A DNA stretch of 64,000 nt from assembly GCA_965240325.2 (NCBI GenBank), contig OZ251225.1:310001-374000 (forward strand), in the 5' to 3' direction. The translations under genes were made by a program, and so were the position numbers. Positions 1 to 64,000 of the stretch are shown here, one piece after another (positions within the stretch are counted from its first letter, which is position 1; every line of letters starts with the position of its first letter). The notes under the pieces are model-generated. The model did not search any database. It was given only the letters and a program-made list of their open reading frames with translations, and was not told the origin of the DNA. Source of the stretch: Rebecca billardiae RCC1528. Lineage: Eukaryota; Protista; Haptophyta.

Positions 1-2
1 GG

Positions 3-1834
3 CGGCGCCGGAGGCGGCGCGTGCCCGGCCGCGCCGGAGCTCGGCGCGTCCGGCTTCCGGCGCTTGCTGGCGCCCTGGCCGCTCGGCGGCGCGGGCAGCA
101 GCGACGAGGGCGCGCACAGGTGGTCAGCGCGCACGCCGCGCGCCTTGGCCATGCCCGTGATCGCGCTCTGCAGCCGGCTGGACGCAAAGTTGGCGAAGCG
201 CGCGTCGAAGGGCAGCATCGCGTCGATGCGCTGCTGCGAGACGGTCACGTCGAACTTGTCGAGCACGGGCAGCAGCTGCGCGTCCGTGTGCTCGTGCGAC
301 CAGCCAAACTTGTCCGCGCAGAAGGCGCGCAGGCCGGCGAGGTCGGGCCGCGCCCAGCGCAGCTCGGGCGGCGCGCCGCCGTCCGGCGCGGTGGGCACGT
401 CGACGTGGGGCTGCGCGTACGCGGCGCGCACGCGCTCGCTCGGGAAGTCGTCGGGGAAGATCCAGTTCCGCCGGAGCTTGCGGTGCTTGTGCTTGAACGC
501 CGCGAGCCGCGCCGCGTGCTCGTCCTCGCGCGCGCCCTCGGGCGGCGCCTGCTCGTCCGTGAGCGCCTCTGCCCACGCGCGGAAGCGGCCGAGGTCGAGC
601 GGCGCGCCCGGCAGCGGGCGGAAGGCGCTGGTGACCTCGGCGGCGTTGACGATGCCCACGCCCTTCACGCCCTCGGTGTAGTCCGAGCCGAGCAGCAGCG
701 CCAGGTCGATCAGGTCCGCCCTGCCCAGCCCCAGCTCCGCGCCCACGTCCCGCGCCTCGAGCAGCTCCACGTGCCGCCGCTGGTCGAAGAGGTTGCGGTA
801 CACGCGCGTGCCGCCGAACAGGAGGACGTCCGAGTCGTCGGTGGCGACGCCGTCGACGAGGCCCGCCATCTCGAGCGCGGCGCACTGCGCCTCCGCCTCC
901 ATCGGCGCGACCACCGCCGGCACGCCGAACAGCCGCAGCAGCTCGTGGCACTCGTCGAGCAGCTCGGGCGTCACGCTGTCCGCGTCACGCGCCGCGCGCC
1001 GCTGCGCCTCCTTGAGCCGGTCGAGGTCGCGCTGCGCGGACAGCTCGCGCGCGCGCTGGGCGGCCGCGGCGGCCGCGGCGGCGGAGGAGGGGTCGGGCGT
1101 CTGAGCCGCCGTGCCGTCGGCGCCTGGTGCCACGCCGGGCGCAGGCGCCCCGACCGAGCCCGCGGGGAACCACGCGACCGCGCCCGGCGCGAGCCGAGAC
1201 GCGGCCGCGCCGGCCGCGGCCGCGGGCGGCGCTCGGGGCGCGGCCGCGGGGGCCGCCGCGCCCTGAGCCGCCCGCGCCGCGCCGCTGATCGGAGGTGGCA
1301 GCGCGGACGGGCCCGCCGCTGCCGCCGCTGCTGCCCCGCCGTCTCCGGTCAGCACAGCCCCAGCCGCCCCAGCCCCAGCAGCAGCCCCAGCAGCAGCAGC
1401 AGCCTGCGCACACGCCGCCAGCGGAGCCGCCGGCCGCGCTGCCTGCCGGGGCGCCGCCGGTGGTGGTGTGCTAGCACTCGGCGCGGCAGCTGCTGCCGGC
1501 GTGGGCAGCCGCGCCGCGGACGAGCTGGGTGGCGCGCTGGCCTGCGCCACGCAAGGCGTGGGCGAGGCGCGTGGCGCAGCAGAGGCGGGGGCAGCGTGCT
1601 TCGCATGGGCTCCGGCCGCGCCGCGCGCGCTCGGGCCGCGGGCTGCTGCGGCGTCCACCGCGCCCGCGGCGGCACCATCCGCGACCGCCAGCTGTGAGCC
1701 CGCGCGGCCGCCAGCGTGCGGCCGCGCGAGGGGCTGCTCGCGGTCTGCGTGGGCGGGGCCTCGCTCGAGCCCGCGCGGCGGCCCATCCCCCGCCTCCGCC
1801 CACACCTCCTCCTCCTCCTCCTCCTCCTCCTCCT

Positions 1835-1885
<51 letters not shown>

Positions 1886-4214
1886 GGTGTGTCGGCGGCC
1901 CGTCCTGCGAGGGCGGGGAGCTGGGTGGGCTGGGCAGCGCCTCCTGCCCGAGCTCGGAGCGGCGCATCGCAGCGAGCCACTCCGGCTGGCGCGAGGCGGC
2001 GACGGCCGTGGCGGTGGTGCCGGCCATCGCGCCGTCGCCCATGAAGCCCGCGCCGCTGGGGCCCTCGGGTGCGCGCATGCGTGCGCGCGCGTTTGCCGCT
2101 GCGCGCTCGACCAGCTCTGCAGCCGTGGCGGCGGCCGGTGCCGGCGGGGGCTCGCGCGAGTCGAGCCCGTTCGTCGCCGCACGCTGCTGTGCCTCCGCGA
2201 GCTCGTCGTCCTCCCTCGCGCGCTTGGAGGTGACGCTGAACAGCCTCTGCTTCTGCCGGAACCACCTGTCCGCCGAGGTGGAGCGCGTGAAAGCCACGCC
2301 GGACGGAGGCGCGGCGCCCGCGCGCCCGCCGCCTGGCTGCTGAGCCGAGGCGGCGTGCGCGGGCCGCGGCGCGAGCGGTGGCAGCGGGTCGCCGCGCCCC
2401 TCTTCGTCTGAGGCTCCGGAGGAGGCCATCTCGCGCGCAAACTCGTCGTCGGACGTGCCCCCGGCCCCGTCCGCGTCGCTGTCCAGGTCGATGGCCACCT
2501 CCACGCCCGCGCTCGGCACGCACGCGCCGCGGAGCTCGGCGGCGGCGCGCCCGGCCGCTGCCGCGCGCGGCTGCATGGAGAGAGACATGGCCTGGGCGAG
2601 CTCGAGGTCGGCGGCCTCGGCCTCCTCCGCCGTCTCGTGCTCCGCGCCCGTCGAGTCGACGTACACGGCGTCGCTCGCCCCCGCCTGCCCAGCCGGCAGC
2701 TTGCCCCGCGCCCGGACGCTCCGCGGCGCCGAGAGCGCGCACGAGCGCGCGCACGGGTTCTGCCACTGCAGCCGGCCGCGCGCGGCCGTGGCCGCCTCGC
2801 TTGCGCCGCGCGCGCGCGGCACGAACTCATCTGAGTCACTGTCGGACTGCGCCGCGGCGCTGGGGCGCGCATCGAGCTCATCCGCGGGGTCGGCATCGGC
2901 ATCGACGAAGAAGCCGCCGCCGGCGTCACCGCCCGCGCCTCCGCTCCCGCCGCCGCCGCCGCCGCCACCGTGCCCGTGGCTCGCAGCGCCGAGCGCGCGA
3001 CAGCCGCCGCCGCCACCGCCGCCGCCGACGCCGCCGCCGCTGCCGCCGCCGCCCCTGCCGCCGCCGCCGCCGCCGCCGCTGCCGCCGCCGCCGCCGCCGG
3101 CGCGGTAGTGCACGTAGTCCACGCCTGGCTCGGAGGCGACGCGCCGGCTTGCGAGCCCGTCGGCCCCCGCGGCGCCCTCCCCGCCCAGCCTGCCGCGCAC
3201 CTTCTCGATCCTCCCCGCGATCCTCGAGATGTGCACGTAGTTCTGCAGCTGCCGGCTGGAGAAGTCGGAGATCGAGTGCGCCTCCGCCAGCAGCTCCTCG
3301 CGCCGCCTCGCGCGCTCCGAGTACTTGATCTCGTGGAGCACCTCGTACTGCAGGTCGGCGGGGAGCGACTTGATCACCGCGCCGTCGACGGGCGCGTTGC
3401 GCGGCAGCACGATCTTCCCCGCCGCGCTCGTCGCGCTCGCCACGGGCGCGGTGCGGATCACCTTGCCCTTGCCGCCGTGCGACTCGTGCCGCTTGCGCCG
3501 CGCCGCCTCGATGATGTCCTCGAGCGTGACCATCTCCGAGGGCTCGGCGAGCGGGCCGTCGCTGTCGTCGCTGTCGCTCGAGCCATCGGCGCCACGCGCG
3601 TACGCACGCAGCGCCCCGCTGCCGCCCGCGCCGCCCCCCGAGCCGCCCGCGCCGCTCGCGCGCGCCGCGGCCGCTCGCGCAGTGGCCGGGCGCTCCAGCC
3701 CGGCGTCCAGCGCGTCCTCGTCGTCCTCGCTGGCGGCGTGCTCGTCGTCCTCGTCGTACGCGAAGCCGTAGCCCCCGTCCCCGCCCCCACGTGACGCCGC
3801 GCCGCCGCTCTGCGCGCGGATCGGCCCGGGAGCGGCGGCGCGGCTCGGGCCTGCCGCCACGAGCGCGTGCTGCATCTGCGCGAGCAGCAGCTTCTCCGCG
3901 GTCTTCTTGAGGGTCTTCTCGTGCCGCTCGCGCGCGGCGCGGCGGCGCGCGACCGTGCGGATCTTGAGCTCGGGCGTGCCGCCGTCGAACACGAGGACCG
4001 GCCGGACGTGCAGGAAGATCAGCTTGCACAGCCGGCGGAAGAGGCCGAGCAGCGGCGCGCTGCGGATCATCTCGCCGCGCTCGTCGCGCATGGCCTTGAT
4101 GAACTGGATGAGCCAGATGGACGCGTCGGCGGCGAGCCGCTTGCGCGCGAGCGTCTCCACGGACACGCGCCGCGTGCACGGCGCGAGCAGGTCCCACAGC
4201 CCGTGCACTCCCAT
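3..4214 (-). CDS. XPG: XPG/RAD2 structure-specific endonuclease (ERCC5 family), 3'-partial (runs off window start)
   Basis: ATG at 4214 gives MGVHGLWDLL...AADASIWLIQF...LFRRLCKL...PVLVFDGGTP (XPG-N). The same frame gives LFGVPAVVAPMEAEAQCA...VATDDSDVLLFGG...LALLLGSDYTEGVKGVGIVNA (XPG-I/H3TH) near 640-930. A long low-complexity spacer carries UBM-like SLPADLQYEVL. It is absent from the ORF track, presumably because no stop falls inside the window. Confidence 0.95.
1806..1881. repeat. (TCC)n(GCC)n trinucleotide tract, encoding poly-Ala/poly-Glu in the XPG spacer
   Basis: Directly visible tandem triplets. Confidence 0.9.
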
Positions 4215-4331
4215 CTCGCGGACGCCGAGGGCGCAACGCGGGCGTGAGGCCCGGTCCTCGCGCCCTTGGCGCTGGATGCTTCGGAACGTTGGGCGTTCTG
4301 GAAGCCTGGTCGGCCGTACCAGGTACGTACG

Positions 4332-5342
4332 ATGGCGGCCGCCGTGTCGTGCTTCGCGGTGTTGGGCCACGATCGGCCCAACCCGTGGGCCTTGCCCGAA
4401 GAGGCCCCCGAGCCCGTGGCCGACGGAGGCCTGGATGCCATCGCCCAGGTCTCGAAGGAGGCGTCGGATCCAGAGCCCAGCCAAGCTCATGCTGACGCCA
4501 CGCCCGTCGAGCACAGCCTGGGCGCGGCCGGCGCGGCTCATGATGGCTCATTCGAGCGAGAGTGCTCAGAAGTGAGCGCCCAGCTGGCTGCGGACGTCTC
4601 GGCCGTTCAGGGTCGCGCTGAGATGGAGCATGCTCTCGAGCGCCTGTGCGAGTGGCGCGACAGCGGCCGATTGGAGGCGGCGGTGCAGCACGTGTCCTTC
4701 GACGCTCTCTCGGACGACGGCCTCCAACGCGTCATGGCAACGGTCGCGACGGCCGAGCTGAGCTACGCGAGCTGCCTCGCGCTGATGCGCTCGGCGATGC
4801 TCGGGCGCGTGCTCGCACTGGAGCAGCCCGCGTCGCGCTCGCTCTTCGCCATGCTGCAGGCCACGGTCGAGCGCCACCCAAAGGTGGTGGTGGACGGACT
4901 GCTGGCGCCTGTCTTTGCGCAGGAGGCGATTGGGCCCGCGCAGGCGGAGGTGGTCAGCCGGCTGCTCAGGGACGTGCTGCCCGTGCCCTTCGCGCTGCAC
5001 TTCCTCGACGTGGTGCTCTCGCCGACGGCGCCTGGCGGGCGCTGGGGCGACCTGCAAGTCGGCATCCTGCAGACAGCGCTGGCGCGCAAGCTCCCCCTCA
5101 CGGCGGCCATTGTGCTCGCCCTGCTGGAGCACGCTCGCGCATCGAGCGGACGGCTGAAGGGCTCGCTCAAATTCGCGAAGATGGTGCTCGTCCTGGTCCA
5201 GAAGTACGGCGCCGAGATCGCGCCGCACGCGCAGCTGGTCGTGCAGATCGCACAGGCGTCCGAGACCTTCATGAAGGCGCCCCTCACGAAGGCGGCCAAC
5301 GCCGCCGCCAGGCAGCACGGGAGTCAGCAGGGCACCGCATGA
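4332..5342 (+). CDS. FANCE: Fanconi anaemia group E (FANCE) C-terminal-domain protein
   Basis: Helical ORF with LEQPASRSLF and C-terminal SLKFAKMVLVLVQKY...ETFMK, as recalled for the FANCE C-terminal domain; ATG at 4332. Confidence 0.75.
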   Translation: MAAAVSCFAVLGHDRPNPWALPEEAPEPVADGGLDAIAQVSKEASDPEPSQAHADATPVEHSLGAAGAAHDGSFERECSEVSAQLAADVSAVQGRAEMEHALERLCEWRDSGRLEAAVQHVSFDALSDDGLQRVMATVATAELSYASCLALMRSAMLGRVLALEQPASRSLFAMLQATVERHPKVVVDGLLAPVFAQEAIGPAQAEVVSRLLRDVLPVPFALHFLDVVLSPTAPGGRWGDLQVGILQTALARKLPLTAAIVLALLEHARASSGRLKGSLKFAKMVLVLVQKYGAEIAPHAQLVVQIAQASETFMKAPLTKAANAAARQHGSQQGTA

Positions 5343-6819
5343 CGATTGCCGTTCGATTCTACTTGTCAGTGCGTCGTGGATCCGCGCCATATCAATGACC
5401 ACGACGCTCCGTAGTTATGTAGCATATAGCTACTGTTACGACTACTGATGAATATAACCGTGAACTGTAGAGCTAGTGTAGTTAGTAGCTGACGTTACAC
5501 GCGGCTATAATAATAATTTCGGTCCGCCGCGAAATACTGTGAATACAACTTGTAACATCAAGACCACTGAGTCTGAGTAGTGCTGTGACTTAGGAGTGAA
5601 GCCCTAGCTAGACACGGACGACATCGTCACTAATCGCAGTAGGCGCAATAATAAGAATAAGTTAAATATAAGTCGTAGTCAGCAGCCTGGGCGTTGCGCC
5701 AGTTGGCAGTTGGACAACACGGTTGACGGTTCTTCTCAAATCTCGCTTTTCAAAATGAAATGTTCCGCCACGCTCTACTCCCATGTAATAACCTAAGTTC
5801 TCTTATGTAATAATTTACCCACCAAACGTGCATGATTTCTGCAGCTTATTGCCTTATTGGGGGTCCTTCGCGTTTGTCCAGCAGTCTGCAGAGTCCAGCT
5901 GGCGCAACGCTCCGGCAGATATCCCACGGCTAGCTAGTCTCGGTTTCGTCTTATACTCTTATAGCCGTTCGGTAGCCCGAGCGCAGCCCGCGGAGTCTCA
6001 GTTTCTTAGTTAGGTCCGCGCCCGCCTCGCAGCGGGCAGCAGCGCGCGGGGGGCGCAGCGCGGGTCACGGCAGACTTTGCGGCAGAGCCCCCCGCTGAGT
6101 CTTTAGGCCCGGCCGGCGAGGCCGAAGAAAACAGTTGGGCACCTTTGGAGCAAATGTGGCATTACAAGTATCTTGCAGGATGCCGGCGCACTGCCAGTGG
6201 TCAGAAGGGCGCTGATGACGTGACTTGGAGTCCAGGCAAGGCGCGCGCCGCACCGCGCGCCGCCGGAGCGGCTGCCGGCCGACCGCCGCGGCCGCCGGCT
6301 GAGGACGTACGCGTAGTCTCGCTTTCTTAGTGGGACTGTGCGTATAGCGAACCAGCCAATCGCTAGTCTCAGTTTCTAGGCCAGATCCGCAGATAGTAAG
6401 CCCCAGCTTCTTGACGTGACAGCTCCTTATATTGCCCGCGATTGCCTGTACATCATCGGCCCGAGTCAGTGAGCAGTAGTACTAGTAGTAGTCAGCTAGT
6501 GCCTAGTGACTGCTAAGTGACTGACTACTACGCGGGCGGCTGAAGTCTGAACTCTGAAGACGGTGATACGACTTGTCAATCACTCAATCTGAGTACGTTT
6601 GGGAACACACTGAGTGACTTCCGGGTGTCAGTGGCTAGTACTACTAGTACAGTAGTACTGATTACGTACGGACGTCGGCGGCCGCGGCTGCTGCCGTGCC
6701 AGCCACGTAATGTACCTCGGCCTCGCCTCCCGCGGCGGAGGGGTCTCCATGTAGTGTACCACAGTATGCCTTTTTGGGTTTTTTTATATTGAATCCGATC
6801 CGCCCTGAGATGCAGTCAT

Positions 6820-7828
6820 GGGTAGATCGACCAAACCGAGCTCAGAACCGGAGTGTACCGAGCTAAGCGGATGTACCATGGTACACTTTGGTACCTAATT
6901 GGTACACTATTGGTACACTATTGGTACATGTAAAGATGTACCAAGTGTACCAATAGTGTACCAATAGTGTACCAATAGTGTACGTCAATAGTGTACCAAT
7001 AGTGTACCAAAGTGTACCAACGCATCCTGACAATGTACCAAATGTCATTGGGTGTACCATGTACACTTTGGTACATAAATGGTACACTTTGGTACATTTC
7101 ATGAGTGTACCAACGTGTACCAACCATGTACCAGTTTGCACACAAAAGTGTACCAAGTGTACCAACTCCTCCCTGAATGTACCAACTGCTCCCCAAAGTG
7201 TACCAACTTGTCCCAGGGTGTACCAAAAAATGTACCAACTCGTCCTGAAAATGTACCAAGTGTACCAAATTTCCGCGGAATGTACCAACTTGGTCCAGGG
7301 TGTACCAACAGTGTACCAACTCGTCCTAGGTTAGGGTTAGGGTTAGACCCCCCGATGTACCAGGGATTCTGGGTGTACCAGGTACACCCAGGAAATAAGT
7401 GTACCAGCTCTGAATCGCCGACGATGGTACACTATTGGTACATTCATGAAAAGTTGGTACATTGATGGTACATTGGGGGACGGTTGGTACACATGGTATG
7501 GTACATTTGGTACATCGTTGGGACACATTGGTACATTCTTCGGACGAGTTGGTACATTTGGGAGGAGTTGGTACATCAGGTAATGTACCAACATGTGCAT
7601 GTGGATGTACCAAAATGTACCATGGTACACCCAAGGACATTTGGTACATTGTCAGGATGCGTTGGTACACTTTGGTACACTATTGGTACACTATTGGTAC
7701 ACTTGGTACATCTTTACATGTACCAATAGTGTACCAATAGTGTACCAATTGTGTACCAAAGTGTACCATGGTACATCCGCTTAGCTCGGTACACTCCTCA
7801 TTCTGAGCTCGGTTTGGTGACACCTCCC
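6820..7828. mobile_element. Non-autonomous foldback (MULE-like) element built of GTAC repeats, with about 230-250 bp TIRs and a 10-bp TSD
   Basis: ATGCAGTCAT at 6810-6819 and 7829-7838. GGG...CCC termini. ACCAAACCGAGCTCAGAA...GTGTACCGAGCTAAGCGGATGTACCATGG is mirrored at both ends. Confidence 0.88.
7327..7346 (+). repeat. Interstitial telomeric-type tract TAGG(TTAGGG)2TTAG
   Basis: taggttagggttagggttag near the centre of the foldback element. Confidence 0.8.
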
Positions 7829-7945
7829 ATGCAGTCATCGCCTGCTCGCGTCATCTTTATTCCTCCTCTGGCAGATGACGATGGCCGCGTGAAGCTGCGA
7901 CCCGACGACGGCCTGCCCGCCAGGGCGCCCCCGCTGTTGACCGCG

Positions 7946-8938
7946 ATGTCTGCGCACTCTCCAGCGTGCTTGGCGCAGGCCGTGACGGCCGTACTGCTGT
8001 GTGCAGTCATCGGCTGGGCTACCATCTTCGGCGAGGACGCGCTCCGCGCCGAGCCGCCGCCACTCAGGGTCGTGGTCATCAGCCAGCGTACTGGCAACGG
8101 CTCCATTCTGGAGGCGCTCTCGCACGCACACGTCACGGACGTCGTGCTGCTGAGCGCGGTGGACGGGGAATACCCGGATGAGCTCGTCGAGTGGATCGGC
8201 AATCGCACCTTCTCCCACCTCCTCTGCGAGGACTGGCGGCGCGCGGCGCAGCGCAAGGTGGCCACGTGGGCGACCCGCATGCGCGCACTGGACATGATCA
8301 GCCACATGAGCGGCCCCGTGCTGCTGCTCGAGGAGGACGCGGTACTCCGCCCGGATCCACTCGCCTTCTCCGTGCGCGCAGGCGACGTCGTGCGCAGCAT
8401 GACCAGCAGGCGCTTTGACGGCTGGGACCTGGTGTTCCTTGGCAGCTGCCTCGAGTCGCTCAGGCTCGTGCAGGAGTGCCACCGGGTTGGTGGCTACGCG
8501 GGCGACACGGACGCGGGGCTCTGGATCGCCCGGGCGCACTCGCCGGCGTGCTCGCACGCGCGCCTCTTCAGCCCAGCCGGCGCGCGCAAGGCTCGGGCGT
8601 ACCTCAGGCACTGGGGGGCCAAGTACCACGAGCGCACGCTCGGGCTGGTCGATGCGCAGCCGCGCTCGTGCACGCCGAATGCGCTGCTCCAGTACCGCCG
8701 GCTAAAATCGGGGCGCGAGGCCTGGCGCGCGCTGCACATCGGTAGCGACCAGCGCCTGCGACAGGCCATCTGGCGGGGCGACGTGGCTGGCTGGGAGGTC
8801 TTCCCCCAGATCGTGTCCGGGCGCACCAAAAACGAGCACCAGCTTGAGGGCGGCGGGCTCGTGCCTGACGTGTGCTTTGAGACGTTGCGATCCAAAGTGC
8901 TCGGCTACATCGCGCACTTCAAACGACGGGCTCGATGA
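7946..8938 (+). CDS. Glycosyltransferase family 25-like type II membrane protein
   Basis: N-terminal TM (AVTAVLLCAVIGWATIF), LLLEEDAVL, WDLVFLG and CSHARLFSPAGARK motifs. The start could alternatively be ATG 7829. Confidence 0.65.
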   Translation: MSAHSPACLAQAVTAVLLCAVIGWATIFGEDALRAEPPPLRVVVISQRTGNGSILEALSHAHVTDVVLLSAVDGEYPDELVEWIGNRTFSHLLCEDWRRAAQRKVATWATRMRALDMISHMSGPVLLLEEDAVLRPDPLAFSVRAGDVVRSMTSRRFDGWDLVFLGSCLESLRLVQECHRVGGYAGDTDAGLWIARAHSPACSHARLFSPAGARKARAYLRHWGAKYHERTLGLVDAQPRSCTPNALLQYRRLKSGREAWRALHIGSDQRLRQAIWRGDVAGWEVFPQIVSGRTKNEHQLEGGGLVPDVCFETLRSKVLGYIAHFKRRAR

Positions 8939-9330
8939 TCGGGCAGGCCGAGACGCGTGATGGCGGACGGCTCGGCGAGGACCTGTCGTGTACTCTGATC
9001 GCGGCGGCAGCCCGGCTGGGTCGGCAACACACTTCCGCGCACTCCGCCGATGCGGATCGGGTGCTGCGCGGACGCGGTGCCCTGACCGACTGACGGACTA
9101 AGCTACAATGGTGCAGCCTATGACAGTCGTCACTCGTCTATCGACCGTCTGCGGTCCGATGAGTGAGATGACGGAGGATGCGCGCTGCTGCTGATAATTC
9201 AGATAGTACGGCTCATCATCGTCATATATATATATTGAATAATAAATATATTGAATAATAATAATACACCGCCATCCGCGCGTAAAAAATCAATATATAA
9301 TTACGATACATATATTTATTTATTTATTTA

Positions 9331-9504
9331 TTTAACGACGTGGCATGCAACGGGCAAGCGTCAGGCTCAGAGTGCAGCAGACACATAGAATGCGTCTGCG
9401 CGCCTTCCGACCAGGTCAGGCAGTGCGCCACCCAGCACGGCAGCAGCCCCGTGCCCCCTACGGGAGCGGGGCCGGGATGGAGCACCGCCTCGGCCTGGGG
9501 CACG
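9331..9504 (-). repeat. Dispersed repeat copy 1 (retroposon-like 3' end with (TAAA)n tail)
   Basis: Close inverted match to 52660-52830; ends ...CCACGTCGTTAAA followed by a simple-sequence tail. Confidence 0.75.
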
Positions 9505-9505
9505 T

Positions 9506-9506
<1 letters not shown>

Positions 9507-9555
<49 letters not shown>

Positions 9556-9556
9556 G
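9507..9556. repeat. (AG)n microsatellite
   Basis: Directly visible. Confidence 0.95.
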
Positions 9557-9603
9557 TCCAGAGAGGCGGATATAATTATTCATAAATAACCATTATTCAA
9601 TAT

Positions 9604-10084
9604 TGTCGGAGGAGTTGAAATGCCCGAAACGACTGAGCTAAATCGGTTCGCGAACGAGCACGGTCCGCGACGCGCAACCTCCGGGTACAGTCGCCCGGGT
9701 CAACAACAAAGACACAAAAAGAGCCTCACAAAGCCACAGCAGCAAGAAGGGCTCACCGCCCACAAAAGACGGAGTCTCTACGAAGCCAGAGAGCAGACGA
9801 GCACGCAGGGTGGAACACCTGGTAGAGACCAGGCGGGGAGAGAAAAAACCTGGACAACAAATCCGTCAGAACACTGGACAGGACTACAGTTTACTATGTT
9901 TTAACGTGCACACTTGGTTAAGGCGTGAATCTACAGCCCCTCGCGGGGTGTCCAACAGGGGACTTACGGACACGGTTATGTACACCCCAGGAGAAGTTGA
10001 AATGCCCGAAACGACTGACGAGCTAAATCGGTTCGCGCGAACCGATTTAGCTCAGTCGTTTCGGGCTCTTCAACTCCTCCGACA
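9604..10084. mobile_element. Small TIR element with TGT...ACA ends, about 50-bp TIRs and possible AATAT TSD
   Basis: TGTCGGAGGAGTTGAAATGCCCGAAACGACTGAGCTAAATCGGTTCGCG at 9604 and its inverse ending at 10084. AATAT on both flanks. An extra internal TIR copy lies at about 9990. Confidence 0.65.
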
Positions 10085-10085
10085 A

Positions 10086-10086
<1 letters not shown>

Positions 10087-10149
<63 letters not shown>

Positions 10150-10155
10150 ATATAT
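10087..10155. repeat. (TA)n/(TG)n microsatellite
   Basis: Directly visible. Confidence 0.95.
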
Positions 10156-10361
10156 AAAGCCATATTCATATATCATAATTATATCAGATTGCTTACTGAT
10201 GAGTGATGGAGCATTCTCATTCTGCACGCGGCCGCCACTCGCCCTCGGCGTGCGGCGCGGAGTGCTGATTACGGTGCCAGGCATTGATGTGGCGCGGCGC
10301 ACTACGCTAGCGCAGTCGTCATCATCACCATGCATCATCGTGACGCATGCCAGCCTAGCAG

Positions 10362-11396
10362 CTACATTATGTTGACCAGCTCAGATTCGAGCGTCTTCGA
10401 CGTGAGCATCACGAGTCGCTCTGCACGTTCCATGCTCTCCGTCTCAATGGTGTCCATCAGACGCTGCGCAGGGCGGTGGAACTCGCGATAGCCCGCCTTC
10501 GGGCCGAGGATTTTGATCAGCACCTTCTTCGTCTGCCGCATGTGGTCCAGGTTGCTGCCGCCGTTGTCGTACAAGGCCGCGAGGTTGATGGGCCCGCCGC
10601 GAGGTGCGTTCTCGTCAGTCGGCACGGCGCTTCGCGCCAGGCGCACCTCTCCGCTGTCAAATTGCAAGCGGCTTGCACCGCGCATAGCGAGCCGGGGTGG
10701 CTTGCGCTCGACCGGTGGCTCGATATGGCCTGCCCGAAACGCCACCGGCTGGCTTCGGCTCGGCGCGACGAAGGCGCTCGATGGCCGTCGAGGATCATCC
10801 ACGTGGACCGAGGGCAGCGCCGTCTCAGGCCTGTAGTAGCCCACGCCGGGTCCACCCACCTTCTTGCGCGAGATCGGGGGCCTCGGGAGGGCCTTGAAGC
10901 TGGCGGACTCGGCGAGCTTGGCCGACGGCACCTCGCCGATCGGCGCGTTCCAGCTTGCCCATGGCGTGTACGAGCCGGGGGCAATGTGGCCGCCCGATCT
11001 TGAGCGCTGCTCGTGCCACATGCGGCGTGGCTGCGTGCTCAAGAAGCCCTCGTTGCGGGGCGGAACGCGCGTGCCCGACGGAGAGCGCGATCGACTTGTG
11101 CTTGAAGACGTACTCGGAAGCACCACGGGCTGTGGTGGCCACGGAGGCATCGGCGCCTGCGACGGCCGGCTCCTCACCGTCCCGCGTCCCGAGAGGAGAG
11201 AGGCGTTGCTGCGCGCCGCCTGACGAGATGGAGCCGGCGTCAACACGCTGGTGTCCTCTCGCGCGATGGATCCTCGCGAAGCAGAGGTCTCTGCGGTGCG
11301 TGGGCGCCAGCCCCCCGCTCTCAGGCCATCGGCCCCGCGGGGCGGGCCCGCGAATGATTCGCTCCAACTCATCGCGTCCTGGCCGTGAGTCGCCAT
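10362..11396 (-). CDS. Hypothetical protein with PGxY-type (STPG/SHIPPO-like) motifs
   Basis: ATG at 11396 (MATHGQDAMSW); APGSYTP and GPGVGYYRP motifs; divergent from GH30. Confidence 0.55.
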   Translation of the reverse strand: MATHGQDAMSWSESFAGPPRGADGLRAGGWRPRTAETSASRGSIAREDTSVLTPAPSRQAARSNASLLSGRGTVRSRPSQAPMPPWPPQPVVLPSTSSSTSRSRSPSGTRVPPRNEGFLSTQPRRMWHEQRSRSGGHIAPGSYTPWASWNAPIGEVPSAKLAESASFKALPRPPISRKKVGGPGVGYYRPETALPSVHVDDPRRPSSAFVAPSRSQPVAFRAGHIEPPVERKPPRLAMRGASRLQFDSGEVRLARSAVPTDENAPRGGPINLAALYDNGGSNLDHMRQTKKVLIKILGPKAGYREFHRPAQRLMDTIETESMERAERLVMLTSKTLESELVNIM

Positions 11397-11680
11397 CTTG
11401 GGATGACGAGTCACCAACCCAGTTGGCCCCGAAAAAAACAGCAAAGCCGGACTACTTACCGTTCGTGAACCGGAACCTCCAGCCGCTCGCCCGCCGCGCC
11501 GGGCGGCCCCGCTCCAGCCGCCGAGCTTCCGAACCGGCTCAACCAGACGAAGAGAACCAAACTTGCTCGACTGTGACGATCGTCGTCGTCGTTCGTCCGT
11601 CGAGCCGTTTCGCAACGACTTTGTTGTTGTACGTACGGTACTGCGGCCGGCCGCGAGCACTGATACCGAACGCACGTCCG

Positions 11681-13623
11681 ATGACGCTTGGCACCCATGA
11701 GACTCGGCTGCTCGCCGACAGCGAGGCGTGCGAGGCTGCTGCGGTCGAGGGCCTGCAACCAGTCCGCACACGCCACCAACAACCCGCACGAAGAAGGGTC
11801 CTGACAGTTGCCGTGCTCGCACTCTTTGCGTGCCTGCTTGGCGCTCATGCGGGTGCACGCGCGGGCACAGGCGCACCTGGGGCTGGCGTGCTGGAGCGGC
11901 TGCAGGAGACGGTGCCGGGCGCAGCGCCGGCGCTTCTGACGCCAACATGCGCGATGCTCATACAGACTGCCCGCGAGACCTCCGACCGCCTAACCCCGCA
12001 GCCCGGCTGCGTTCCCTTCCGCCCGGTGGCCATGGGCGGCGGAGCGGGCGCTGATGCCGCGCTGCAGCTCGACCTCACCGCTGCGCGCGTGGACCAGACG
12101 ATCCTCGGCTTCGGCGGAGCGTTCACCGAAGCAGCTGCGCTCACGTGGCAGGCGCTCACGCCCGAGCTGCAGCTGCAGCTGCTCCGGGCGTACTTCCATC
12201 CCACCGACGGTATCGGGTACACGCTCGGGCGCGTGCCCATCAACTCGTGCGACTTTGCGCTGCACAGCTACTCGTTTGACGACGTGCCGGAGGACTACAA
12301 CCTGTTCATGTTTGACAACGAGGTGTCGCATGACAAGCGCACGCTCATCCCATTCATCAAGGCGGCGCAGGCCCTTCTGGGCGACGAGCACCCGCTCAAG
12401 ATTTTGGCGTCGCCGTGGTCGCCGCCGGCGTGGATGAAGCTCAACCAGCAGATGACGGGCTCGCCCCGCCCCGCCGGACTGCGCCCCGAGTGCCACACGG
12501 TCTGGGCACGGTACATTGTGCGCTGGCTGGACGCGTACACGCGGCAAGGCGTGCGCATCTGGGCTCTCACCACGCAGAACGAGCCTGAGAACACCGGACC
12601 GTGGGAGGCCTGCGTCTGGGAGGCGCCCGACCTCGCCGCGTGGGCGCGCACCGAGCTCGGCCCGCTTGTCAAGAGCACGCACCCCGAGGTCAAGCTCTTC
12701 GCGTACGATCACAATCGGGTGCGCGACTGCGATGCACGGGTGCACCCTGCGCAGCTCTGTCGCAAGCGCGACCGCGTCGCGCTCACCTGCTCGCCCGCGT
12801 CCGTGCGTGCGCCACGGCGCGGTGTGCGCGCGCGCCGGCCATCCGGCCGCAGGACCACATGCGGCAGTGGGCGGACGTCACGTACGCGGACGCGGCCACC
12901 GCGGGCTACTTCGAGGGGTTGGCAATCCACTGGTACAAGGGCGACCACTTTGACGCGATCCGTGACGTGCGCACTCGGTACCCGAATAAAATCATCCTCA
13001 ACACAGAGGCGACCTACGAGCGCCATCGCTGGCCGCGCGCCTCCAACGGCGCGCCTGCCCTCCCGGTGAGCGGCGACGGCGAGTGGAGCTTTGGGCTCGG
13101 GTACGCGCACGACATCTTGGGGAGCCTGAATGCTGGCTCGTCGGGCTGGATTGACTGGAATCTCCTGCTCGACGAGTGGGGAGGCCCGAACCACGCGGAC
13201 AACGCGTGCGCGGCTGCCGCGATGGCCAACGTCAGCTCGCAGGAGCTGGCGTTGCACGCGCAGTACTACGCCATCGGGCACGTCTCCAAGTTTGTGCCGC
13301 CGGACTCCGTGCGCCTCGTCGCGCGCGCAACAGATGGGGACGGCTCCGAGCTGCTGAGTCGGCCGCCTAGCGCTCCCGAGCGGCCGTACGGCACGTGTGG
13401 CCCCGAGGACGGCGTGCAGGGCGCGGCGTTCCTCAGGCCGGACGGCAAGGTGGCCACGGTGGCACTCAATTGCGGGGATGAAGCGCGTCCGTGGCGCATC
13501 GTCGACGGCGAGATCGCGCTGGATCTGACCATCCCGGCGCGGAGCATCCAGACGGTGCTCCATCAGAGGCCGACACGGGAGAGCTTGGCCACGCTGCACT
13601 CGCAATACCGACGCCGCCGATGA
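11681..13623 (+). CDS. GBA: Glucosylceramidase, glycoside hydrolase family 30 (2 exons; intron 12719-12852)
   Basis: QTILGFGGAFTEA, GRVPINSCDF, ASPWSPPAWMK, catalytic QNEP and NTEA, WIDWNLLLDEWGGPNH. A GT-AG intron joins YDHNR|DHMRQW. Confidence 0.95.
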
Positions 13624-14718
13624 TATACTGATGTCTGATCTGATTTACGTAGTAATATATACAGACTGATGAGAGTAGTGAGTGTGAGTACTGTCAAGCC
13701 TACGAACTAAACACTAAACAGTCAGTCAGACTCACTAGAAGTCTGAGACTGACCCGCACGCGGCGGTGATCTTTCATTCCAGATCGAAAGATGCGCTCAT
13801 CTTCACTGACACTACTGCTCTAGATATCTAATATCCGTATCTTGTATTATAATCTAATCTCTTGCGCGCGCGGTCACACTCGGCCTCGGGCCTCGCAAGT
13901 GACTAGTGAGTCGCGGCGGACAGCCGCGGGCGACAGACACGGTCACGGTTCGGGTTCAGCGCGGCCGACGACAGCGCTCACCGCGGGCGGGCAGTGACCT
14001 GTGTCTAATTAAAGTGACGATGGCTCTCTCTCTCTCTAATGTTAAGTTACTTTACTACTCGAATATTACGGCTTATAAGACTAAGGCTTCAGCAGTACGA
14101 CTGTCAGAAACTTGTGTGTGTCATTACTCGGTTTGTGACGCACGCAGGGGGGGTGCGATACTCTCCGACTGTCAGACTAACAGTACAGGATGAACTGCGC
14201 ATGGCTCATCCGACTGCGTGGGACATCATGCAGATCTGATTCAGACTTGACTCGGGTGGGCCCACTGGCCACTGCGGGCCACAGCATTGTGGCGACGAGG
14301 GCAGGCTCAAAGCGAGATACTTACTTCCTTTGTACCAGCTATCGTGTCGTACCGCGCACCGAGTACTACCTGACTACTAGGACGTATGGGGTTCAACGGA
14401 TCATTGACAGGTCTGCTTCGTCACACGGTACGCCTCAGAGGCCAGAGGTCCGCATGGCCGTCTGAAGGGTGCGGCCTGGCCCCTACTCATTCCGCCATCC
14501 GCTTCCCATGCGCAGCCTCGCGCGCCCCGGTTGCACGAGGACGTGGACGTGAGAGTGGTCGAAAAGTCAGAAAGGAAGCTGTCACACATGCTCACGCGCT
14601 CGCACAACCGCGCCAACCCTGCCTACGCCACGCCCCGGTGACCCGGCTGTGGCCGGGGCCTTAGATCGCGGTGGGACGGGCGTCGCTCGGCAGGGAAACA
14701 ACCGGTTCCTGCGCCGTC

Positions 14719-15675
14719 AAGCATTGGGCGAGTGAGTGCGAGTCCGGTGCAAGGAGGGACTGACGGTCCGGACTCGCTCACACGGAGCCCGGACGTATTG
14801 GTCGCGGATCTGTGAAAACTCGCAGAATGGCGCTCATTCGCGGTAGGTTGAGCATGCCGCCCGCAGTGAAGCTTCAACTGGTCAGAACCAGCCGGGTATG
14901 GCCAATGTAAGCATTGGGCAGGACGAGACGAGCGCATATACGCTCCCCGAGGCCGGCTGGCTGGCCACTGTGGCATCCTTGCACAGCATTCGCACGGCGT
15001 GCACGGGCGCCGGTCTGGGCCCAACCCGACTCTGCACGAGCACCATTATCAGGGAGCTCTCGTGCGTTCCATCGCGGGGACTTTCGGGTGGAAAGGGTCG
15101 CGTGTGTGCAGGCACGCGAGTGTGAGCACCTATGCCCCCGTACTACATGGATACACCGGTACTTGGCGAATCAAAGAGCCCCTAGACGAATCAGTCTACG
15201 AGCTCCCGCACGAGTCACTCACTACCGGTGTATTCATGTAGTACGGGGGCATACGTGCTCACACTCGCGTGCCTGCATACACGCGACCCTTCCCACCCGA
15301 AAGTCCCCGCGATGGCACGCACGAGAGCTCCCTGATAATGGTGCTCGTGCAGAGTCGGGTCGGGCCCAGACCGGCGCCCGTGGCCGCGTGCACGCCGTGC
15401 GAATGCTGTGCAAGGATGCCACAGTGGCCAGCCAGCCGGCCTCCGGGGAGCGTGTATGCGCTCGTCTCGTCCTGCCCAACGCTTACATTGGCCATACCCG
15501 GCTGGTTCTGACCAGTTGAAGCTTCACTGCGGGCGGCATGCTCAACCTACCGCGAATGAGCGCCATTCTGCGAGTTTTCACAGATCCGCGACCCAGACGG
15601 CCGGGCTCCGTGTGAGTGAGTCCGGACCGTCAGTCCCTCCCGGGCTCCCGGACTCAATAAGCGCGCCCACTGCTT
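14719..15675. repeat. Long inverted repeat (about 410-450 bp arms, 61-bp spacer 15162-15222)
   Basis: Core arms 14753-15161 and 15223-15640 are near-perfect reverse complements; no TSD found. Confidence 0.9.
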
Positions 15676-15693
15676 ATAATGATACCTAAGATC

Positions 15694-15761
15694 CTACAGT
15701 TTACTATGTTTTAACGTGCACACTTGGTTAAGGCGTGATTGACGCCATCCAACACTGCACA
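15694..15761 (+). repeat. Short dispersed repeat, probably a transposon terminus (TA-CAGT...); other copies at 9884-9928 (+) and 54025-54097 (-)
   Basis: CTACAGTTTACTATGTTTTAACGTGCACACTTGGTTAAGGCGTGA is identical at 9884 and 15694, with a diverged inverted copy ending at 54097. Confidence 0.75.
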
Positions 15762-18700
15762 GTACTGCGGTGGTTTAAATTCTGTGCTATGTCAACCACA
15801 TTTTAACCGCAAAGCCAATTCGACTGCATATGAGCCCTATCAATTGACGAATCATCTGCACTATTCATTCATCACAAAGTATTATGGCCCGCGGTGCAGG
15901 GCGGAGCGCGTAGCGTGGAGCCCCGCCGGGGGCCCTCACTACGTTGTCAAAAAGCAGATCTTTTGATCAAAGAAAAGGGGACGGGGGACGATTTTGAGGG
16001 CTGTTGGAGGGTGAGTTTTCGCTTTTTCGAGGGGTACATTCGCCCATTGCTCTGCATTAGCAAGACGCGATTGACGAAATAGCCGCGCCCGGGCCATTTC
16101 GCATATGTCGATGGACGGACGTGCATTTGTCAGTATATCTGGGTGAACGAATCTGCGATTTGTTGTAAATCTTCATAGCATATTGCCAAATAGGACGAGG
16201 ACCCAGCGCGTGCGCTGGAGGTCCTGGCCCTGGGCTCCTGGCAAAAAGTCTTCGTCAAGTACTCAACTTTACTAACGACGAACCTTTATTGCGCGGTGCC
16301 AAATTACTCAACTTTACACCTGAATGACCCCAGTGGGCGGAAATGGCCATATCTCTAGCCTGGTCCAAACGCACTGGAGCACTTTCGGGGATTTTATCGC
16401 CAAATGAACGCGGGCCCCTAGGCACGCGCTCACACCCGGAAACAGCGTAACAAATGGGCCCAGCCCGGGCGCAGCAAAAGTTTCGGCCTAAAAATCGCAT
16501 CCGTGGCCCGTCGTGAGCGTGCGCGCGCGCGCCGCGGACAACTACGGACACATAGAGAATCGTCAGTCTGAATGTGGGTAAGTACTTAGCCGAAATGAGC
16601 CCAAACGCACGAACTTACTTATTGGCGTACGTCGAGGCGAGCATGAACCCTGGTACAGGCCATTAGGATGGGCTGTGGTCTGTGCGCAAGTGGCCGTACT
16701 CAACTACTGCAAGATCGACTATATTACCCATTTATACCCGCATATTATGGGCAATGTACCCGCATAAGTATGAGTTCTGGACCTGTATAGTTGAAATGCC
16801 ACTATGTCGTTACATATTCGCCATAGGTGGGTAGCTGTCCCAGGCTGCACGATTAGTGCGGCGCTCGGGGTGCAGTGGTCGGACGAGGCTCCGCCTGGCC
16901 TTCCGCGCACTCCTGCAGACAAGAAGAGGGCCGGACTCCCACCCGGCCAGGCGTGCGGCAGTCGGTCAGGTGCTGGACCTGATCTGGAGACCATCTCCTG
17001 CGTGGCAACTGGCCGATCTGCGGCACAACGCGCGCCGCCGTGAGCCACACGGCAGGTTCGCAATGGATCCGGATCGCGTGTCCATGGCGGCGTGCATCGA
17101 GTCATTCAAGCTGTCAAGTCGCGTGCCACGCCCGCCCTTTCACTTGGGGCATCAGTACTGCCTACAACGACGACATGTGCGTCCTTAGATGAGGCATAAT
17201 CGCGATTCTAGCTGCCCGTCCAAGGGTCAGATCGCACGTCTTTGCTCGCCCGACAGCCTCAACGGCGGACTGATGTGATCCGCGGGTGACGATGCGACCG
17301 CTTCGAGTGCGCCTACGGCCACCACCGGGGTGGGGATCGTTCATGGGCACCCTCTGCGTGCCATGACATGCTCTGGCCGTGCGTGGTGACTTGGCCCACC
17401 GCGCGTAAACGGGAAAGACACCCGAGCACGTGCTTCCGAGCCACCCGAATGGCACAATGTGCCACCCATGGACACCAAACACGTGCCAGAGCGCGAGCCT
17501 TGCGTGCTGGAGTAGCCGCACGACACCAAGGAAGACGTATGAGCGCTCTCAACCATCTTCAAGCGACGACTCCGTCGACTCTGCCTCGCAGACCGCGGTA
17601 CGATCCTCGACCTTGTGCTCGCAGCAAAGGCCATGACGGTAAAGCAGCACCCAGGCGATGGGAGTCAGCCGGCAGCCACTACACTGCGACTGTACACACC
17701 CAGCCCCGCAAGGCGAGCCATCCTGCTCGCCACCAGCCCGTCATACAGCTCCACGAGGAGCACAAATCGACAGCCGCCGCTCAGGACGACCCATGCGCGA
17801 ACGTGACGGGACTGGCCGGATGAAGCGTTGGCGATGCGCAGCGCGCCCAACGCTGGTGGTGGCATCGAGTACATGCTAGGGGTAGGCGGTGGCCCACACG
17901 AGCCGTCGCGTGGCCCGCATATTACCCGAGGTGGCCCGTCTCGAAGGCGCCGCGCAACCCAGCAGGTGAGCGTTCGACGCGCGCCGTCAGGCGAGAAGTC
18001 GACCTGGCGACGGACCGCGGGCGGCGGAAGCAACGCAGACATGTCGCTCAAGGTGTGCACGCACACCACCGGGGCACCCGAACGATGTGTCCAGCACTAC
18101 ACCTGACATGAGGCGGCGCAGTCGTCCAGTCGAGGCTCTCGAGCCCCTTCCAACCTTCGTCGCGGCGAGCCGTCGGACGGCCGGTGCGATTTTTGACGAG
18201 CGCGACGAGCGACGAGAAAAATCGGGAGAAATGAGGCGCCCAAAATCCGAAAAGGCTTTTTCACTGGCGAAAATCGGGATGGACCAGGCTAATATCTCCC
18301 GGAGATCGGGAGTACTCACACGTGTGAGTCATGTTTCGTCCTTTTTCCCGAGACGTTGATTGGTCAAACGCTCAGCATTCTATGTCCACAATTCCATATC
18401 GACACAACACAACTCCTACCAACCTGTGTACTAAAAACCTTGGGTTAGCTGCACAACGACCAATCAGCGCGCAGCGAGCGGAGAGACTCGAAAACCGATA
18501 ATCACTCACGCATTTACTATGATGTTTGCTCTTCGCCCATGCCAACTTTGCTATTGACAAAAACGCAGCGGCTTGGTTACGACCCATAGAAAGACGACCA
18601 CCAATCAGCACACAGCAAACGAGACAACCTTCACTTTCGAGCGGGCGAAAGGAGCTTTGGCCTTCAACCCGCAGGCATATGCGTTCTGGCGCTGGCCTTC

Positions 18701-20100
18701 GTTCGGCGCCCGAGCATCATCGGTAGACGTGTGGCGTGCCGGCCCACGGTCCGCCGCCCTCGCCCTGCTCATCTTCATCGTCTCCTCATCCTCCTCGTCG
18801 TCCGCGCCGCCGCCGTGCGCCAGCGCCTCCGCCAGCGCGGCGCCGCGCAGGTGCTCGCGGAACAGCGCGACGGCGCCAGAGCGCGCCGGCCGGCGTGGCG
18901 CCGGCGGGCGGGCGCGCGGCGCTCAGCGCGGTGCCGAGCAGCCCGCCGAGCGCGCGCAGCTGCGCACCCGCCGGCAGCTCGAGCAGCGCCGCGTGGCACG
19001 CGCCCGCGCCGGCGGCGCCGAGCTCCGCGCACAGCACGGACAGCCCTCGTGCCCACGCCGCCGCGCGCCCGCCCGCGCCCGCGGCGTGCAGCGCGCCGAG
19101 CGCGGCGCCGAGCGCGGCGCGCGCTGCGGACGTGTCGGCGGCGCACAGCGCACCCGCCACCGCGCCCAGTGCACACGCGGCACACGCGAGCAGCTTGAGC
19201 ACGCTCGCGCATGCCAACTGCGAGTGCGGAGGCGCTGGGCGCCGAGCTGGCGAAGCGCGGCGCCGAGCTCGACGCGCTGCGCGACGCGGAGACGGACGCG
19301 CTGGGCGCGCGTGGCGCCCTCGTCGCGACGCCCCGTGCAGCAGCTCGAGCAGCCAGCTGTGGAGTAGACGGCCGTCGAGGCGATCGGCGCCGGGCGCCAG
19401 CGCGCACGGGCTCAGCCCGTGCCGCTGGCTCGGGCCGCCGCAGCCGTCTTCGAGGCCGACGCGGCGGAGGAGGCGGCGGGCGAGCACGGCGGCGCGGTGG
19501 AGCAGGCGCGCACGCGCGGCGGCAGGCGCGACGCGCCGCTCGCCTCGTTCCACCCCGAGCTCCGCTCGGTCTCGGTGCGCGGCTGCCGGCAGCGCAGGCC
19601 GGGGCAGCACTGCGCGGCGCGCGCTCTCGCTCCGTCTGCCGGCACGAGGTGCGCCGGCTGAGTGAGCGACCAGCGGCCCGTCGTCGAGCGCATGGCGCCG
19701 CGCGAGCACGTCAAGCAGACTGTGCGCCCGCACGCGCGCACGCGCTGGCCCGCGCCGCGCGGCGCCTATCGCCCTGCCTGCGCGCGCGCGCCGCCCCGCG
19801 GCGGCCGCTTCCCCGCGCGGCGGCCCGCCGGCGACAGTCCTCGGCCCGCCGGCCCGGTGGGCGGTAACTGAGTTGTGGCGGTGGCAGCTCCGAGGCAAAC
19901 GAACTGTTACACATGTCCGACTGAGACAGCAGCCGACGGAGGGTGCACCGCGGGCCCCTAACTGCGTTGGTTCTACGGAAGGACCGCGGAACGCGGTCAT
20001 ATGGGGGTGGAGATGTCGTCGCGAGATCGGGGATCTCCAGGTGTCGTAGAGGATTCCAGGGCGTTTACTGCGCGGCGTGCACGGCCGCGGGGCGGGCGCG

Positions 20101-23100
20101 ATGCCACCGAGCGATGGCGAGGCGGAGGCGTGCCCGGCGGCGGGCCCAGGCGCGGCGGAGGAGGACCACGCGCTGGACTTCGCACCGGAAAGCCTACCAC
20201 CGCCGCTGCATGACCAGGTTTCCTCAGGGAGCGATGGCACCGAGGCGGCCATTGATCTGGACATTGGCCCGCCGAAGTACGAGCGCTCGCAACGACGCTT
20301 CGCTGACCCGGTCGAGGAGGATGACTTCTGCAACAAAGACCTGGCGCCCAAATTCGCCTATCGGATACGGTGGTACGCGCTCCTCTTCGCAGGCTTCACC
20401 CTCGTCTTCGTGCTCGGCGAGTTTGTGTGCGCGGGGTGGCAGATGAATGGGTCTGCGGCGCTGAACGCCCTCGTCTCGTGTGGCTACGCGATGCTGGGCG
20501 GGCTTGGCCACTACGGCCAGTCCAGGCCGATGCGCGTGCGCGTGTACGAGGCGGCGTGCATTCTCCTCCTCACCTGCCACTCGTCGGTCGTCGCGCTCAT
20601 GTTCTCGCCCGACCGTCTCGCGCTCTTTGGCCTGACGCCGCCGTCGTGCGACATCTGGCTCGCGCGCAACCACAGCCAGGTGACCTTCCGCACGGCGCTG
20701 CTGCCGGTCGCGACGGGGATCTTCCTGCCGTGCCAGCCGCACCCGTACGCCGGCTACCTGCTCGTCGTGCTGCTCCAGGCGCTGCTGCTCGACCACCTCG
20801 CGCCGCCGGCCGACTCGGTCTCGCGCTGGCAGGACTCCCTCACCCTCGCGTTCATCCTCTGGTCGATGATGTTCGGGCGGAACCACATCACCGCCGCCCG
20901 GCGCAACGAGTTCCACTACCGCCGCTCCATCGCCGCGGCCGTCCGCGCGGCGCAGCGCTCCGCGCGCGAGCGCCGCCGCCTCGAGGCGGCGGAGGCGACG
21001 CAGCGGCTGCAGCTGCTGACCGCGAACGCGGCCAAGCAGGCGCGCGGCCGGCTGATCCGCATCGTGATGCACGACCTGCGCAGCCCGCTGCTCTCGATCG
21101 CCAACATCGCGACCACGCTGCAGGAGCTGGACGCAGACGTCACGATGCGCTCGGCCGAAGTCGTGCCCCGCCTCGAGGCGCTCGGCACGTGTGCCACGCT
21201 GTGCGCGCACGCGTGCGCGCGCGTGCCCTTTTCGCGCGCGTGTGCGCGTGTGCTTGCGCGCAGCGCGCAGCGCGCAGCGCGCAGCGCGCAGCGCGCAGCG
21301 CGCACGCACGCACGCCGCGGCTCGCTGACGCGTCGAGCGCGTGCACGCCCCTCGCGCACGCAGAATGGAGAACATCGTGTCGGACATGCTCGACTTTGAG
21401 CGCATCGACAGGTCCGCCGACGCGCTCTCTCTCTCTCTCGCGCGCGCGCCCTCAGCTGCCGCCCCGAGAGCGCCGAGCCGCCGGCGCGCGCCTGCCGCGC
21501 GCGCCTCGCGCACCTCACCTCCCTCGGCGCTCGGCTGCGCGCGGTTCGCCTCGCGTGCTGCGTGCGCGCGCGCGCATCGCCACCGCAGCGGGCGGCTCGT
21601 CCTCGTGCCCAAGCGCTTCCACGTCAACAGCCTCGTCCGCGCCGCCATGGCGACCTTCTCAGGTCTCGCGCAGGCGAAGGGCGTGCAGCTCACGGCGCAG
21701 CGCATGCCGCCCAAGTACGCCAAGCGCTGCGTCGAGGGCGACGCGCGCCGGCTGCAGCAGTGCCTCAACAACGGCGTGAGCAACGCGGTGCGTGCGCGCG
21801 CGCGCGCCAGCCCGCCGCGCCTCCCGGCCGCGCGAGCGGAGCGGGCGCGTGTACCGGGCCGCAGGCCGCGCACGCGCGCGCGCCCCGCGCTGGCCCACGC
21901 GCGGGCGCGCGCTCGGACGGTCGCGGCCACGGCGTCGCCGCACGCCCTCACGCGCGCTCGCGCGCGCGCGCGCTCGGCTCTGGTGTGCCCGCGGGCGCAG
22001 ATCAAGTTCACCGACCCGGGCGGGAAGGTGACGATCACGGCGACGATCCTGGACGAGGTCCACCGCTACGGCGACGGCTGGGAGAGCGTGCGGCTGAGCG
22101 TGACGGACACGGGCATCGGCCTGCTGCCCGAGGAGCTCGAGGTGATCAACCGCGGCAACCTGTTTGCGCAGGTGGGGCGGGGGCAGCTGCAGGGGAACGG
22201 CGGCACGGGGCTCGGGCTCGGGATCACGCGGCAGCTGCTCGCGCTGCACAACGACTCGACGCTGCGCATGCACTCCGACGGGCCCGGCACGGGCACCACC
22301 TTCGAGCTGCAGCTCGACCTGAAGGCCATCCCGGGCGGCACGGCCGGCACGGTCGCGAGCTCGTCCGCGTGGTCCACCTCCTCGCCCATCGCGCCGGACC
22401 GGCTGGCGCTGCCGGGCGGCGGCGCGCAGGTGAAGGACGGCACGCCCAAGCTGCAGCACCGGCTGGGCGCCGTGCCGGCGAGCAAGCGGCTGAGCAACGC
22501 CGCGCGCTCCACCGGCAGTGCCGACTCGCCGCCCAGCTCGCCGCACCTGCGGCCGCTCGACAGCCGCACGCCCGCGCTCTCGCGCGAGCCGAGCCAGTCC
22601 TCGGTCACGCTCAGCAGCCTGGACACGAGCGACGCGCCCGCGGAGGCCGGCGCGCAGGTGGGCGTGGGTGTGCTCAAGCCGCCGCCGCGCGTGCTGTACG
22701 TCGACGACGACAAGTTCCTGCAGCTCACCATGCCCTCGCGCATCTTCGAGCGCATCGCCGTCGACTACGACACCGCGCTCGACGGCGCACAGGCGGTGGA
22801 CATGGTGCTCGAACAGAAGCGCTCCTACATCGTCATTCTCATGGACAACCAGGCGCGCGCGCGCGCGCGCGCGCTCCGCACGCGCGCCGCGCGCCCGGCG
22901 CGGGCTCACGCTCACTCGCCCCGCGCCGCCGCGCGCGCGCCACGCCCCGGCAGATGCCCAAGATGTGCGGCACGGCCGCGACGCGCGCGCTGCGGTACGG
23001 CGGCTACCAGGGCCGGATCATCGGCATGACGGGCGACCCTGGCGGCTCGTCCGACCGGGAGGAGTTCGAGGCGAGCGGGCTGGACATTTGCGTGGACAAG

Positions 23101-23556
23101 GACAACGCGGGGATCGACTCGGTGATGGGCATCATCCAGCGCGAGATCGCCGAGTACTACGGCGAGCCGCAGCTCGACGAGGGCTCGATGTACGACGACG
23201 AGAACGAAGGTTCGCAGGCGGCGGCGCAGGGTAGCAGCGCGGCCGGGGAGCTCTCGGACCCGCCGGAGCCGGAGGCACAGCCCGCGCCCAGAGGCGCTGC
23301 GCCGCCGGCTGCAGGGATGGAGCATGGAGCCCCTGCCGCCAGTGCCGCACCGCCAGCCGACGAACTGCCGAACGGCAACAGCAGTCCTACGCCAAAGCCA
23401 GCCGCGTCGCCGCCCCCATCCAAGCCGCCCGTCGGCGGCCCAGCAGCCGCGGCAACGGCGGCCGTAGCAGGCCCAGGGCTCGAGACCGAGTCGGCTGCGC
23501 CGGCGCCGACCTTTCTGCTCACTTCACACTCAATGAGCGACGCCGATGACGGCTAA
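20101..23556 (+). CDS. Membrane-bound hybrid histidine kinase (TMs-HisKA-HATPase-REC); introns 21201-21363, 21412-21588, 21788-22000 and 22853-22953 (GC-AG)
   Basis: H-box IVMHDLRSPL, N-box LQQCLNNGVSNA|IKFT, G1 DTGIGL, G2 GTGLGL. Receiver VLYVDDD...ILMDNQ|MPKMCG...IIGMTG. Splicing restores contiguous motifs. Confidence 0.92.
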
Positions 23557-24510
23557 GCTATGAGCACTCAATCATGAGCAGGATGCAACGTAGTAGTGCT
23601 GATGACGCTATACTCAGTATACGACTGCTACTATACTACCATGCGGGCTCTGGCCTTCGGTTGACCCCTGCCAGAGGTTACGGGCACTGTGAGCTCCTTC
23701 ATGAAGTCACTCGTGAACACTGCACAGGAGGACCTCAATGGATGCCTAGATGATGACTTCAGAGCGATATTGGGCCAACAAGCACTTCCTCTATAGTTCA
23801 GGCTACTCTATTTTACTATGTATTTACCCATTTCAGACTCTGGTCAGAACACGGTCCGGGCGCGATCCGGACTGCACCCGTAGCTATTGGAAATATATCA
23901 CCGGACTGGGTAAATAGCTATGAAAAAAGAGTCTGAAGAGTGAAGTAGTCACAAACTGAGTTTCACACCCTGGGCACTTATTGGCCATCCATACGGTAAC
24001 CCTACTTGGAGCCCTGTGGGACACTTCGGGTCTTCGGGCGTTCATTCGGCCGCAGGAATGCGACGAAGATCATTTTCGGTACGCCCGGTTTCTATGACCG
24101 GACTGGCAGGGGTCAACCGGAGCCAGAGCCACGTTGATGTAACTATACTGCGGGCGCTGACTGATATCCGCGTATCGACTGTGCGGGGCGTCGTCGATCC
24201 GACGGTAATCGACGATCGATCGTTCCGGAGACGATCATCATATCATCAGTCATCATCAGTGATCAGAGCCTACGGGTCGATGACTATGTCTATGACTGTA
24301 TGAGGTCGTAATTATTAGCTAGACTGTAGTCGTCAGCCTGCTCTATGATAGAGGGCATAGACGACTGATAGAGGCGGCGGCGGATTATGACAGTGAAATA
24401 CTAGTATAGTGGCTTATGCCGTAGTAGCAAGCTGACATCATCAGCTCGGCCTCTAGATAACTGCGCGCTGTCGAGGATCATATATACAAGATGCGGCGCG
24501 CGCTGTGTGA

Positions 24511-25413
24511 CTAGCAGCTTGGCGGTGGGGCGGGCGGCGGCCGGCCGTAGTACCAAGAGTAGATCTGGTCTGGCGAGCAGCCCAGCGCGTACGCCAGCAT
24601 GAAGAGCTGGTTCCATGCGGTCACGCGCACGACGCCGTGCTGCTCCCAGCGCCGGCCCGAGCACAGTACGTGCTCCTCCATGACGCTCAGCCCGCGACCA
24701 GTGGCCGCGCCCGCTCGGAGAAGATTCCGCACCGTCGCCACGTCCTCCATCATCGCGACAGCGGGCACACCGCCCACGGCGCGCAGGTCGTCGGCGCGCG
24801 CGTGCAGCCCCTGGTCTCCGTACGGCAAGCAGAAGGGCGGCCTCGCGCGGATGTTGGCCATGCGCTCCACCGCGTCGAGGCCTGGCGGGGGCGGCGAGCC
24901 GATCGTCGTGCGATCCACCTTGAACGAGAACGCGCCAACGATCGTCGAGGGCTTGCGCAGATTGCACACGCACAGGTCGTCGTACGCTGGCGGCGGCGTG
25001 CACTCGGCGTGCAGCATGAGCACGACCTCGCCCTTGGCGGCACACACGCCGCGGCGCAGCGCATGGCCGCGGCCTCCAGATGCCGACAGGACGCGAACCG
25101 CCGGGGCAGTGCGTATGGACGCATGCGAGCTGACTGCCTCCAGAGTGCCATCTGCGCTGCCGCCGTCGACGACGATCACCTCGACACGCTCCGGGCAGTG
25201 CGCGTTGTCGGCGCATGCGGCGATGGTGCGCAGGACATTGTCACGCTCGTTGTACGTGGGAATCACCACAGAGACGGTCAGCGCGGGCGAGGACGGGTAC
25301 GTACCTCGTCGGTCACCCTTGTAACCCTCGGCTGCTCGCACCGCAGGCCTGGACGTCGCAAGCGGATTTCCCGACAGCGCCGAGGAAAAGGCGCGCATGA
25401 GCAAGTGCGCCAT
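24511..25413 (-). CDS. Glycosyltransferase family 2 (TIGR04283/GT_2_like_a type)
   Basis: SVVIPTYNE, VIVVDGGSADGT, LMLHAE, PYGDQG, GG...MED, SGRRWEQHG; intronless. Confidence 0.88.
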   Translation of the reverse strand: MAHLLMRAFSSALSGNPLATSRPAVRAAEGYKGDRRGTYPSSPALTVSVVIPTYNERDNVLRTIAACADNAHCPERVEVIVVDGGSADGTLEAVSSHASIRTAPAVRVLSASGGRGHALRRGVCAAKGEVVLMLHAECTPPPAYDDLCVCNLRKPSTIVGAFSFKVDRTTIGSPPPPGLDAVERMANIRARPPFCLPYGDQGLHARADDLRAVGGVPAVAMMEDVATVRNLLRAGAATGRGLSVMEEHVLCSGRRWEQHGVVRVTAWNQLFMLAYALGCSPDQIYSWYYGRPPPAPPPSC

Positions 25414-25692
25414 CGGCTTTGGCCGTTCGTTTCCACGACGGGGCGCACCCACTCGTGCCGCGGGTGACAGGTGCGCAGCGACGTGCGCTGCGCGTGAGCC
25501 CGTCGGCCTGTGTCCGCTCGGCGATCCGAGGATGTCAGCGTGTACGTGCCGACGGTCGCGTCGACGAACACCTACCGCCACTCGCGTGATCGGGGGTCCG
25601 CCGTGGCTCGCTTTGCTCACGATGGCGTCGTTCCGGGAAAAAGCCGGATGCGGAACGCCCGGCGGCGAAACAGGCCTCCGTAACAGCCTACA

Positions 25693-26746
25693 GAGGCCGC
25701 TCGAGCGACTTCGTGTCAGGCGAGGCAGATCGCGCCAGTGCGAGGCGAGGCAGACGCTCGCCTGCCTCGCCCAGCAGGCGAGGCAGCTAAGCTAGTAAAG
25801 CCGCGGCCGAACTTTACGAAAGCCAAATGTCTGCCGGTGCGCCGCCCGTCTTTGCGCACGGTGACAAGGGCGCGCGAGGGCGCTTCCTCACGATCCCGAA
25901 GAGCGCTGCGCGCGGCGTCGCGTTGGCGGCGGCAGCGGCGCTGGGGTGTATCTTGCCCATTCTGCGTGGCGGCGCGCGCTCATGACGCCTCGGCCGCCGC
26001 CACGCCATGCGCGACCGGGCGTGTCGCCTTCTTGACGGGCAGTGCACACGCCCTTGCAAGCGCACAGCCGTGAAGAGCCGAGAGCGTCCGTCGCGCGCAC
26101 GCCGCCCAAGCGGGATGCTTTGTGTTATCAACGAAGCCACCTTGCCCATGCGCTCCGCCGAGTTCGCCATGCGTTCAGAGCAGTCAAGATCGCTGAACGA
26201 GAGGATGTCATCGGCTGAAATGCAGGTGAGCAGTGGTCATCGTAGTTGCTACCCATGGTCATCATGGCTCGCACATGCCAGAGCGCGATCGCTCAGTGTC
26301 ATACGAATAGTCCTGAAACCTCATCCCGCGTGGGCGGCGTGCGCGCGACGGACGCTCTCGGCTCTTCACGGCTGTGCGCTTGCAAGGGCGTGTGCACTGC
26401 CCGTCAAGAAGGCGACACGCCCGGTCGCGCATGGCGTGGCGGCGGCCGAGGCGTCATGAGCGCGCACCGCCAAGCAGAATGGGCAAGATACACCCCAGCG
26501 CCGCTGCCGCCGCCAACGCGACGCCGCGCGCAGCGCTCTTCGGGATCGTGAGGAAGCGCCCTCGCGCGCCCTTGTCACCGTGCGCAAAGACGGGCGGCGC
26601 ACCGGCAGACATTTGGCTTTCGTAAAGTTCGGCCGCGGCTTTACTAGCTTAGCTGCCTCGCCTGCTGGGCGAGGCAGGCGAGCGTCTGCCTCGCCTCGCA
26701 CTGGCGCGATCTGCCTCGCCTGACACGAAGTCGCTCGAGTGGCCTC
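25693..26746. mobile_element. Foldback element with about 425-bp inverted arms, 204-bp spacer and a 5-6 bp TSD ((C)CTACA)
   Basis: 25693-26117 is the reverse complement of 26322-26746; CTACA at 25688-25692 and 26747-26751. Confidence 0.85.
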
Positions 26747-26795
26747 CTACACGGTGACCGAACAACAAAGACGGCGCGCAGTTTGGCCGTCAGCC

Positions 26796-29700
26796 ATGGG
26801 CGTCGACGACGCTCTCCAACTCGAGGCGCACGAGGCGACACTGTGGCGCTCAAGAGCGGCTGAGCTCGCGGGTGAGCTCGCAGCCCTCCGTGCGAACGAC
26901 GCTGATGCCGTCCCCCGCTCGTCGCCGAGCACGAGCAACACGGTGGAGGCTGCTGTCGAGGCGCTCATGAGCTCAGCTGGCGCCAACACAGCGGACGCTG
27001 ATGTGCGCCGGGTGTTGGCGGAGCTCTCGGGCACGTTGAAGCAGACCGCAGCCCAGGCTGACGCCAGCACCGACGCAATGCGAGCGTGGAGGCTGCGAGC
27101 GGGCTGGCTCGCCGGCGAGCTCGACCACCGTCACCGCCTCCTGCACGATGCCCAGCTGCACGGCTCATCGCTCGCGGGCTCCAAGTCGATCGCGGGCTCC
27201 AGCATCCGCTCGACGCCCTCCCGCGCGCGGCCGGGACCGGGCATGACCGACCCCGCGGACCGAGACGCCGAGATACGAACCATCGGCGCGGAGATGGCCG
27301 ACGTCGAGTCCGAGGCCGCGGGCTTTGCGCGGATCGCCGTGCACGCCGTGTACCAGACGATTGCGTGGCGCGAGTCGGCGGCAAGGCTTGCCGCCATCGC
27401 AGATGAGCTCAGCCGCGAGCGCTTCGCGCTGGAGCAGACGCGGCTGCGGGCACCAACCGACGCGAGTTTGCGGGGTGCTCCTGCGCTCGCGCGCGCCAGT
27501 GCGGAGCGCGACGCGGCGCGGGCGCTCGTGTGTGCGCGAGCGCGCCGTGCTGCGCTTCTCTCCGACCTGCAGCTGCGGCAGCGTTGCTTCCTGCACTGGC
27601 GGCTGCTGCGCGGCGTCGACTGGGCCCCGAGCGCAGCCACTGCCGCTGCGGCAGCCGCGCAGCTCGAGGCCGAGCGCGACACGGCGCGATACGAGCGCGA
27701 TGCGGCGCGTGGAGTGCTGTGCGCGCGCGCTGTGCGCGCGGCCCGTCAGTCTGTGCCCTGGCTGCGGCGCGAGTGCTTTGCGCGCTGGGCAGCTGCTGCT
27801 GCCGCGAGTGCAGCCGATGCCGCCGCCGAAGCGGCAGCACGCCATGCGGCCGAGCGCGACGCGGCGCGAGCAGTCGTGTGCGCGCGCGCGCTGCGTGCGG
27901 CGAGCCAGTCCGTGCCGCAGCTGCAGCGCGAGGGCTTTGCGCGCTGGCGGCTGCTGCGCGGCAGCGGTGCGGCCGCGAGCGCGGCTGACACCGCCGCAGC
28001 GGATGGCACCGCGGCGGCGGTGGCCCAGCACGTGGCCGAGCGTGACGCGGCACGGGCCGAGCGCGACGCGGCCCGGGCAGTCGTGCAGGCGCGCGCGCTG
28101 CGTGCGGCGAGCCAGTCCGTGCCGCAGCTGCAGCGCGAGGGCTTTGCGCGCTGGCGGCTGCTGCGCGGCAGCGGTGCGGCCGCGAGCGCGGCTGACACCG
28201 CCGCAGCGGATGGCACCGCGGCGGCGGTGGCCCAGCACGTGGCCGAGCGTGACGCGGCACGGGCCGAGCGCGACGCGGCCCGGGCAGTCGTGCAGGCGCG
28301 CGCGCTGCGTGCGGCGAGCCAGTCCATGCCGCAGCTGCTGCACGAGCTCCTCATGCGCTGGCGGCTGCAGCTGCTGCGCGGCAGGCTCTCAGGCGCCGAG
28401 CCCCCGAGTGCGGCCGCAGCGGCGAACGAGCGCGCGGCGGCGGTGCAGCGCAGGCTGGACGTGGCCGTGCGCACGCTGCGCGCCGCACAGGCGGAGGTCG
28501 AGATGTCGCGCGCGCGCGCGCGCACGGCGCAGACGGGCTCGGTGCTCCGCCTTTGGACGGGTGCGTCCGCGGCGGCAAGCGCAGGGCACGCGTTCCAGGT
28601 CTGGGCAGCGGCGGTCGCGCAGCCGAGCGCGCACGCCTCTCGCGCTGCGCGCGTGAGCGCTCCCGACGCGGCCGTCGCGCCGAGCGAGGATCTGGCCGAC
28701 TCGAGCGCCGAGCCGGGTATGGGCGTGCGCCCGGCCGCGGTGCGCACGCAGGAGCAGCCGTCGTCGCCGCCGCGCCCCGCCGCAGCGCCGCCGATGCCAC
28801 CGGTGACTCCGATCTCGGAGCCCGCTCTGCGCGAGGCGGGCGCACTCCGAGCGCCGGCGCCCATCTCACGCGAGGAGCAGCCGACGAGGCGGCCCGCGCC
28901 GACGCCCGCTCCACCGCCGGCCGCGCGCGTGGCGGAGTCTGAAAGCCTCCTCATCCCGGTGCGCCACCCCCCGCGCCCGCCCGCCTCGCCCGACGAGCCC
29001 ATCGTGCGCGCACGGCCTGGGCCGCCGCCGCCGGCTGCCAAGGCCGTCCAGACCGAGCCCGCTGCCGAGCTCGGCGCGGCCGAGCGAGGGGCGCGGCTCG
29101 AGTATGGCGCGGAGCTGGCCGCCCGGCCGGAGCCGAGCTCGCCGCTCGGGGCCGCGGCGCCGGAGGCGGCGGGGTCGAGCGGCTGGGGTGCGGTGCCGAC
29201 CGCGCGCGCTGCGGGCGCGACGCGTGGCGAGGCTGGCGCGCCGGCTCAGAGCTGCGCGCCCGGCGCGAGCGTGAGTCCGGCCGCATCGCCGGGCAGCTCC
29301 GCAGCTCCTGCGGCGCACGCGCTCGGGCCCGCGCCGACGAGCGCGCTCTCGCCTGCGCGCGTGCAGCTGCGCGCGCGCGGCTCGCTCGCCGAGTCGCGGC
29401 GCAGCTCGAGCTCGCGGCGCGGTAGCAACGCGTCCACAGCGTCGGGCGGGGCCGAGGGCGCCGCCTCGCCGGCCGCGCGCTCATCCTCAGCCGCCGATCC
29501 GCACGACCCCGGCGCAGCGGCACTGGCCGGGGCCGGCAGCGTCGCTGCGGACGTCGCCTCTGCCACTGGCGGCTCCGCCCCGCGCACTCCGCGGCTGAGC
29601 ACGCCGGCGGGCACCCCGCCCGCGCCGAGCACGCCGCTGCGATCCACCGCGGACGAGCCCGAGCCGCCGCGCACGGCGCTGCCCCCACGGCGCGGCGCGC

Positions 29701-31667
29701 GCGGGGCGGGCGCGCGCGTGCGCACGCCCCCCTCAGCGCACGGCGCGGCCGACGACTGGCTCGCGCCCGCACCAGCCGCCGCCGCGCGCGCGGCGCCGTC
29801 CGGCGTGGAGCGCGGCACGTACACGACCCCGGAGCAGCTGCCGCCCTCGCCGCCCCGCCCGCCCGACGACGCCGACGTGGATCGCGAGGCGGCATGGCGC
29901 GCGTGGCTTGCACAGCTCGAGGGCGCGCAACGTCGGGCGCTGCTGTCAGCTCTCGGTGCCGCCGAGGGCGCGGCCGAGCCGCGCGCGCCGACGGGGGCGG
30001 CGGCGCGGCTGGCGGCAGCCGCGGCGGGCGCGCCAGCGGCGGCGCCGCGGCCCGCAGTGCTCGCGCCGCCGGCCGCAGCGCCGCGCACCCCGCCGGCGCC
30101 AGCCTCGCCCCGCTCAGACGCCCGCTCGGTCGGCAGCAGCAACGCCTCCTCTGCCGGGGTGCTCGCGTTCGCCCGGGTCGGCGTCGCCGCGACCACCGCT
30201 CGGCGCGTGAGCCGAGCGCTGTACCTGTGGGTGGCGCATGCGCGCGCTCGCGCGATGGTGAGCGACGTGGGGCAGCTGGCCGCCACGCGCCGGCTCGCGC
30301 ACGGCTTCGATCGGCTGCGTGCGCTCGCCGCCGCTGCCGCCACACGCTCAACCCAGCTGCCGAGCACGCGCGCCGCCGAGCGAGCTCCGTCCAGCCTCGC
30401 AGACGCGCCCAGCCCGCCAGCGGAGGCCCAGGCGGCAGCCGGCGGCACGGCGGCGGATGAGGAGAGCCCTGTGCGCACAGAGCTCTCCAACCACGCGCCA
30501 AACCACGCCGAGCTCGCAAAGGCCATCGTCGCCGACCTGCGCGAGTTCGCCGCCGCCCTCGCGCACGGGCGCCCGGCGCGTGAGGAACGCAAGCCGACCG
30601 AGCTCGCGCAGCCGCTGCCCCCGTTGCCGCGCAGCGCAGCGGCGGATCAGGCGCTCTACTCGGCGCCGCCGCCGCGCGCCTCTCCACCTGCGCCGGCCGC
30701 GCGCACGGCGCGCGTGCGCGACAGCGCGCGCCGCTTGCTGCTCAGGGCGCAGGCGCGCAGCGACGAGGACACGCAGCGCTGGCTGCTGCGCGCGTGGCAC
30801 GCGGCCGTGCAGCGGCGAACCGCGAGCGCGCGCGCAGACGCGCACGCCGCTACTGCCGTGCTCGCGCCGCCCGCGGCCGCTGCGGCCAGCGCGCCTGCAG
30901 CCGGCCAGCCGGTCGTAGCCGCGCCCGAATGCGCCACCGCGGCCTCGCAGACGGAGGAGGCCGCGCCGACGAGCTCGGCGCACCAGCCAGGCCTCGCGCC
31001 CGCAGCGGTGGTCGCAGACCTGAGCGCATTCGCGGACGCCCTCGCGCGAGAGCTCGCGGGCAAGGCCCCGGCCAGGCGCACACAGACAGAGCTCGCTGGC
31101 CGCATGCCGCCGCTGCCGCAGCTGCGCAGCTCGGCACCCGACCAGGCGCTCTTCTCCGCGCCGCCGCCGCCGCATCGTCCGTCGGGGCGGTCGTCGCGCA
31201 GCGCGCGTGCGCTCGAGAGCGCGCGCCGCTTGCTGCAGAGGACGCAGGCGCGCAGCGACGAGGACACGCAGCGCTGGCTGCTGCGCGCGTGGCGCTCCGC
31301 GGTGGAGCAACGCTCCGGCACCAAAGCCGCCGACGCCCATCACCGCCGCGAGCACCTGAGCCGCACGCTCCGGGCGTGGGCCGAGCTCACCGCCCGGAAC
31401 AAGCGCAAGCGCGCGGCCGGGATGGACCTGGCCACCATCGCGGCGCTGCGGCTCGGCAAGCTTGCCGACCAGGACGCGACGGTGCGCGAGCTCCAGCAGC
31501 GGGTGGTGGCGCAGGAAGCGCAGCTGGCCACGCTCAAGCGTTGGTGCCGCACCCAGCGCGACTCGATGCTCCGGCACCAGCTGCCGCTGCTCAAGAACCA
31601 CCCGCTCGCGCTGCAGTGGCTGGGCGAGGGGCACATGGACGACCTCGAGGCGGTCCTAGCCTCCTGA
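26796..31667 (+). CDS. Large Ala/Pro-rich coiled-coil protein with Sfi1-like (L-x3-F/L-x2-W) repeats
   Basis: About 1,620-aa ORF with repeated LRQRCFLHWR, LRRECFARWA, LQREGFARWR, RWLLRAWH and HLSRTLRAWA; 207-bp tandem repeat at about 27890-28330. Confidence 0.65.
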   Translation: MGVDDALQLEAHEATLWRSRAAELAGELAALRANDADAVPRSSPSTSNTVEAAVEALMSSAGANTADADVRRVLAELSGTLKQTAAQADASTDAMRAWRLRAGWLAGELDHRHRLLHDAQLHGSSLAGSKSIAGSSIRSTPSRARPGPGMTDPADRDAEIRTIGAEMADVESEAAGFARIAVHAVYQTIAWRESAARLAAIADELSRERFALEQTRLRAPTDASLRGAPALARASAERDAARALVCARARRAALLSDLQLRQRCFLHWRLLRGVDWAPSAATAAAAAAQLEAERDTARYERDAARGVLCARAVRAARQSVPWLRRECFARWAAAAAASAADAAAEAAARHAAERDAARAVVCARALRAASQSVPQLQREGFARWRLLRGSGAAASAADTAAADGTAAAVAQHVAERDAARAERDAARAVVQARALRAASQSVPQLQREGFARWRLLRGSGAAASAADTAAADGTAAAVAQHVAERDAARAERDAARAVVQARALRAASQSMPQLLHELLMRWRLQLLRGRLSGAEPPSAAAAANERAAAVQRRLDVAVRTLRAAQAEVEMSRARARTAQTGSVLRLWTGASAAASAGHAFQVWAAAVAQPSAHASRAARVSAPDAAVAPSEDLADSSAEPGMGVRPAAVRTQEQPSSPPRPAAAPPMPPVTPISEPALREAGALRAPAPISREEQPTRRPAPTPAPPPAARVAESESLLIPVRHPPRPPASPDEPIVRARPGPPPPAAKAVQTEPAAELGAAERGARLEYGAELAARPEPSSPLGAAAPEAAGSSGWGAVPTARAAGATRGEAGAPAQSCAPGASVSPAASPGSSAAPAAHALGPAPTSALSPARVQLRARGSLAESRRSSSSRRGSNASTASGGAEGAASPAARSSSAADPHDPGAAALAGAGSVAADVASATGGSAPRTPRLSTPAGTPPAPSTPLRSTADEPEPPRTALPPRRGARGAGARVRTPPSAHGAADDWLAPAPAAAARAAPSGVERGTYTTPEQLPPSPPRPPDDADVDREAAWRAWLAQLEGAQRRALLSALGAAEGAAEPRAPTGAAARLAAAAAGAPAAAPRPAVLAPPAAAPRTPPAPASPRSDARSVGSSNASSAGVLAFARVGVAATTARRVSRALYLWVAHARARAMVSDVGQLAATRRLAHGFDRLRALAAAAATRSTQLPSTRAAERAPSSLADAPSPPAEAQAAAGGTAADEESPVRTELSNHAPNHAELAKAIVADLREFAAALAHGRPAREERKPTELAQPLPPLPRSAAADQALYSAPPPRASPPAPAARTARVRDSARRLLLRAQARSDEDTQRWLLRAWHAAVQRRTASARADAHAATAVLAPPAAAAASAPAAGQPVVAAPECATAASQTEEAAPTSSAHQPGLAPAAVVADLSAFADALARELAGKAPARRTQTELAGRMPPLPQLRSSAPDQALFSAPPPPHRPSGRSSRSARALESARRLLQRTQARSDEDTQRWLLRAWRSAVEQRSGTKAADAHHRREHLSRTLRAWAELTARNKRKRAAGMDLATIAALRLGKLADQDATVRELQQRVVAQEAQLATLKRWCRTQRDSMLRHQLPLLKNHPLALQWLGEGHMDDLEAVLAS

Positions 31668-31944
31668 ACGTACACTACAGTAGCTAGTCGTGACACAGAC
31701 AGCACTGCTAGATCGAACGTCTATATCTATATATAGATATTTATTATTATTATATATATAAGCTAGCCAGACGCTGACGACGCTGATGCGGCGTCGTCTG
31801 CTTATACTTAAACTTGTAGCAGTCGTCGTTCAGCAGCAGCAGCAGCGCTATCTGCTAGCACCGAATTGACGGGCTGCCCGCAACCGCGCCATGTCCGCCG
31901 CCATGATGCGCTGATGCTTATATATATCAAAGTTCCACGGGAGC

Positions 31945-33255
31945 CTACGGTAGGTCCAGAATGATGATGCCGCTGTGGCTGTTGACCGCACCGACATCAT
32001 CAGCCTGGCGGGGTAGGCTGCTCAAAGATCGCCGACGCTCCAAAACCTTTCCGGCGCCGGAGCTGGTGATGCTTACTGCGCCATCGCTTGCATCGCGTGC
32101 GCCACCGGCATGCTGGACGAGTCCGAGGCCCTGCAGCTGGTCGATGAAGGGCATGCCCAGCACCCACTCACGCGAGGCGCCGCGCTCAGGGCGATGCCGA
32201 GGAGCACGGTCGGCGGGCTCCAGTGCGAGCACTGCCGCGAGGCCATCGAGCCGTCCCCGCCACGTGGCAGCGCCTCGCCCCATGCAGCGGCGGGCAGTTG
32301 GTGCCGGGGCCGCTGAGTGCCGTTGGGCGCGTCCGCACTGCCAACGCCCGCGCACAAGTGGGATTGTGATCGAGCGCGCGTGGGTGCGCTCGCCTGTACG
32401 CACGTCAAAGAGCAGGTTCACCTCCGATGCCAGTGCATGCAGCCCAATCGTGGCCATGGCCGCGTCGCGGGGCGCGACCACGTGCGTCGATCCGGTGTCC
32501 ACGTGCGCGACCAGCTGCTCGGCGGGCGCGTAGATGTAGCGGATCTGCTGCCAGAGGGGGCCGTGCCATTGCGCACAGGACGTGGCCGTGTCGTTGAGCG
32601 AGTGCTCCCCGTTCACGACGACTGGTGGCGAGGTGAAGGCTGCCGTGGAGCGCACGTCGATGCGCAGCCCCTGGATGGCGACTTTCCACTGCTGCTGGGC
32701 TGATGACTCGACGGGCACAGCCACGCGCGTGCCGGGCGGCGGTGGCGCTGGGCACAGGGCGCCAGCTCGCAGAGTCCACCGACGGTGCGCGCCTTTGGTC
32801 GGAGGCGTCCGGCAAAGAGAAAGGGCATCGGCCGTGAGCACTCGATGAAGGCTACCGCGTGCTGGTGCGAAGCCCAAGATGCCGACAAGCTGATGCGCCC
32901 CCGCAGTGCGAGCGACGTCCAGTGGCGGCAGGGCTGAGCAGTTGTCTGCGGCCAGGCCAAACGGCTGTCGACGCGCGCGCAGGTTACCGATGCGGAGACT
33001 CGGAGCCGTACACGCCGCTCCACGCATAACGGTCCCATCCAGGAACACGGTCGACCACGGCTCCGACGCGCTGCAGCCGCTCGCACGTCGCAAGGAGGCA
33101 GCATTCCCTGAGGCGTCGTGGACCCAGGTAAAAATTGAGCCAGTATCCAGCAGCCCGATGCCGTGACGTTCCTGGCGGCCAGTCCCGCCGATCGCGAATG
33201 GTAGCATCAGGCCTAACGCCTGCCGGGAAAGCGCAATCGCCTCTGCGGAAGGCAT
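31945..33255 (-). CDS. Pepsin-like (A1) aspartic protease, divergent
   Basis: Two DTG motifs (LLDTGS, HVDTGST), QPFGLA, GILGFA, WVLGMPF. Confidence 0.75.
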   Translation of the reverse strand: MPSAEAIALSRQALGLMLPFAIGGTGRQERHGIGLLDTGSIFTWVHDASGNAASLRRASGCSASEPWSTVFLDGTVMRGAACTAPSLRIGNLRARRQPFGLAADNCSALPPLDVARTAGAHQLVGILGFAPARGSLHRVLTADALSLCRTPPTKGAHRRWTLRAGALCPAPPPPGTRVAVPVESSAQQQWKVAIQGLRIDVRSTAAFTSPPVVVNGEHSLNDTATSCAQWHGPLWQQIRYIYAPAEQLVAHVDTGSTHVVAPRDAAMATIGLHALASEVNLLFDVRTGERTHARSITIPLVRGRWQCGRAQRHSAAPAPTARRCMGRGAATWRGRLDGLAAVLALEPADRAPRHRPERGASREWVLGMPFIDQLQGLGLVQHAGGARDASDGAVSITSSGAGKVLERRRSLSSLPRQADDVGAVNSHSGIIILDLP

Positions 33256-33452
33256 TCCTCTTCCTCACCCATAAGTGGGGATGCGGGCGCACGACCAGGC
33301 GGCCGCCATCGTGAGCCAGCCTACTCGGCTTACTGACTATTACTGGAAATATGGTCTCTCCGCCGACCAATGAAAAGGCAGGAGGTGCGGAGTCCCGCGG
33401 CTTAGACGCGCGCGGCGGCGGCCTCCGCAGCGCGTGCAGCCCCGCGAGGAGG

Positions 33453-34761
33453 ATGGCGAAGAAAGAGAAAGGCGCGAAGCCCCAGCAGGCGGAGAAGAAG
33501 AAGGCCAAGTCGCAGAGCGGCGCCCTGCTCTACGCGGCAGCCGCGGCGGCGGTGGCCATCGGTGCCGTGTGGATGGCATCACGAGGTCCATTGGCTCCGA
33601 GCAGCCCACCCAATCCGGCGGCGGCAACGTCACGGCCGGGCCGACCTCCGTCGCCGTCCGGGCCTGATGGGGGCAAAAGGGCGGTGAGCGAGTGCACGGA
33701 CAACTCGCCAGCGTGCCAGCAGTGGGCGAACCTCGGCGAGTGCGAGAAGAACCCAAAGTTTATGCATGTGGAGTGCACAAAGACGTGCGGTGCGTGCAAG
33801 GGCACCAAGGTCGAGCGGCAGTGCCAGGACGACAACGCCGACTGCGAGAGGTGGGCGCTGACGGGGCAGTGCGTGAAGAACTCGGAGTTCATGATGGCCA
33901 ACTGCCGCAAGAGCTGCGGCGTGTGCGGGCCCTTCGGCCCGGCGTGCGAGCGGAAGGGCGCGGCAGCCATCACGCCCGGCGACATCAAGACCACCTTCGA
34001 ACGCGCTGTCGCGGACTTCCCGCAGTATAGCCCGGAGGTCCTGCACACGGATCCGTGGGTCGTCAGATTCGACAACTTCGTCTCCGACGAGGAGGCCGAC
34101 CGCATCATCGAGCTGTGCCAAGAGGCCTTCCAGCGCTCGCTCGCTGGCGACCAGGTGTCGCCCGTGCGCACGAGCACGCAGTGTTGGTGCAACTTCCCCA
34201 AGTGCCTTCAGGACCCGATGCTCATGGCCGTGGAGCAGCGCGTGGCGAACCTCACGCGCGTCCCCGTCACCAACGGCGAGTTCATGCAGGTCGTCAGATA
34301 CGACGAGGGGCAGTTCTGTGCGTCCCCTGCGCACGATGCGCGCGCTGCGCACCACGGCATGCTGCTCATGCGAGTGCGAGTGCGCACGCGCCTGCCCGCG
34401 CACCCGCCCCCGGCCCTTGCCTTCCTCAGACAAGGAGCACCACGACCAGAACTCGGCATCGTGGAGCCCACAGGGGGTGCGCGTCTACACCTTCTTCATG
34501 TACCTGAACGACGTAGAGGAGGGCGGAGAGACCGCGTTCAGCAGGCTCGACCTCAAGGTTCGCCCAAGGAAGGGCTCTGCTATCCTGTGGCCGTCCGTGC
34601 TCGACAGCGACCCGAACGCCACCGAGCCGGGCACCTACCACGCAGCGCTCCCCGTCGGCAAAGGGCTCAAGTACGGCGCCAACCTGTGGTTGCACATGCA
34701 CGACTTCCGCACGCCGTCGTACCACCACTGTCTTTTCACGATGAAGAACACCGTGGAGTGA
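33453..34761 (+). CDS. P4H: Prolyl 4-hydroxylase with two ShKT domains (intron 34318-34429)
   Basis: N-terminal TM; ShKT C..WA..GEC.KNP.FM...C.K.CG.C twice; QVVRYDEGQF|YKEHHD, FMYLNDVEEGGET, HAALPV..GLKY. Confidence 0.93.
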
Positions 34762-35037
34762 GCTGAGCTGAGACTCTCGGCTGGACATCAATCATCATCA
34801 TCTCAATAAACGCCGGTGCTTCGGACCAATAAGTGCGCGAATAAGCTGCGAACCTCGGTGCTTGGAGATGGGCGTGGAAGCCAGCAGGTGCTGGCTGCCG
34901 GCGAACTATGATACGTCAATGTCGTAGCCGTAGTTAGGTACCAGCAGAGTCACTGTCACAGTCTGAGTCCGAATACATTATTACGATTATTATAAGCTAA
35001 CTACTACGACGCGCCATTTTACCCGCCGCCGAGCGCG

Positions 35038-36528
35038 ATGGATACCGCCCGCGTGCTCGGCGCCGGTCTTGCGGCGCTTTCTGGGGTGGTGGCGCTCCAC
35101 CTCATCGGCCGTAGGCTCGCCCGCAGGCAGGATCCCGGCGCGGACATCCCCATCGCGCCGGCTGGCGTCATTGCCACCGTCCGCGCCTTCAGCAACTTCG
35201 ACACGCCCACGTATGCGCTCGGGCTCTGGCACTCGACACGCCCACAAAAATCGGGTCCACTCCCACCGATCTTCCGCGTGCGCTTCCCGGTCTGGGCGCG
35301 GACGTACATGGTGACCGACCCGTCTGACGCTCGCGCAGTGCTCACTTCGCCCCACGTCGACAAGACGTCGACCTACCGCTTCTTCGACATGGTGACGGGC
35401 GGCACGCGCTCGGTGTTCTCGGCGCCATCCGACGTGCACTGGCGCGCCGCGCGCAAGGCGATGGTGCCCGCGTTCCGCGCGGCGCACGTCGAGCGCATGA
35501 ACCGCGTGTGTCTCTCGCACTTCGCGCGCTGGCGCGCCGAGACGCTCGAGCCCGCCGTCTCCAGCGGCGCGCCCCTCGACATCTGCGACGAGCTGATCAT
35601 GCTCACGATCGGCATCATCTGCGAGGCGGGCTTTGGGTACGCGGTGAGCGCAGACGAGGCGCGGGGGTTCCTGCGCGACCTCGAGCTCACGATCACGGAG
35701 GGGCGGCTTCAGCAGGTGCCGCTGCGCTGGCTCGCCGCGCCGCTGCTTCCCGCGGCGCGCGAGGCCCGCCGCGCCTCCGAGCGCAACGTCGCGTTCGCGC
35801 GCCGCATCCTCGACGCGTACCGGCACGCTCCGGAGCCCGTCCGCGCCGCGCACGCGCGCGACGAGACGCTCGTCTCGATGGTCGCCGAGAGCCGCGCGTA
35901 CGAGACGGAGCGCGCGCGCTGCGCCGACATGATCACGCTCCTCTTCGCCGGGCACGACACCACGGCGCTCAGCATCGCCTGGGCCCTGGTCGACCTCGCC
36001 CAGCGGCCCGCGGAGCAGGCGGCGCTGCGCGCGGCGCTGCGCCGCTCGGCCGAGCCGACGCGCGCGCCCGAGCTGCTCGCGGTGGTGAAGGAGAGCATGC
36101 GGCTCAACCCGGTGGCGGCGATGGGCTCGTTCCGCCGCACCGCGGTGGAGCTCAGCCTTCCATCCGGCCACAAGGTCGCGGCGGGCTCGTGGCTGCTGAT
36201 GCCGTACTACCTCATCCACAGGGGCGGCCAGATCGACGAGCCCGAGGAGTTCCGCCCCTCGCGCTGGGCGGCGCACCCCGAGGCGCAGGCGGCGGGGCGC
36301 GGCGTGCCGCGCAAGGACGAGGGCGCCAAGGCGCCGCTCACGCTCCCGTTCGCCGCGGGCCCTCGCAACTGCGTTGGCCAGGCGCTCGCCTACGCCGAGC
36401 TGCACGCCGTCCTCGCCAGCCTGTGCGCAGAGTACGAGTTTGAGCTGAGCGCGCAGCCCACGCCCTACTACAACCTGACCTGGCGGCCGAAAGGGGCGAT
36501 GCTTCGCGTGCGCCACGCGCTCGCGTGA
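35038..36528 (+). CDS. Cytochrome P450 (intronless)
   Basis: FAGHDTT, KESMR, FRPSRW and heme motif PFAAGPRNCVG. Confidence 0.96.
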   Translation: MDTARVLGAGLAALSGVVALHLIGRRLARRQDPGADIPIAPAGVIATVRAFSNFDTPTYALGLWHSTRPQKSGPLPPIFRVRFPVWARTYMVTDPSDARAVLTSPHVDKTSTYRFFDMVTGGTRSVFSAPSDVHWRAARKAMVPAFRAAHVERMNRVCLSHFARWRAETLEPAVSSGAPLDICDELIMLTIGIICEAGFGYAVSADEARGFLRDLELTITEGRLQQVPLRWLAAPLLPAAREARRASERNVAFARRILDAYRHAPEPVRAAHARDETLVSMVAESRAYETERARCADMITLLFAGHDTTALSIAWALVDLAQRPAEQAALRAALRRSAEPTRAPELLAVVKESMRLNPVAAMGSFRRTAVELSLPSGHKVAAGSWLLMPYYLIHRGGQIDEPEEFRPSRWAAHPEAQAAGRGVPRKDEGAKAPLTLPFAAGPRNCVGQALAYAELHAVLASLCAEYEFELSAQPTPYYNLTWRPKGAMLRVRHALA

Positions 36529-36971
36529 GTCGCTGGCGGCCGCAGCGGGCGGCCACGATGAGAGCCTCAGGTGGCGCCGCCTGGCGCCGCCGGCGAGGCG
36601 ATCGCAGGGCACGCACGAGCCACGGGAGCGTGATCTCAGGGTGGCGGCTGCGCATCAAGTCGCGACTTCGTCTCATTCGTCCAGCCTGAGCTGCGACCCT
36701 CGACGTCTCTCTGACTCGACTCTGTGACTGTCGTCAGGACTCAGCAGGCCACGCGCCAGGTGCGCTGAGCCGCCCGAGGCCGAGCGCTAGCCGCTAGGCC
36801 GCGCTACCGGGTCGCCGGACCAGCCGGGCGCCGCTAGGCGCGCTACTATGGCGCTGCTAATAAATCGTCTAATTAAATGCGCTATGCTGCATATGGTATA
36901 ACTCATCAGTATTAAGATGACTGTAGTAAATATACTAACAAATCGTCAATATTGACAATTGTAGTACCAGT

Positions 36972-39364
36972 TAGGGGGTCCATCAGATTAAATTGAGTTT
37001 TGATTTTTTTTTCTTTTCCATTCAGAACTTGTTCGGCGGGTTTTCGCGATCGGCAGATTCCAAATCCGCGCTCGGCTGGCCCCGGCGCGGGAGCGGAGCT
37101 CTGAACGGGGTCGGCGAGGCTGATGGCCCTCATCGACGGCCGTCCGCTCGCCATTGGGCGCACCCACCTCGGTGCAGGCGCCTCGTCAAGCGGCTGGGCG
37201 GCTGCGGACGGGTAGCCATGACTCGTGCGGACCGGGCTCTCGCTGGGAGTCGTGGTTCAACCGAAGCTCGTGCTTCATAATTTGCATCTGCGTGCTCAAC
37301 GTGTGCTGCTCGCGACCAAGGAGCGAGTCCTAGCAGCACGTGCTGGCGACCTACGCGGAGACGAACATGACCTACGCGGTGGGGTGGACATCGACAACGA
37401 CTCGACGCAGCCTTCTCGCTCACCCGACACCGCGCTCTCGTGCTCAGACTCTCCCCCGACGCCTCGGCCGCAAGGAGCGCTCGACGCCGACCAACTTGCG
37501 GGCCGCCGCGCCGGGCATGACGAGGTCCAGGGCGTGGCGGATGATGATGTGCGCGTGTCCATGGACATGTGCGACCCGCCCGAGGTCCCCGCCAGCACTG
37601 CAGAGGGGCTCACCTCCTCCGCGGACGGCCACGATGGCGTGCAGCAGTCAAGGCTCGAGCTGCCGCCAGACATCAACGTCCGCGTGGAGCAGGTCGAGGA
37701 GACGGCGGCGGCGGCGCGCGCCATTCACGTGATGCACACTTTTGGCTGCCGCTTCGTGGCCGGCACGCACCCGCGGTACGCATCGGTGCTCAACTTCGTG
37801 CTCCTCGACCTCCTCCGCACGCTCGTGGACCTCATGCTCAAGAAGAACTTGAGGAAGCGCAAGCAGTTGGTCAGAGTGTTCACCGCGGCGTACGCCCAGA
37901 CCGCGGGCGACGGTGGGATGAGGAAGCCCAAGAAGGTCGCGCACGCCTGCGCGGACGTGCACGGCATCTCGGCGCGCCACGACTCGCCGCGGCTCGAGAT
38001 GATCGGCAACTGGCTGATGACCGTGCACAGGTGGTCGAAGGGCAAGCGCCAGGACGTGGAGCGCATCCTGAGCCGGAAGCTGGGCGCGTCGGCGGCGGAG
38101 AGGTTGGCGGAGCTGGACACCGACGACCAGTTGCTGGGCGCCGCCCACGTCAGCTGCCCCTTCCGCGACCTCGACTCGCACCCCGACGCTGACGCGCCGC
38201 GCATTTCCGCATCAGGCCGCGTGACGGTGCCGCTGCACGAGCAGCGCGTGACTCCTGCTGAGCACGCGATCATCTCGGAGCAGCAGGTGGAGCTGGACTC
38301 GTCGCGCAAGGCGACCGCGCGCGCCGTCGCCGACGCTGCGCGCGCCAGCTTGCGCGCCGACGAAGCCGAGCGCAGCGCGTGCTGTGGCACAGATCGCGCT
38401 GCGGCCGAGCGGGCGGCCATGGCTGCCGACGGCGCCGAGCTCAAGCGCGAGAGGAGAGCGGCGGAGCTTCGGGGCGAGCGCGTGGCGAAGCGCGCGCAGT
38501 CCGTCGCAGTAGTGGTGAACCGGTGGCAGCCTCGCGTGGGCCGGGGTACGACGAACGGCGACGATGCCGGTGACACAGAGTACGGGCTTGGAAGTCGCCG
38601 AACGGACCGCGGCAAGCTTGGCGGCGGCAATCGACTGCCAGTCTGCGCACGCAAGCCTCGACGGCGGAGCCGGAGGGCTCTCCTGCGAGTGTTGGGATGG
38701 TGGCATGCTCAGAGGTGGTCTTGCTAGTGTGCCTCGGCACGCAGCCCGCCGCCCGCATCAGGCCCGTGCGGGCCTGCTGCGGCACTGTTCGAGTGGCATG
38801 AGCAGCGGCAGTGACTGCTCCGCGGCGGCGGCCGCCTATTCGGATGACCCAGTCTCAGTATTGAACACGGTACCCACATATAGGCACCAATATGAATATA
38901 TATAAGAGAGTGCACCCGTATTATATATAAACGGGTAAGTCTATGCGTATGTGTGGGTAGGGGATCTCTAATTAAATGGGTAAAATGCTCGATCTTGGAG
39001 TAGTTTTTCACCGACCGCTACGCGCACTCATCATGCCTACTAAAATTTAGCAATTCCACCTTAATTTTGTTGGGGCGGGTTGCAACGGTTATGAATAAGT
39101 AAGTCCGACGACATACCGTCATTTAGCCGCCATAACAAGTCCTTGACGTTTGGCTGAATCTGTAATATGTGACACAGTGGCGCAGCTGGCGTGCGCGCAC
39201 GACCGCGCGACGGCGCGCGGAGTCGGTTTTGAGTGCTTCCAACGGCTGGGCTGGGCTCTGGGACATATTTGTAAGTGACTCCGCAAGCGCCACGCTCGTC
39301 AGACACCTAAATCGCATGGTTGTCGAAAATCACAAATCAATGGGCTGCTGTCATGGACCCCCTA
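36972..39364. mobile_element. 2.4-kb TIR DNA element (TAGGGGGTCCAT...ATGGACCCCCTA) with 7-bp TSD TACCAGT
   Basis: 12-bp perfect TIR plus a degenerate subterminal ATTGA.TT.TGATTTT; TACCAGT at 36965-36971 and 39365-39371. Confidence 0.75.
37225..38727 (+). pseudogene. Unrecognised or degenerate ORF inside the TIR element (possible transposase or cargo remnant)
   Basis: 500-codon frame with a protein-like core (HVMHTFGCRFVAGTHPRYASVLNFVLLDLLR...) but no ATG start and no recognisable catalytic motif. Confidence 0.4.
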
Positions 39365-39810
39365 TACCAGTTAGTCGTAGCAGTCGTAGTCTTTATACAG
39401 TAGCTGCCGTACTGAGCCTCAGTACAATGACACTTGACTCAGGCGGCTGGCACCGCGCAGCCTGCGCCGCCTGCCCGCTGCCGCCTAGCAGAATCTTAGC
39501 TTAATAAGCTTACCGCGTGTCCGTGACCGTCCCTCAATCGCTTCTGCTCATGATTTAGACATGATACATGACGTGCGTAATCACTGCTCAGCGGCTCAGT
39601 CTTGGCAGTCATTCACAGCCGTCAGTCCTAGTAGTAGGTAAGTCTAAGCTGAGCACGCGGATGCGGCGGCGGGCCGCCCGGGCCGGTCGGGAGCCGCGAG
39701 GGCCGGGCTTCGGGCGGCGAAGGTCTCGTCCGGACTTCTTAATCTCGCCTGCCTGAGCTGTGTGCGTCTCTTATTCTTAGTAAACTGTATTCTGCTGGCG
39801 CGTGGTCACG

Positions 39811-40551
39811 ATGGCGACGGTTCTGTCTCGACGTCTTGCCTGCCGGTCGGGCACGTTGGGCGAGAGCCAACGATGCCTGTCCAAGCTCAGCGACACGTAC
39901 AGCAAGTGGGTGCAGAGCTCAGAGAAGTCGCTCGCAGAGAGCCGCGAGCGCCTCTTCGCCGACTTTAAGGACCACACGTCTCGATTCGAGGAGATCGGCC
40001 GATCCATCAGACTGCAGGACATGGAGACGGGCTTCCCGACGGAGCTGCTGCCTGCGCACGAGCGTTTTCGCGTCCCGAGCATCAATGGCGTACAGGCGCT
40101 TGACGGCACACCCCGGGACTTCTCCGCGGCGGGCATCTTCTCTGGGCGCACGACTCTTCTCGGCGCCAGCACGTCTGCCATTGGCCGCAGCTTTGTGACC
40201 AAGGCACTGGGACCGCTCGCCGACGAGCTGCGCGAAAGTCCGCACATGCAGTCCCTGGAGCTCTCGCTGGTGGACAATGGCGCGCTCACTTGGCTGGTCA
40301 AGCCCTTGCTGCTTGCATCCATGCGCATGCAGGTGCCGAGCGAGCAGCAGCCGGGATTCCTGTGCTGCTTTGGCGCATCGCGCGAGCCACGGGAGGGCCT
40401 CAAGATTGCCAACCGATTCGCGGGGTACATTTTCGTCATCGACAGGCGGGGCGAAGTCCGATGGCGTGCGTCGGGGCACCATGCCACGGGCGTGACTGAG
40501 GATGACTTGCAAGTGCTCCGCAAGCAGCTCGATGCGGCGCATGCCGCTTGA
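39811..40551 (+). CDS. ATP10: Mitochondrial ATPase assembly factor ATP10
   Basis: Presequence-like N-terminus; NRFAGYIFVIDRRGEVRWRASG signature. Confidence 0.88.
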   Translation: MATVLSRRLACRSGTLGESQRCLSKLSDTYSKWVQSSEKSLAESRERLFADFKDHTSRFEEIGRSIRLQDMETGFPTELLPAHERFRVPSINGVQALDGTPRDFSAAGIFSGRTTLLGASTSAIGRSFVTKALGPLADELRESPHMQSLELSLVDNGALTWLVKPLLLASMRMQVPSEQQPGFLCCFGASREPREGLKIANRFAGYIFVIDRRGEVRWRASGHHATGVTEDDLQVLRKQLDAAHAA

Positions 40552-40576
40552 TAGTTGATACACGCTCGTCGAGGCG

Positions 40577-41035
40577 GTGCGCGTGCACCCCACGCAACGG
40601 CTCCTCGTGATCGGCGACGAGAACCTCGACCTGGCCGAGGGGTGCGCGTGCACCACCGTCTCGTCCTCGCGCGCCTTCGGCCAGCTGCGCGCGCTGCTGG
40701 CGGAGGAGCAGCTCGAGCGCGTGCTCCTCGTCATCCGCTCGGCGAACGACTCGAAGGCCGACGTCGACTGCTACCTCGACGCGCACGGCGTGCTGCCCAA
40801 GCGCGGCTTTGCCAAGCAGCCGACCATCGACGGGGTGCGCCCGCTGTGGGAGCAGCGCTTCGAGGCGCCGCGCGCAGAGGGCGCGGGCTTGGGCGCGCGG
40901 CCCGACGCGGCCGACGCAGCCGCCCCGCTGGTGGGCGCGCAGCCGCGCCGCGGCTCCCCGCTGGGCGCCGACCCCGACCTGCTGTGCGAGGTCGTGAGCC
41001 ACACCGTCTTACACGCCCACGGCTATGCCGAGTAA
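40577..41035 (+). pseudogene. Orphan fragment resembling an atypical receiver-domain C-terminal half
   Basis: LLVIGDENLD...LLVIRSANDSKADVDCYLDAHGVLPK; no ATG; starts 26 bp after the ATP10 stop. Confidence 0.4.
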
Positions 41036-42044
41036 CCGCGCGCGACCTGCCGTGCCCGTGGCGGGCGTGGGCGGCCGTGCGCCGCCACCTGATCTCGCTG
41101 ACTCCTCAGTATCGTCTAATAAAGCTAGCAGCTAGATCATCGACAATCATCATGCATATTGCATCGCCATCAGCATATGTCGATCGTCTAGTCAGCAGCT
41201 GCGCGCGGCTGCAAGCGCGGGCGCAAGCGGCGCCGAGCCCGACTGCCCGAGGCCCGCGAGCGCTGGAGCTGAGTAGTGAGTAGTGAGTGTCAGCTAGCAG
41301 GTCGGCAGGTGCTGCGCCGACGCAATGCTGCGGGCACAAAGAGGCGACATTGACGAGGCAGGTCTTGGCGCGACATGACGCGCGCGAGCATCATCATCGC
41401 GACATCATCTCGTGGCAGCATACTGTGCTGCGACGATGATGAATGATGATGATGCCGCGCGCCGTGTGCGCTTGGCCTTGCTGTCTGCTCCCCTTGTGCG
41501 CGCCATCAGCTCTGCGCCGGGAGCCGCGCAGCGAAGCTGGATGATCGAGCGCCAGAAGCTGCGAGGTGATGCCCGCCTGGGCGATGAGCTCGGAAAGGGT
41601 AGTGATCGAGTTGACGCCATCGTCGCCATCAGACTGCGCCAGAGACGGACCTCGCAGCACAGATCGCGGCAGATATCACACCGCGCGATGGCGGCGCGGT
41701 GAGTCACGAGACGAGGGGTCGAAGCGAGGGCGTGGACGAGCTCCGCCGCCAACGGCTGCGCATCAGGGCTGATGATGCGGGGGTGGAGCATCCGACCCCA
41801 GCACAGCAGCGGCGCGAATGGGCCTGAGCGAAAGTCGAGGGAGACTCGCAGGGCGATGTGGAGATCATGGAAGTCATGCATGCGTGAGGATCGATCAAAC
41901 GTGGAGGCCTGGAGGCCCTCCTGGAGGGCATGTGATGTGCTGTGCGCGCGCGGCGCACGGCCGATGCGAGGGATGCCCTCGGCGATTGGCATCGGCGCGT
42001 GCAGCTGCATCCAGCGCACGAGCCCCGCGCGGCATCGACCGCGC

Positions 42045-45000
42045 TCAGGCACGGCGCCGAGTCGAGCGCCGAGTCGGCATCGGCTCCTCCTCGGCGCGCT
42101 TGGCTGCCGGCTTGGCGGCCGGCTTGGCAGCCGCTTCGGACGTGCTCGCCGTCGCGCGCTGCCGGGCGGCACGCCGCTTGGGCGGCTGCTCGGACTCGGG
42201 CTCGGGCTCGGCCGCCGCAGCCGATGGCGCCGCCTCGGCCACCTCGGTGCTGGCGGCCGCACGGCCACGCTTCGGGCGAGCTGCGGGCGCGGGCGCCGCG
42301 GGCTCGGCAGCGGCCTTGGCCGCCGGTGCCGCCCGAGTGCGCGTCGCGCGCGCGCGGGCAGAGCGAGCCTTTGGAGCTGCCTCCTCCTCGGCCGGCTCGG
42401 GCGCGGCAGCCTCCTCGGCCGGCGAGGGCTCTGGTGCTGCCGTCGGCTCCACGGCCGCGCGCTCGGCGGCCGCAGGGGCCGCCTGGGCAGCGTGCGACGG
42501 CTCGCCCTCGACCGCGGCCGCCTTGGGCGCGTCTGTGCGCGCTGCTTCGGCCGTTGGCGCGTCGGCATGCTCCTCAGCCGGTGCAGCCATCTCCGGAGCC
42601 GCCGCGGGCTCAGCCACCGCAACGGGCTCAGGCTGAGCGGCCACACTCTCGGCCGGCGCCTCGGCCGCGGCGCCCACCGACGCCGCGGCTGCCCGCTCGG
42701 CCGCGGCCGCGGGCTCGGCCGCGGTGTCCGCGCACGCCTGCGCGCCGGCCGTCGACTCGGCCGCCTCCTCCGCCGCCGGCGCCGAGACGACGACGGTCCG
42801 CAGCGGCGAGCCGCGCACCGAGCCGCGATCGAGCCGCTTGAAGAGCACCTCCTGCTTGGCAGTCACGAGCCCGCCTGCAAACGAGACGCGCCGGCAGTTG
42901 CGCTTCTGCTTGGTCGCGCCCTGGGCGGCTGCGGGCTGCGCGCTGCTCGGGCCGGCTGTCTGCGCGGAGCCGTCTGCAGCTGCCGCGGTCGTCGAGTCGG
43001 GCGCGGCCGTCCGCTCGGCCTCGGGCGTCGCCTCGGCGGCGGCCGGGCGCTTGCGCCCGCGCGTCTGGCGCGTGGCGCGCGTGGCAGGCGCCGAGCTCGC
43101 CACCTCGGCCGTCTTGCGCGTCTGCCGGCGCGCGCGAGTCGTCGCCGCGCTCTCTGCCGCCGGAGCCTCTTCGTGCTCGGGCGCGTCGCCCGTCTGCGCC
43201 TCCGCGGGCGGCTTCGGCTTCTGTGCCGCCTCCGCCGACTCCGCCTGCGAGCGCGTGGGGGAGGCCGAGCTCGGGGGCGCGTCCGCCGTAGCGCTCACAC
43301 CAACCTCAGCCTCGAGCACGGCGTCAGCAGGCGCCGCCGCCTCGTCGGCCGCGTCGGCCATGTCGGCCGCATCAGCAGGTGGCGGTGCCGCGTCGGCCGC
43401 GCCGGCCGCGTCGGCCGCATCCGCCGCGTCGGCGGCGGTGGTCTTGATCGGCTGCGCGGCCTCCTCCTCCGGCTTGGCCTCTTCGAGCGTGGCCGTGGGC
43501 TCGGGCGCGGTGGCCAGCTCCGCGCCCTGCGAGGGCAGCTCCTCCGCGGCCGCGGGCGCCTGCGCCGAGCCCTCGCCCCCCTCCGCCGCCGCCGGCTCGG
43601 GCTGGGCGTGTGAGCGCGGCGTGGCGTGCGCGGCTGCCTCCAGCGCCGCTGCGACCGCCGTCGCGTTGCACCCGTCGGCCTGCGCCGGAGGCGCGGCGGC
43701 GACGGGCGAGGGGTGCTCGAGCGCGCCGCCTGCCGGCACCGCAGTCGGCTTGTGTGCCGCGTCGGCAGCGGCCGCGTCGGCACTGCCCACGCCCGCCTTC
43801 GCCGCGCCGCTTGCACCGGGCGTGAGCGACTGCTTGCGCGTCGTGCGGCACGTCGCTGCCGAGCCGAGCGCGCCCGTCGAGGGTGCGCGCGACGAGCGCA
43901 ACTCGTGCGCTTGCACCTGCGCCAGCAGTGCGCAGCACGGGGCGGGCGGGGCGGGGCGCGCACGGTGTGAGATGGAGGCGAGAGCACGCGCCGCGCCGCG
44001 CGCACGCTCGCGCGTGAACACGCGCGCTCGCGCTCGCGCGTGTCGGCGCGTGCGCGCACGTGAGCCTGGGCGCTCGGCGGTGCCGGCTGGTCCTTCACGG
44101 CTGAGCCGCCCGCGGCCGCGGCATCAGCCGGGTGCGGAGCGGGCGTGACGGAGGGTACGGCGGGCGTGCCACGCGCCGACGCGCGCGTGCCGGGAGTGCG
44201 CGCGGCCGAGCCGAGCCCACTGCACGGCAGCGCGCGCGACGCGGAAGGAAGCGCAGCAGTCGCGGGCGCGGTCGCGGGATGTGTGAGCGCACAGCTCAGC
44301 AGGGGAGCAGCGCGCACGCTCGGCCGGCCTCGCTCCACATGCGGGCGCGTGCGCACGGGGCGCGCGTGCGCACCTGCCAGACGTCACGTGCGCTGCGTGG
44401 CGCACGCTGGTCGTCGACGCGCCGCCGATGCTCGGGCGCGCGCCTGCTGGCGCCGCGGGCCCGCTCTCATCGACGAGGCTGGGGAACGGCTGCGCCGACG
44501 GCGGCTGCGCCTGCTCCGGCTGCGAGCCGTCCGTGGCGTCTGCGCGCGGCTGGACGATGAAGGTGGCGCGGCACTCGTACGAGCTGGCGCCTGGGGTGTA
44601 CGCGCCGAGCACGATGCGCACGCTGCGCGCGGGCGGAGCGGGATGGGCGGGATGGGGCGCGCGAGTCAGTCGTCTCACGCAGCGCGCGCGGACGCGCGCG
44701 CCCGCGCGCGCCAGTCGACACCATCTCACGGCGCGCGCGCTGAACGGTGCGAGCGAGGCGCGCACCGGACGTCTGCGCCCGCGTGCGCGGGCGACTCGGC
44801 CGCGAGCTGGCGCCCGTCGCTACAGCGCGTCACCGACGTCGGGTCCTCACTGGCCTGCGGCAGGGCCACAGCCTCGATCGGCACCGGCGTGCCGTGCGCG
44901 GACATGGCCTCGACAGCGCCGTGCGCGCCTGTGGACGGAGCCGCGGCGATGCTGCCCAGCAGCTCGATGGCGGCCGCCGTCGCCGCCGGGCCCTCCGCCG

Positions 45001-48000
45001 GCGTGGCCGGAGACTCCGCGGGGCCGCTCGCGCGCGGGACGGTGTCCAGATTGAGCAGCTCGCTCGGCGTGAAGGTGCCCTTGACGCTCGCGCGAGCGCT
45101 GTGCGGCGCCGACGGCTGCGCGGGCGTGAAGCGGCCGAGCAGCGTGAACGACTGCGGCACGGCCGAGCCCGGCGTGAAGGCAGGGCGCGCGGCCGAGCCG
45201 AGCGCCGGCGTCTGCGCCGAGAGGGCGCACATGCCCACCACGCTCTGCCGCCGGCTCTCGTCCTCCTCGCCGCCGAGCGCCGCAGGCAGCCGCGAGAGCG
45301 CGCCCTCCGCCCCGATGGGCTCAAAGAGGGGCACAGGCGGCACAGGCGGGCGGGAGTCGCGCGCCGCCGCCGCGGATGAGGGCAGCTCGTCGGCGCGGAT
45401 GAGGCCGGGCGTGCCGACAGCTGCCGGCAGCATGGCGCATGGCGCCGCGAGGTCCATGGCCACCGAGTCGAAGAGCGGCGCGGGGCTCTCGGGCAGCATG
45501 CGCCCGCCGAACACGTCGGGCACGGAGCGCGCGCCGCTCCCAGAGGCTGACGCGCTACCGTCATCCCGGCCGGCCGCCTCGGGCGCAACGGCTGCGCTCT
45601 TCTCCGGTGGCGGCGTCTCGCGCTCGTCCTCGCGGCGCCAGGTGAACACCTGGCCACCGACGACGCACACTCGCGGCTCCGAGCCGACGTGCGTCGGCGT
45701 CGGCCCCGGGGCGTCGACCGCCATCTCCTCAGCGGCTGCTGGCACTTCGTCTGCCGGAGGCGAGTCGGCCGCCTCGGCTGACGCGACCGGCTCAACTGCA
45801 GCCGAGTGCGGCGTGGCCGCAGCGGGCGCACTCGGCGGTGCGCGCTTGACCGAGTTGGCGAGATCGTCGTCCGTCGGCGCAGGCGGGGCCGGCGTCTTCG
45901 CCACCAGCGGCGACGCCTTGACGGCCGAGCGCGTCGAAGCTGAGCCGCGCTTGACCGAGCCCGCGATGTCCACGCCCGGCGCGTTGACCGCGGCCGGCGT
46001 CTGCGCCGCCGGCGTGCGCACGCGCTTGACCGAGTTGGCAAGATCGTCGTCCGTCGGCGCAGGCGGGGCCGGCGTCTTGGCGGCGAGAGGTGTCGCCTTG
46101 ACGGCCGAGAAGGCCGCCGCCGAGCCGCGCTTGACCGAGCCGGCGATGTCCACGCCCGGCGCGTTGACCGCCGCCGGCGTCTGCGCCGCCGGCGTGCGCA
46201 CGCGCTTGACCGAGTTGGCGAGATCGTCGTCCGTCGGCGCAGGCGGGGCCGGCGTCTTGGCGGCGAGAGGTGTCGCCTTGACGGCCGAGCCGGCCGCCGC
46301 CGAGCCGCGCTTGACCGAGCCGGCGATGTCCACGCCCGGCGCGTTGACCGCCGCCGGCGTCTGCGCCGCCGGCGTGCGCACGCGCTTGACCGAGTTGGCG
46401 AGATCGTCGTCCGTCGGCGCAGGCGGGGCCGGCGTCTTGGCGGCGAGTGGTGTCGCCTTGACGGCCGAGCCGGCCGCCGCCGAGCCGCGCTTGACCGAGC
46501 CGGCGATGTCCACGCCCGGCGCGTTGACCGCCGCCGGCGTCGCCGGCGTGCGCACGCGCTTGACCGAGTTGGCAAGATCGTCGTCCGTCGGCGCAGGCGG
46601 AGCCGGCGTCTTGGCGGCGAGAGGTGTCGCCTTGACGGCCGAGCCGGCCGCCGCCGAGCCGCGCTTGACCGAGCCCGCGATGTCCACGCCCGGCGCGTTG
46701 ACCGCGGCCAGCGTCTGCGCCGCCGGCGTGCGCACGCGCTTGACCGAGTTGGCGAGATCGTCGTCCGACGGCGCAGGCGGGGCCGGCGTCTTCGCCACCA
46801 GCGGCGACGCCTTGACGGCCGAGCCGGCTGCCGCCGAGCCGCGCTTGACCGAGCCCGCGATGTCCACGCCCGGCGCGTTGACCGCGGCCGGCGTCTGCGC
46901 CGCCGGCGTGCGCACGCGCTTGACCGAGTTGGCGAGATCGTCGTCCGTCGGCGCAGGCGGGGCCGGCGTCTTCGCCACCAGCGGCGACGCCTTGACGGCC
47001 GAGCCGGCCGCCGCCGAGCCGCGCTTGACCGAGCCCGCGATGTCCACGCCCGGCGCGTTGACCGCGGCCGGCGTCTGCGCCGCCGGCGTGCGCACGCGCT
47101 TGACCGAGTTGGCGAGATCGTCGTCCGTCGGCGCAGGCGGGGCCGGCGTCTTCGCCACCAGCGGCGACGCCTTGACGGCCGAGCCGGCCGCCGCCGAGCC
47201 GCGCTTGACCGAGCCCGCGATGTCCACGCCCGGCGCGTTGACCGCCGCCGGCGTCTGCGCCGCCGGCGTGCGCACGCGCTTGACCGAGTTGGCGAGATCG
47301 TCGTCCGTCGGCGCAGGCGGAGCCGGCGTCTTGGCGGCGAGAGGTGTCGCCTTGACGGCCGAGCCGGCCGCCGCCGAGCTGCGCTTGACCGAGCCCGCGA
47401 TGTCCACGCCCGGCGCGTTGACCGCCGCCGGCGTCTGCGCCGCCGGCGTGCGCACGCGCTTGACCGAGTTGGCGAGATCGTCGTCCGTCGGCGCAGGCGG
47501 AGCCGGCGTCTTGGCGGCGAGAGGTGTCGCCTTGACGGCCGAGCCGGCTGCCGCCGAGCCGCGCTTGACCGAGCCCGCGATGTCCACGCCCGGCGCGTTG
47601 ACCGCGGCCGGCGTCTGCGCCGCCGGCGTGCGCACGCGCTTGACCGAGTTGGCGAGATCGTCGTCCGTCGGCGCAGGCGGGGCCGGCGTCTTCGCCACCA
47701 GCGGCGACGCCTTGACGGCCGAGCCGGCCGCCGCCGAGCCGCGCTTGACCGAGCCCGCGATGTCCACGCCCGGCGCGTTGACCGCCGCCGGCGTCTGCGC
47801 CGCCGGCGTGCGCACGCGCTTGACCGAGTTGGCGAGATCGTCGTCCGTCGGCGCAGGCGGGGCCGGCGTCTTCGCCACCAGCGGCGACGCCTTGACGGCC
47901 GAGCCGGCCGCCGCCGAGCCGCGCTTGACCGAGCCCGCGATGTCCACGCCCGGCGCGTTGACCGCCGCTGGCGTCTGCGCCGCCGGCGTGCGCACGCGCT

Positions 48001-50778
48001 TGACCGAGTTGGCGAGATCGTCGTCCGTCGGCGCAGGCGGGGCCGGCGTCTTGGCGGCGAGAGGTGTCGCCTTGACGGCCGAGCCGGCCGCCGCCGAGCT
48101 GCGCTTGACCGAGCCCGCGATGTCCACGCCCGGCGCGTTGACCGCCGCTGGCGTCTGCGCCGCCGGCGTGCGCACGCGCTTGACCGAGTTGGCGAGATCG
48201 TCGTCCGTCGGCGCAGGCGGGGCCGGCGTCTTGGCGGCGAGAGGTGTCGCCTTGACGGCCGAGCCGGCCGCCGCCGAGCTGCGCTTGACCGAGCCCGCGA
48301 TGTCCACGCCCGGCGCGTTGACCGCCGCTGGCGTCTGCGCCGCCGGCGTGCGCACGCGCTTGACCGAGTTGGCGAGATCGTCGTCCGTCGGCGCAGGCGG
48401 CCCCGGCGTCTTCGCCACCAGCGGCGACGCCTTGACGGCCGAGCCGGCCGCCGCCGAGCCGCGCTTGACCGAGCCCGCGATGTCCACGCCCGGCGCGTTG
48501 ACCGCCGCCGGCGTCTGCGCCGCCGGCGTTCCCGCGGCCTTGGACGTCGAGTCGGCCGGCTGCTGCTCGCTGGGCTGCGCCGGCGTCGAGCTCACGCCAT
48601 CGAACGCCTTCAGCATGGCCGCCCCCGACACGGTCGGCGTGCTCGCCGAGGGCGGCGTGGCCTGCATCTTGACCGCGTCGGCGGCGGGCGGCTGCGCGAC
48701 CGGCGAGGGCTGGATTGGCTGCATCGCCTGCAGCGCCTTCGCCGCCTGCGCGAGTGGTCCGTACAGCGTCTGGTCGAACGTGATCAGGTTGGGCGATGCC
48801 GACGCATCGCTCCCGCGCCCCGCGGCAGCAGCGCTTTGCACGAGCGGCGAAGCGCTCGGCAGCAGCGGCGACGTGTGCGCGAGCGTCGACGGGTCCTTGA
48901 GGGGCGTCGGCGCGCGCACAGCATCGAGCGCGGCCTGCAGCGCATTGGGCACCGCCGGCTCCGCCGGCGAGGCCTCCTGTGCCGAGGTGACGCCCGCCGA
49001 CGCAGCCGGGCCCGCGCGCGCGCTGCGCACGGTCGGCGTGGCCGCGGACAGCTTGAGCGGGTTCAGCGTCTTGTCCGCCTCGCCGACTGCCGCGGTGGCC
49101 GTCTGCACCATGAAGCGCGAGGCGACCTCGGACGGCGGTGTGCGCGCCGTGCGGCCTTTGCCGCCCGTGCGGCTCGGCGTCGGCTGCGCCGGCTTGCTCG
49201 CCGCCGCCGCCTGCGCCTCGCCCTCATGCTGGTGCAGGCTCGGCTGCGCCGGCCGCGGCGAGGTGCTCGGCACCGCGCTCGGCGCAAGCAGCGGCACCGG
49301 CGACTCGGACGCGCCATTCATGCCCTTGAGCAGGTCGGCGAGATCGATGGTGGCATCGTCCGCGTCGTCCGACTCCTCGTCCTCGGGCTTCGCGTCGGCC
49401 GGCGCGGCCGTCGATACGGGCTGCGCCTCGGGCACACGCTCGCCGCCGGCCGACTTGCGCCGAACGGCTCGGAGCGAGCGCGGCGTCGGCACCGGGCATG
49501 GCGCAGCCGCCGCCGGGATGCCGCTCTCCTTGCGGCTCGACTTGGGCGATGCCTTGGGCGACACCTTGGGTGATGCCTTGCGGCTCGACTTGGGCGATGC
49601 CTTGGGCGATGCCTTGGGCGAAGCCTTGGGTGCGGCGCTTGGAGCTGCCTGCCGCTCGGCGGCGGCAGCCGCGGGCGGCAGCGCTGCCTCTGGGCTCTGC
49701 TCGTCCGAGTTGGCCGGGGACTCCTTGAGCTGCTGCCGGCGCATGGCGAGGGCGGCGCTCAGCTGATCCATGACGCTGGCGTTCTCCGCGACAGGGCCCA
49801 CAGCGCCCGGCGCCGCAGCCGCAGCCCGCGCCGCGCTCGAGCCTGCGCCGACAGCGGCTGCCGCGCCCGCGCCCGCAGCGGGCGCCGAGCCGGCGCCCTT
49901 GGTGGGCGTCGCCTGGTGGCGAGCCTTGATGTGGTCGAGCGCGGTGGTCGAAGCGCGCGCGGAGCCGCTTGACGCGCCCACCGGCACGCCGACGTCCTCG
50001 ACCTGCGCAGCAACGCCGCCGCGAGCTTGGCTCGCCGGGCTGCTGCCGACGGCGGCTGCGCTGCCGCGCGACGGGCTTGGCTTGACGGCAGCGCCGCGCC
50101 CGTTCTCCTGCCCAGCGCGCGCCGCCGCTCCGGCGGAGGCGCGCGGGCAGGCGGCGTCCATGTTGCGATTCCGTCCGCCGTACAGCGGCGATCGCGCCGC
50201 GCCCGCGCCCTTGGCTGAGCGCGGTGAGGACGCGACAGGCGGCGGCGCGGTGCCTGCGCGCGCAGAGCGTGCGGCGCCGCAGGACGCGGGTGCACACGCG
50301 CGCGTGCGTGAGTGAGGCGAGCACGGGCGGCCGCGCACCGTGCTCGCATTCGGTTGCTGCCGACGCGTAGGGGTGATCACTCGCGCGCGCGTCGCAGACC
50401 GGTACCTTCGATGATGAAGCGGAATTTGCGGCCGCAGACGTGCATCTCGTCGTTGTTGGACACGCGCGTGCGGCCCGCGACAGGCTCGCCGTTGAGGTGC
50501 GTCGCGTCCTGCCGGACGGTGAGATTGTCCAGCCACACGCTGCCCGTCTCATCAATGGTCACCTGCACGTGCTTGGCGTCGACATCGGGCAGCCTGATGC
50601 ACACGTCGCACTGCACCTCGTCGCGTCCGATCGTGAGCTTGCCGTCGATGGGCATCTTGCTGCCCGGCTCGCCGCTTTTTTTGATGTGCGTGATCCAGCA
50701 GCGCGGCACAGCATCGTCAGAGGCGCCATGGCGAGAGGCCGGCACCGGCGCGGCGCGAGCTCGCGGGCTCTCCATCAT
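42045..50778 (-). CDS. Ki-67-like FHA/tandem-repeat protein, about 2,713 aa; exons 50778-50406, 50253-44766, 44622-44374, 44219-44060, 43916-42045
   Basis: Exon 1 encodes the FHA (WITHIKKSGEPG...TIGR...CDVCIRLPDVDAKH...THLNG...CGRKFRF). Four phase-consistent GT-AG introns join the ORF-track pieces into 8142 nt. 15x60-aa repeats; RRVSF motif. Confidence 0.8.
45840..48528 (-). repeat. Coding tandem array, 15 x 180 bp (one unit 174 bp)
   Basis: Unit marker cgcgcttgaccgagttggc recurs at 45841, 46021, 46201, 46381, 46555 ... 48355. Confidence 0.95.
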
Positions 50779-51072
50779 GCTCGCTCTCTTCACGTGCGTG
50801 GGCAAGGGCCGTCTCGGGCTCCACCCTGGCTTGCACAGCAAGGTTTTTGAATTGATTGAGCGTTACGGGTACTCCGGCCATGCGAATTCGGGATCCGGGA
50901 GTTGTTCATCGAGCGCGCCCGGACCAAGCCTCGGAAAGCGCTGGCCAACGACCAAGACGCTCACTCTCAACTCGCGCGGCTGGCGTTGCTCGCCACAGTG
51001 CGACTCAAGCGACGGGTGGCCAGCGGAGGGTGAAAGGGCGGGAGCGCCGGGGCGACGACTGGGCAGATCGCG

Positions 51073-51630
51073 ATGAAGGATGTGCACCGCGCGCTCGTGC
51101 AGCGGCTCATGACGGCTGGCGCGCTGACAGAGGATCAGCTGCTCTCAGCCTACGGCGACCTCATGCGGGGCTATGGCGAGCAACTCAGCGGCGCGCTCAA
51201 CCGCGCGGCGCTCGACAAGGCCATCTCCGTCGTGAATACCCAGCTGGACTTCTTCTCGCTCAAGGTGGCGCGGGCTCACTGCGCGGCGGACGGAAAGTTC
51301 TACTACGGCCTCGTGAACTTGCGCCACGACGAGCTCGCGCAGAAGGGTACGCCGCTCACCGAGGCGCAGGTGCTCTTCTTCCAGCGCGTCAAGGAGGAGC
51401 TGGTCGATCGGCAGAAGCGGCAGGAAGGGGAAAGCATCCCGTGGATGGAGGCGGAGAACATGCGGCTCGAGCTGGCGAACAAGCAGAAGCTATCCAGCGA
51501 CGAAGCCAACCAGACGCTCGAGACTCTCGTCGAGCAAATGTGGCTGCACAAGGGCGTGGCCGATGGCGAGGAGGATGACCTGCTGCTCGGACCGCGCAGC
51601 ATCTTGCAGCTGCAGTATGCCGCGGCCTGA
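51073..51630 (+). CDS. NSE1: NSE1 (SMC5/6 non-SMC element 1), winged-helix part only; no RING seen
   Basis: HRALVQRLM..G, AISVVNTQL, YYGLVN, LS..EA..TLETLVEQMWL, LGPRSILQL. Confidence 0.8.
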   Translation: MKDVHRALVQRLMTAGALTEDQLLSAYGDLMRGYGEQLSGALNRAALDKAISVVNTQLDFFSLKVARAHCAADGKFYYGLVNLRHDELAQKGTPLTEAQVLFFQRVKEELVDRQKRQEGESIPWMEAENMRLELANKQKLSSDEANQTLETLVEQMWLHKGVADGEEDDLLLGPRSILQLQYAAA

Positions 51631-52659
51631 GCCAAGCCCTCGAGTCGGACGCACCGACGGACGCGCATATGGCTGTCAGATCGGGCCTTTTCGGCGCTTG
51701 CCGCTGCTTGATGGGCTGCGCCGCCCATATCGTCTCCTCTGGAGCCAGCCTTGCCCGGTGATCACCGCGCGCGACGTCGACCGTCGGCCAATTCACGGCG
51801 CGGGCGGATATGAATGACGTAAACGGCCGTGGCCGTCGCCGTCGCCCAGTGGCCAACTGCAGCAGCCGGCGCCAGCGCCTTCCGCCCGACCGCCCTCGCC
51901 CTCGGCGGCTACATCATCATGTCGCGTAGTATGATGATGATCAATAATACTCGTCGTCAGTGACGCGGATTATAATTATTATCAGTAACTGCGCTAGTTT
52001 TGCGCTGTGTCGGGCGCTGACAATCTATCGTCCCGCGAATATATCCGACAATTTGCCACATATACGCGACGTTCGATTCGACTGCTCTGCGCTGGCACGT
52101 GCACGCGGAGATCAACCACACGCAGCGGGTCCGGGATAGGCACTGGCACCCTCTTTCTCCATAAGCCGGCCGCCGGCTGCATCGCCTCGGGGGGCGATGC
52201 AGCAGGTGGACGCCGCTGCACCCATCTGGCCCTTGGCGCTGGCCTCCTCCGTGCCCTTCGCTCCACCCTAGGTGGGGCAGGGGGTGCGGGGTGTGACGCG
52301 CCCAGGGGCCAGGTTCCCCAGCATCAAGCACTGCATCTGCAGCAGCCCGCCGGCGGGCTGGGCTGCGACATCGACTACCACCTCATCTGCTTCATCGCCC
52401 AGAGCGCGCTAGGCGGCGCGCTCACTCTCCAAGCCCCTCTTCTGCAGCTGCGCGCCGCTTGGCCGGCGCGCGGCGACGCGTACTACGACCTCATCCTCAT
52501 CCAGGCGCCCACGCGGGCGCACGGGGGCGACAGCCGCGGCTGCCGCTTGCCGGAGCTGCTCGCCGCTAGGTCGGCGGGCGGCGACATCGACTACGACCTC
52601 ACCCTCATCCAAGTGCTCCGGAAGGCGCTCGGCCGCGGCGGCATCTGCCGTCGCCGCCG

Positions 52660-52926
<267 letters not shown>

Positions 52927-54194
52927 CTGACAATGCCGACGCCGCGACAGTTATTACTTTTGGGGCCCAGCGATGCCAATGATGCATGGTAGCCGCGGCC
53001 GTCAGCGCCGACCGGCGGGACCGGAGCGCGGTCGGGGCGGTGCAGGCGGAGCTGATGATCGATTATTCGACGACGACAACTCGGCTGTCGCGCTCACACT
53101 AGCTTATACTATTACCGACTGGCGACTAGCTAGTTAGTGGCGGCTAACCGACTGTTAACGTCTGACCCATGGTCCTAGTACTATAGTAGTATAGTACGGT
53201 GGACTTCGCGACCGACTAGCTAGATGAGAATTTCAGAGTTTCAGTTTGCATGTCAGTGCCCGCCGGGCCCGGGCCCGGGGGTTCCGACGCGCCCGTCAGT
53301 CGTCACTGTAGCTACCGGTCCCGGGGTCGTCCGTTGGCAACTCGTACCAGGACCGACGGTAGCCGGCTTGGCTTGACGCCGCGACACTCCGATGACTGTA
53401 AGCGGTGAGGGCGCACGCTCACGCTGATAGCAGATATGCTCACCAAATCGATTGATGAATGAAATTCATAGTTAGACTCTGCGCTATCTAGCTTACTTAA
53501 ATACCAGATTGTCCGATCGTCATTCGAAAAATTACCGCCTCTCTCGACTCTCTCTCTCTCGAATCTAGTTAGTCGCTGTGTCTCGGATAGCTCCCGAGGG
53601 CTCTCCGCGTCGATCTATAGCTCGTTATAGCTCTACTCTCTGACGAGTCTCTGCGTGCGCCCGTCTGTCTCAGTGGCAAGTCTGCCAAGTGGCAAGTCTC
53701 GGCTTCAATGTCAATCACTGCTAATATCACGCATGGCCGTGTACGGTGTAGGCGGTGTAGCTTATTGCAGATTGCCAGGCAGAGTTATAGCAGCTGAGGC
53801 GGTCGATCTATACTGAGACTGCTACTATATATACTAAGTTAGCTAGTAGCTTGCTAATGGTAACAATGGCGCATTGTTTATTTTATATTATAACATATAT
53901 ATTCATAATATACGAATAATGCTGCTACTGTGCGGCCGCTTGCTGTGCTGCAATGGCCGCCTCGATGAGTTGCGGCAACGCGCCCCTCACCTGCCTGCGC
54001 CGGTCTGTTTTGTGGCGGTGTCTTTGTGCAGTGTTGGATGGCGTAAATCACGCCTTAACCAAGTGTGCACGTTAAATCATATAGTAAACTGATGTAGCTG
54101 TCGTATTTCAAAGTAATTTGAAATTAACCATGGACGACGTCCGTCCCGAGCCGCACACGCCGGCACGCCGCACAGCCGGGATGGACGGTTCAGC

Positions 54195-55069
54195 TTAGCT
54201 GTTCTCCACGGTGTCCGTGAAGCCGGCGCCAGCGCTCTCGCAGGCCGCCTGGAAGTCAATCACACGCCCAAGGGCCGCCTCGCACGATTGCGCGTCCTCC
54301 TCCGTCTCTTTTGTGGCGGATGAAACATCGGATGGCCCTGATTCGGCGCCAGCGCAATCGTGTGCTTCCCGCGGCTGAATGCCCACGGCTCGCGCGCCGA
54401 TGAACTGGCCCAGCAGCTCGTCCGAATTGTACACGACGATCGTCGGGCAATTCGCTGCCGGGTAGCCAGGCATCGCCTCGCAGGCCACCATCGCCGCAAA
54501 CTTGACTGAGGCGTGCCTGCTGGCCAGGATATCAAAGGCGCGCAGGAGGCGGCGGGATGCAGGGTCGTCCGCGTGCAGCGCGAGCACGACCCAGATGCGA
54601 TCACCTGCCAGGTTGATCTCGCGCTTGTACTCACTGGCTTGCAGGTGGCGAACCGTGCCGAATTGGCCATGCGTCTCCCTGCGAAGCTCAGCCAGCCGCT
54701 GCGTACGGTAGCGCCGCACGGCATCCTCGTCCTCTTCGCCCTCGAACTCCGCATCTTCCGCCCGTGCCGCTTCTGCCGTGCCGTAGGCGGGCAGGTCGAA
54801 CTCACGCCCGCGCGCGGGCCGCTGCGGCGGCTCGGGCGCGGCTGGGAGGTTTCCTAGCCCCCGGTGTATGTCCTCCCACTCGGAGGTCTCGGCATGCTTG
54901 GCGTGGTTCTGCCGGCCGGGCGCGCGCGAGCGGGCGGTTCGTGCGCGCGGGCGTGACCTCGATCAGGGCATGAGGCGGGGTGGCCCACTGATGCGGGCCA
55001 CCCAGAGGGGTGCACACACGAGCTCACTCGCACCTTGTATGTGTGCTGCACTGCGAACGGAGCTGCCAT
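54195..55069 (-). CDS. Phosducin-like protein (PhLP2/PDCL3 type); intron 54909-55033
   Basis: MAAPFAVQHTYK|NHAKHAETSEWEDIHRGLGNLP, YRTQRLAEL...FGTV, VKF, YPAANCPTIVVY. Confidence 0.87.
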
Positions 55070-55235
55070 CGTTGGCCACCGGGACGCGCCACTCGACCAC
55101 GGCCAGTCCGGCCACTCTGGCCGCGAATCTTTATTCGTCCGGTGACCTCGCCAACGTGAGAACTGGTCGTCTGGTCCAGCACGTGGCCGTGGCCGCCCTG
55201 CCGCTTGCCGCCTGCCAGGGCGCGGTTTTCCCAGG

Positions 55236-56828
55236 ATGGAGGCATCATCCGCTCCGACGTGCCGCATGCACTGGTACGGCAACCCGATGTGGTTCGCCGT
55301 GCCGCTCGACGTCAACCTGTGGGAGGTCTTCGGCAAGGGCTGCTTCGTCATGGAGCAGAAGACGCACCGCATCGTGCCAATCGACGGCAGCGGATTCGCG
55401 GCCGCGCCGCTCGAGGCAGGCGGCGTGTACTCGCTGTTCGGCAAGAATGGCTCGAAGCTGATCAAAGAGTGCCACCACCTGCGCAGCCAGCTCGGCCTCG
55501 TGCGCGGCGAGCTGCAGCGCGTGCAGCAGCGCAGCCAGCGCTTCGAGACAGTGACACAAGAGCAGCTGCGCGCGGCGACGACACTGCTGCAGAAGGCTGT
55601 GGACATTGGGCGCGATGGGCGTGGCGCCGACCTGGAGCTGATCGAAGGCGCGATCGGCGCGCTGCAGGTGGCGCAGCGGCGCATCGACGCGGTGCAGCAG
55701 GCGCTCCCGCCGGCCGAGCCGCCGGTCGAGCGCGCTGTGTCTGCCAGTGCCGACGGTGCCGGAGGGCAGGGGGGGGCGAGTGCGGAGGAGGTCGCCGAGG
55801 AGGGGGCACGCGAGGAGCAGCCGCGCGCGCAGGCAGCATCGGGCGAGGAGAGCTCCGCCGAGCGCGCGCAATCGGGCGCAGAGGTGAGCGCCTCCTCCGC
55901 CCCTCTGCCACAGCACGCGAGCGCACCGGCGCCGCCGGACGGAGTGCTCACGGTCGCGGTCACGCAGCGCGGCGGGTGCGCGCGCGGCAAGCCGGACTAC
56001 CCGCACCAGTGGGCGCGTCAGTCGAAGCTGCGCACCCTCGGGAAGGGCGAGCTGATGACGTACGTCCCGGTCGGCTACATCCGCTCGTGCTTCGCCGAGA
56101 AGAACGGCACGCCGCGCCAGGGCTCCGTCTGCCCGGCGTCGCGCGCGAGTCTCGAGCTCAAGCTGCCCAACAACCTGAACGCGCGGCACTCGCTGGATGG
56201 CCTCGAGACGTTCTCGCACGTGTGGCTGCTGTGGCACTTCCACCAAAACGGGCCGGCGTCGATCCGCTCGAAGGTGGCGCCGCCGCGCCTTGACGGCGAG
56301 CGCGTCGGCCTCTTCGCCACGCGCAGCCCGCACCGACCGAACGCAGTCGGGCTCTCGGCGGTGCGGCTCGATCGAATCGAGGGCTCGACGCTGCACCTCT
56401 CGGGCGTCGACCTGATCGATGGAACGCCTGTGCTCGATGTGAAGCCGTACGTGCCGCTCGCGGACAGCCTGCCGCCCGCGGAGGTGCGGGTGCCGTGGTG
56501 GCTTCGACCGGAGACCGCGCCCGTCCACGACCTCGAGGTCGTCATGGAGCCCGGCGCGCGCGAGCAGCTGCGCGCGCTGCAGGCGGCGCTCAACTTCTTC
56601 GCCTCGGCGGACGACGCGGAGGAGGCGATCCGGCAAGTGCTGCGCGCGGACCCGCGGAGCGTCTACTGGCGGCATGCACACTCGGACGAGCAGTACGGTT
56701 TCTCGATCGACCAGCTCAACGTGGTCTGCCGATTCGATGATGGCGGCCGAGCTGTTGTCACCTCGGTACAGCATCTCGCCCTCTCCGACCGCGCGCATCT
56801 GCAGCCGGGAGACAACCGGACCACCTGA
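55236..56828 (+). CDS. TRMO: tRNA m6t6A37 methyltransferase TrmO (TsaA) with a long N-terminal extension
   Basis: VGYIRSCFAEKNGTPRQG, GLETFSHVWLLWHFH, GLFATRSPHRPNAVGLS, GVDLIDGTPVLDVKPY, LRADPRSVY. Confidence 0.94.
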   Translation: MEASSAPTCRMHWYGNPMWFAVPLDVNLWEVFGKGCFVMEQKTHRIVPIDGSGFAAAPLEAGGVYSLFGKNGSKLIKECHHLRSQLGLVRGELQRVQQRSQRFETVTQEQLRAATTLLQKAVDIGRDGRGADLELIEGAIGALQVAQRRIDAVQQALPPAEPPVERAVSASADGAGGQGGASAEEVAEEGAREEQPRAQAASGEESSAERAQSGAEVSASSAPLPQHASAPAPPDGVLTVAVTQRGGCARGKPDYPHQWARQSKLRTLGKGELMTYVPVGYIRSCFAEKNGTPRQGSVCPASRASLELKLPNNLNARHSLDGLETFSHVWLLWHFHQNGPASIRSKVAPPRLDGERVGLFATRSPHRPNAVGLSAVRLDRIEGSTLHLSGVDLIDGTPVLDVKPYVPLADSLPPAEVRVPWWLRPETAPVHDLEVVMEPGAREQLRALQAALNFFASADDAEEAIRQVLRADPRSVYWRHAHSDEQYGFSIDQLNVVCRFDDGGRAVVTSVQHLALSDRAHLQPGDNRTT

Positions 56829-56998
56829 ATCACCGACTGACTGACGAGCCGAACCACAGTCCACTACTGAATTACACTTTATGACAGCCGCGCCGGATCC
56901 GATCACTACGCGCGGCTTGAGCCATGCGTGAATGCGGGCAGCCTGCTAAGACTGCGGATCACGATGATGCGGACAGCGAGACGCCACGGCCTTCGTCG

Positions 56999-58210
56999 TC
57001 ATGAGTTGTCATCGCCATCGGCACTGATGCTACTGCGAGATGATGCTCGGTCGTTGCCCTCGACCTCGCCGTCGCCCCGCTTTCGCCAAGGCAGCGCCGG
57101 TGCCACGAGAGCCCCGTAGTCGTGTGAGAGCAGCGCCAGTGTGGACAGCGGGCGTTTTGGCTCCTCGACGGCGCAGATGGCTTGAGCAGCCGTCCTCGCG
57201 CAGGGCGCCGTGCCGTTGCCATCCTCTGCGCCACAGTCCACGCGTGCAGGCGGCGCCGAGGGCGTGCTGCCATCGCCAGGCTCGCTGCGGTCCACCGCGG
57301 GCGGTGCCCTGGTGGGCTCAGGCTGTCGAACGAAGACGACGACCCCGCCAAGCGTGAGTCCAAAGCCGACGGCGCACAGCGCGTGGAACGAGCGCTGCAG
57401 CGCCAGTGTGGCGTACAGCACGGCGTACACGTCGCTCGTGAGCAGCGAGAGGGTGAAGAGGGCCGCATCGGCAGCCTCGAGGAAGTAGGCGGCACCCGCG
57501 TAGAAACCGAACATGCAGCCGGAGTACGCGACGACCAGGCCCAGATCGGCCATTCGCCATCGAGTGCGCTCGAACGCGGCGCGCTCCATCAAGCCGCTCT
57601 GCGCACCGCCGATCAGAAAGCCTGCCGCGCCGATCGCGCCCAGCAGCTCATGCCTGCCGCGGTCCTTGGCCAGGAGCTCCATGAGGACGTTGGACACCGC
57701 GTAGAGCGCGGCTCCACAGAGCGTGAGCACGTCACCCAGTACCGCACGTGGCGGCTGGTCCGCGTCGGACTCAGCCGCCCGGTCTCGCAGCCCGTCAGAC
57801 ACCACCGTGCAGCAGAGCCCCGCGAGGCAAGCGAGCACACCCAACAGATGCAGCCGAGTATACTGGGCGTGGAGGATGACCTTTGACAAGACCATGACGC
57901 ATGGGATGGTGAAGCAGTCGAGGATCATCACCGATGTGATGCTCGTGTACCGATACGCCAGCACCAGTAGGCAATTCGCCTGCACGTCCACGAGCGCGAG
58001 CAGTGCGTAGCGCAGCCAGGACCTCGTCGAAAGTCGAGCGCAGCGTGTCCATGCAAAGCCGTACACTGCCAGCAACCCGTAGTTGAGCGTCGACTGGAGC
58101 AGGGGGAATGAGCGCCCGCGTGCGGCCAGCATGCTCGAGCAAACCCCCGTGCCCGTCACAAGTAGGGACAGCAGCTGCCCATGGGCGACGACGCGTCCAC
58201 GTGACGCCAT
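56999..58210 (-). CDS. SLC35F: SLC35F1/F2-family (DUF914) transporter
   Basis: GQLLSLLVTGTG, ALVDVQAN.L.V.AYRYTSITSVMILDCFTIP, GDVLTLCGAALYAVSNV, LSLLTSD.YA. Confidence 0.92.
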   Translation of the reverse strand: MASRGRVVAHGQLLSLLVTGTGVCSSMLAARGRSFPLLQSTLNYGLLAVYGFAWTRCARLSTRSWLRYALLALVDVQANCLLVLAYRYTSITSVMILDCFTIPCVMVLSKVILHAQYTRLHLLGVLACLAGLCCTVVSDGLRDRAAESDADQPPRAVLGDVLTLCGAALYAVSNVLMELLAKDRGRHELLGAIGAAGFLIGGAQSGLMERAAFERTRWRMADLGLVVAYSGCMFGFYAGAAYFLEAADAALFTLSLLTSDVYAVLYATLALQRSFHALCAVGFGLTLGGVVVFVRQPEPTRAPPAVDRSEPGDGSTPSAPPARVDCGAEDGNGTAPCARTAAQAICAVEEPKRPLSTLALLSHDYGALVAPALPWRKRGDGEVEGNDRASSRSSISADGDDNS

Positions 58211-58332
58211 GTCCTTCGTGAGACACGGCCGCCGGTTCCGGCAGCACGTGCAAACGCCTGCCGCAGTCAGCTTGTGGCGGCGGCCGCAGATCGACGACGA
58301 TGGCGTCCGCTCCGGAGCAGTTATGATCACTC

Positions 58333-59031
58333 ATGGCTGAGGAACAATGGGCACGACGGCTGGCCGCGGCGCTCGTTGCCGACGACGGCGATGCGTTTGT
58401 TGCCGTCTACGACGCATTGCTCGACGATGAGGTCGGGTACAGCGCGGAGCAGGTCGACGCGGTCAAGGAGCTCGCGCGCACACTTGCTGAAAGTGGCCTT
58501 GGGGATTTGAGTGGTGGTATGGCTGGCCACACTGATGACTGCGGCGAAGGCGCAGATGCGTCTCAGGCATTTCCCACGCAGGCTGACGAGTCGCAGCGGG
58601 CAGACTCCCTGGAGGGAGATGCGGCCACCTGCGATGCCGGCAGCGCGGATGGGAGCGCTCCTGGGGTCGACCTGAGCAACCACCACTACGCGCTCGATGT
58701 CCCAAGCGTGCAAGAGAACGCCCATGCGCTGGCTACTAGCGAGAATGGGTGTGCCGTCACGCCAGAGGCCACGAGCCCGCCCGCGGAGCTTGCCGATGAC
58801 AGCGGCATGCACCGCAAGAGGAGGAGAAGGAAGGCTCGCAAGGCGTGTGCGGGGACGGAGATGCGATTGGCAGATGCGAGCACACAGACGGAGTCCACGT
58901 TGGACGAGCACCTCCTCCGGAAGCAGGAGGCCTGGGATCGTGTCGCTGACTTCATTGCTCAACGATGGTTACGCTCGATTCGATACCACGCAGAGCACGG
59001 ACCTGCTGGCGTGGCCCCATACAGCACGTGA
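58333..59031 (+). CDS. Hypothetical protein (acidic, with a basic NLS-like RKRRRRK)
   Basis: ATG-initiated 232-aa ORF, divergent from SLC35F. Confidence 0.55.
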   Translation: MAEEQWARRLAAALVADDGDAFVAVYDALLDDEVGYSAEQVDAVKELARTLAESGLGDLSGGMAGHTDDCGEGADASQAFPTQADESQRADSLEGDAATCDAGSADGSAPGVDLSNHHYALDVPSVQENAHALATSENGCAVTPEATSPPAELADDSGMHRKRRRRKARKACAGTEMRLADASTQTESTLDEHLLRKQEAWDRVADFIAQRWLRSIRYHAEHGPAGVAPYST

Positions 59032-59093
59032 GGGCTGTCGTAGCTTAGGATTCAATTTCAGGCCGTTTGCGGCGGCCGCTAGTAGCGTCTTAA

Positions 59094-60445
59094 CCCCTAT
59101 TGTGGAACGGACCCCTATTGTGGAACGGCGCCAGTTTTTCCTATGTAGAGCTTGGATGTCGCGGAGGCGATGAGATCGGCGGCTACCGCCGTGTGCGCCT
59201 GGCCAAGGCGCGTCCAATGAGCCCAAGAACGTCGTCATAGCCCCGCCCCAGCGCCGTCCGCAGCCGATCGTTTGCTGGAGTCAGAGCTGAGAATCTGGTG
59301 TGAAAAAATGGTTTTCGGCTTCTGTAGGCCGAAGCTTCGGCCGGGAGGGCGCGCACGGTATTTTTGGGAGCTCCCCGAAAGCAGCCCGGGCAGGGAATCA
59401 AGCCGGCTTGCCGCTGCCGCACTCGTGGATGGAGCGCGAGTGACACGAATTGGGTCAGGTCAGCATGGCTGATTCCTGGTTTGGAGGGTCGAGGACGCCC
59501 CGCCGCGGCGGGGGGCGGTGCGGCGGCGCGAGCTGACTGGTGGCGATGACGAACGCGTAGCCGAAGGTGCCTGACCGTCAGGCGACGCCCAACCCCGCAA
59601 AGCAGCTTCATCGCCTGCCGACCGCGCGAGAGCCGCGCCGCACGAAGCGGCTGGGCGCGAGTGGACTACGACCCGCCGGATGCAGCCATCAGGGACTGTG
59701 TGTAGAGTGGGGAGCTGCGTGAGGGCACAGCTGTCGCCGACTTCGGCTCATACGCCGTGACAACGGGCCACGCTCTGTCGGATGGTGAAGGACCCGACCA
59801 GCCCGTCGAGGCCGCTGGGGCTGAAGCCGCGGCTGAGCGGCTGTGACGGTCGAGCAGATGCACACCAACTGGGTCGCGGAGATAGCGCTACTCGGCTTCG
59901 CGCCGACCACGCGGCAGGTCTGCATCGATGCGGCGCTTCTCTTCCTGCGTAGCGGCGCGCCCTTCTCGACGCTCTCCAGCATGCCCTGGAAGCGGTGGTG
60001 TCGGCGGCGGCTCAGGCGCCACGCGAAGGCGAGCGAGCGTCGATGACGGACACGCTCGTCGACCGCATCACTCATTGTGGAGAGGGTTCGCGCGGGCAAG
60101 ACGTGCCCCCCGGCGGCTGCGGGGTCGAGGGCGGGTGCCCACACCACCAGCGCGCCGGCGAGTGCCAGTGGGCCGACTGCGAACGCTCAGGAGCCAGCAG
60201 TGGCACCGTCCTGAGCGAGGAACCAAAATCGTTCCACAATAGGGGTCAGTCGACCCGTCGACGCACCCCGCGGGCGCGCGCGCGCGCGCGCGCGCGCGCG
60301 GGCGAGTTCCGAGCTCCGCACCCTCAGAGGTGTATGGTCCCTTCGGTAGGACCCATGGCCAGTACCTGACACCTTAAGATCGCTCGCCGAGCCGCACTAC
60401 CTCGCCCTAGGGGCGGAAAACCCGAAAATCGTTCCACAATAGGGG
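59094..60445. mobile_element. Non-autonomous piggyBac-like element
   Basis: TTAA|CCCCTATTGTGGAACG ... CGTTCCACAATAGGGG|TTAA; internal copies of the TIR at about 59112 and about 60230. Confidence 0.88.
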
Positions 60446-60620
60446 TTAAGACGTTAAGCCTAGTTGCCGCGAAAGTCCGTGACGACTCAGACTGACTGTG
60501 CCCGCCAGCGCCCAGCCGCCTGATGTCTGATGGCGCGCAACGGCGGCCGCGCAACGGCAATCGTCATTGTCAGAACATCCGAGCATAGTCTGAAGTCGCA
60601 TTCAGACACGACAGTCATCT

Positions 60621-63374
60621 TCAGATGACGCCGGTGGACTGGAGCACATCCTCGATGGCCTGCACATCTGCGACGGCGGCGGGCACCATGTTGGACTCCT
60701 GCCACACTCGCGAGAACGCCTTGGCCACGCGGTGCACGATCTCCTTCCCGTCGACGAGGAGGTAGAGCAGCTGCGGCGGCGGGTCGGCGGCCGAGCCGCG
60801 CTTCGGCGCACGCATCTTGCACTCGACGTCGGTCACGCTGGAGGCGCCCGCGTGGCCGACGGCGGCGCACAGCACGTCCTCCCTGTGGTGGAAGTGCAGC
60901 CAGCTGCCTCGGAGCTGCGGCCACGTCTTGGCCACGTGCGCCGACGGCACGCACAGCTCGAGCGCGCGCGGCCGCGCGCCGAGCGGCACGCCGAGCGACG
61001 CGACGCTGACGAGCGTCTCGACGCGCTGCAGCGGGGTGGGCAGCACGCCCATCGCGAGGTCAGCGGCGCCCGCCGTGCGCGCGGCGGCGGGGAGGCTCGC
61101 CGCTGCCTGCAGCTCCGCGAGCACCTCGCACGCGAGCAGCCCGCCCGCGCCGTGCGCGACCACGCACAGCGGCGCGCGCGCGCCGCACAGCTGCGCGAGC
61201 GAGGAGAGACCGGTGCCGATGGCGGAGCGCAGCCGCGCGCGCTCGTCGGAGCGGTCGTACGAGAGCGCCTCGAGGTCGAAGATCGCCTCGCGCAGCGCGA
61301 GCTCCTCGAGCGCCGCCGCGCCCGCCCCGCCGCCGTGCTGCTGGAAGTGCTGGTACCCCGCCGAGGGCCAGTGCACCGTGTGCACGACGAGGCCGCTCGC
61401 CGCGTCCGCCAGCCGCGTCCACAGCAGCTCGCGCGTGAACTCCTTCTGGAGGCTCTCGACGAAGGCGGCGAGCGCGCCCGCGTACCGCCCGCGCTCCTTG
61501 TCGAGGCCGCCCGCGCTGACGACGAGCACGGCCACCTTGGTCGACGCGCACGGCCGCGCGCGCCCCGCCGCGGCGCACAGCCGCTCGTACACGGCGCACA
61601 CCGGCCGGGGGGGCGGCCGTCCCTCGTACCGCGCGGGCAGCCGGCCCGCGCTCAGCAGCGGCGTCGGCCGCTTGGTGAGCGTGCGGCGCGAGCGGTTGCG
61701 CTTGGCGTCGATCGACTCGTTGAAGAAGGCGATGTCGAGGCGCGTGCCGTCGTCCGTCAGCCGGTCGTGCAAGAACTCGGTGAACGCCTGCGAGTTGAGC
61801 AGCAGCGCGAGCCACTCGCGGCACCCTTCCGGGAAACTTCCGAGCAGCCGCTCGTCGTCGAAGAAGTCGGCGGGCACGGCGCGCGCGCTCACCTTGGCGG
61901 GCGGCATGACGTACAGCTCGGGCAGCCGCTCGAAGACGGAGGTGAAGAAGCGAAGGAATGCCGCCTTCACCAGCCGCGCCGCCCCCGACGGCGCCGACGG
62001 GTCCGGCCGCTCGCCCTGCTCGGTGCCGTCCGAGTCGTACGCGGTCTCAGACGCGCCGTCCAGCTCGTCCGGGTGCGGCGGCAGTTGGAACGCGGAGACG
62101 AGGTCGCCGTGCACGCCGGCGGCGGGGGCGCGGCGCGGGGTGAGCGGCTCGGCGGACGCGAGCGTCGCGTGCGCCGGCGCCGCCGCGCCGCCGCCGCCGC
62201 CGCCCCTCTCGCCGCCCGCGCCGGCCGGCGCGCGCCGCGTCGCCGGCCGGCACACGCGCGCGAGCGTGCGCATCAGCTTGCGCCTGGCGCGCGGCGGCAG
62301 CCGCAGCTTCGAGTAGAGGGCGCGGTCGAGGATGACGGTGTTGTCGTCGAGGTGGACCTGCACGACGTCGGGCGGGATCTCGTTCGTCTCGCTCACCACG
62401 TCCGGCGTCGCGCCCACCAGGAACGGCACCGGCGCCTGCAGGAAGCCAGAGAGGCGCGCGGGCAGCACGGGCACGTACACGTGCTCCCACGCGAGCGGGA
62501 ACAGCAGCCCGACCAGGCTCTCGCACGCCATGGTGAGGACGTGCGTGTGCGCGGAGAGGAGGAGGAGCTTCTGCTCGGCCAGCAGCAGCGCCCACACGCT
62601 CACCAGGTTGTGCGCGTCGAGGCACTTGGTCACCACCAGCCAGTCGGACGCGCTCGCGAGCGACCGCGGGAAGTCGAGGGGCGCGGGGCTGGGCGACTCG
62701 ATGCGGAGGCCGCCGAGCGAGAGGGTGGTGGGCTCGCCCGGCGGCGCGATGCGCGCGTCGAGCGCGGGCTGCACGTGCGCCGGCTTCAGCGGCTTCATCC
62801 CCTCCGTGATGTGCATCCGGTACAGGTAGCGGCAGCACTCGGTGAGCAGCTCGAACGCGGGCACGCGCGAGATGAGGCACACGCACTGCTGCGCGTACAC
62901 CTCGTCCGCGTGCGCGCGCTCGGTGGGGTCGCCGATGAAGCGGCGGACGATCTCGGGGTCGAGCGCGTCCATCCACGTGATGCACACGCCGTACACGCGC
63001 GTGCGGTCGCCCGTCGTCAGCACGAACGAGTTGGTGACTGGGATCGGGTTCTGCTGGTGCTCGGCGAGCGTCGCGAGCTGGATGCCGTTCGGGAAGCAGA
63101 ACTCCGCGCAGTCGGCGGGGAACGGGGTGCTCGGGCGGTCCGCCGCGGGCGTGCGCGACGTGATCTGCGGCTCGAAGCGGTCGTCTGGCCGCGGGAACGT
63201 GCGGTGTGGCGACGGCGGCACGAGCGGAGCGCCGGCCGGCGGCGATGAGCGCGGCGGTGGCGGCGGCGGCTGCATGTGCGACCCCATCGCGCGCAGCGGG
63301 ATGAGCCGCGACCCGACACCAGCCTCGATGTAGTACTCCACGATGTTCCGACCGACCCACCATTCGTCTGGCAT
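60621..63374 (-). CDS. DENN-domain Rab GEF (uDENN/DENN/dDENN) with a C-terminal degenerate alpha/beta-hydrolase-like region
   Basis: FCFPNG, SFVLTTGDRTRVYGVC, CVCLISRVPAF, LLLAEQKLLL, LLFPLAWEHVYVPVLP, LQAPVPFLVG, SQAFTEFL. Confidence 0.92.
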   Translation of the reverse strand: MPDEWWVGRNIVEYYIEAGVGSRLIPLRAMGSHMQPPPPPPRSSPPAGAPLVPPSPHRTFPRPDDRFEPQITSRTPAADRPSTPFPADCAEFCFPNGIQLATLAEHQQNPIPVTNSFVLTTGDRTRVYGVCITWMDALDPEIVRRFIGDPTERAHADEVYAQQCVCLISRVPAFELLTECCRYLYRMHITEGMKPLKPAHVQPALDARIAPPGEPTTLSLGGLRIESPSPAPLDFPRSLASASDWLVVTKCLDAHNLVSVWALLLAEQKLLLLSAHTHVLTMACESLVGLLFPLAWEHVYVPVLPARLSGFLQAPVPFLVGATPDVVSETNEIPPDVVQVHLDDNTVILDRALYSKLRLPPRARRKLMRTLARVCRPATRRAPAGAGGERGGGGGGAAAPAHATLASAEPLTPRRAPAAGVHGDLVSAFQLPPHPDELDGASETAYDSDGTEQGERPDPSAPSGAARLVKAAFLRFFTSVFERLPELYVMPPAKVSARAVPADFFDDERLLGSFPEGCREWLALLLNSQAFTEFLHDRLTDDGTRLDIAFFNESIDAKRNRSRRTLTKRPTPLLSAGRLPARYEGRPPPRPVCAVYERLCAAAGRARPCASTKVAVLVVSAGGLDKERGRYAGALAAFVESLQKEFTRELLWTRLADAASGLVVHTVHWPSAGYQHFQQHGGGAGAAALEELALREAIFDLEALSYDRSDERARLRSAIGTGLSSLAQLCGARAPLCVVAHGAGGLLACEVLAELQAAASLPAAARTAGAADLAMGVLPTPLQRVETLVSVASLGVPLGARPRALELCVPSAHVAKTWPQLRGSWLHFHHREDVLCAAVGHAGASSVTDVECKMRAPKRGSAADPPPQLLYLLVDGKEIVHRVAKAFSRVWQESNMVPAAVADVQAIEDVLQSTGVI

Positions 63375-63633
63375 CGTCGCACGCCGCCGCCACGCGTTTT
63401 TGCGGACGCGCCGCCGCGCCTTGGGTCGGCCTGCAAGATGGCAGCGGGCCAGCCCGGCGGCCACAGCAGTGTGAAGTCCTTGCCTGCCAAGTGCAAGTGC
63501 ACAGGCAAAGTCCGGCTGCTGGTCCGTCCGGCTGCCGTAGAAAACCAAATCGAGGCGAAATAAAATAATCGGAAATTCATCCGGCCGTCTTCATCTCATC
63601 GACACCCCACCCATCCGCGACGTGGCCGCCAGC

Positions 63634-64000
63634 ATGGAGGAGATCCTGCGCCTGCAGCGCGAGCTCGCGGAGGTGCAGCAGACATCGGCGCAGCTCAAGC
63701 TGTCGGAGCCGAACGTCGTGGAGATCGTCTCCAAGCTCATCCAGGCCGGCAAGCTCAAGCTCATCTTCACGCAGAACGGCAAGGAGTACCTCACGCACGA
63801 GCAGCTGCTGTCCGAGCTCGAGGACGAGGTGCTCGCACACGGCGGCCGCGCCAACCTGTCCGAGCTGCAGCCCACGCTCAACGTCGACCTCACGTACATC
63901 GAGCAGGCGGCGAGGCAGCTGCTCGAGAAGGACCCGAGCGCGCAGCTGCTGCAGGGCGAGATCCTCACCGAGTGGTACCTCGACGGCGTCGCCGAGCAGA
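63634..64000 (+). CDS. UFL1: E3 UFM1-protein ligase 1, 3'-partial
   Basis: MEEILRLQRELAEVQ...KLSEPNVVEIVSKL...LIFTQNGKEYLT..QL..E...HGGR.NL..L...LNVD. Confidence 0.93.
   Translation, partial: MEEILRLQRELAEVQQTSAQLKLSEPNVVEIVSKLIQAGKLKLIFTQNGKEYLTHEQLLSELEDEVLAHGGRANLSELQPTLNVDLTYIEQAARQLLEKDPSAQLLQGEILTEWYLDGVAEQ

What the first reader, a model, noticed from the sequence alone, without database searches (positions are those of the whole stretch)
42045..50778. Ki-67-like giant protein (FHA + CDK-site tandem repeats + RVSF + basic tail) in a non-animal, probably haptophyte, genome
Seen in sequence: five phase-consistent exons give about 2,713 aa. There is an N-terminal FHA, then a disordered region with SPK repeats (KASPKASPKASPKSSRKASPKVSPKASPK), 15 tandem 60-aa repeats, KRNCRRVSFAGG, and a Lys/Arg-rich end (TRRSTRRRA). 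Established knowledge: vertebrate Ki-67 has an N-terminal FHA, an RVSF PP1-docking site, 16 S/T-P-rich tandem repeats and a basic C-terminal chromatin-binding region, and it coats mitotic chromosomes. From memory, this FHA resembles the Ki-67 subtype: IKKSG..G versus IKRSG.DG, CDVCIRLP versus CDIRIQLP, RKFRF versus RSFRY. Inference: this is either a deep homologue or a convergent analogue of Ki-67, and it suggests a perichromosomal-layer/PP1-targeting system in an algal lineage. The ORF track splits the gene into five unrelated pieces, so it is easily missed. One difference from Ki-67: RVSF lies after the repeats, not before them.
Basis: partly seen in the sequence, partly recalled or inferred. 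Interest (0 to 1): 0.88.

Follow-up and report, generated by a model that had tools for sequence, protein, structure and literature searches.

The report
Ki-67-like chromosome protein gene in alga
A haptophyte alga carries one large gene for a mostly disordered protein built like the animal proliferation marker Ki-67, which adds an algal member to a recently described, very old family of Ki-67-like proteins.

Summary
On the minus strand, 50778 to 42045, five phase-consistent GT..AG exons give 2,713 aa: an N-terminal FHA, an SPK array, 15 x 60-aa repeats, RRVSF, and a basic end in RRSTRRRA.

No RNA run was listed, so the junctions rest on comparison. A syntenic metagenome orthologue (L001) shares the position and phase of introns 1 and 2, collinear conserved islands, a 76%-identical RVSF island and the identical C-terminal octapeptide.

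The FHA is of the Ki-67 type. A profile of the clade hits human Ki-67 FHA at E 7e-14, and the next FHA at 5e-5. The FHA tree agrees only weakly (63/65).

Three features differ from Ki-67:
- The phosphothreonine-contact Ser and Asn are Asp.
- The KiR-SLiM flank is not detectable.
- The repeats are not Ki-67 repeats.

New lead: an HMGN-like RRSxR motif starts exactly 8 residues from the C-terminus here, in Tisochrysis and in one other protein.

A June 2026 preprint already describes Ki-67-like proteins in non-vertebrates, including three non-opisthokonts but no haptophyte. This is therefore a new member of a known kind. Its function (chromatin-tethered, PP1-docking, phospho-regulated scaffold) is inferred, not shown.

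The scan had noted the repeat array of this same stretch before (s1-346578), not on other DNA.

The parts
50406..50778 (-). Exon 1: start codon, about 25 aa leader and the FHA domain (aa 26-124 = 50407-50703). It ends in phase 1 after FRFIIE.
   Evidence: Pfam FHA E 5.6e-7. Best PDB hit is Ki-67. The AlphaFold model has pLDDT 93.6 and 1R21/2AFF rank top. The start Met aligns with P0001 and P0002.
50254..50405 (-). Intron 1 (152 nt, GT..AG, phase 1).
   Evidence: Frame switch in GC3. L001 has an intron at the same codon and phase (FRFTIQ G|GTGCGC ... GCGCAG|GC). RSPLxGGRNR is conserved just downstream in the spliced frame.
44766..50253 (-). Exon 2 (about 1,829 aa): disordered region with the SPK array, conserved short motifs, the 15-unit repeat array and a post-repeat conserved region.
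   Evidence: GC3 is 0.84-0.98 in frame 0. Collinear tblastn islands with L001: aa 498-679, the repeats, and aa 1702-1941 at E 1e-13.
49529..49633 (-). SPK array (eight S-P-K motifs). It is not conserved in L001.
48749..48796 (-). Conserved linear motif SPNLITFDQTLYGPLA (16 of 16 residues identical in L001).
45841..48529 (-). 15 tandem 180-nt (60-aa) repeats, each with four S/T-P sites (RTP, QTP, A[TS]P, KTP) and a DDDLANSVKR motif.
   Evidence: TRF. Unit list and codon-position bias 6/3/14. The L001 unit of about 57 aa keeps KTPA, DDLAxSxKR, QTPA and DIxGS.
44623..44765 (-). Intron 2 (143 nt).
   Evidence: Donor GTCCG|GTGCG and acceptor CAG|CGTGCGC are both conserved in L001.
44374..44622 (-). 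Exon 3 (83 aa; SYECRATF motif).
   Evidence: GC3 in frame 2. Weak collinear match to L001 AFECEATF...PFPPL (E 0.03).
44220..44373 (-). Intron 3 (154 nt).
   Evidence: Phase-consistent GT..AG. The equivalent intron in L001 was not resolved.
44060..44219 (-). Exon 4 (53 aa; GTRAS motif). An alternative donor at 44099 would give a 2,700-aa protein.
   Evidence: In L001, GTRAS lies 6 aa from GSAATCRT, which is in exon 5 of the window.
43917..44059 (-). Intron 4 (143 nt).
   Evidence: The motifs on either side of it are contiguous in L001.
42045..43916 (-). Exon 5 (623 aa plus stop): GSAATCRT motif, acidic Ala-rich stretch, RVSF island and basic tail.
42807..42905 (-). PP1-docking island KRNCRRVSFAGGLVTAKQEVLFKRLDRGSVRGS (RRVSF = 42879-42893).
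   Evidence: It is the only match in the protein to [RK]x0-1[VI]{P}[FW]. It is 76% identical over 33 aa in L001 while the surroundings are about 25-35%.
42048..42071 (-). C-terminal octapeptide RRSTRRRA, an HMGN-like RRSxR motif, at the end of a 113-aa tail of pI 11.5.
   Evidence: It is identical in L001. It is the only RR[ST]xR in 2,713 aa and starts 8 residues from the end. Tisochrysis (RRSARSRS) and P0079 (RRSARLRK) have the motif at the same position. The HMGN, Dsup and Dot5 motifs are described in PMC13347269.
50779..51072 (.). 294-bp divergent promoter shared with Nse1. It holds a CHR-like TTTGAA at 50846-50851.

Best explanation
This is one five-exon gene of a Pavlovophyceae-like haptophyte. 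It encodes a protein of about 2,700 aa that is roughly 95% disordered and belongs to the family of Ki-67-like proteins.

Shown:
- The N-terminal FHA is of the Ki-67 subtype.
- The gene ends (FHA, RVSF island, C-terminal octapeptide) and two intron positions are conserved in a syntenic orthologue.
- The repeats are under coding constraint that preserves the S/T-P sites.

Inferred mechanism:
- The extreme C-terminal HMGN-like RRSxR motif, in a basic tail, tethers the protein to nucleosomes or chromatin.
- The long chain carries 113 proline-directed sites, about 60 of them in the repeat array. Mitotic kinases phosphorylate it, turning a nearly neutral chain (net +20) strongly negative.
- RRVSF docks PP1. 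Because it sits in an Aurora-type RRxS context, phosphorylation could switch the docking off until mitotic exit.
- The FHA recruits a partner. Its phosphate-contact Ser and Asn are Asp, so binding may not depend on phosphothreonine.

Together this would make a chromatin-anchored, phospho-switchable PP1 scaffold that works like Ki-67.
For: Gene model:
- GC3 phase, a stop-free 2,713-aa splice model with uniform 143-154-nt introns, and conserved start.
- In L001, Nse1 lies head to head as in the window.
- Intron 1 has the same position and phase, with RSPLxGGRNR downstream.
- The donor and acceptor of intron 2 are conserved.
- The exon 4 and exon 5 motifs are contiguous in L001, and the C-terminus is identical.
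- Tisochrysis P0012 is one 1,746-aa ORF with an N-terminal Ki-67-type FHA, RVSF motifs and RRSAR at position -8.

FHA subtype:
- PDB search by sequence and by profile, Foldseek, and fish Ki-67 proteins among the hits.

Ki-67 feature list of the preprint:
- pI 9.0, one S/T-P per 24 aa, repeats, and one PP1 motif.

RVSF island conservation.

Repeat constraint.

HMGN-like motif biology: PMC13347269.
Against: - No transcript evidence exists: no RNA run was listed.
- The FHA tree supports the Ki-67-like grouping only at 63/65.
- The canonical Ser and Asn of the phosphothreonine pocket are Asp, and Asp or Glu in the two orthologues.
- The flank after RVSF does not match the Ki-67 KiR-SLiM.
- Pfam does not detect K167R or PP1_bind.
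- There is no sequence similarity to any hit outside the FHA.
- Overall charge is only mildly basic, with long acidic stretches before the tail.
- Location, PP1 binding and nucleosome binding are all untested.
Confidence: 0.6

Rival explanations
1. Convergent analogue. Only the FHA is related to the Ki-67 FHA, or merely similar to it. The disordered body, the repeats, RVSF and the basic tail were assembled independently. The protein may do a different nuclear job, for example nucleolar or ribosome-biogenesis scaffolding or DNA-damage signalling in the manner of MDC1 (FHA plus phospho-repeats).
For: - No detectable homology outside the FHA.
- KiR-SLiM is not matched.
- RVSF lies after the repeats.
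- The phosphothreonine pocket is altered.
- Tree support is weak.
- RVxF and basic tails are short and evolve easily.
Against: - The same three modules (N-terminal Ki-67-type FHA, RVxF, Arg-rich extreme C-terminus) recur in the Tisochrysis protein. Fish Ki-67 proteins share the FHA, a KRVSF motif and an RRxR-type end.
- The MDC1 FHA scores E 0.1 against 7e-14 for Ki-67, and there is no BRCT.
- The preprint finds that disordered regions of accepted Ki-67 homologues also lack sequence similarity.
Confidence: 0.25
2. Mis-joined model. The FHA exon, the repeat ORF and the RVSF ORF are two or three neighbouring genes, and the splice model is an artefact of long open frames in 77% GC DNA.
For: - No RNA evidence.
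- High GC gives long ORFs in all frames.
- Introns 3 and 4 lack direct comparative confirmation of their exact sites.
- An in-frame Met lies about 25 aa into exon 2.
Against: - Intron position and phase are conserved at junctions 1 and 2.
- Conserved islands are collinear on one strand.
- The motifs that flank intron 4 are contiguous in L001.
- The N-terminal and C-terminal modules are identical in the orthologue and occur in the single-ORF Tisochrysis protein.
- Intron lengths and splice motifs are uniform.
Confidence: 0.07
3. NIPP1-type regulator. NIPP1 (PPP1R8) is the widespread eukaryotic protein that combines an FHA with an RVxF motif, and this gene would be an expanded version of it.
For: FHA and RVxF occur in one protein. 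The preprint notes that plant NIPP1-like proteins surface in Ki-67 FHA searches.
Against: - The NIPP1 FHA (2JPE) is absent from the PDB hits of the window FHA and of its clade profile at E up to 10.
- Size, repeats and tail are unlike NIPP1.
Confidence: 0.03

Closest known systems
Vertebrate Ki-67 (MKI67)
   Same: - N-terminal FHA of the same subtype (best PDB hit, 28-29% identity, TM 0.84-0.91).
- A very long disordered chain.
- About 15-16 tandem repeats rich in S/T-P.
- One S/T-P per roughly 24 aa, as in fish Ki-67.
- An RVSF PP1 motif followed by G/A-G-x-L.
- Basic pI.
- An Arg-rich extreme C-terminus (fish proteins end in TRRGRAAKK or VRRTRQK).
   Different: - RVSF lies after the repeats.
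- No detectable KiR-SLiM.
- The repeats are 60 aa and unrelated in sequence to the 122-aa Ki-67 repeat.
- The phosphothreonine-contact Ser and Asn are Asp.
- Long acidic stretches give a net charge of only +20.
- The spacing in the C-terminal motif is RRSxR rather than RRxR.
Non-vertebrate Ki-67-like proteins (Haider et al., bioRxiv 10.64898/2026.06.18.733134)
   Same: It meets their working criteria: N-terminal Ki-67-type FHA, large disordered protein, PP1 motif (C-terminal in some of their cases), basic pI, repeats, and dense S/T-P sites whose phosphorylation would reverse the charge. Their set already includes the non-opisthokonts Thecamonas, Dictyostelium and Hondaea.
   Different: No haptophyte or alga is in their set, and they conclude there is likely no homologue in plants. 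The conserved C-terminal RRSxR motif and the altered FHA pocket are not described there.
Tisochrysis lutea FHA protein (P0012/P0155, EukProt EP00967)
   Same: It is a haptophyte protein with an N-terminal Ki-67-type FHA (Ki-67 at 4.5e-12 against 0.017 for the next hit), RVSF motifs, one S/T-P per 31 aa, and RRSARSRS starting 8 residues from the end.
   Different: - It is 1,746 aa with no tandem repeats detected.
- The FHA is only 38% identical.
- It keeps the canonical Ser and Asn.
- Its precomputed Pfam hits include a SAP domain.
HMGN / Dsup / Dot5 nucleosome-binding motif (RRSARLSA)
   Same: The RRSxR core, whose three arginines are required for binding the nucleosome acidic patch (PMC13347269). 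The window has RRSTR, and P0079 has RRSARL.
   Different: Here the motif is the extreme C-terminus of a giant protein. Thr replaces Ala or Ser. Binding has not been tested.
KNL1-type Aurora-gated RVSF motifs (from general knowledge)
   Same: RRVSF followed by a small residue. This matches the R-R-x-S Aurora B consensus, which in known mitotic PP1 regulators blocks PP1 docking when phosphorylated.
   Different: This comparison comes from memory and was not tested here. There is no other similarity.

Membership tests
Ki-67 / Ki-67-like proteins | N-terminal FHA of the Ki-67 subtype | tested here: met
   - phmmer against PDB: Ki-67 at 1.7e-6, other FHAs at 0.5 or worse.
- Clade profile: 7e-14 against 5e-5.
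- Foldseek top two hits are 1R21 and 2AFF.
- The ML tree puts the clade on the Ki-67-like side, but only at 63/65.
Ki-67 / Ki-67-like proteins | Canonical FHA phosphothreonine-binding residues (G, R, S, H, N, N) | tested here: not met
   G51, R52, H70 and N96 are kept. The Ser position is D67 and the loop Asn position is D91. P0001 and P0002 have Glu or Asp at both positions.
Ki-67 / Ki-67-like proteins | PP1-docking RVxF motif [RK]x0-1[VI]{P}[FW] | tested here: met
   A single match, RRVSF, at aa 2432. It lies in an island that is 76% identical in the orthologue.
Ki-67 / RepoMan | KiR-SLiM extension after RVxF (Pfam PP1_bind) | tested here: not met
   No Pfam hit. An HMM of the fish Ki-67 flank scores 0.6 bits, and 503 of 5,000 shuffles score as high.
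Ki-67 | Ki-67 repeats (Pfam K167R) | tested here: not met
   No Pfam hit in the repeat region. The 15 x 60-aa array is analogous but of unrelated sequence.
Ki-67 / Ki-67-like proteins | Large, mostly disordered, basic protein with dense S/T-P sites | tested here: met
   2,713 aa, pI 9.0, 113 S/T-P sites (1 per 24 aa). Outside the FHA, 84% of residues are disorder-promoting. No dedicated disorder predictor was run.
Ki-67 | C-terminal chromatin-binding (LR) domain | tested here: inconclusive
   The last 113 aa have pI 11.5 and end in a conserved RRSTRRRA. Fish Ki-67 proteins end in RRxR..K. No alignment to the LR domain was obtained.
Ki-67 | Coats mitotic chromosomes, is cell-cycle regulated, and binds NIFK and PP1 | not testable with these tools
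   These need experiments. The only hint is a CHR-like promoter element.
NIPP1 (PPP1R8) | NIPP1-type FHA | tested here: not met
   2JPE is absent from the hits at E up to 10.
MDC1 | MDC1-type FHA plus C-terminal tandem BRCT | tested here: not met
   The MDC1 FHA scores E 0.096 against 7e-14 for Ki-67. Pfam finds no BRCT.

The most novel reading that the evidence does not exclude
Ki-67-like proteins are a pan-eukaryotic, possibly LECA-age family defined by three modules in fixed order: an N-terminal Ki-67-type FHA, an RVxF PP1 dock, and an extreme C-terminal arginine-anchor motif. The C-terminal motif is HMGN-like RRSxR in haptophytes and RRxR in fish. It would tether the chain to the nucleosome acidic patch. 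The Pavlovophyceae-like lineage would additionally have converted the FHA phosphate pocket to an acidic one, meaning a switch to phospho-independent partner binding.
Probability: 0.3. Interest if true: 0.8.

Novelty: new member of a known kind. Interest (0 to 1): 0.55.

Why it matters
Ki-67 was long thought to be restricted to vertebrates. A 2026 preprint extends it to invertebrates, fungi and three protists, and denies it to plants.

This gene and its relatives found here extend that range further:
- Tisochrysis (haptophyte).
- Amorphochlora (Rhizaria).
- A Mucochytrium-like labyrinthulomycete.
- More weakly, the green alga Prototheca.

These place the Ki-67-type FHA with a long disordered chain in haptophytes and other Diaphoretickes. 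That favours an ancient origin for a chromosome-surface or PP1-targeting scaffold.

The gene also gives two concrete, testable hypotheses:
- A conserved C-terminal HMGN-like motif is the chromatin anchor.
- RRVSF is an Aurora-gated PP1 dock.

In addition, it offers a natural variant in which the FHA phosphate pocket is acidic.

Tried and rejected
- RNA evidence: the look-up of sequencing runs listed no run.
- More orthologous loci: the metagenome scan with the FHA alignment confirmed no relative.
- The search for homologous proteins with exon-2 residues 373-554 found nothing. With the Tisochrysis FHA it found only itself. Its length window and word index limit both searches.
- KiR-SLiM homology: an eye-catching match (RVSF-GGxL...LF.KRL...SPLR) proved not significant and was dropped.
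- Pfam on the four non-FHA pieces: nothing real. The 0.044 hit to Binary_toxB_2 is noise.
- ESM Atlas features say only generic bacterial FHA and do not discriminate.
- The first AlphaFold model, from 3 sequences, was too weak (pLDDT 63) and was replaced. That model's alignment contains fish Ki-67, so the Foldseek ranking is supportive only.
- The FHA trees cannot resolve the deep split, with only 105 columns.
- The exact sites of the L001 equivalent of intron 3 could not be fixed: my first guess was out of phase.
- NIPP1 and MDC1 readings were rejected.
- A gene on the plus strand (ORF 44145-49766) was rejected on GC3 phase, codon-position bias and cross-species protein conservation.
Full report

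Yes. The region is 75-80% GC, so long ORFs occur in every frame. The GC content of the third codon position singles out the minus strand. It picks frame 1 for 50800-50400, frame 0 (GC3 0.84-0.98) from about 50250 to 44800, and then frames 2, 0 and 2.

Joining 50778-50406, 50253-44766, 44622-44374, 44219-44060 and 43916-42045 at GT..AG sites gives a stop-free CDS of 2,713 aa. The introns are 152, 143, 154 and 143 nt and share splice motifs (G|GTGCGC ... GCAG|). An alternative donor at 44098 would remove 13 aa.

Pfam finds only FHA, in exon 1. TRF finds 15.0 copies of a 180-nt unit at 45841-48529.

Among the repeat copies, the variable columns fall 6, 3 and 14 at codon positions 1, 2 and 3. The two repeat subtypes differ by ACA/TCG, a Thr/Ser swap that keeps an S/T-P site. 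The array is therefore translated in this frame and selected.

**2. Are the five pieces one gene?**

No RNA run was listed, so I used comparison. The closest FHA relatives in 1.8 billion representative proteins are two metagenome proteins, P0001 and P0002, at 53-54% identity. P0002 lies on a 21-kb ENA contig, fetched as L001.

- **Synteny.** L001 is syntenic with the window. An Nse1 gene (PF07574) lies head to head with the FHA gene in both.
- **Collinear islands.** tblastn with composition correction gives collinear islands on one strand: FHA (47%), aa 498-679 (including SPNLITFDQTLYGPLA, 16 of 16 identical), the repeat unit, aa 1702-1941 (E 1e-13), and the RVSF island (25 of 33 identical).
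- **Intron 1.** It sits at the same codon and phase in L001 (FRFTIQ G|GTGCGC ... GCGCAG|GC). The next exon carries RSPLxGGRNR in the spliced frame in both species.
- **Intron 2.** Its donor (GTCCG|GTGCG) and acceptor (CAG|CGTGCGC) are conserved.
- **Exons 3 to 5.** Exon 3 has a weak counterpart (SYECRATF against AFECEATF). The GTRAS motif of exon 4 and the GSAATCRT motif of exon 5 are 6 aa apart in a single L001 exon. Both proteins end in RRSTRRRA followed by the stop.
- **Assembly gap.** L001 has a 100-N scaffold gap inside its repeat array, so its copy number is unknown.
- **Independent support.** The Tisochrysis lutea protein P0012/P0155 is one 1,746-aa ORF on a 5.5-kb contig. It has the FHA at the N-terminus, RVSF motifs, and RRSARSRS at the C-terminus.

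I put the single-gene model at about 0.9. The exact sites of introns 3 and 4 are less certain.

**3. What kind of FHA is it?**

- **Sequence against PDB.** The exon-1 protein hits human Ki-67 FHA (2AFF, 1R21) at E 1.7e-6. Rad53 FHA1 and Dun1 score 0.6-0.8.
- **Profile against PDB.** A profile of the window plus P0001 and P0002 hits Ki-67 at 7e-14 (55 bits). The next FHA scores 5e-5 (26 bits), MDC1 scores 0.1, and NIPP1 does not appear.
- **Structure.** A high-confidence model (pLDDT 93.6) has 1R21 and 2AFF as its top Foldseek hits (TM 0.84-0.91, rmsd 1.6-1.8). Other FHAs follow closely, and the alignment used for the model included fish Ki-67.
- **Database hits.** Among the 292 significant hits are many fish Ki-67 proteins (FHA at residues 7-97, KRVSFGG motif) and invertebrate FHA giants.
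- **Tree.** In an ML tree of 88 FHA domains, the window clade (100/100) falls on the Ki-67-like side of the main split, but with only 63/65 support. The tree is consistent with the assignment and does not decide it.
- **Other lineages.** The same PDB test gives Ki-67 as the clear best hit for Tisochrysis (4.5e-12 against 0.017), Amorphochlora (6e-13 against 4e-3) and P0031, which groups with the Mucochytrium protein P0011 in the FHA tree (1e-16 against 6e-4). The result for Prototheca is weaker (9e-7 against 1e-4).

One real difference emerged. Of the conserved G, R, S, H, N, N residues (named in the preprint), the Ser before His and the loop Asn are both Asp here (VDAKH and RQDATHLNG). In P0001 and P0002 they are Glu or Asp. 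This lineage has made the phosphate pocket acidic, so canonical phosphothreonine binding is doubtful.

**4. The rest of the protein**

The protein has pI 9.0 and net charge +20. It carries 113 S/T-P sites, one per 24 aa, with four per repeat unit. There is one PP1 motif, RRVSF, at aa 2432. The last 113 aa have pI 11.5. Outside the FHA, 84% of residues are disorder-promoting.

The RVSF island is by far the best-conserved non-FHA segment between the two species. This argues that it is functional. The motif sits in an R-R-x-S context, the Aurora type, which is a judgement from general knowledge. The similarity of its flank to the Ki-67/RepoMan KiR-SLiM is not significant.

RR[ST]xR occurs once in the 2,713 aa, starting 8 residues from the end. 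The same is true of Tisochrysis, and P0079 has its last copy at the same position. The background rate is 1.4e-4 per residue. Fish Ki-67 proteins end in a related RRxR..K.

RRSxR is the core of the HMGN, Dsup and Dot5 motif. In that motif the three arginines are needed to bind the nucleosome acidic patch (PMC13347269). I therefore propose the C-terminus as the chromatin anchor. This is inference.

**5. Organism**

A P450 gene at 35038-36525 has its best named hits in Diacronema lutheri (41%) and Pavlovales sp. CCMP2436 (35%). The organism is therefore a haptophyte near the Pavlovophyceae. It is apparently not represented in the protein collections.

**6. Comparison with what is known**

Established Ki-67 biology is reviewed in PMC8354752:
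- The FHA binds NIFK.
- The C-terminal LR domain binds chromosomes.
- The protein forms a brush-like surfactant layer.
- PP1 is recruited for mitotic exit.

Preprint 10.64898/2026.06.18.733134 reports Ki-67-like proteins in many invertebrates, in fungi, and in Thecamonas, Dictyostelium and Hondaea. It lists the same criteria used here, notes C-terminal PP1 motifs in some species, and concludes there is likely no homologue in plants. It mentions no haptophyte.

This gene is thus a new member of a known kind. It has three particular features:
- The altered FHA pocket.
- A very regular 15 x 60 phospho-repeat array.
- The conserved HMGN-like end.

**7. Verdict**

- Best explanation (confidence 0.6): a chromatin-tethered, phospho-switchable, PP1-docking scaffold homologous to Ki-67-like proteins.
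- Main rival (0.25): a convergent assembly around a related FHA.
- Interest is 0.55.

Noticed in passing
window 50846-50851; L001 9975-9999: A CHR-like TTTGAA lies 68 bp upstream of the ATG, in the 294-bp promoter shared with Nse1. There are only 7 distinct TTYGAA sites in the 64 kb. In L001 the 30 bp before the ATG read TTTCAAA...TTTGAATTCGAA. This could be a conserved G2/M-type promoter element.
   Followed up: partly
window 51073-51630 (+): An Nse1 (SMC5/6 subunit, PF07574, E 2.5e-23) gene lies head to head with the FHA gene. The same arrangement occurs in L001 (9338-9919 minus strand against 10001 plus strand).
   Followed up: partly
P0077 (Prototheca wickerhamii KAK2079884.1, 990 aa): This green-algal protein has an N-terminal FHA whose best PDB hit is Ki-67 (9e-7 against 1e-4) and an Arg-rich end (TRASRRR). 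It bears on the preprint's statement that plants likely lack a homologue.
   Followed up: partly
P0012 (Tisochrysis lutea) and P0067: The precomputed Pfam hits for P0012 list a SAP domain (PF02037) beside the FHA. P0067 ends in a SAP-like sequence. Some family members may carry an extra DNA-binding module that the window's protein lacks.
   Followed up: no
fish Ki-67 proteins P0066, P0073, P0107, P0116, P0122 and others: All end in [TVP]RR[GAT]R..K(K) within the last 9 residues. This Arg-rich extreme C-terminus resembles the haptophyte RRSxR end, but with one residue less between the arginines.
   Followed up: partly
L001 12361-12460: A 100-N scaffold gap falls inside the orthologue's repeat array, so its copy number is unknown. 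The gap causes an apparent frame shift.
   Followed up: yes
window 26739-31667 (+) and 1-4000: Other stretches of 78-81% GC carry very long ORFs (for example 1,642 aa). They may be further Ala/Pro-rich disordered-protein genes.
   Followed up: no
window 33351-34763 (+), 35038-36525 (+), 55236-56825 (+): Neighbouring genes are a ShK-domain protein, a cytochrome P450 (used here for taxonomy) and a TrmO tRNA methyltransferase.
   Followed up: partly
window aa 1702-1715 (about 45480-45525): VPDVFGGRMLPESP faintly resembles the Ki-67 motif sPELFDKrLPPdsP. PDVF is conserved in L001, but the match is not significant.
   Followed up: partly
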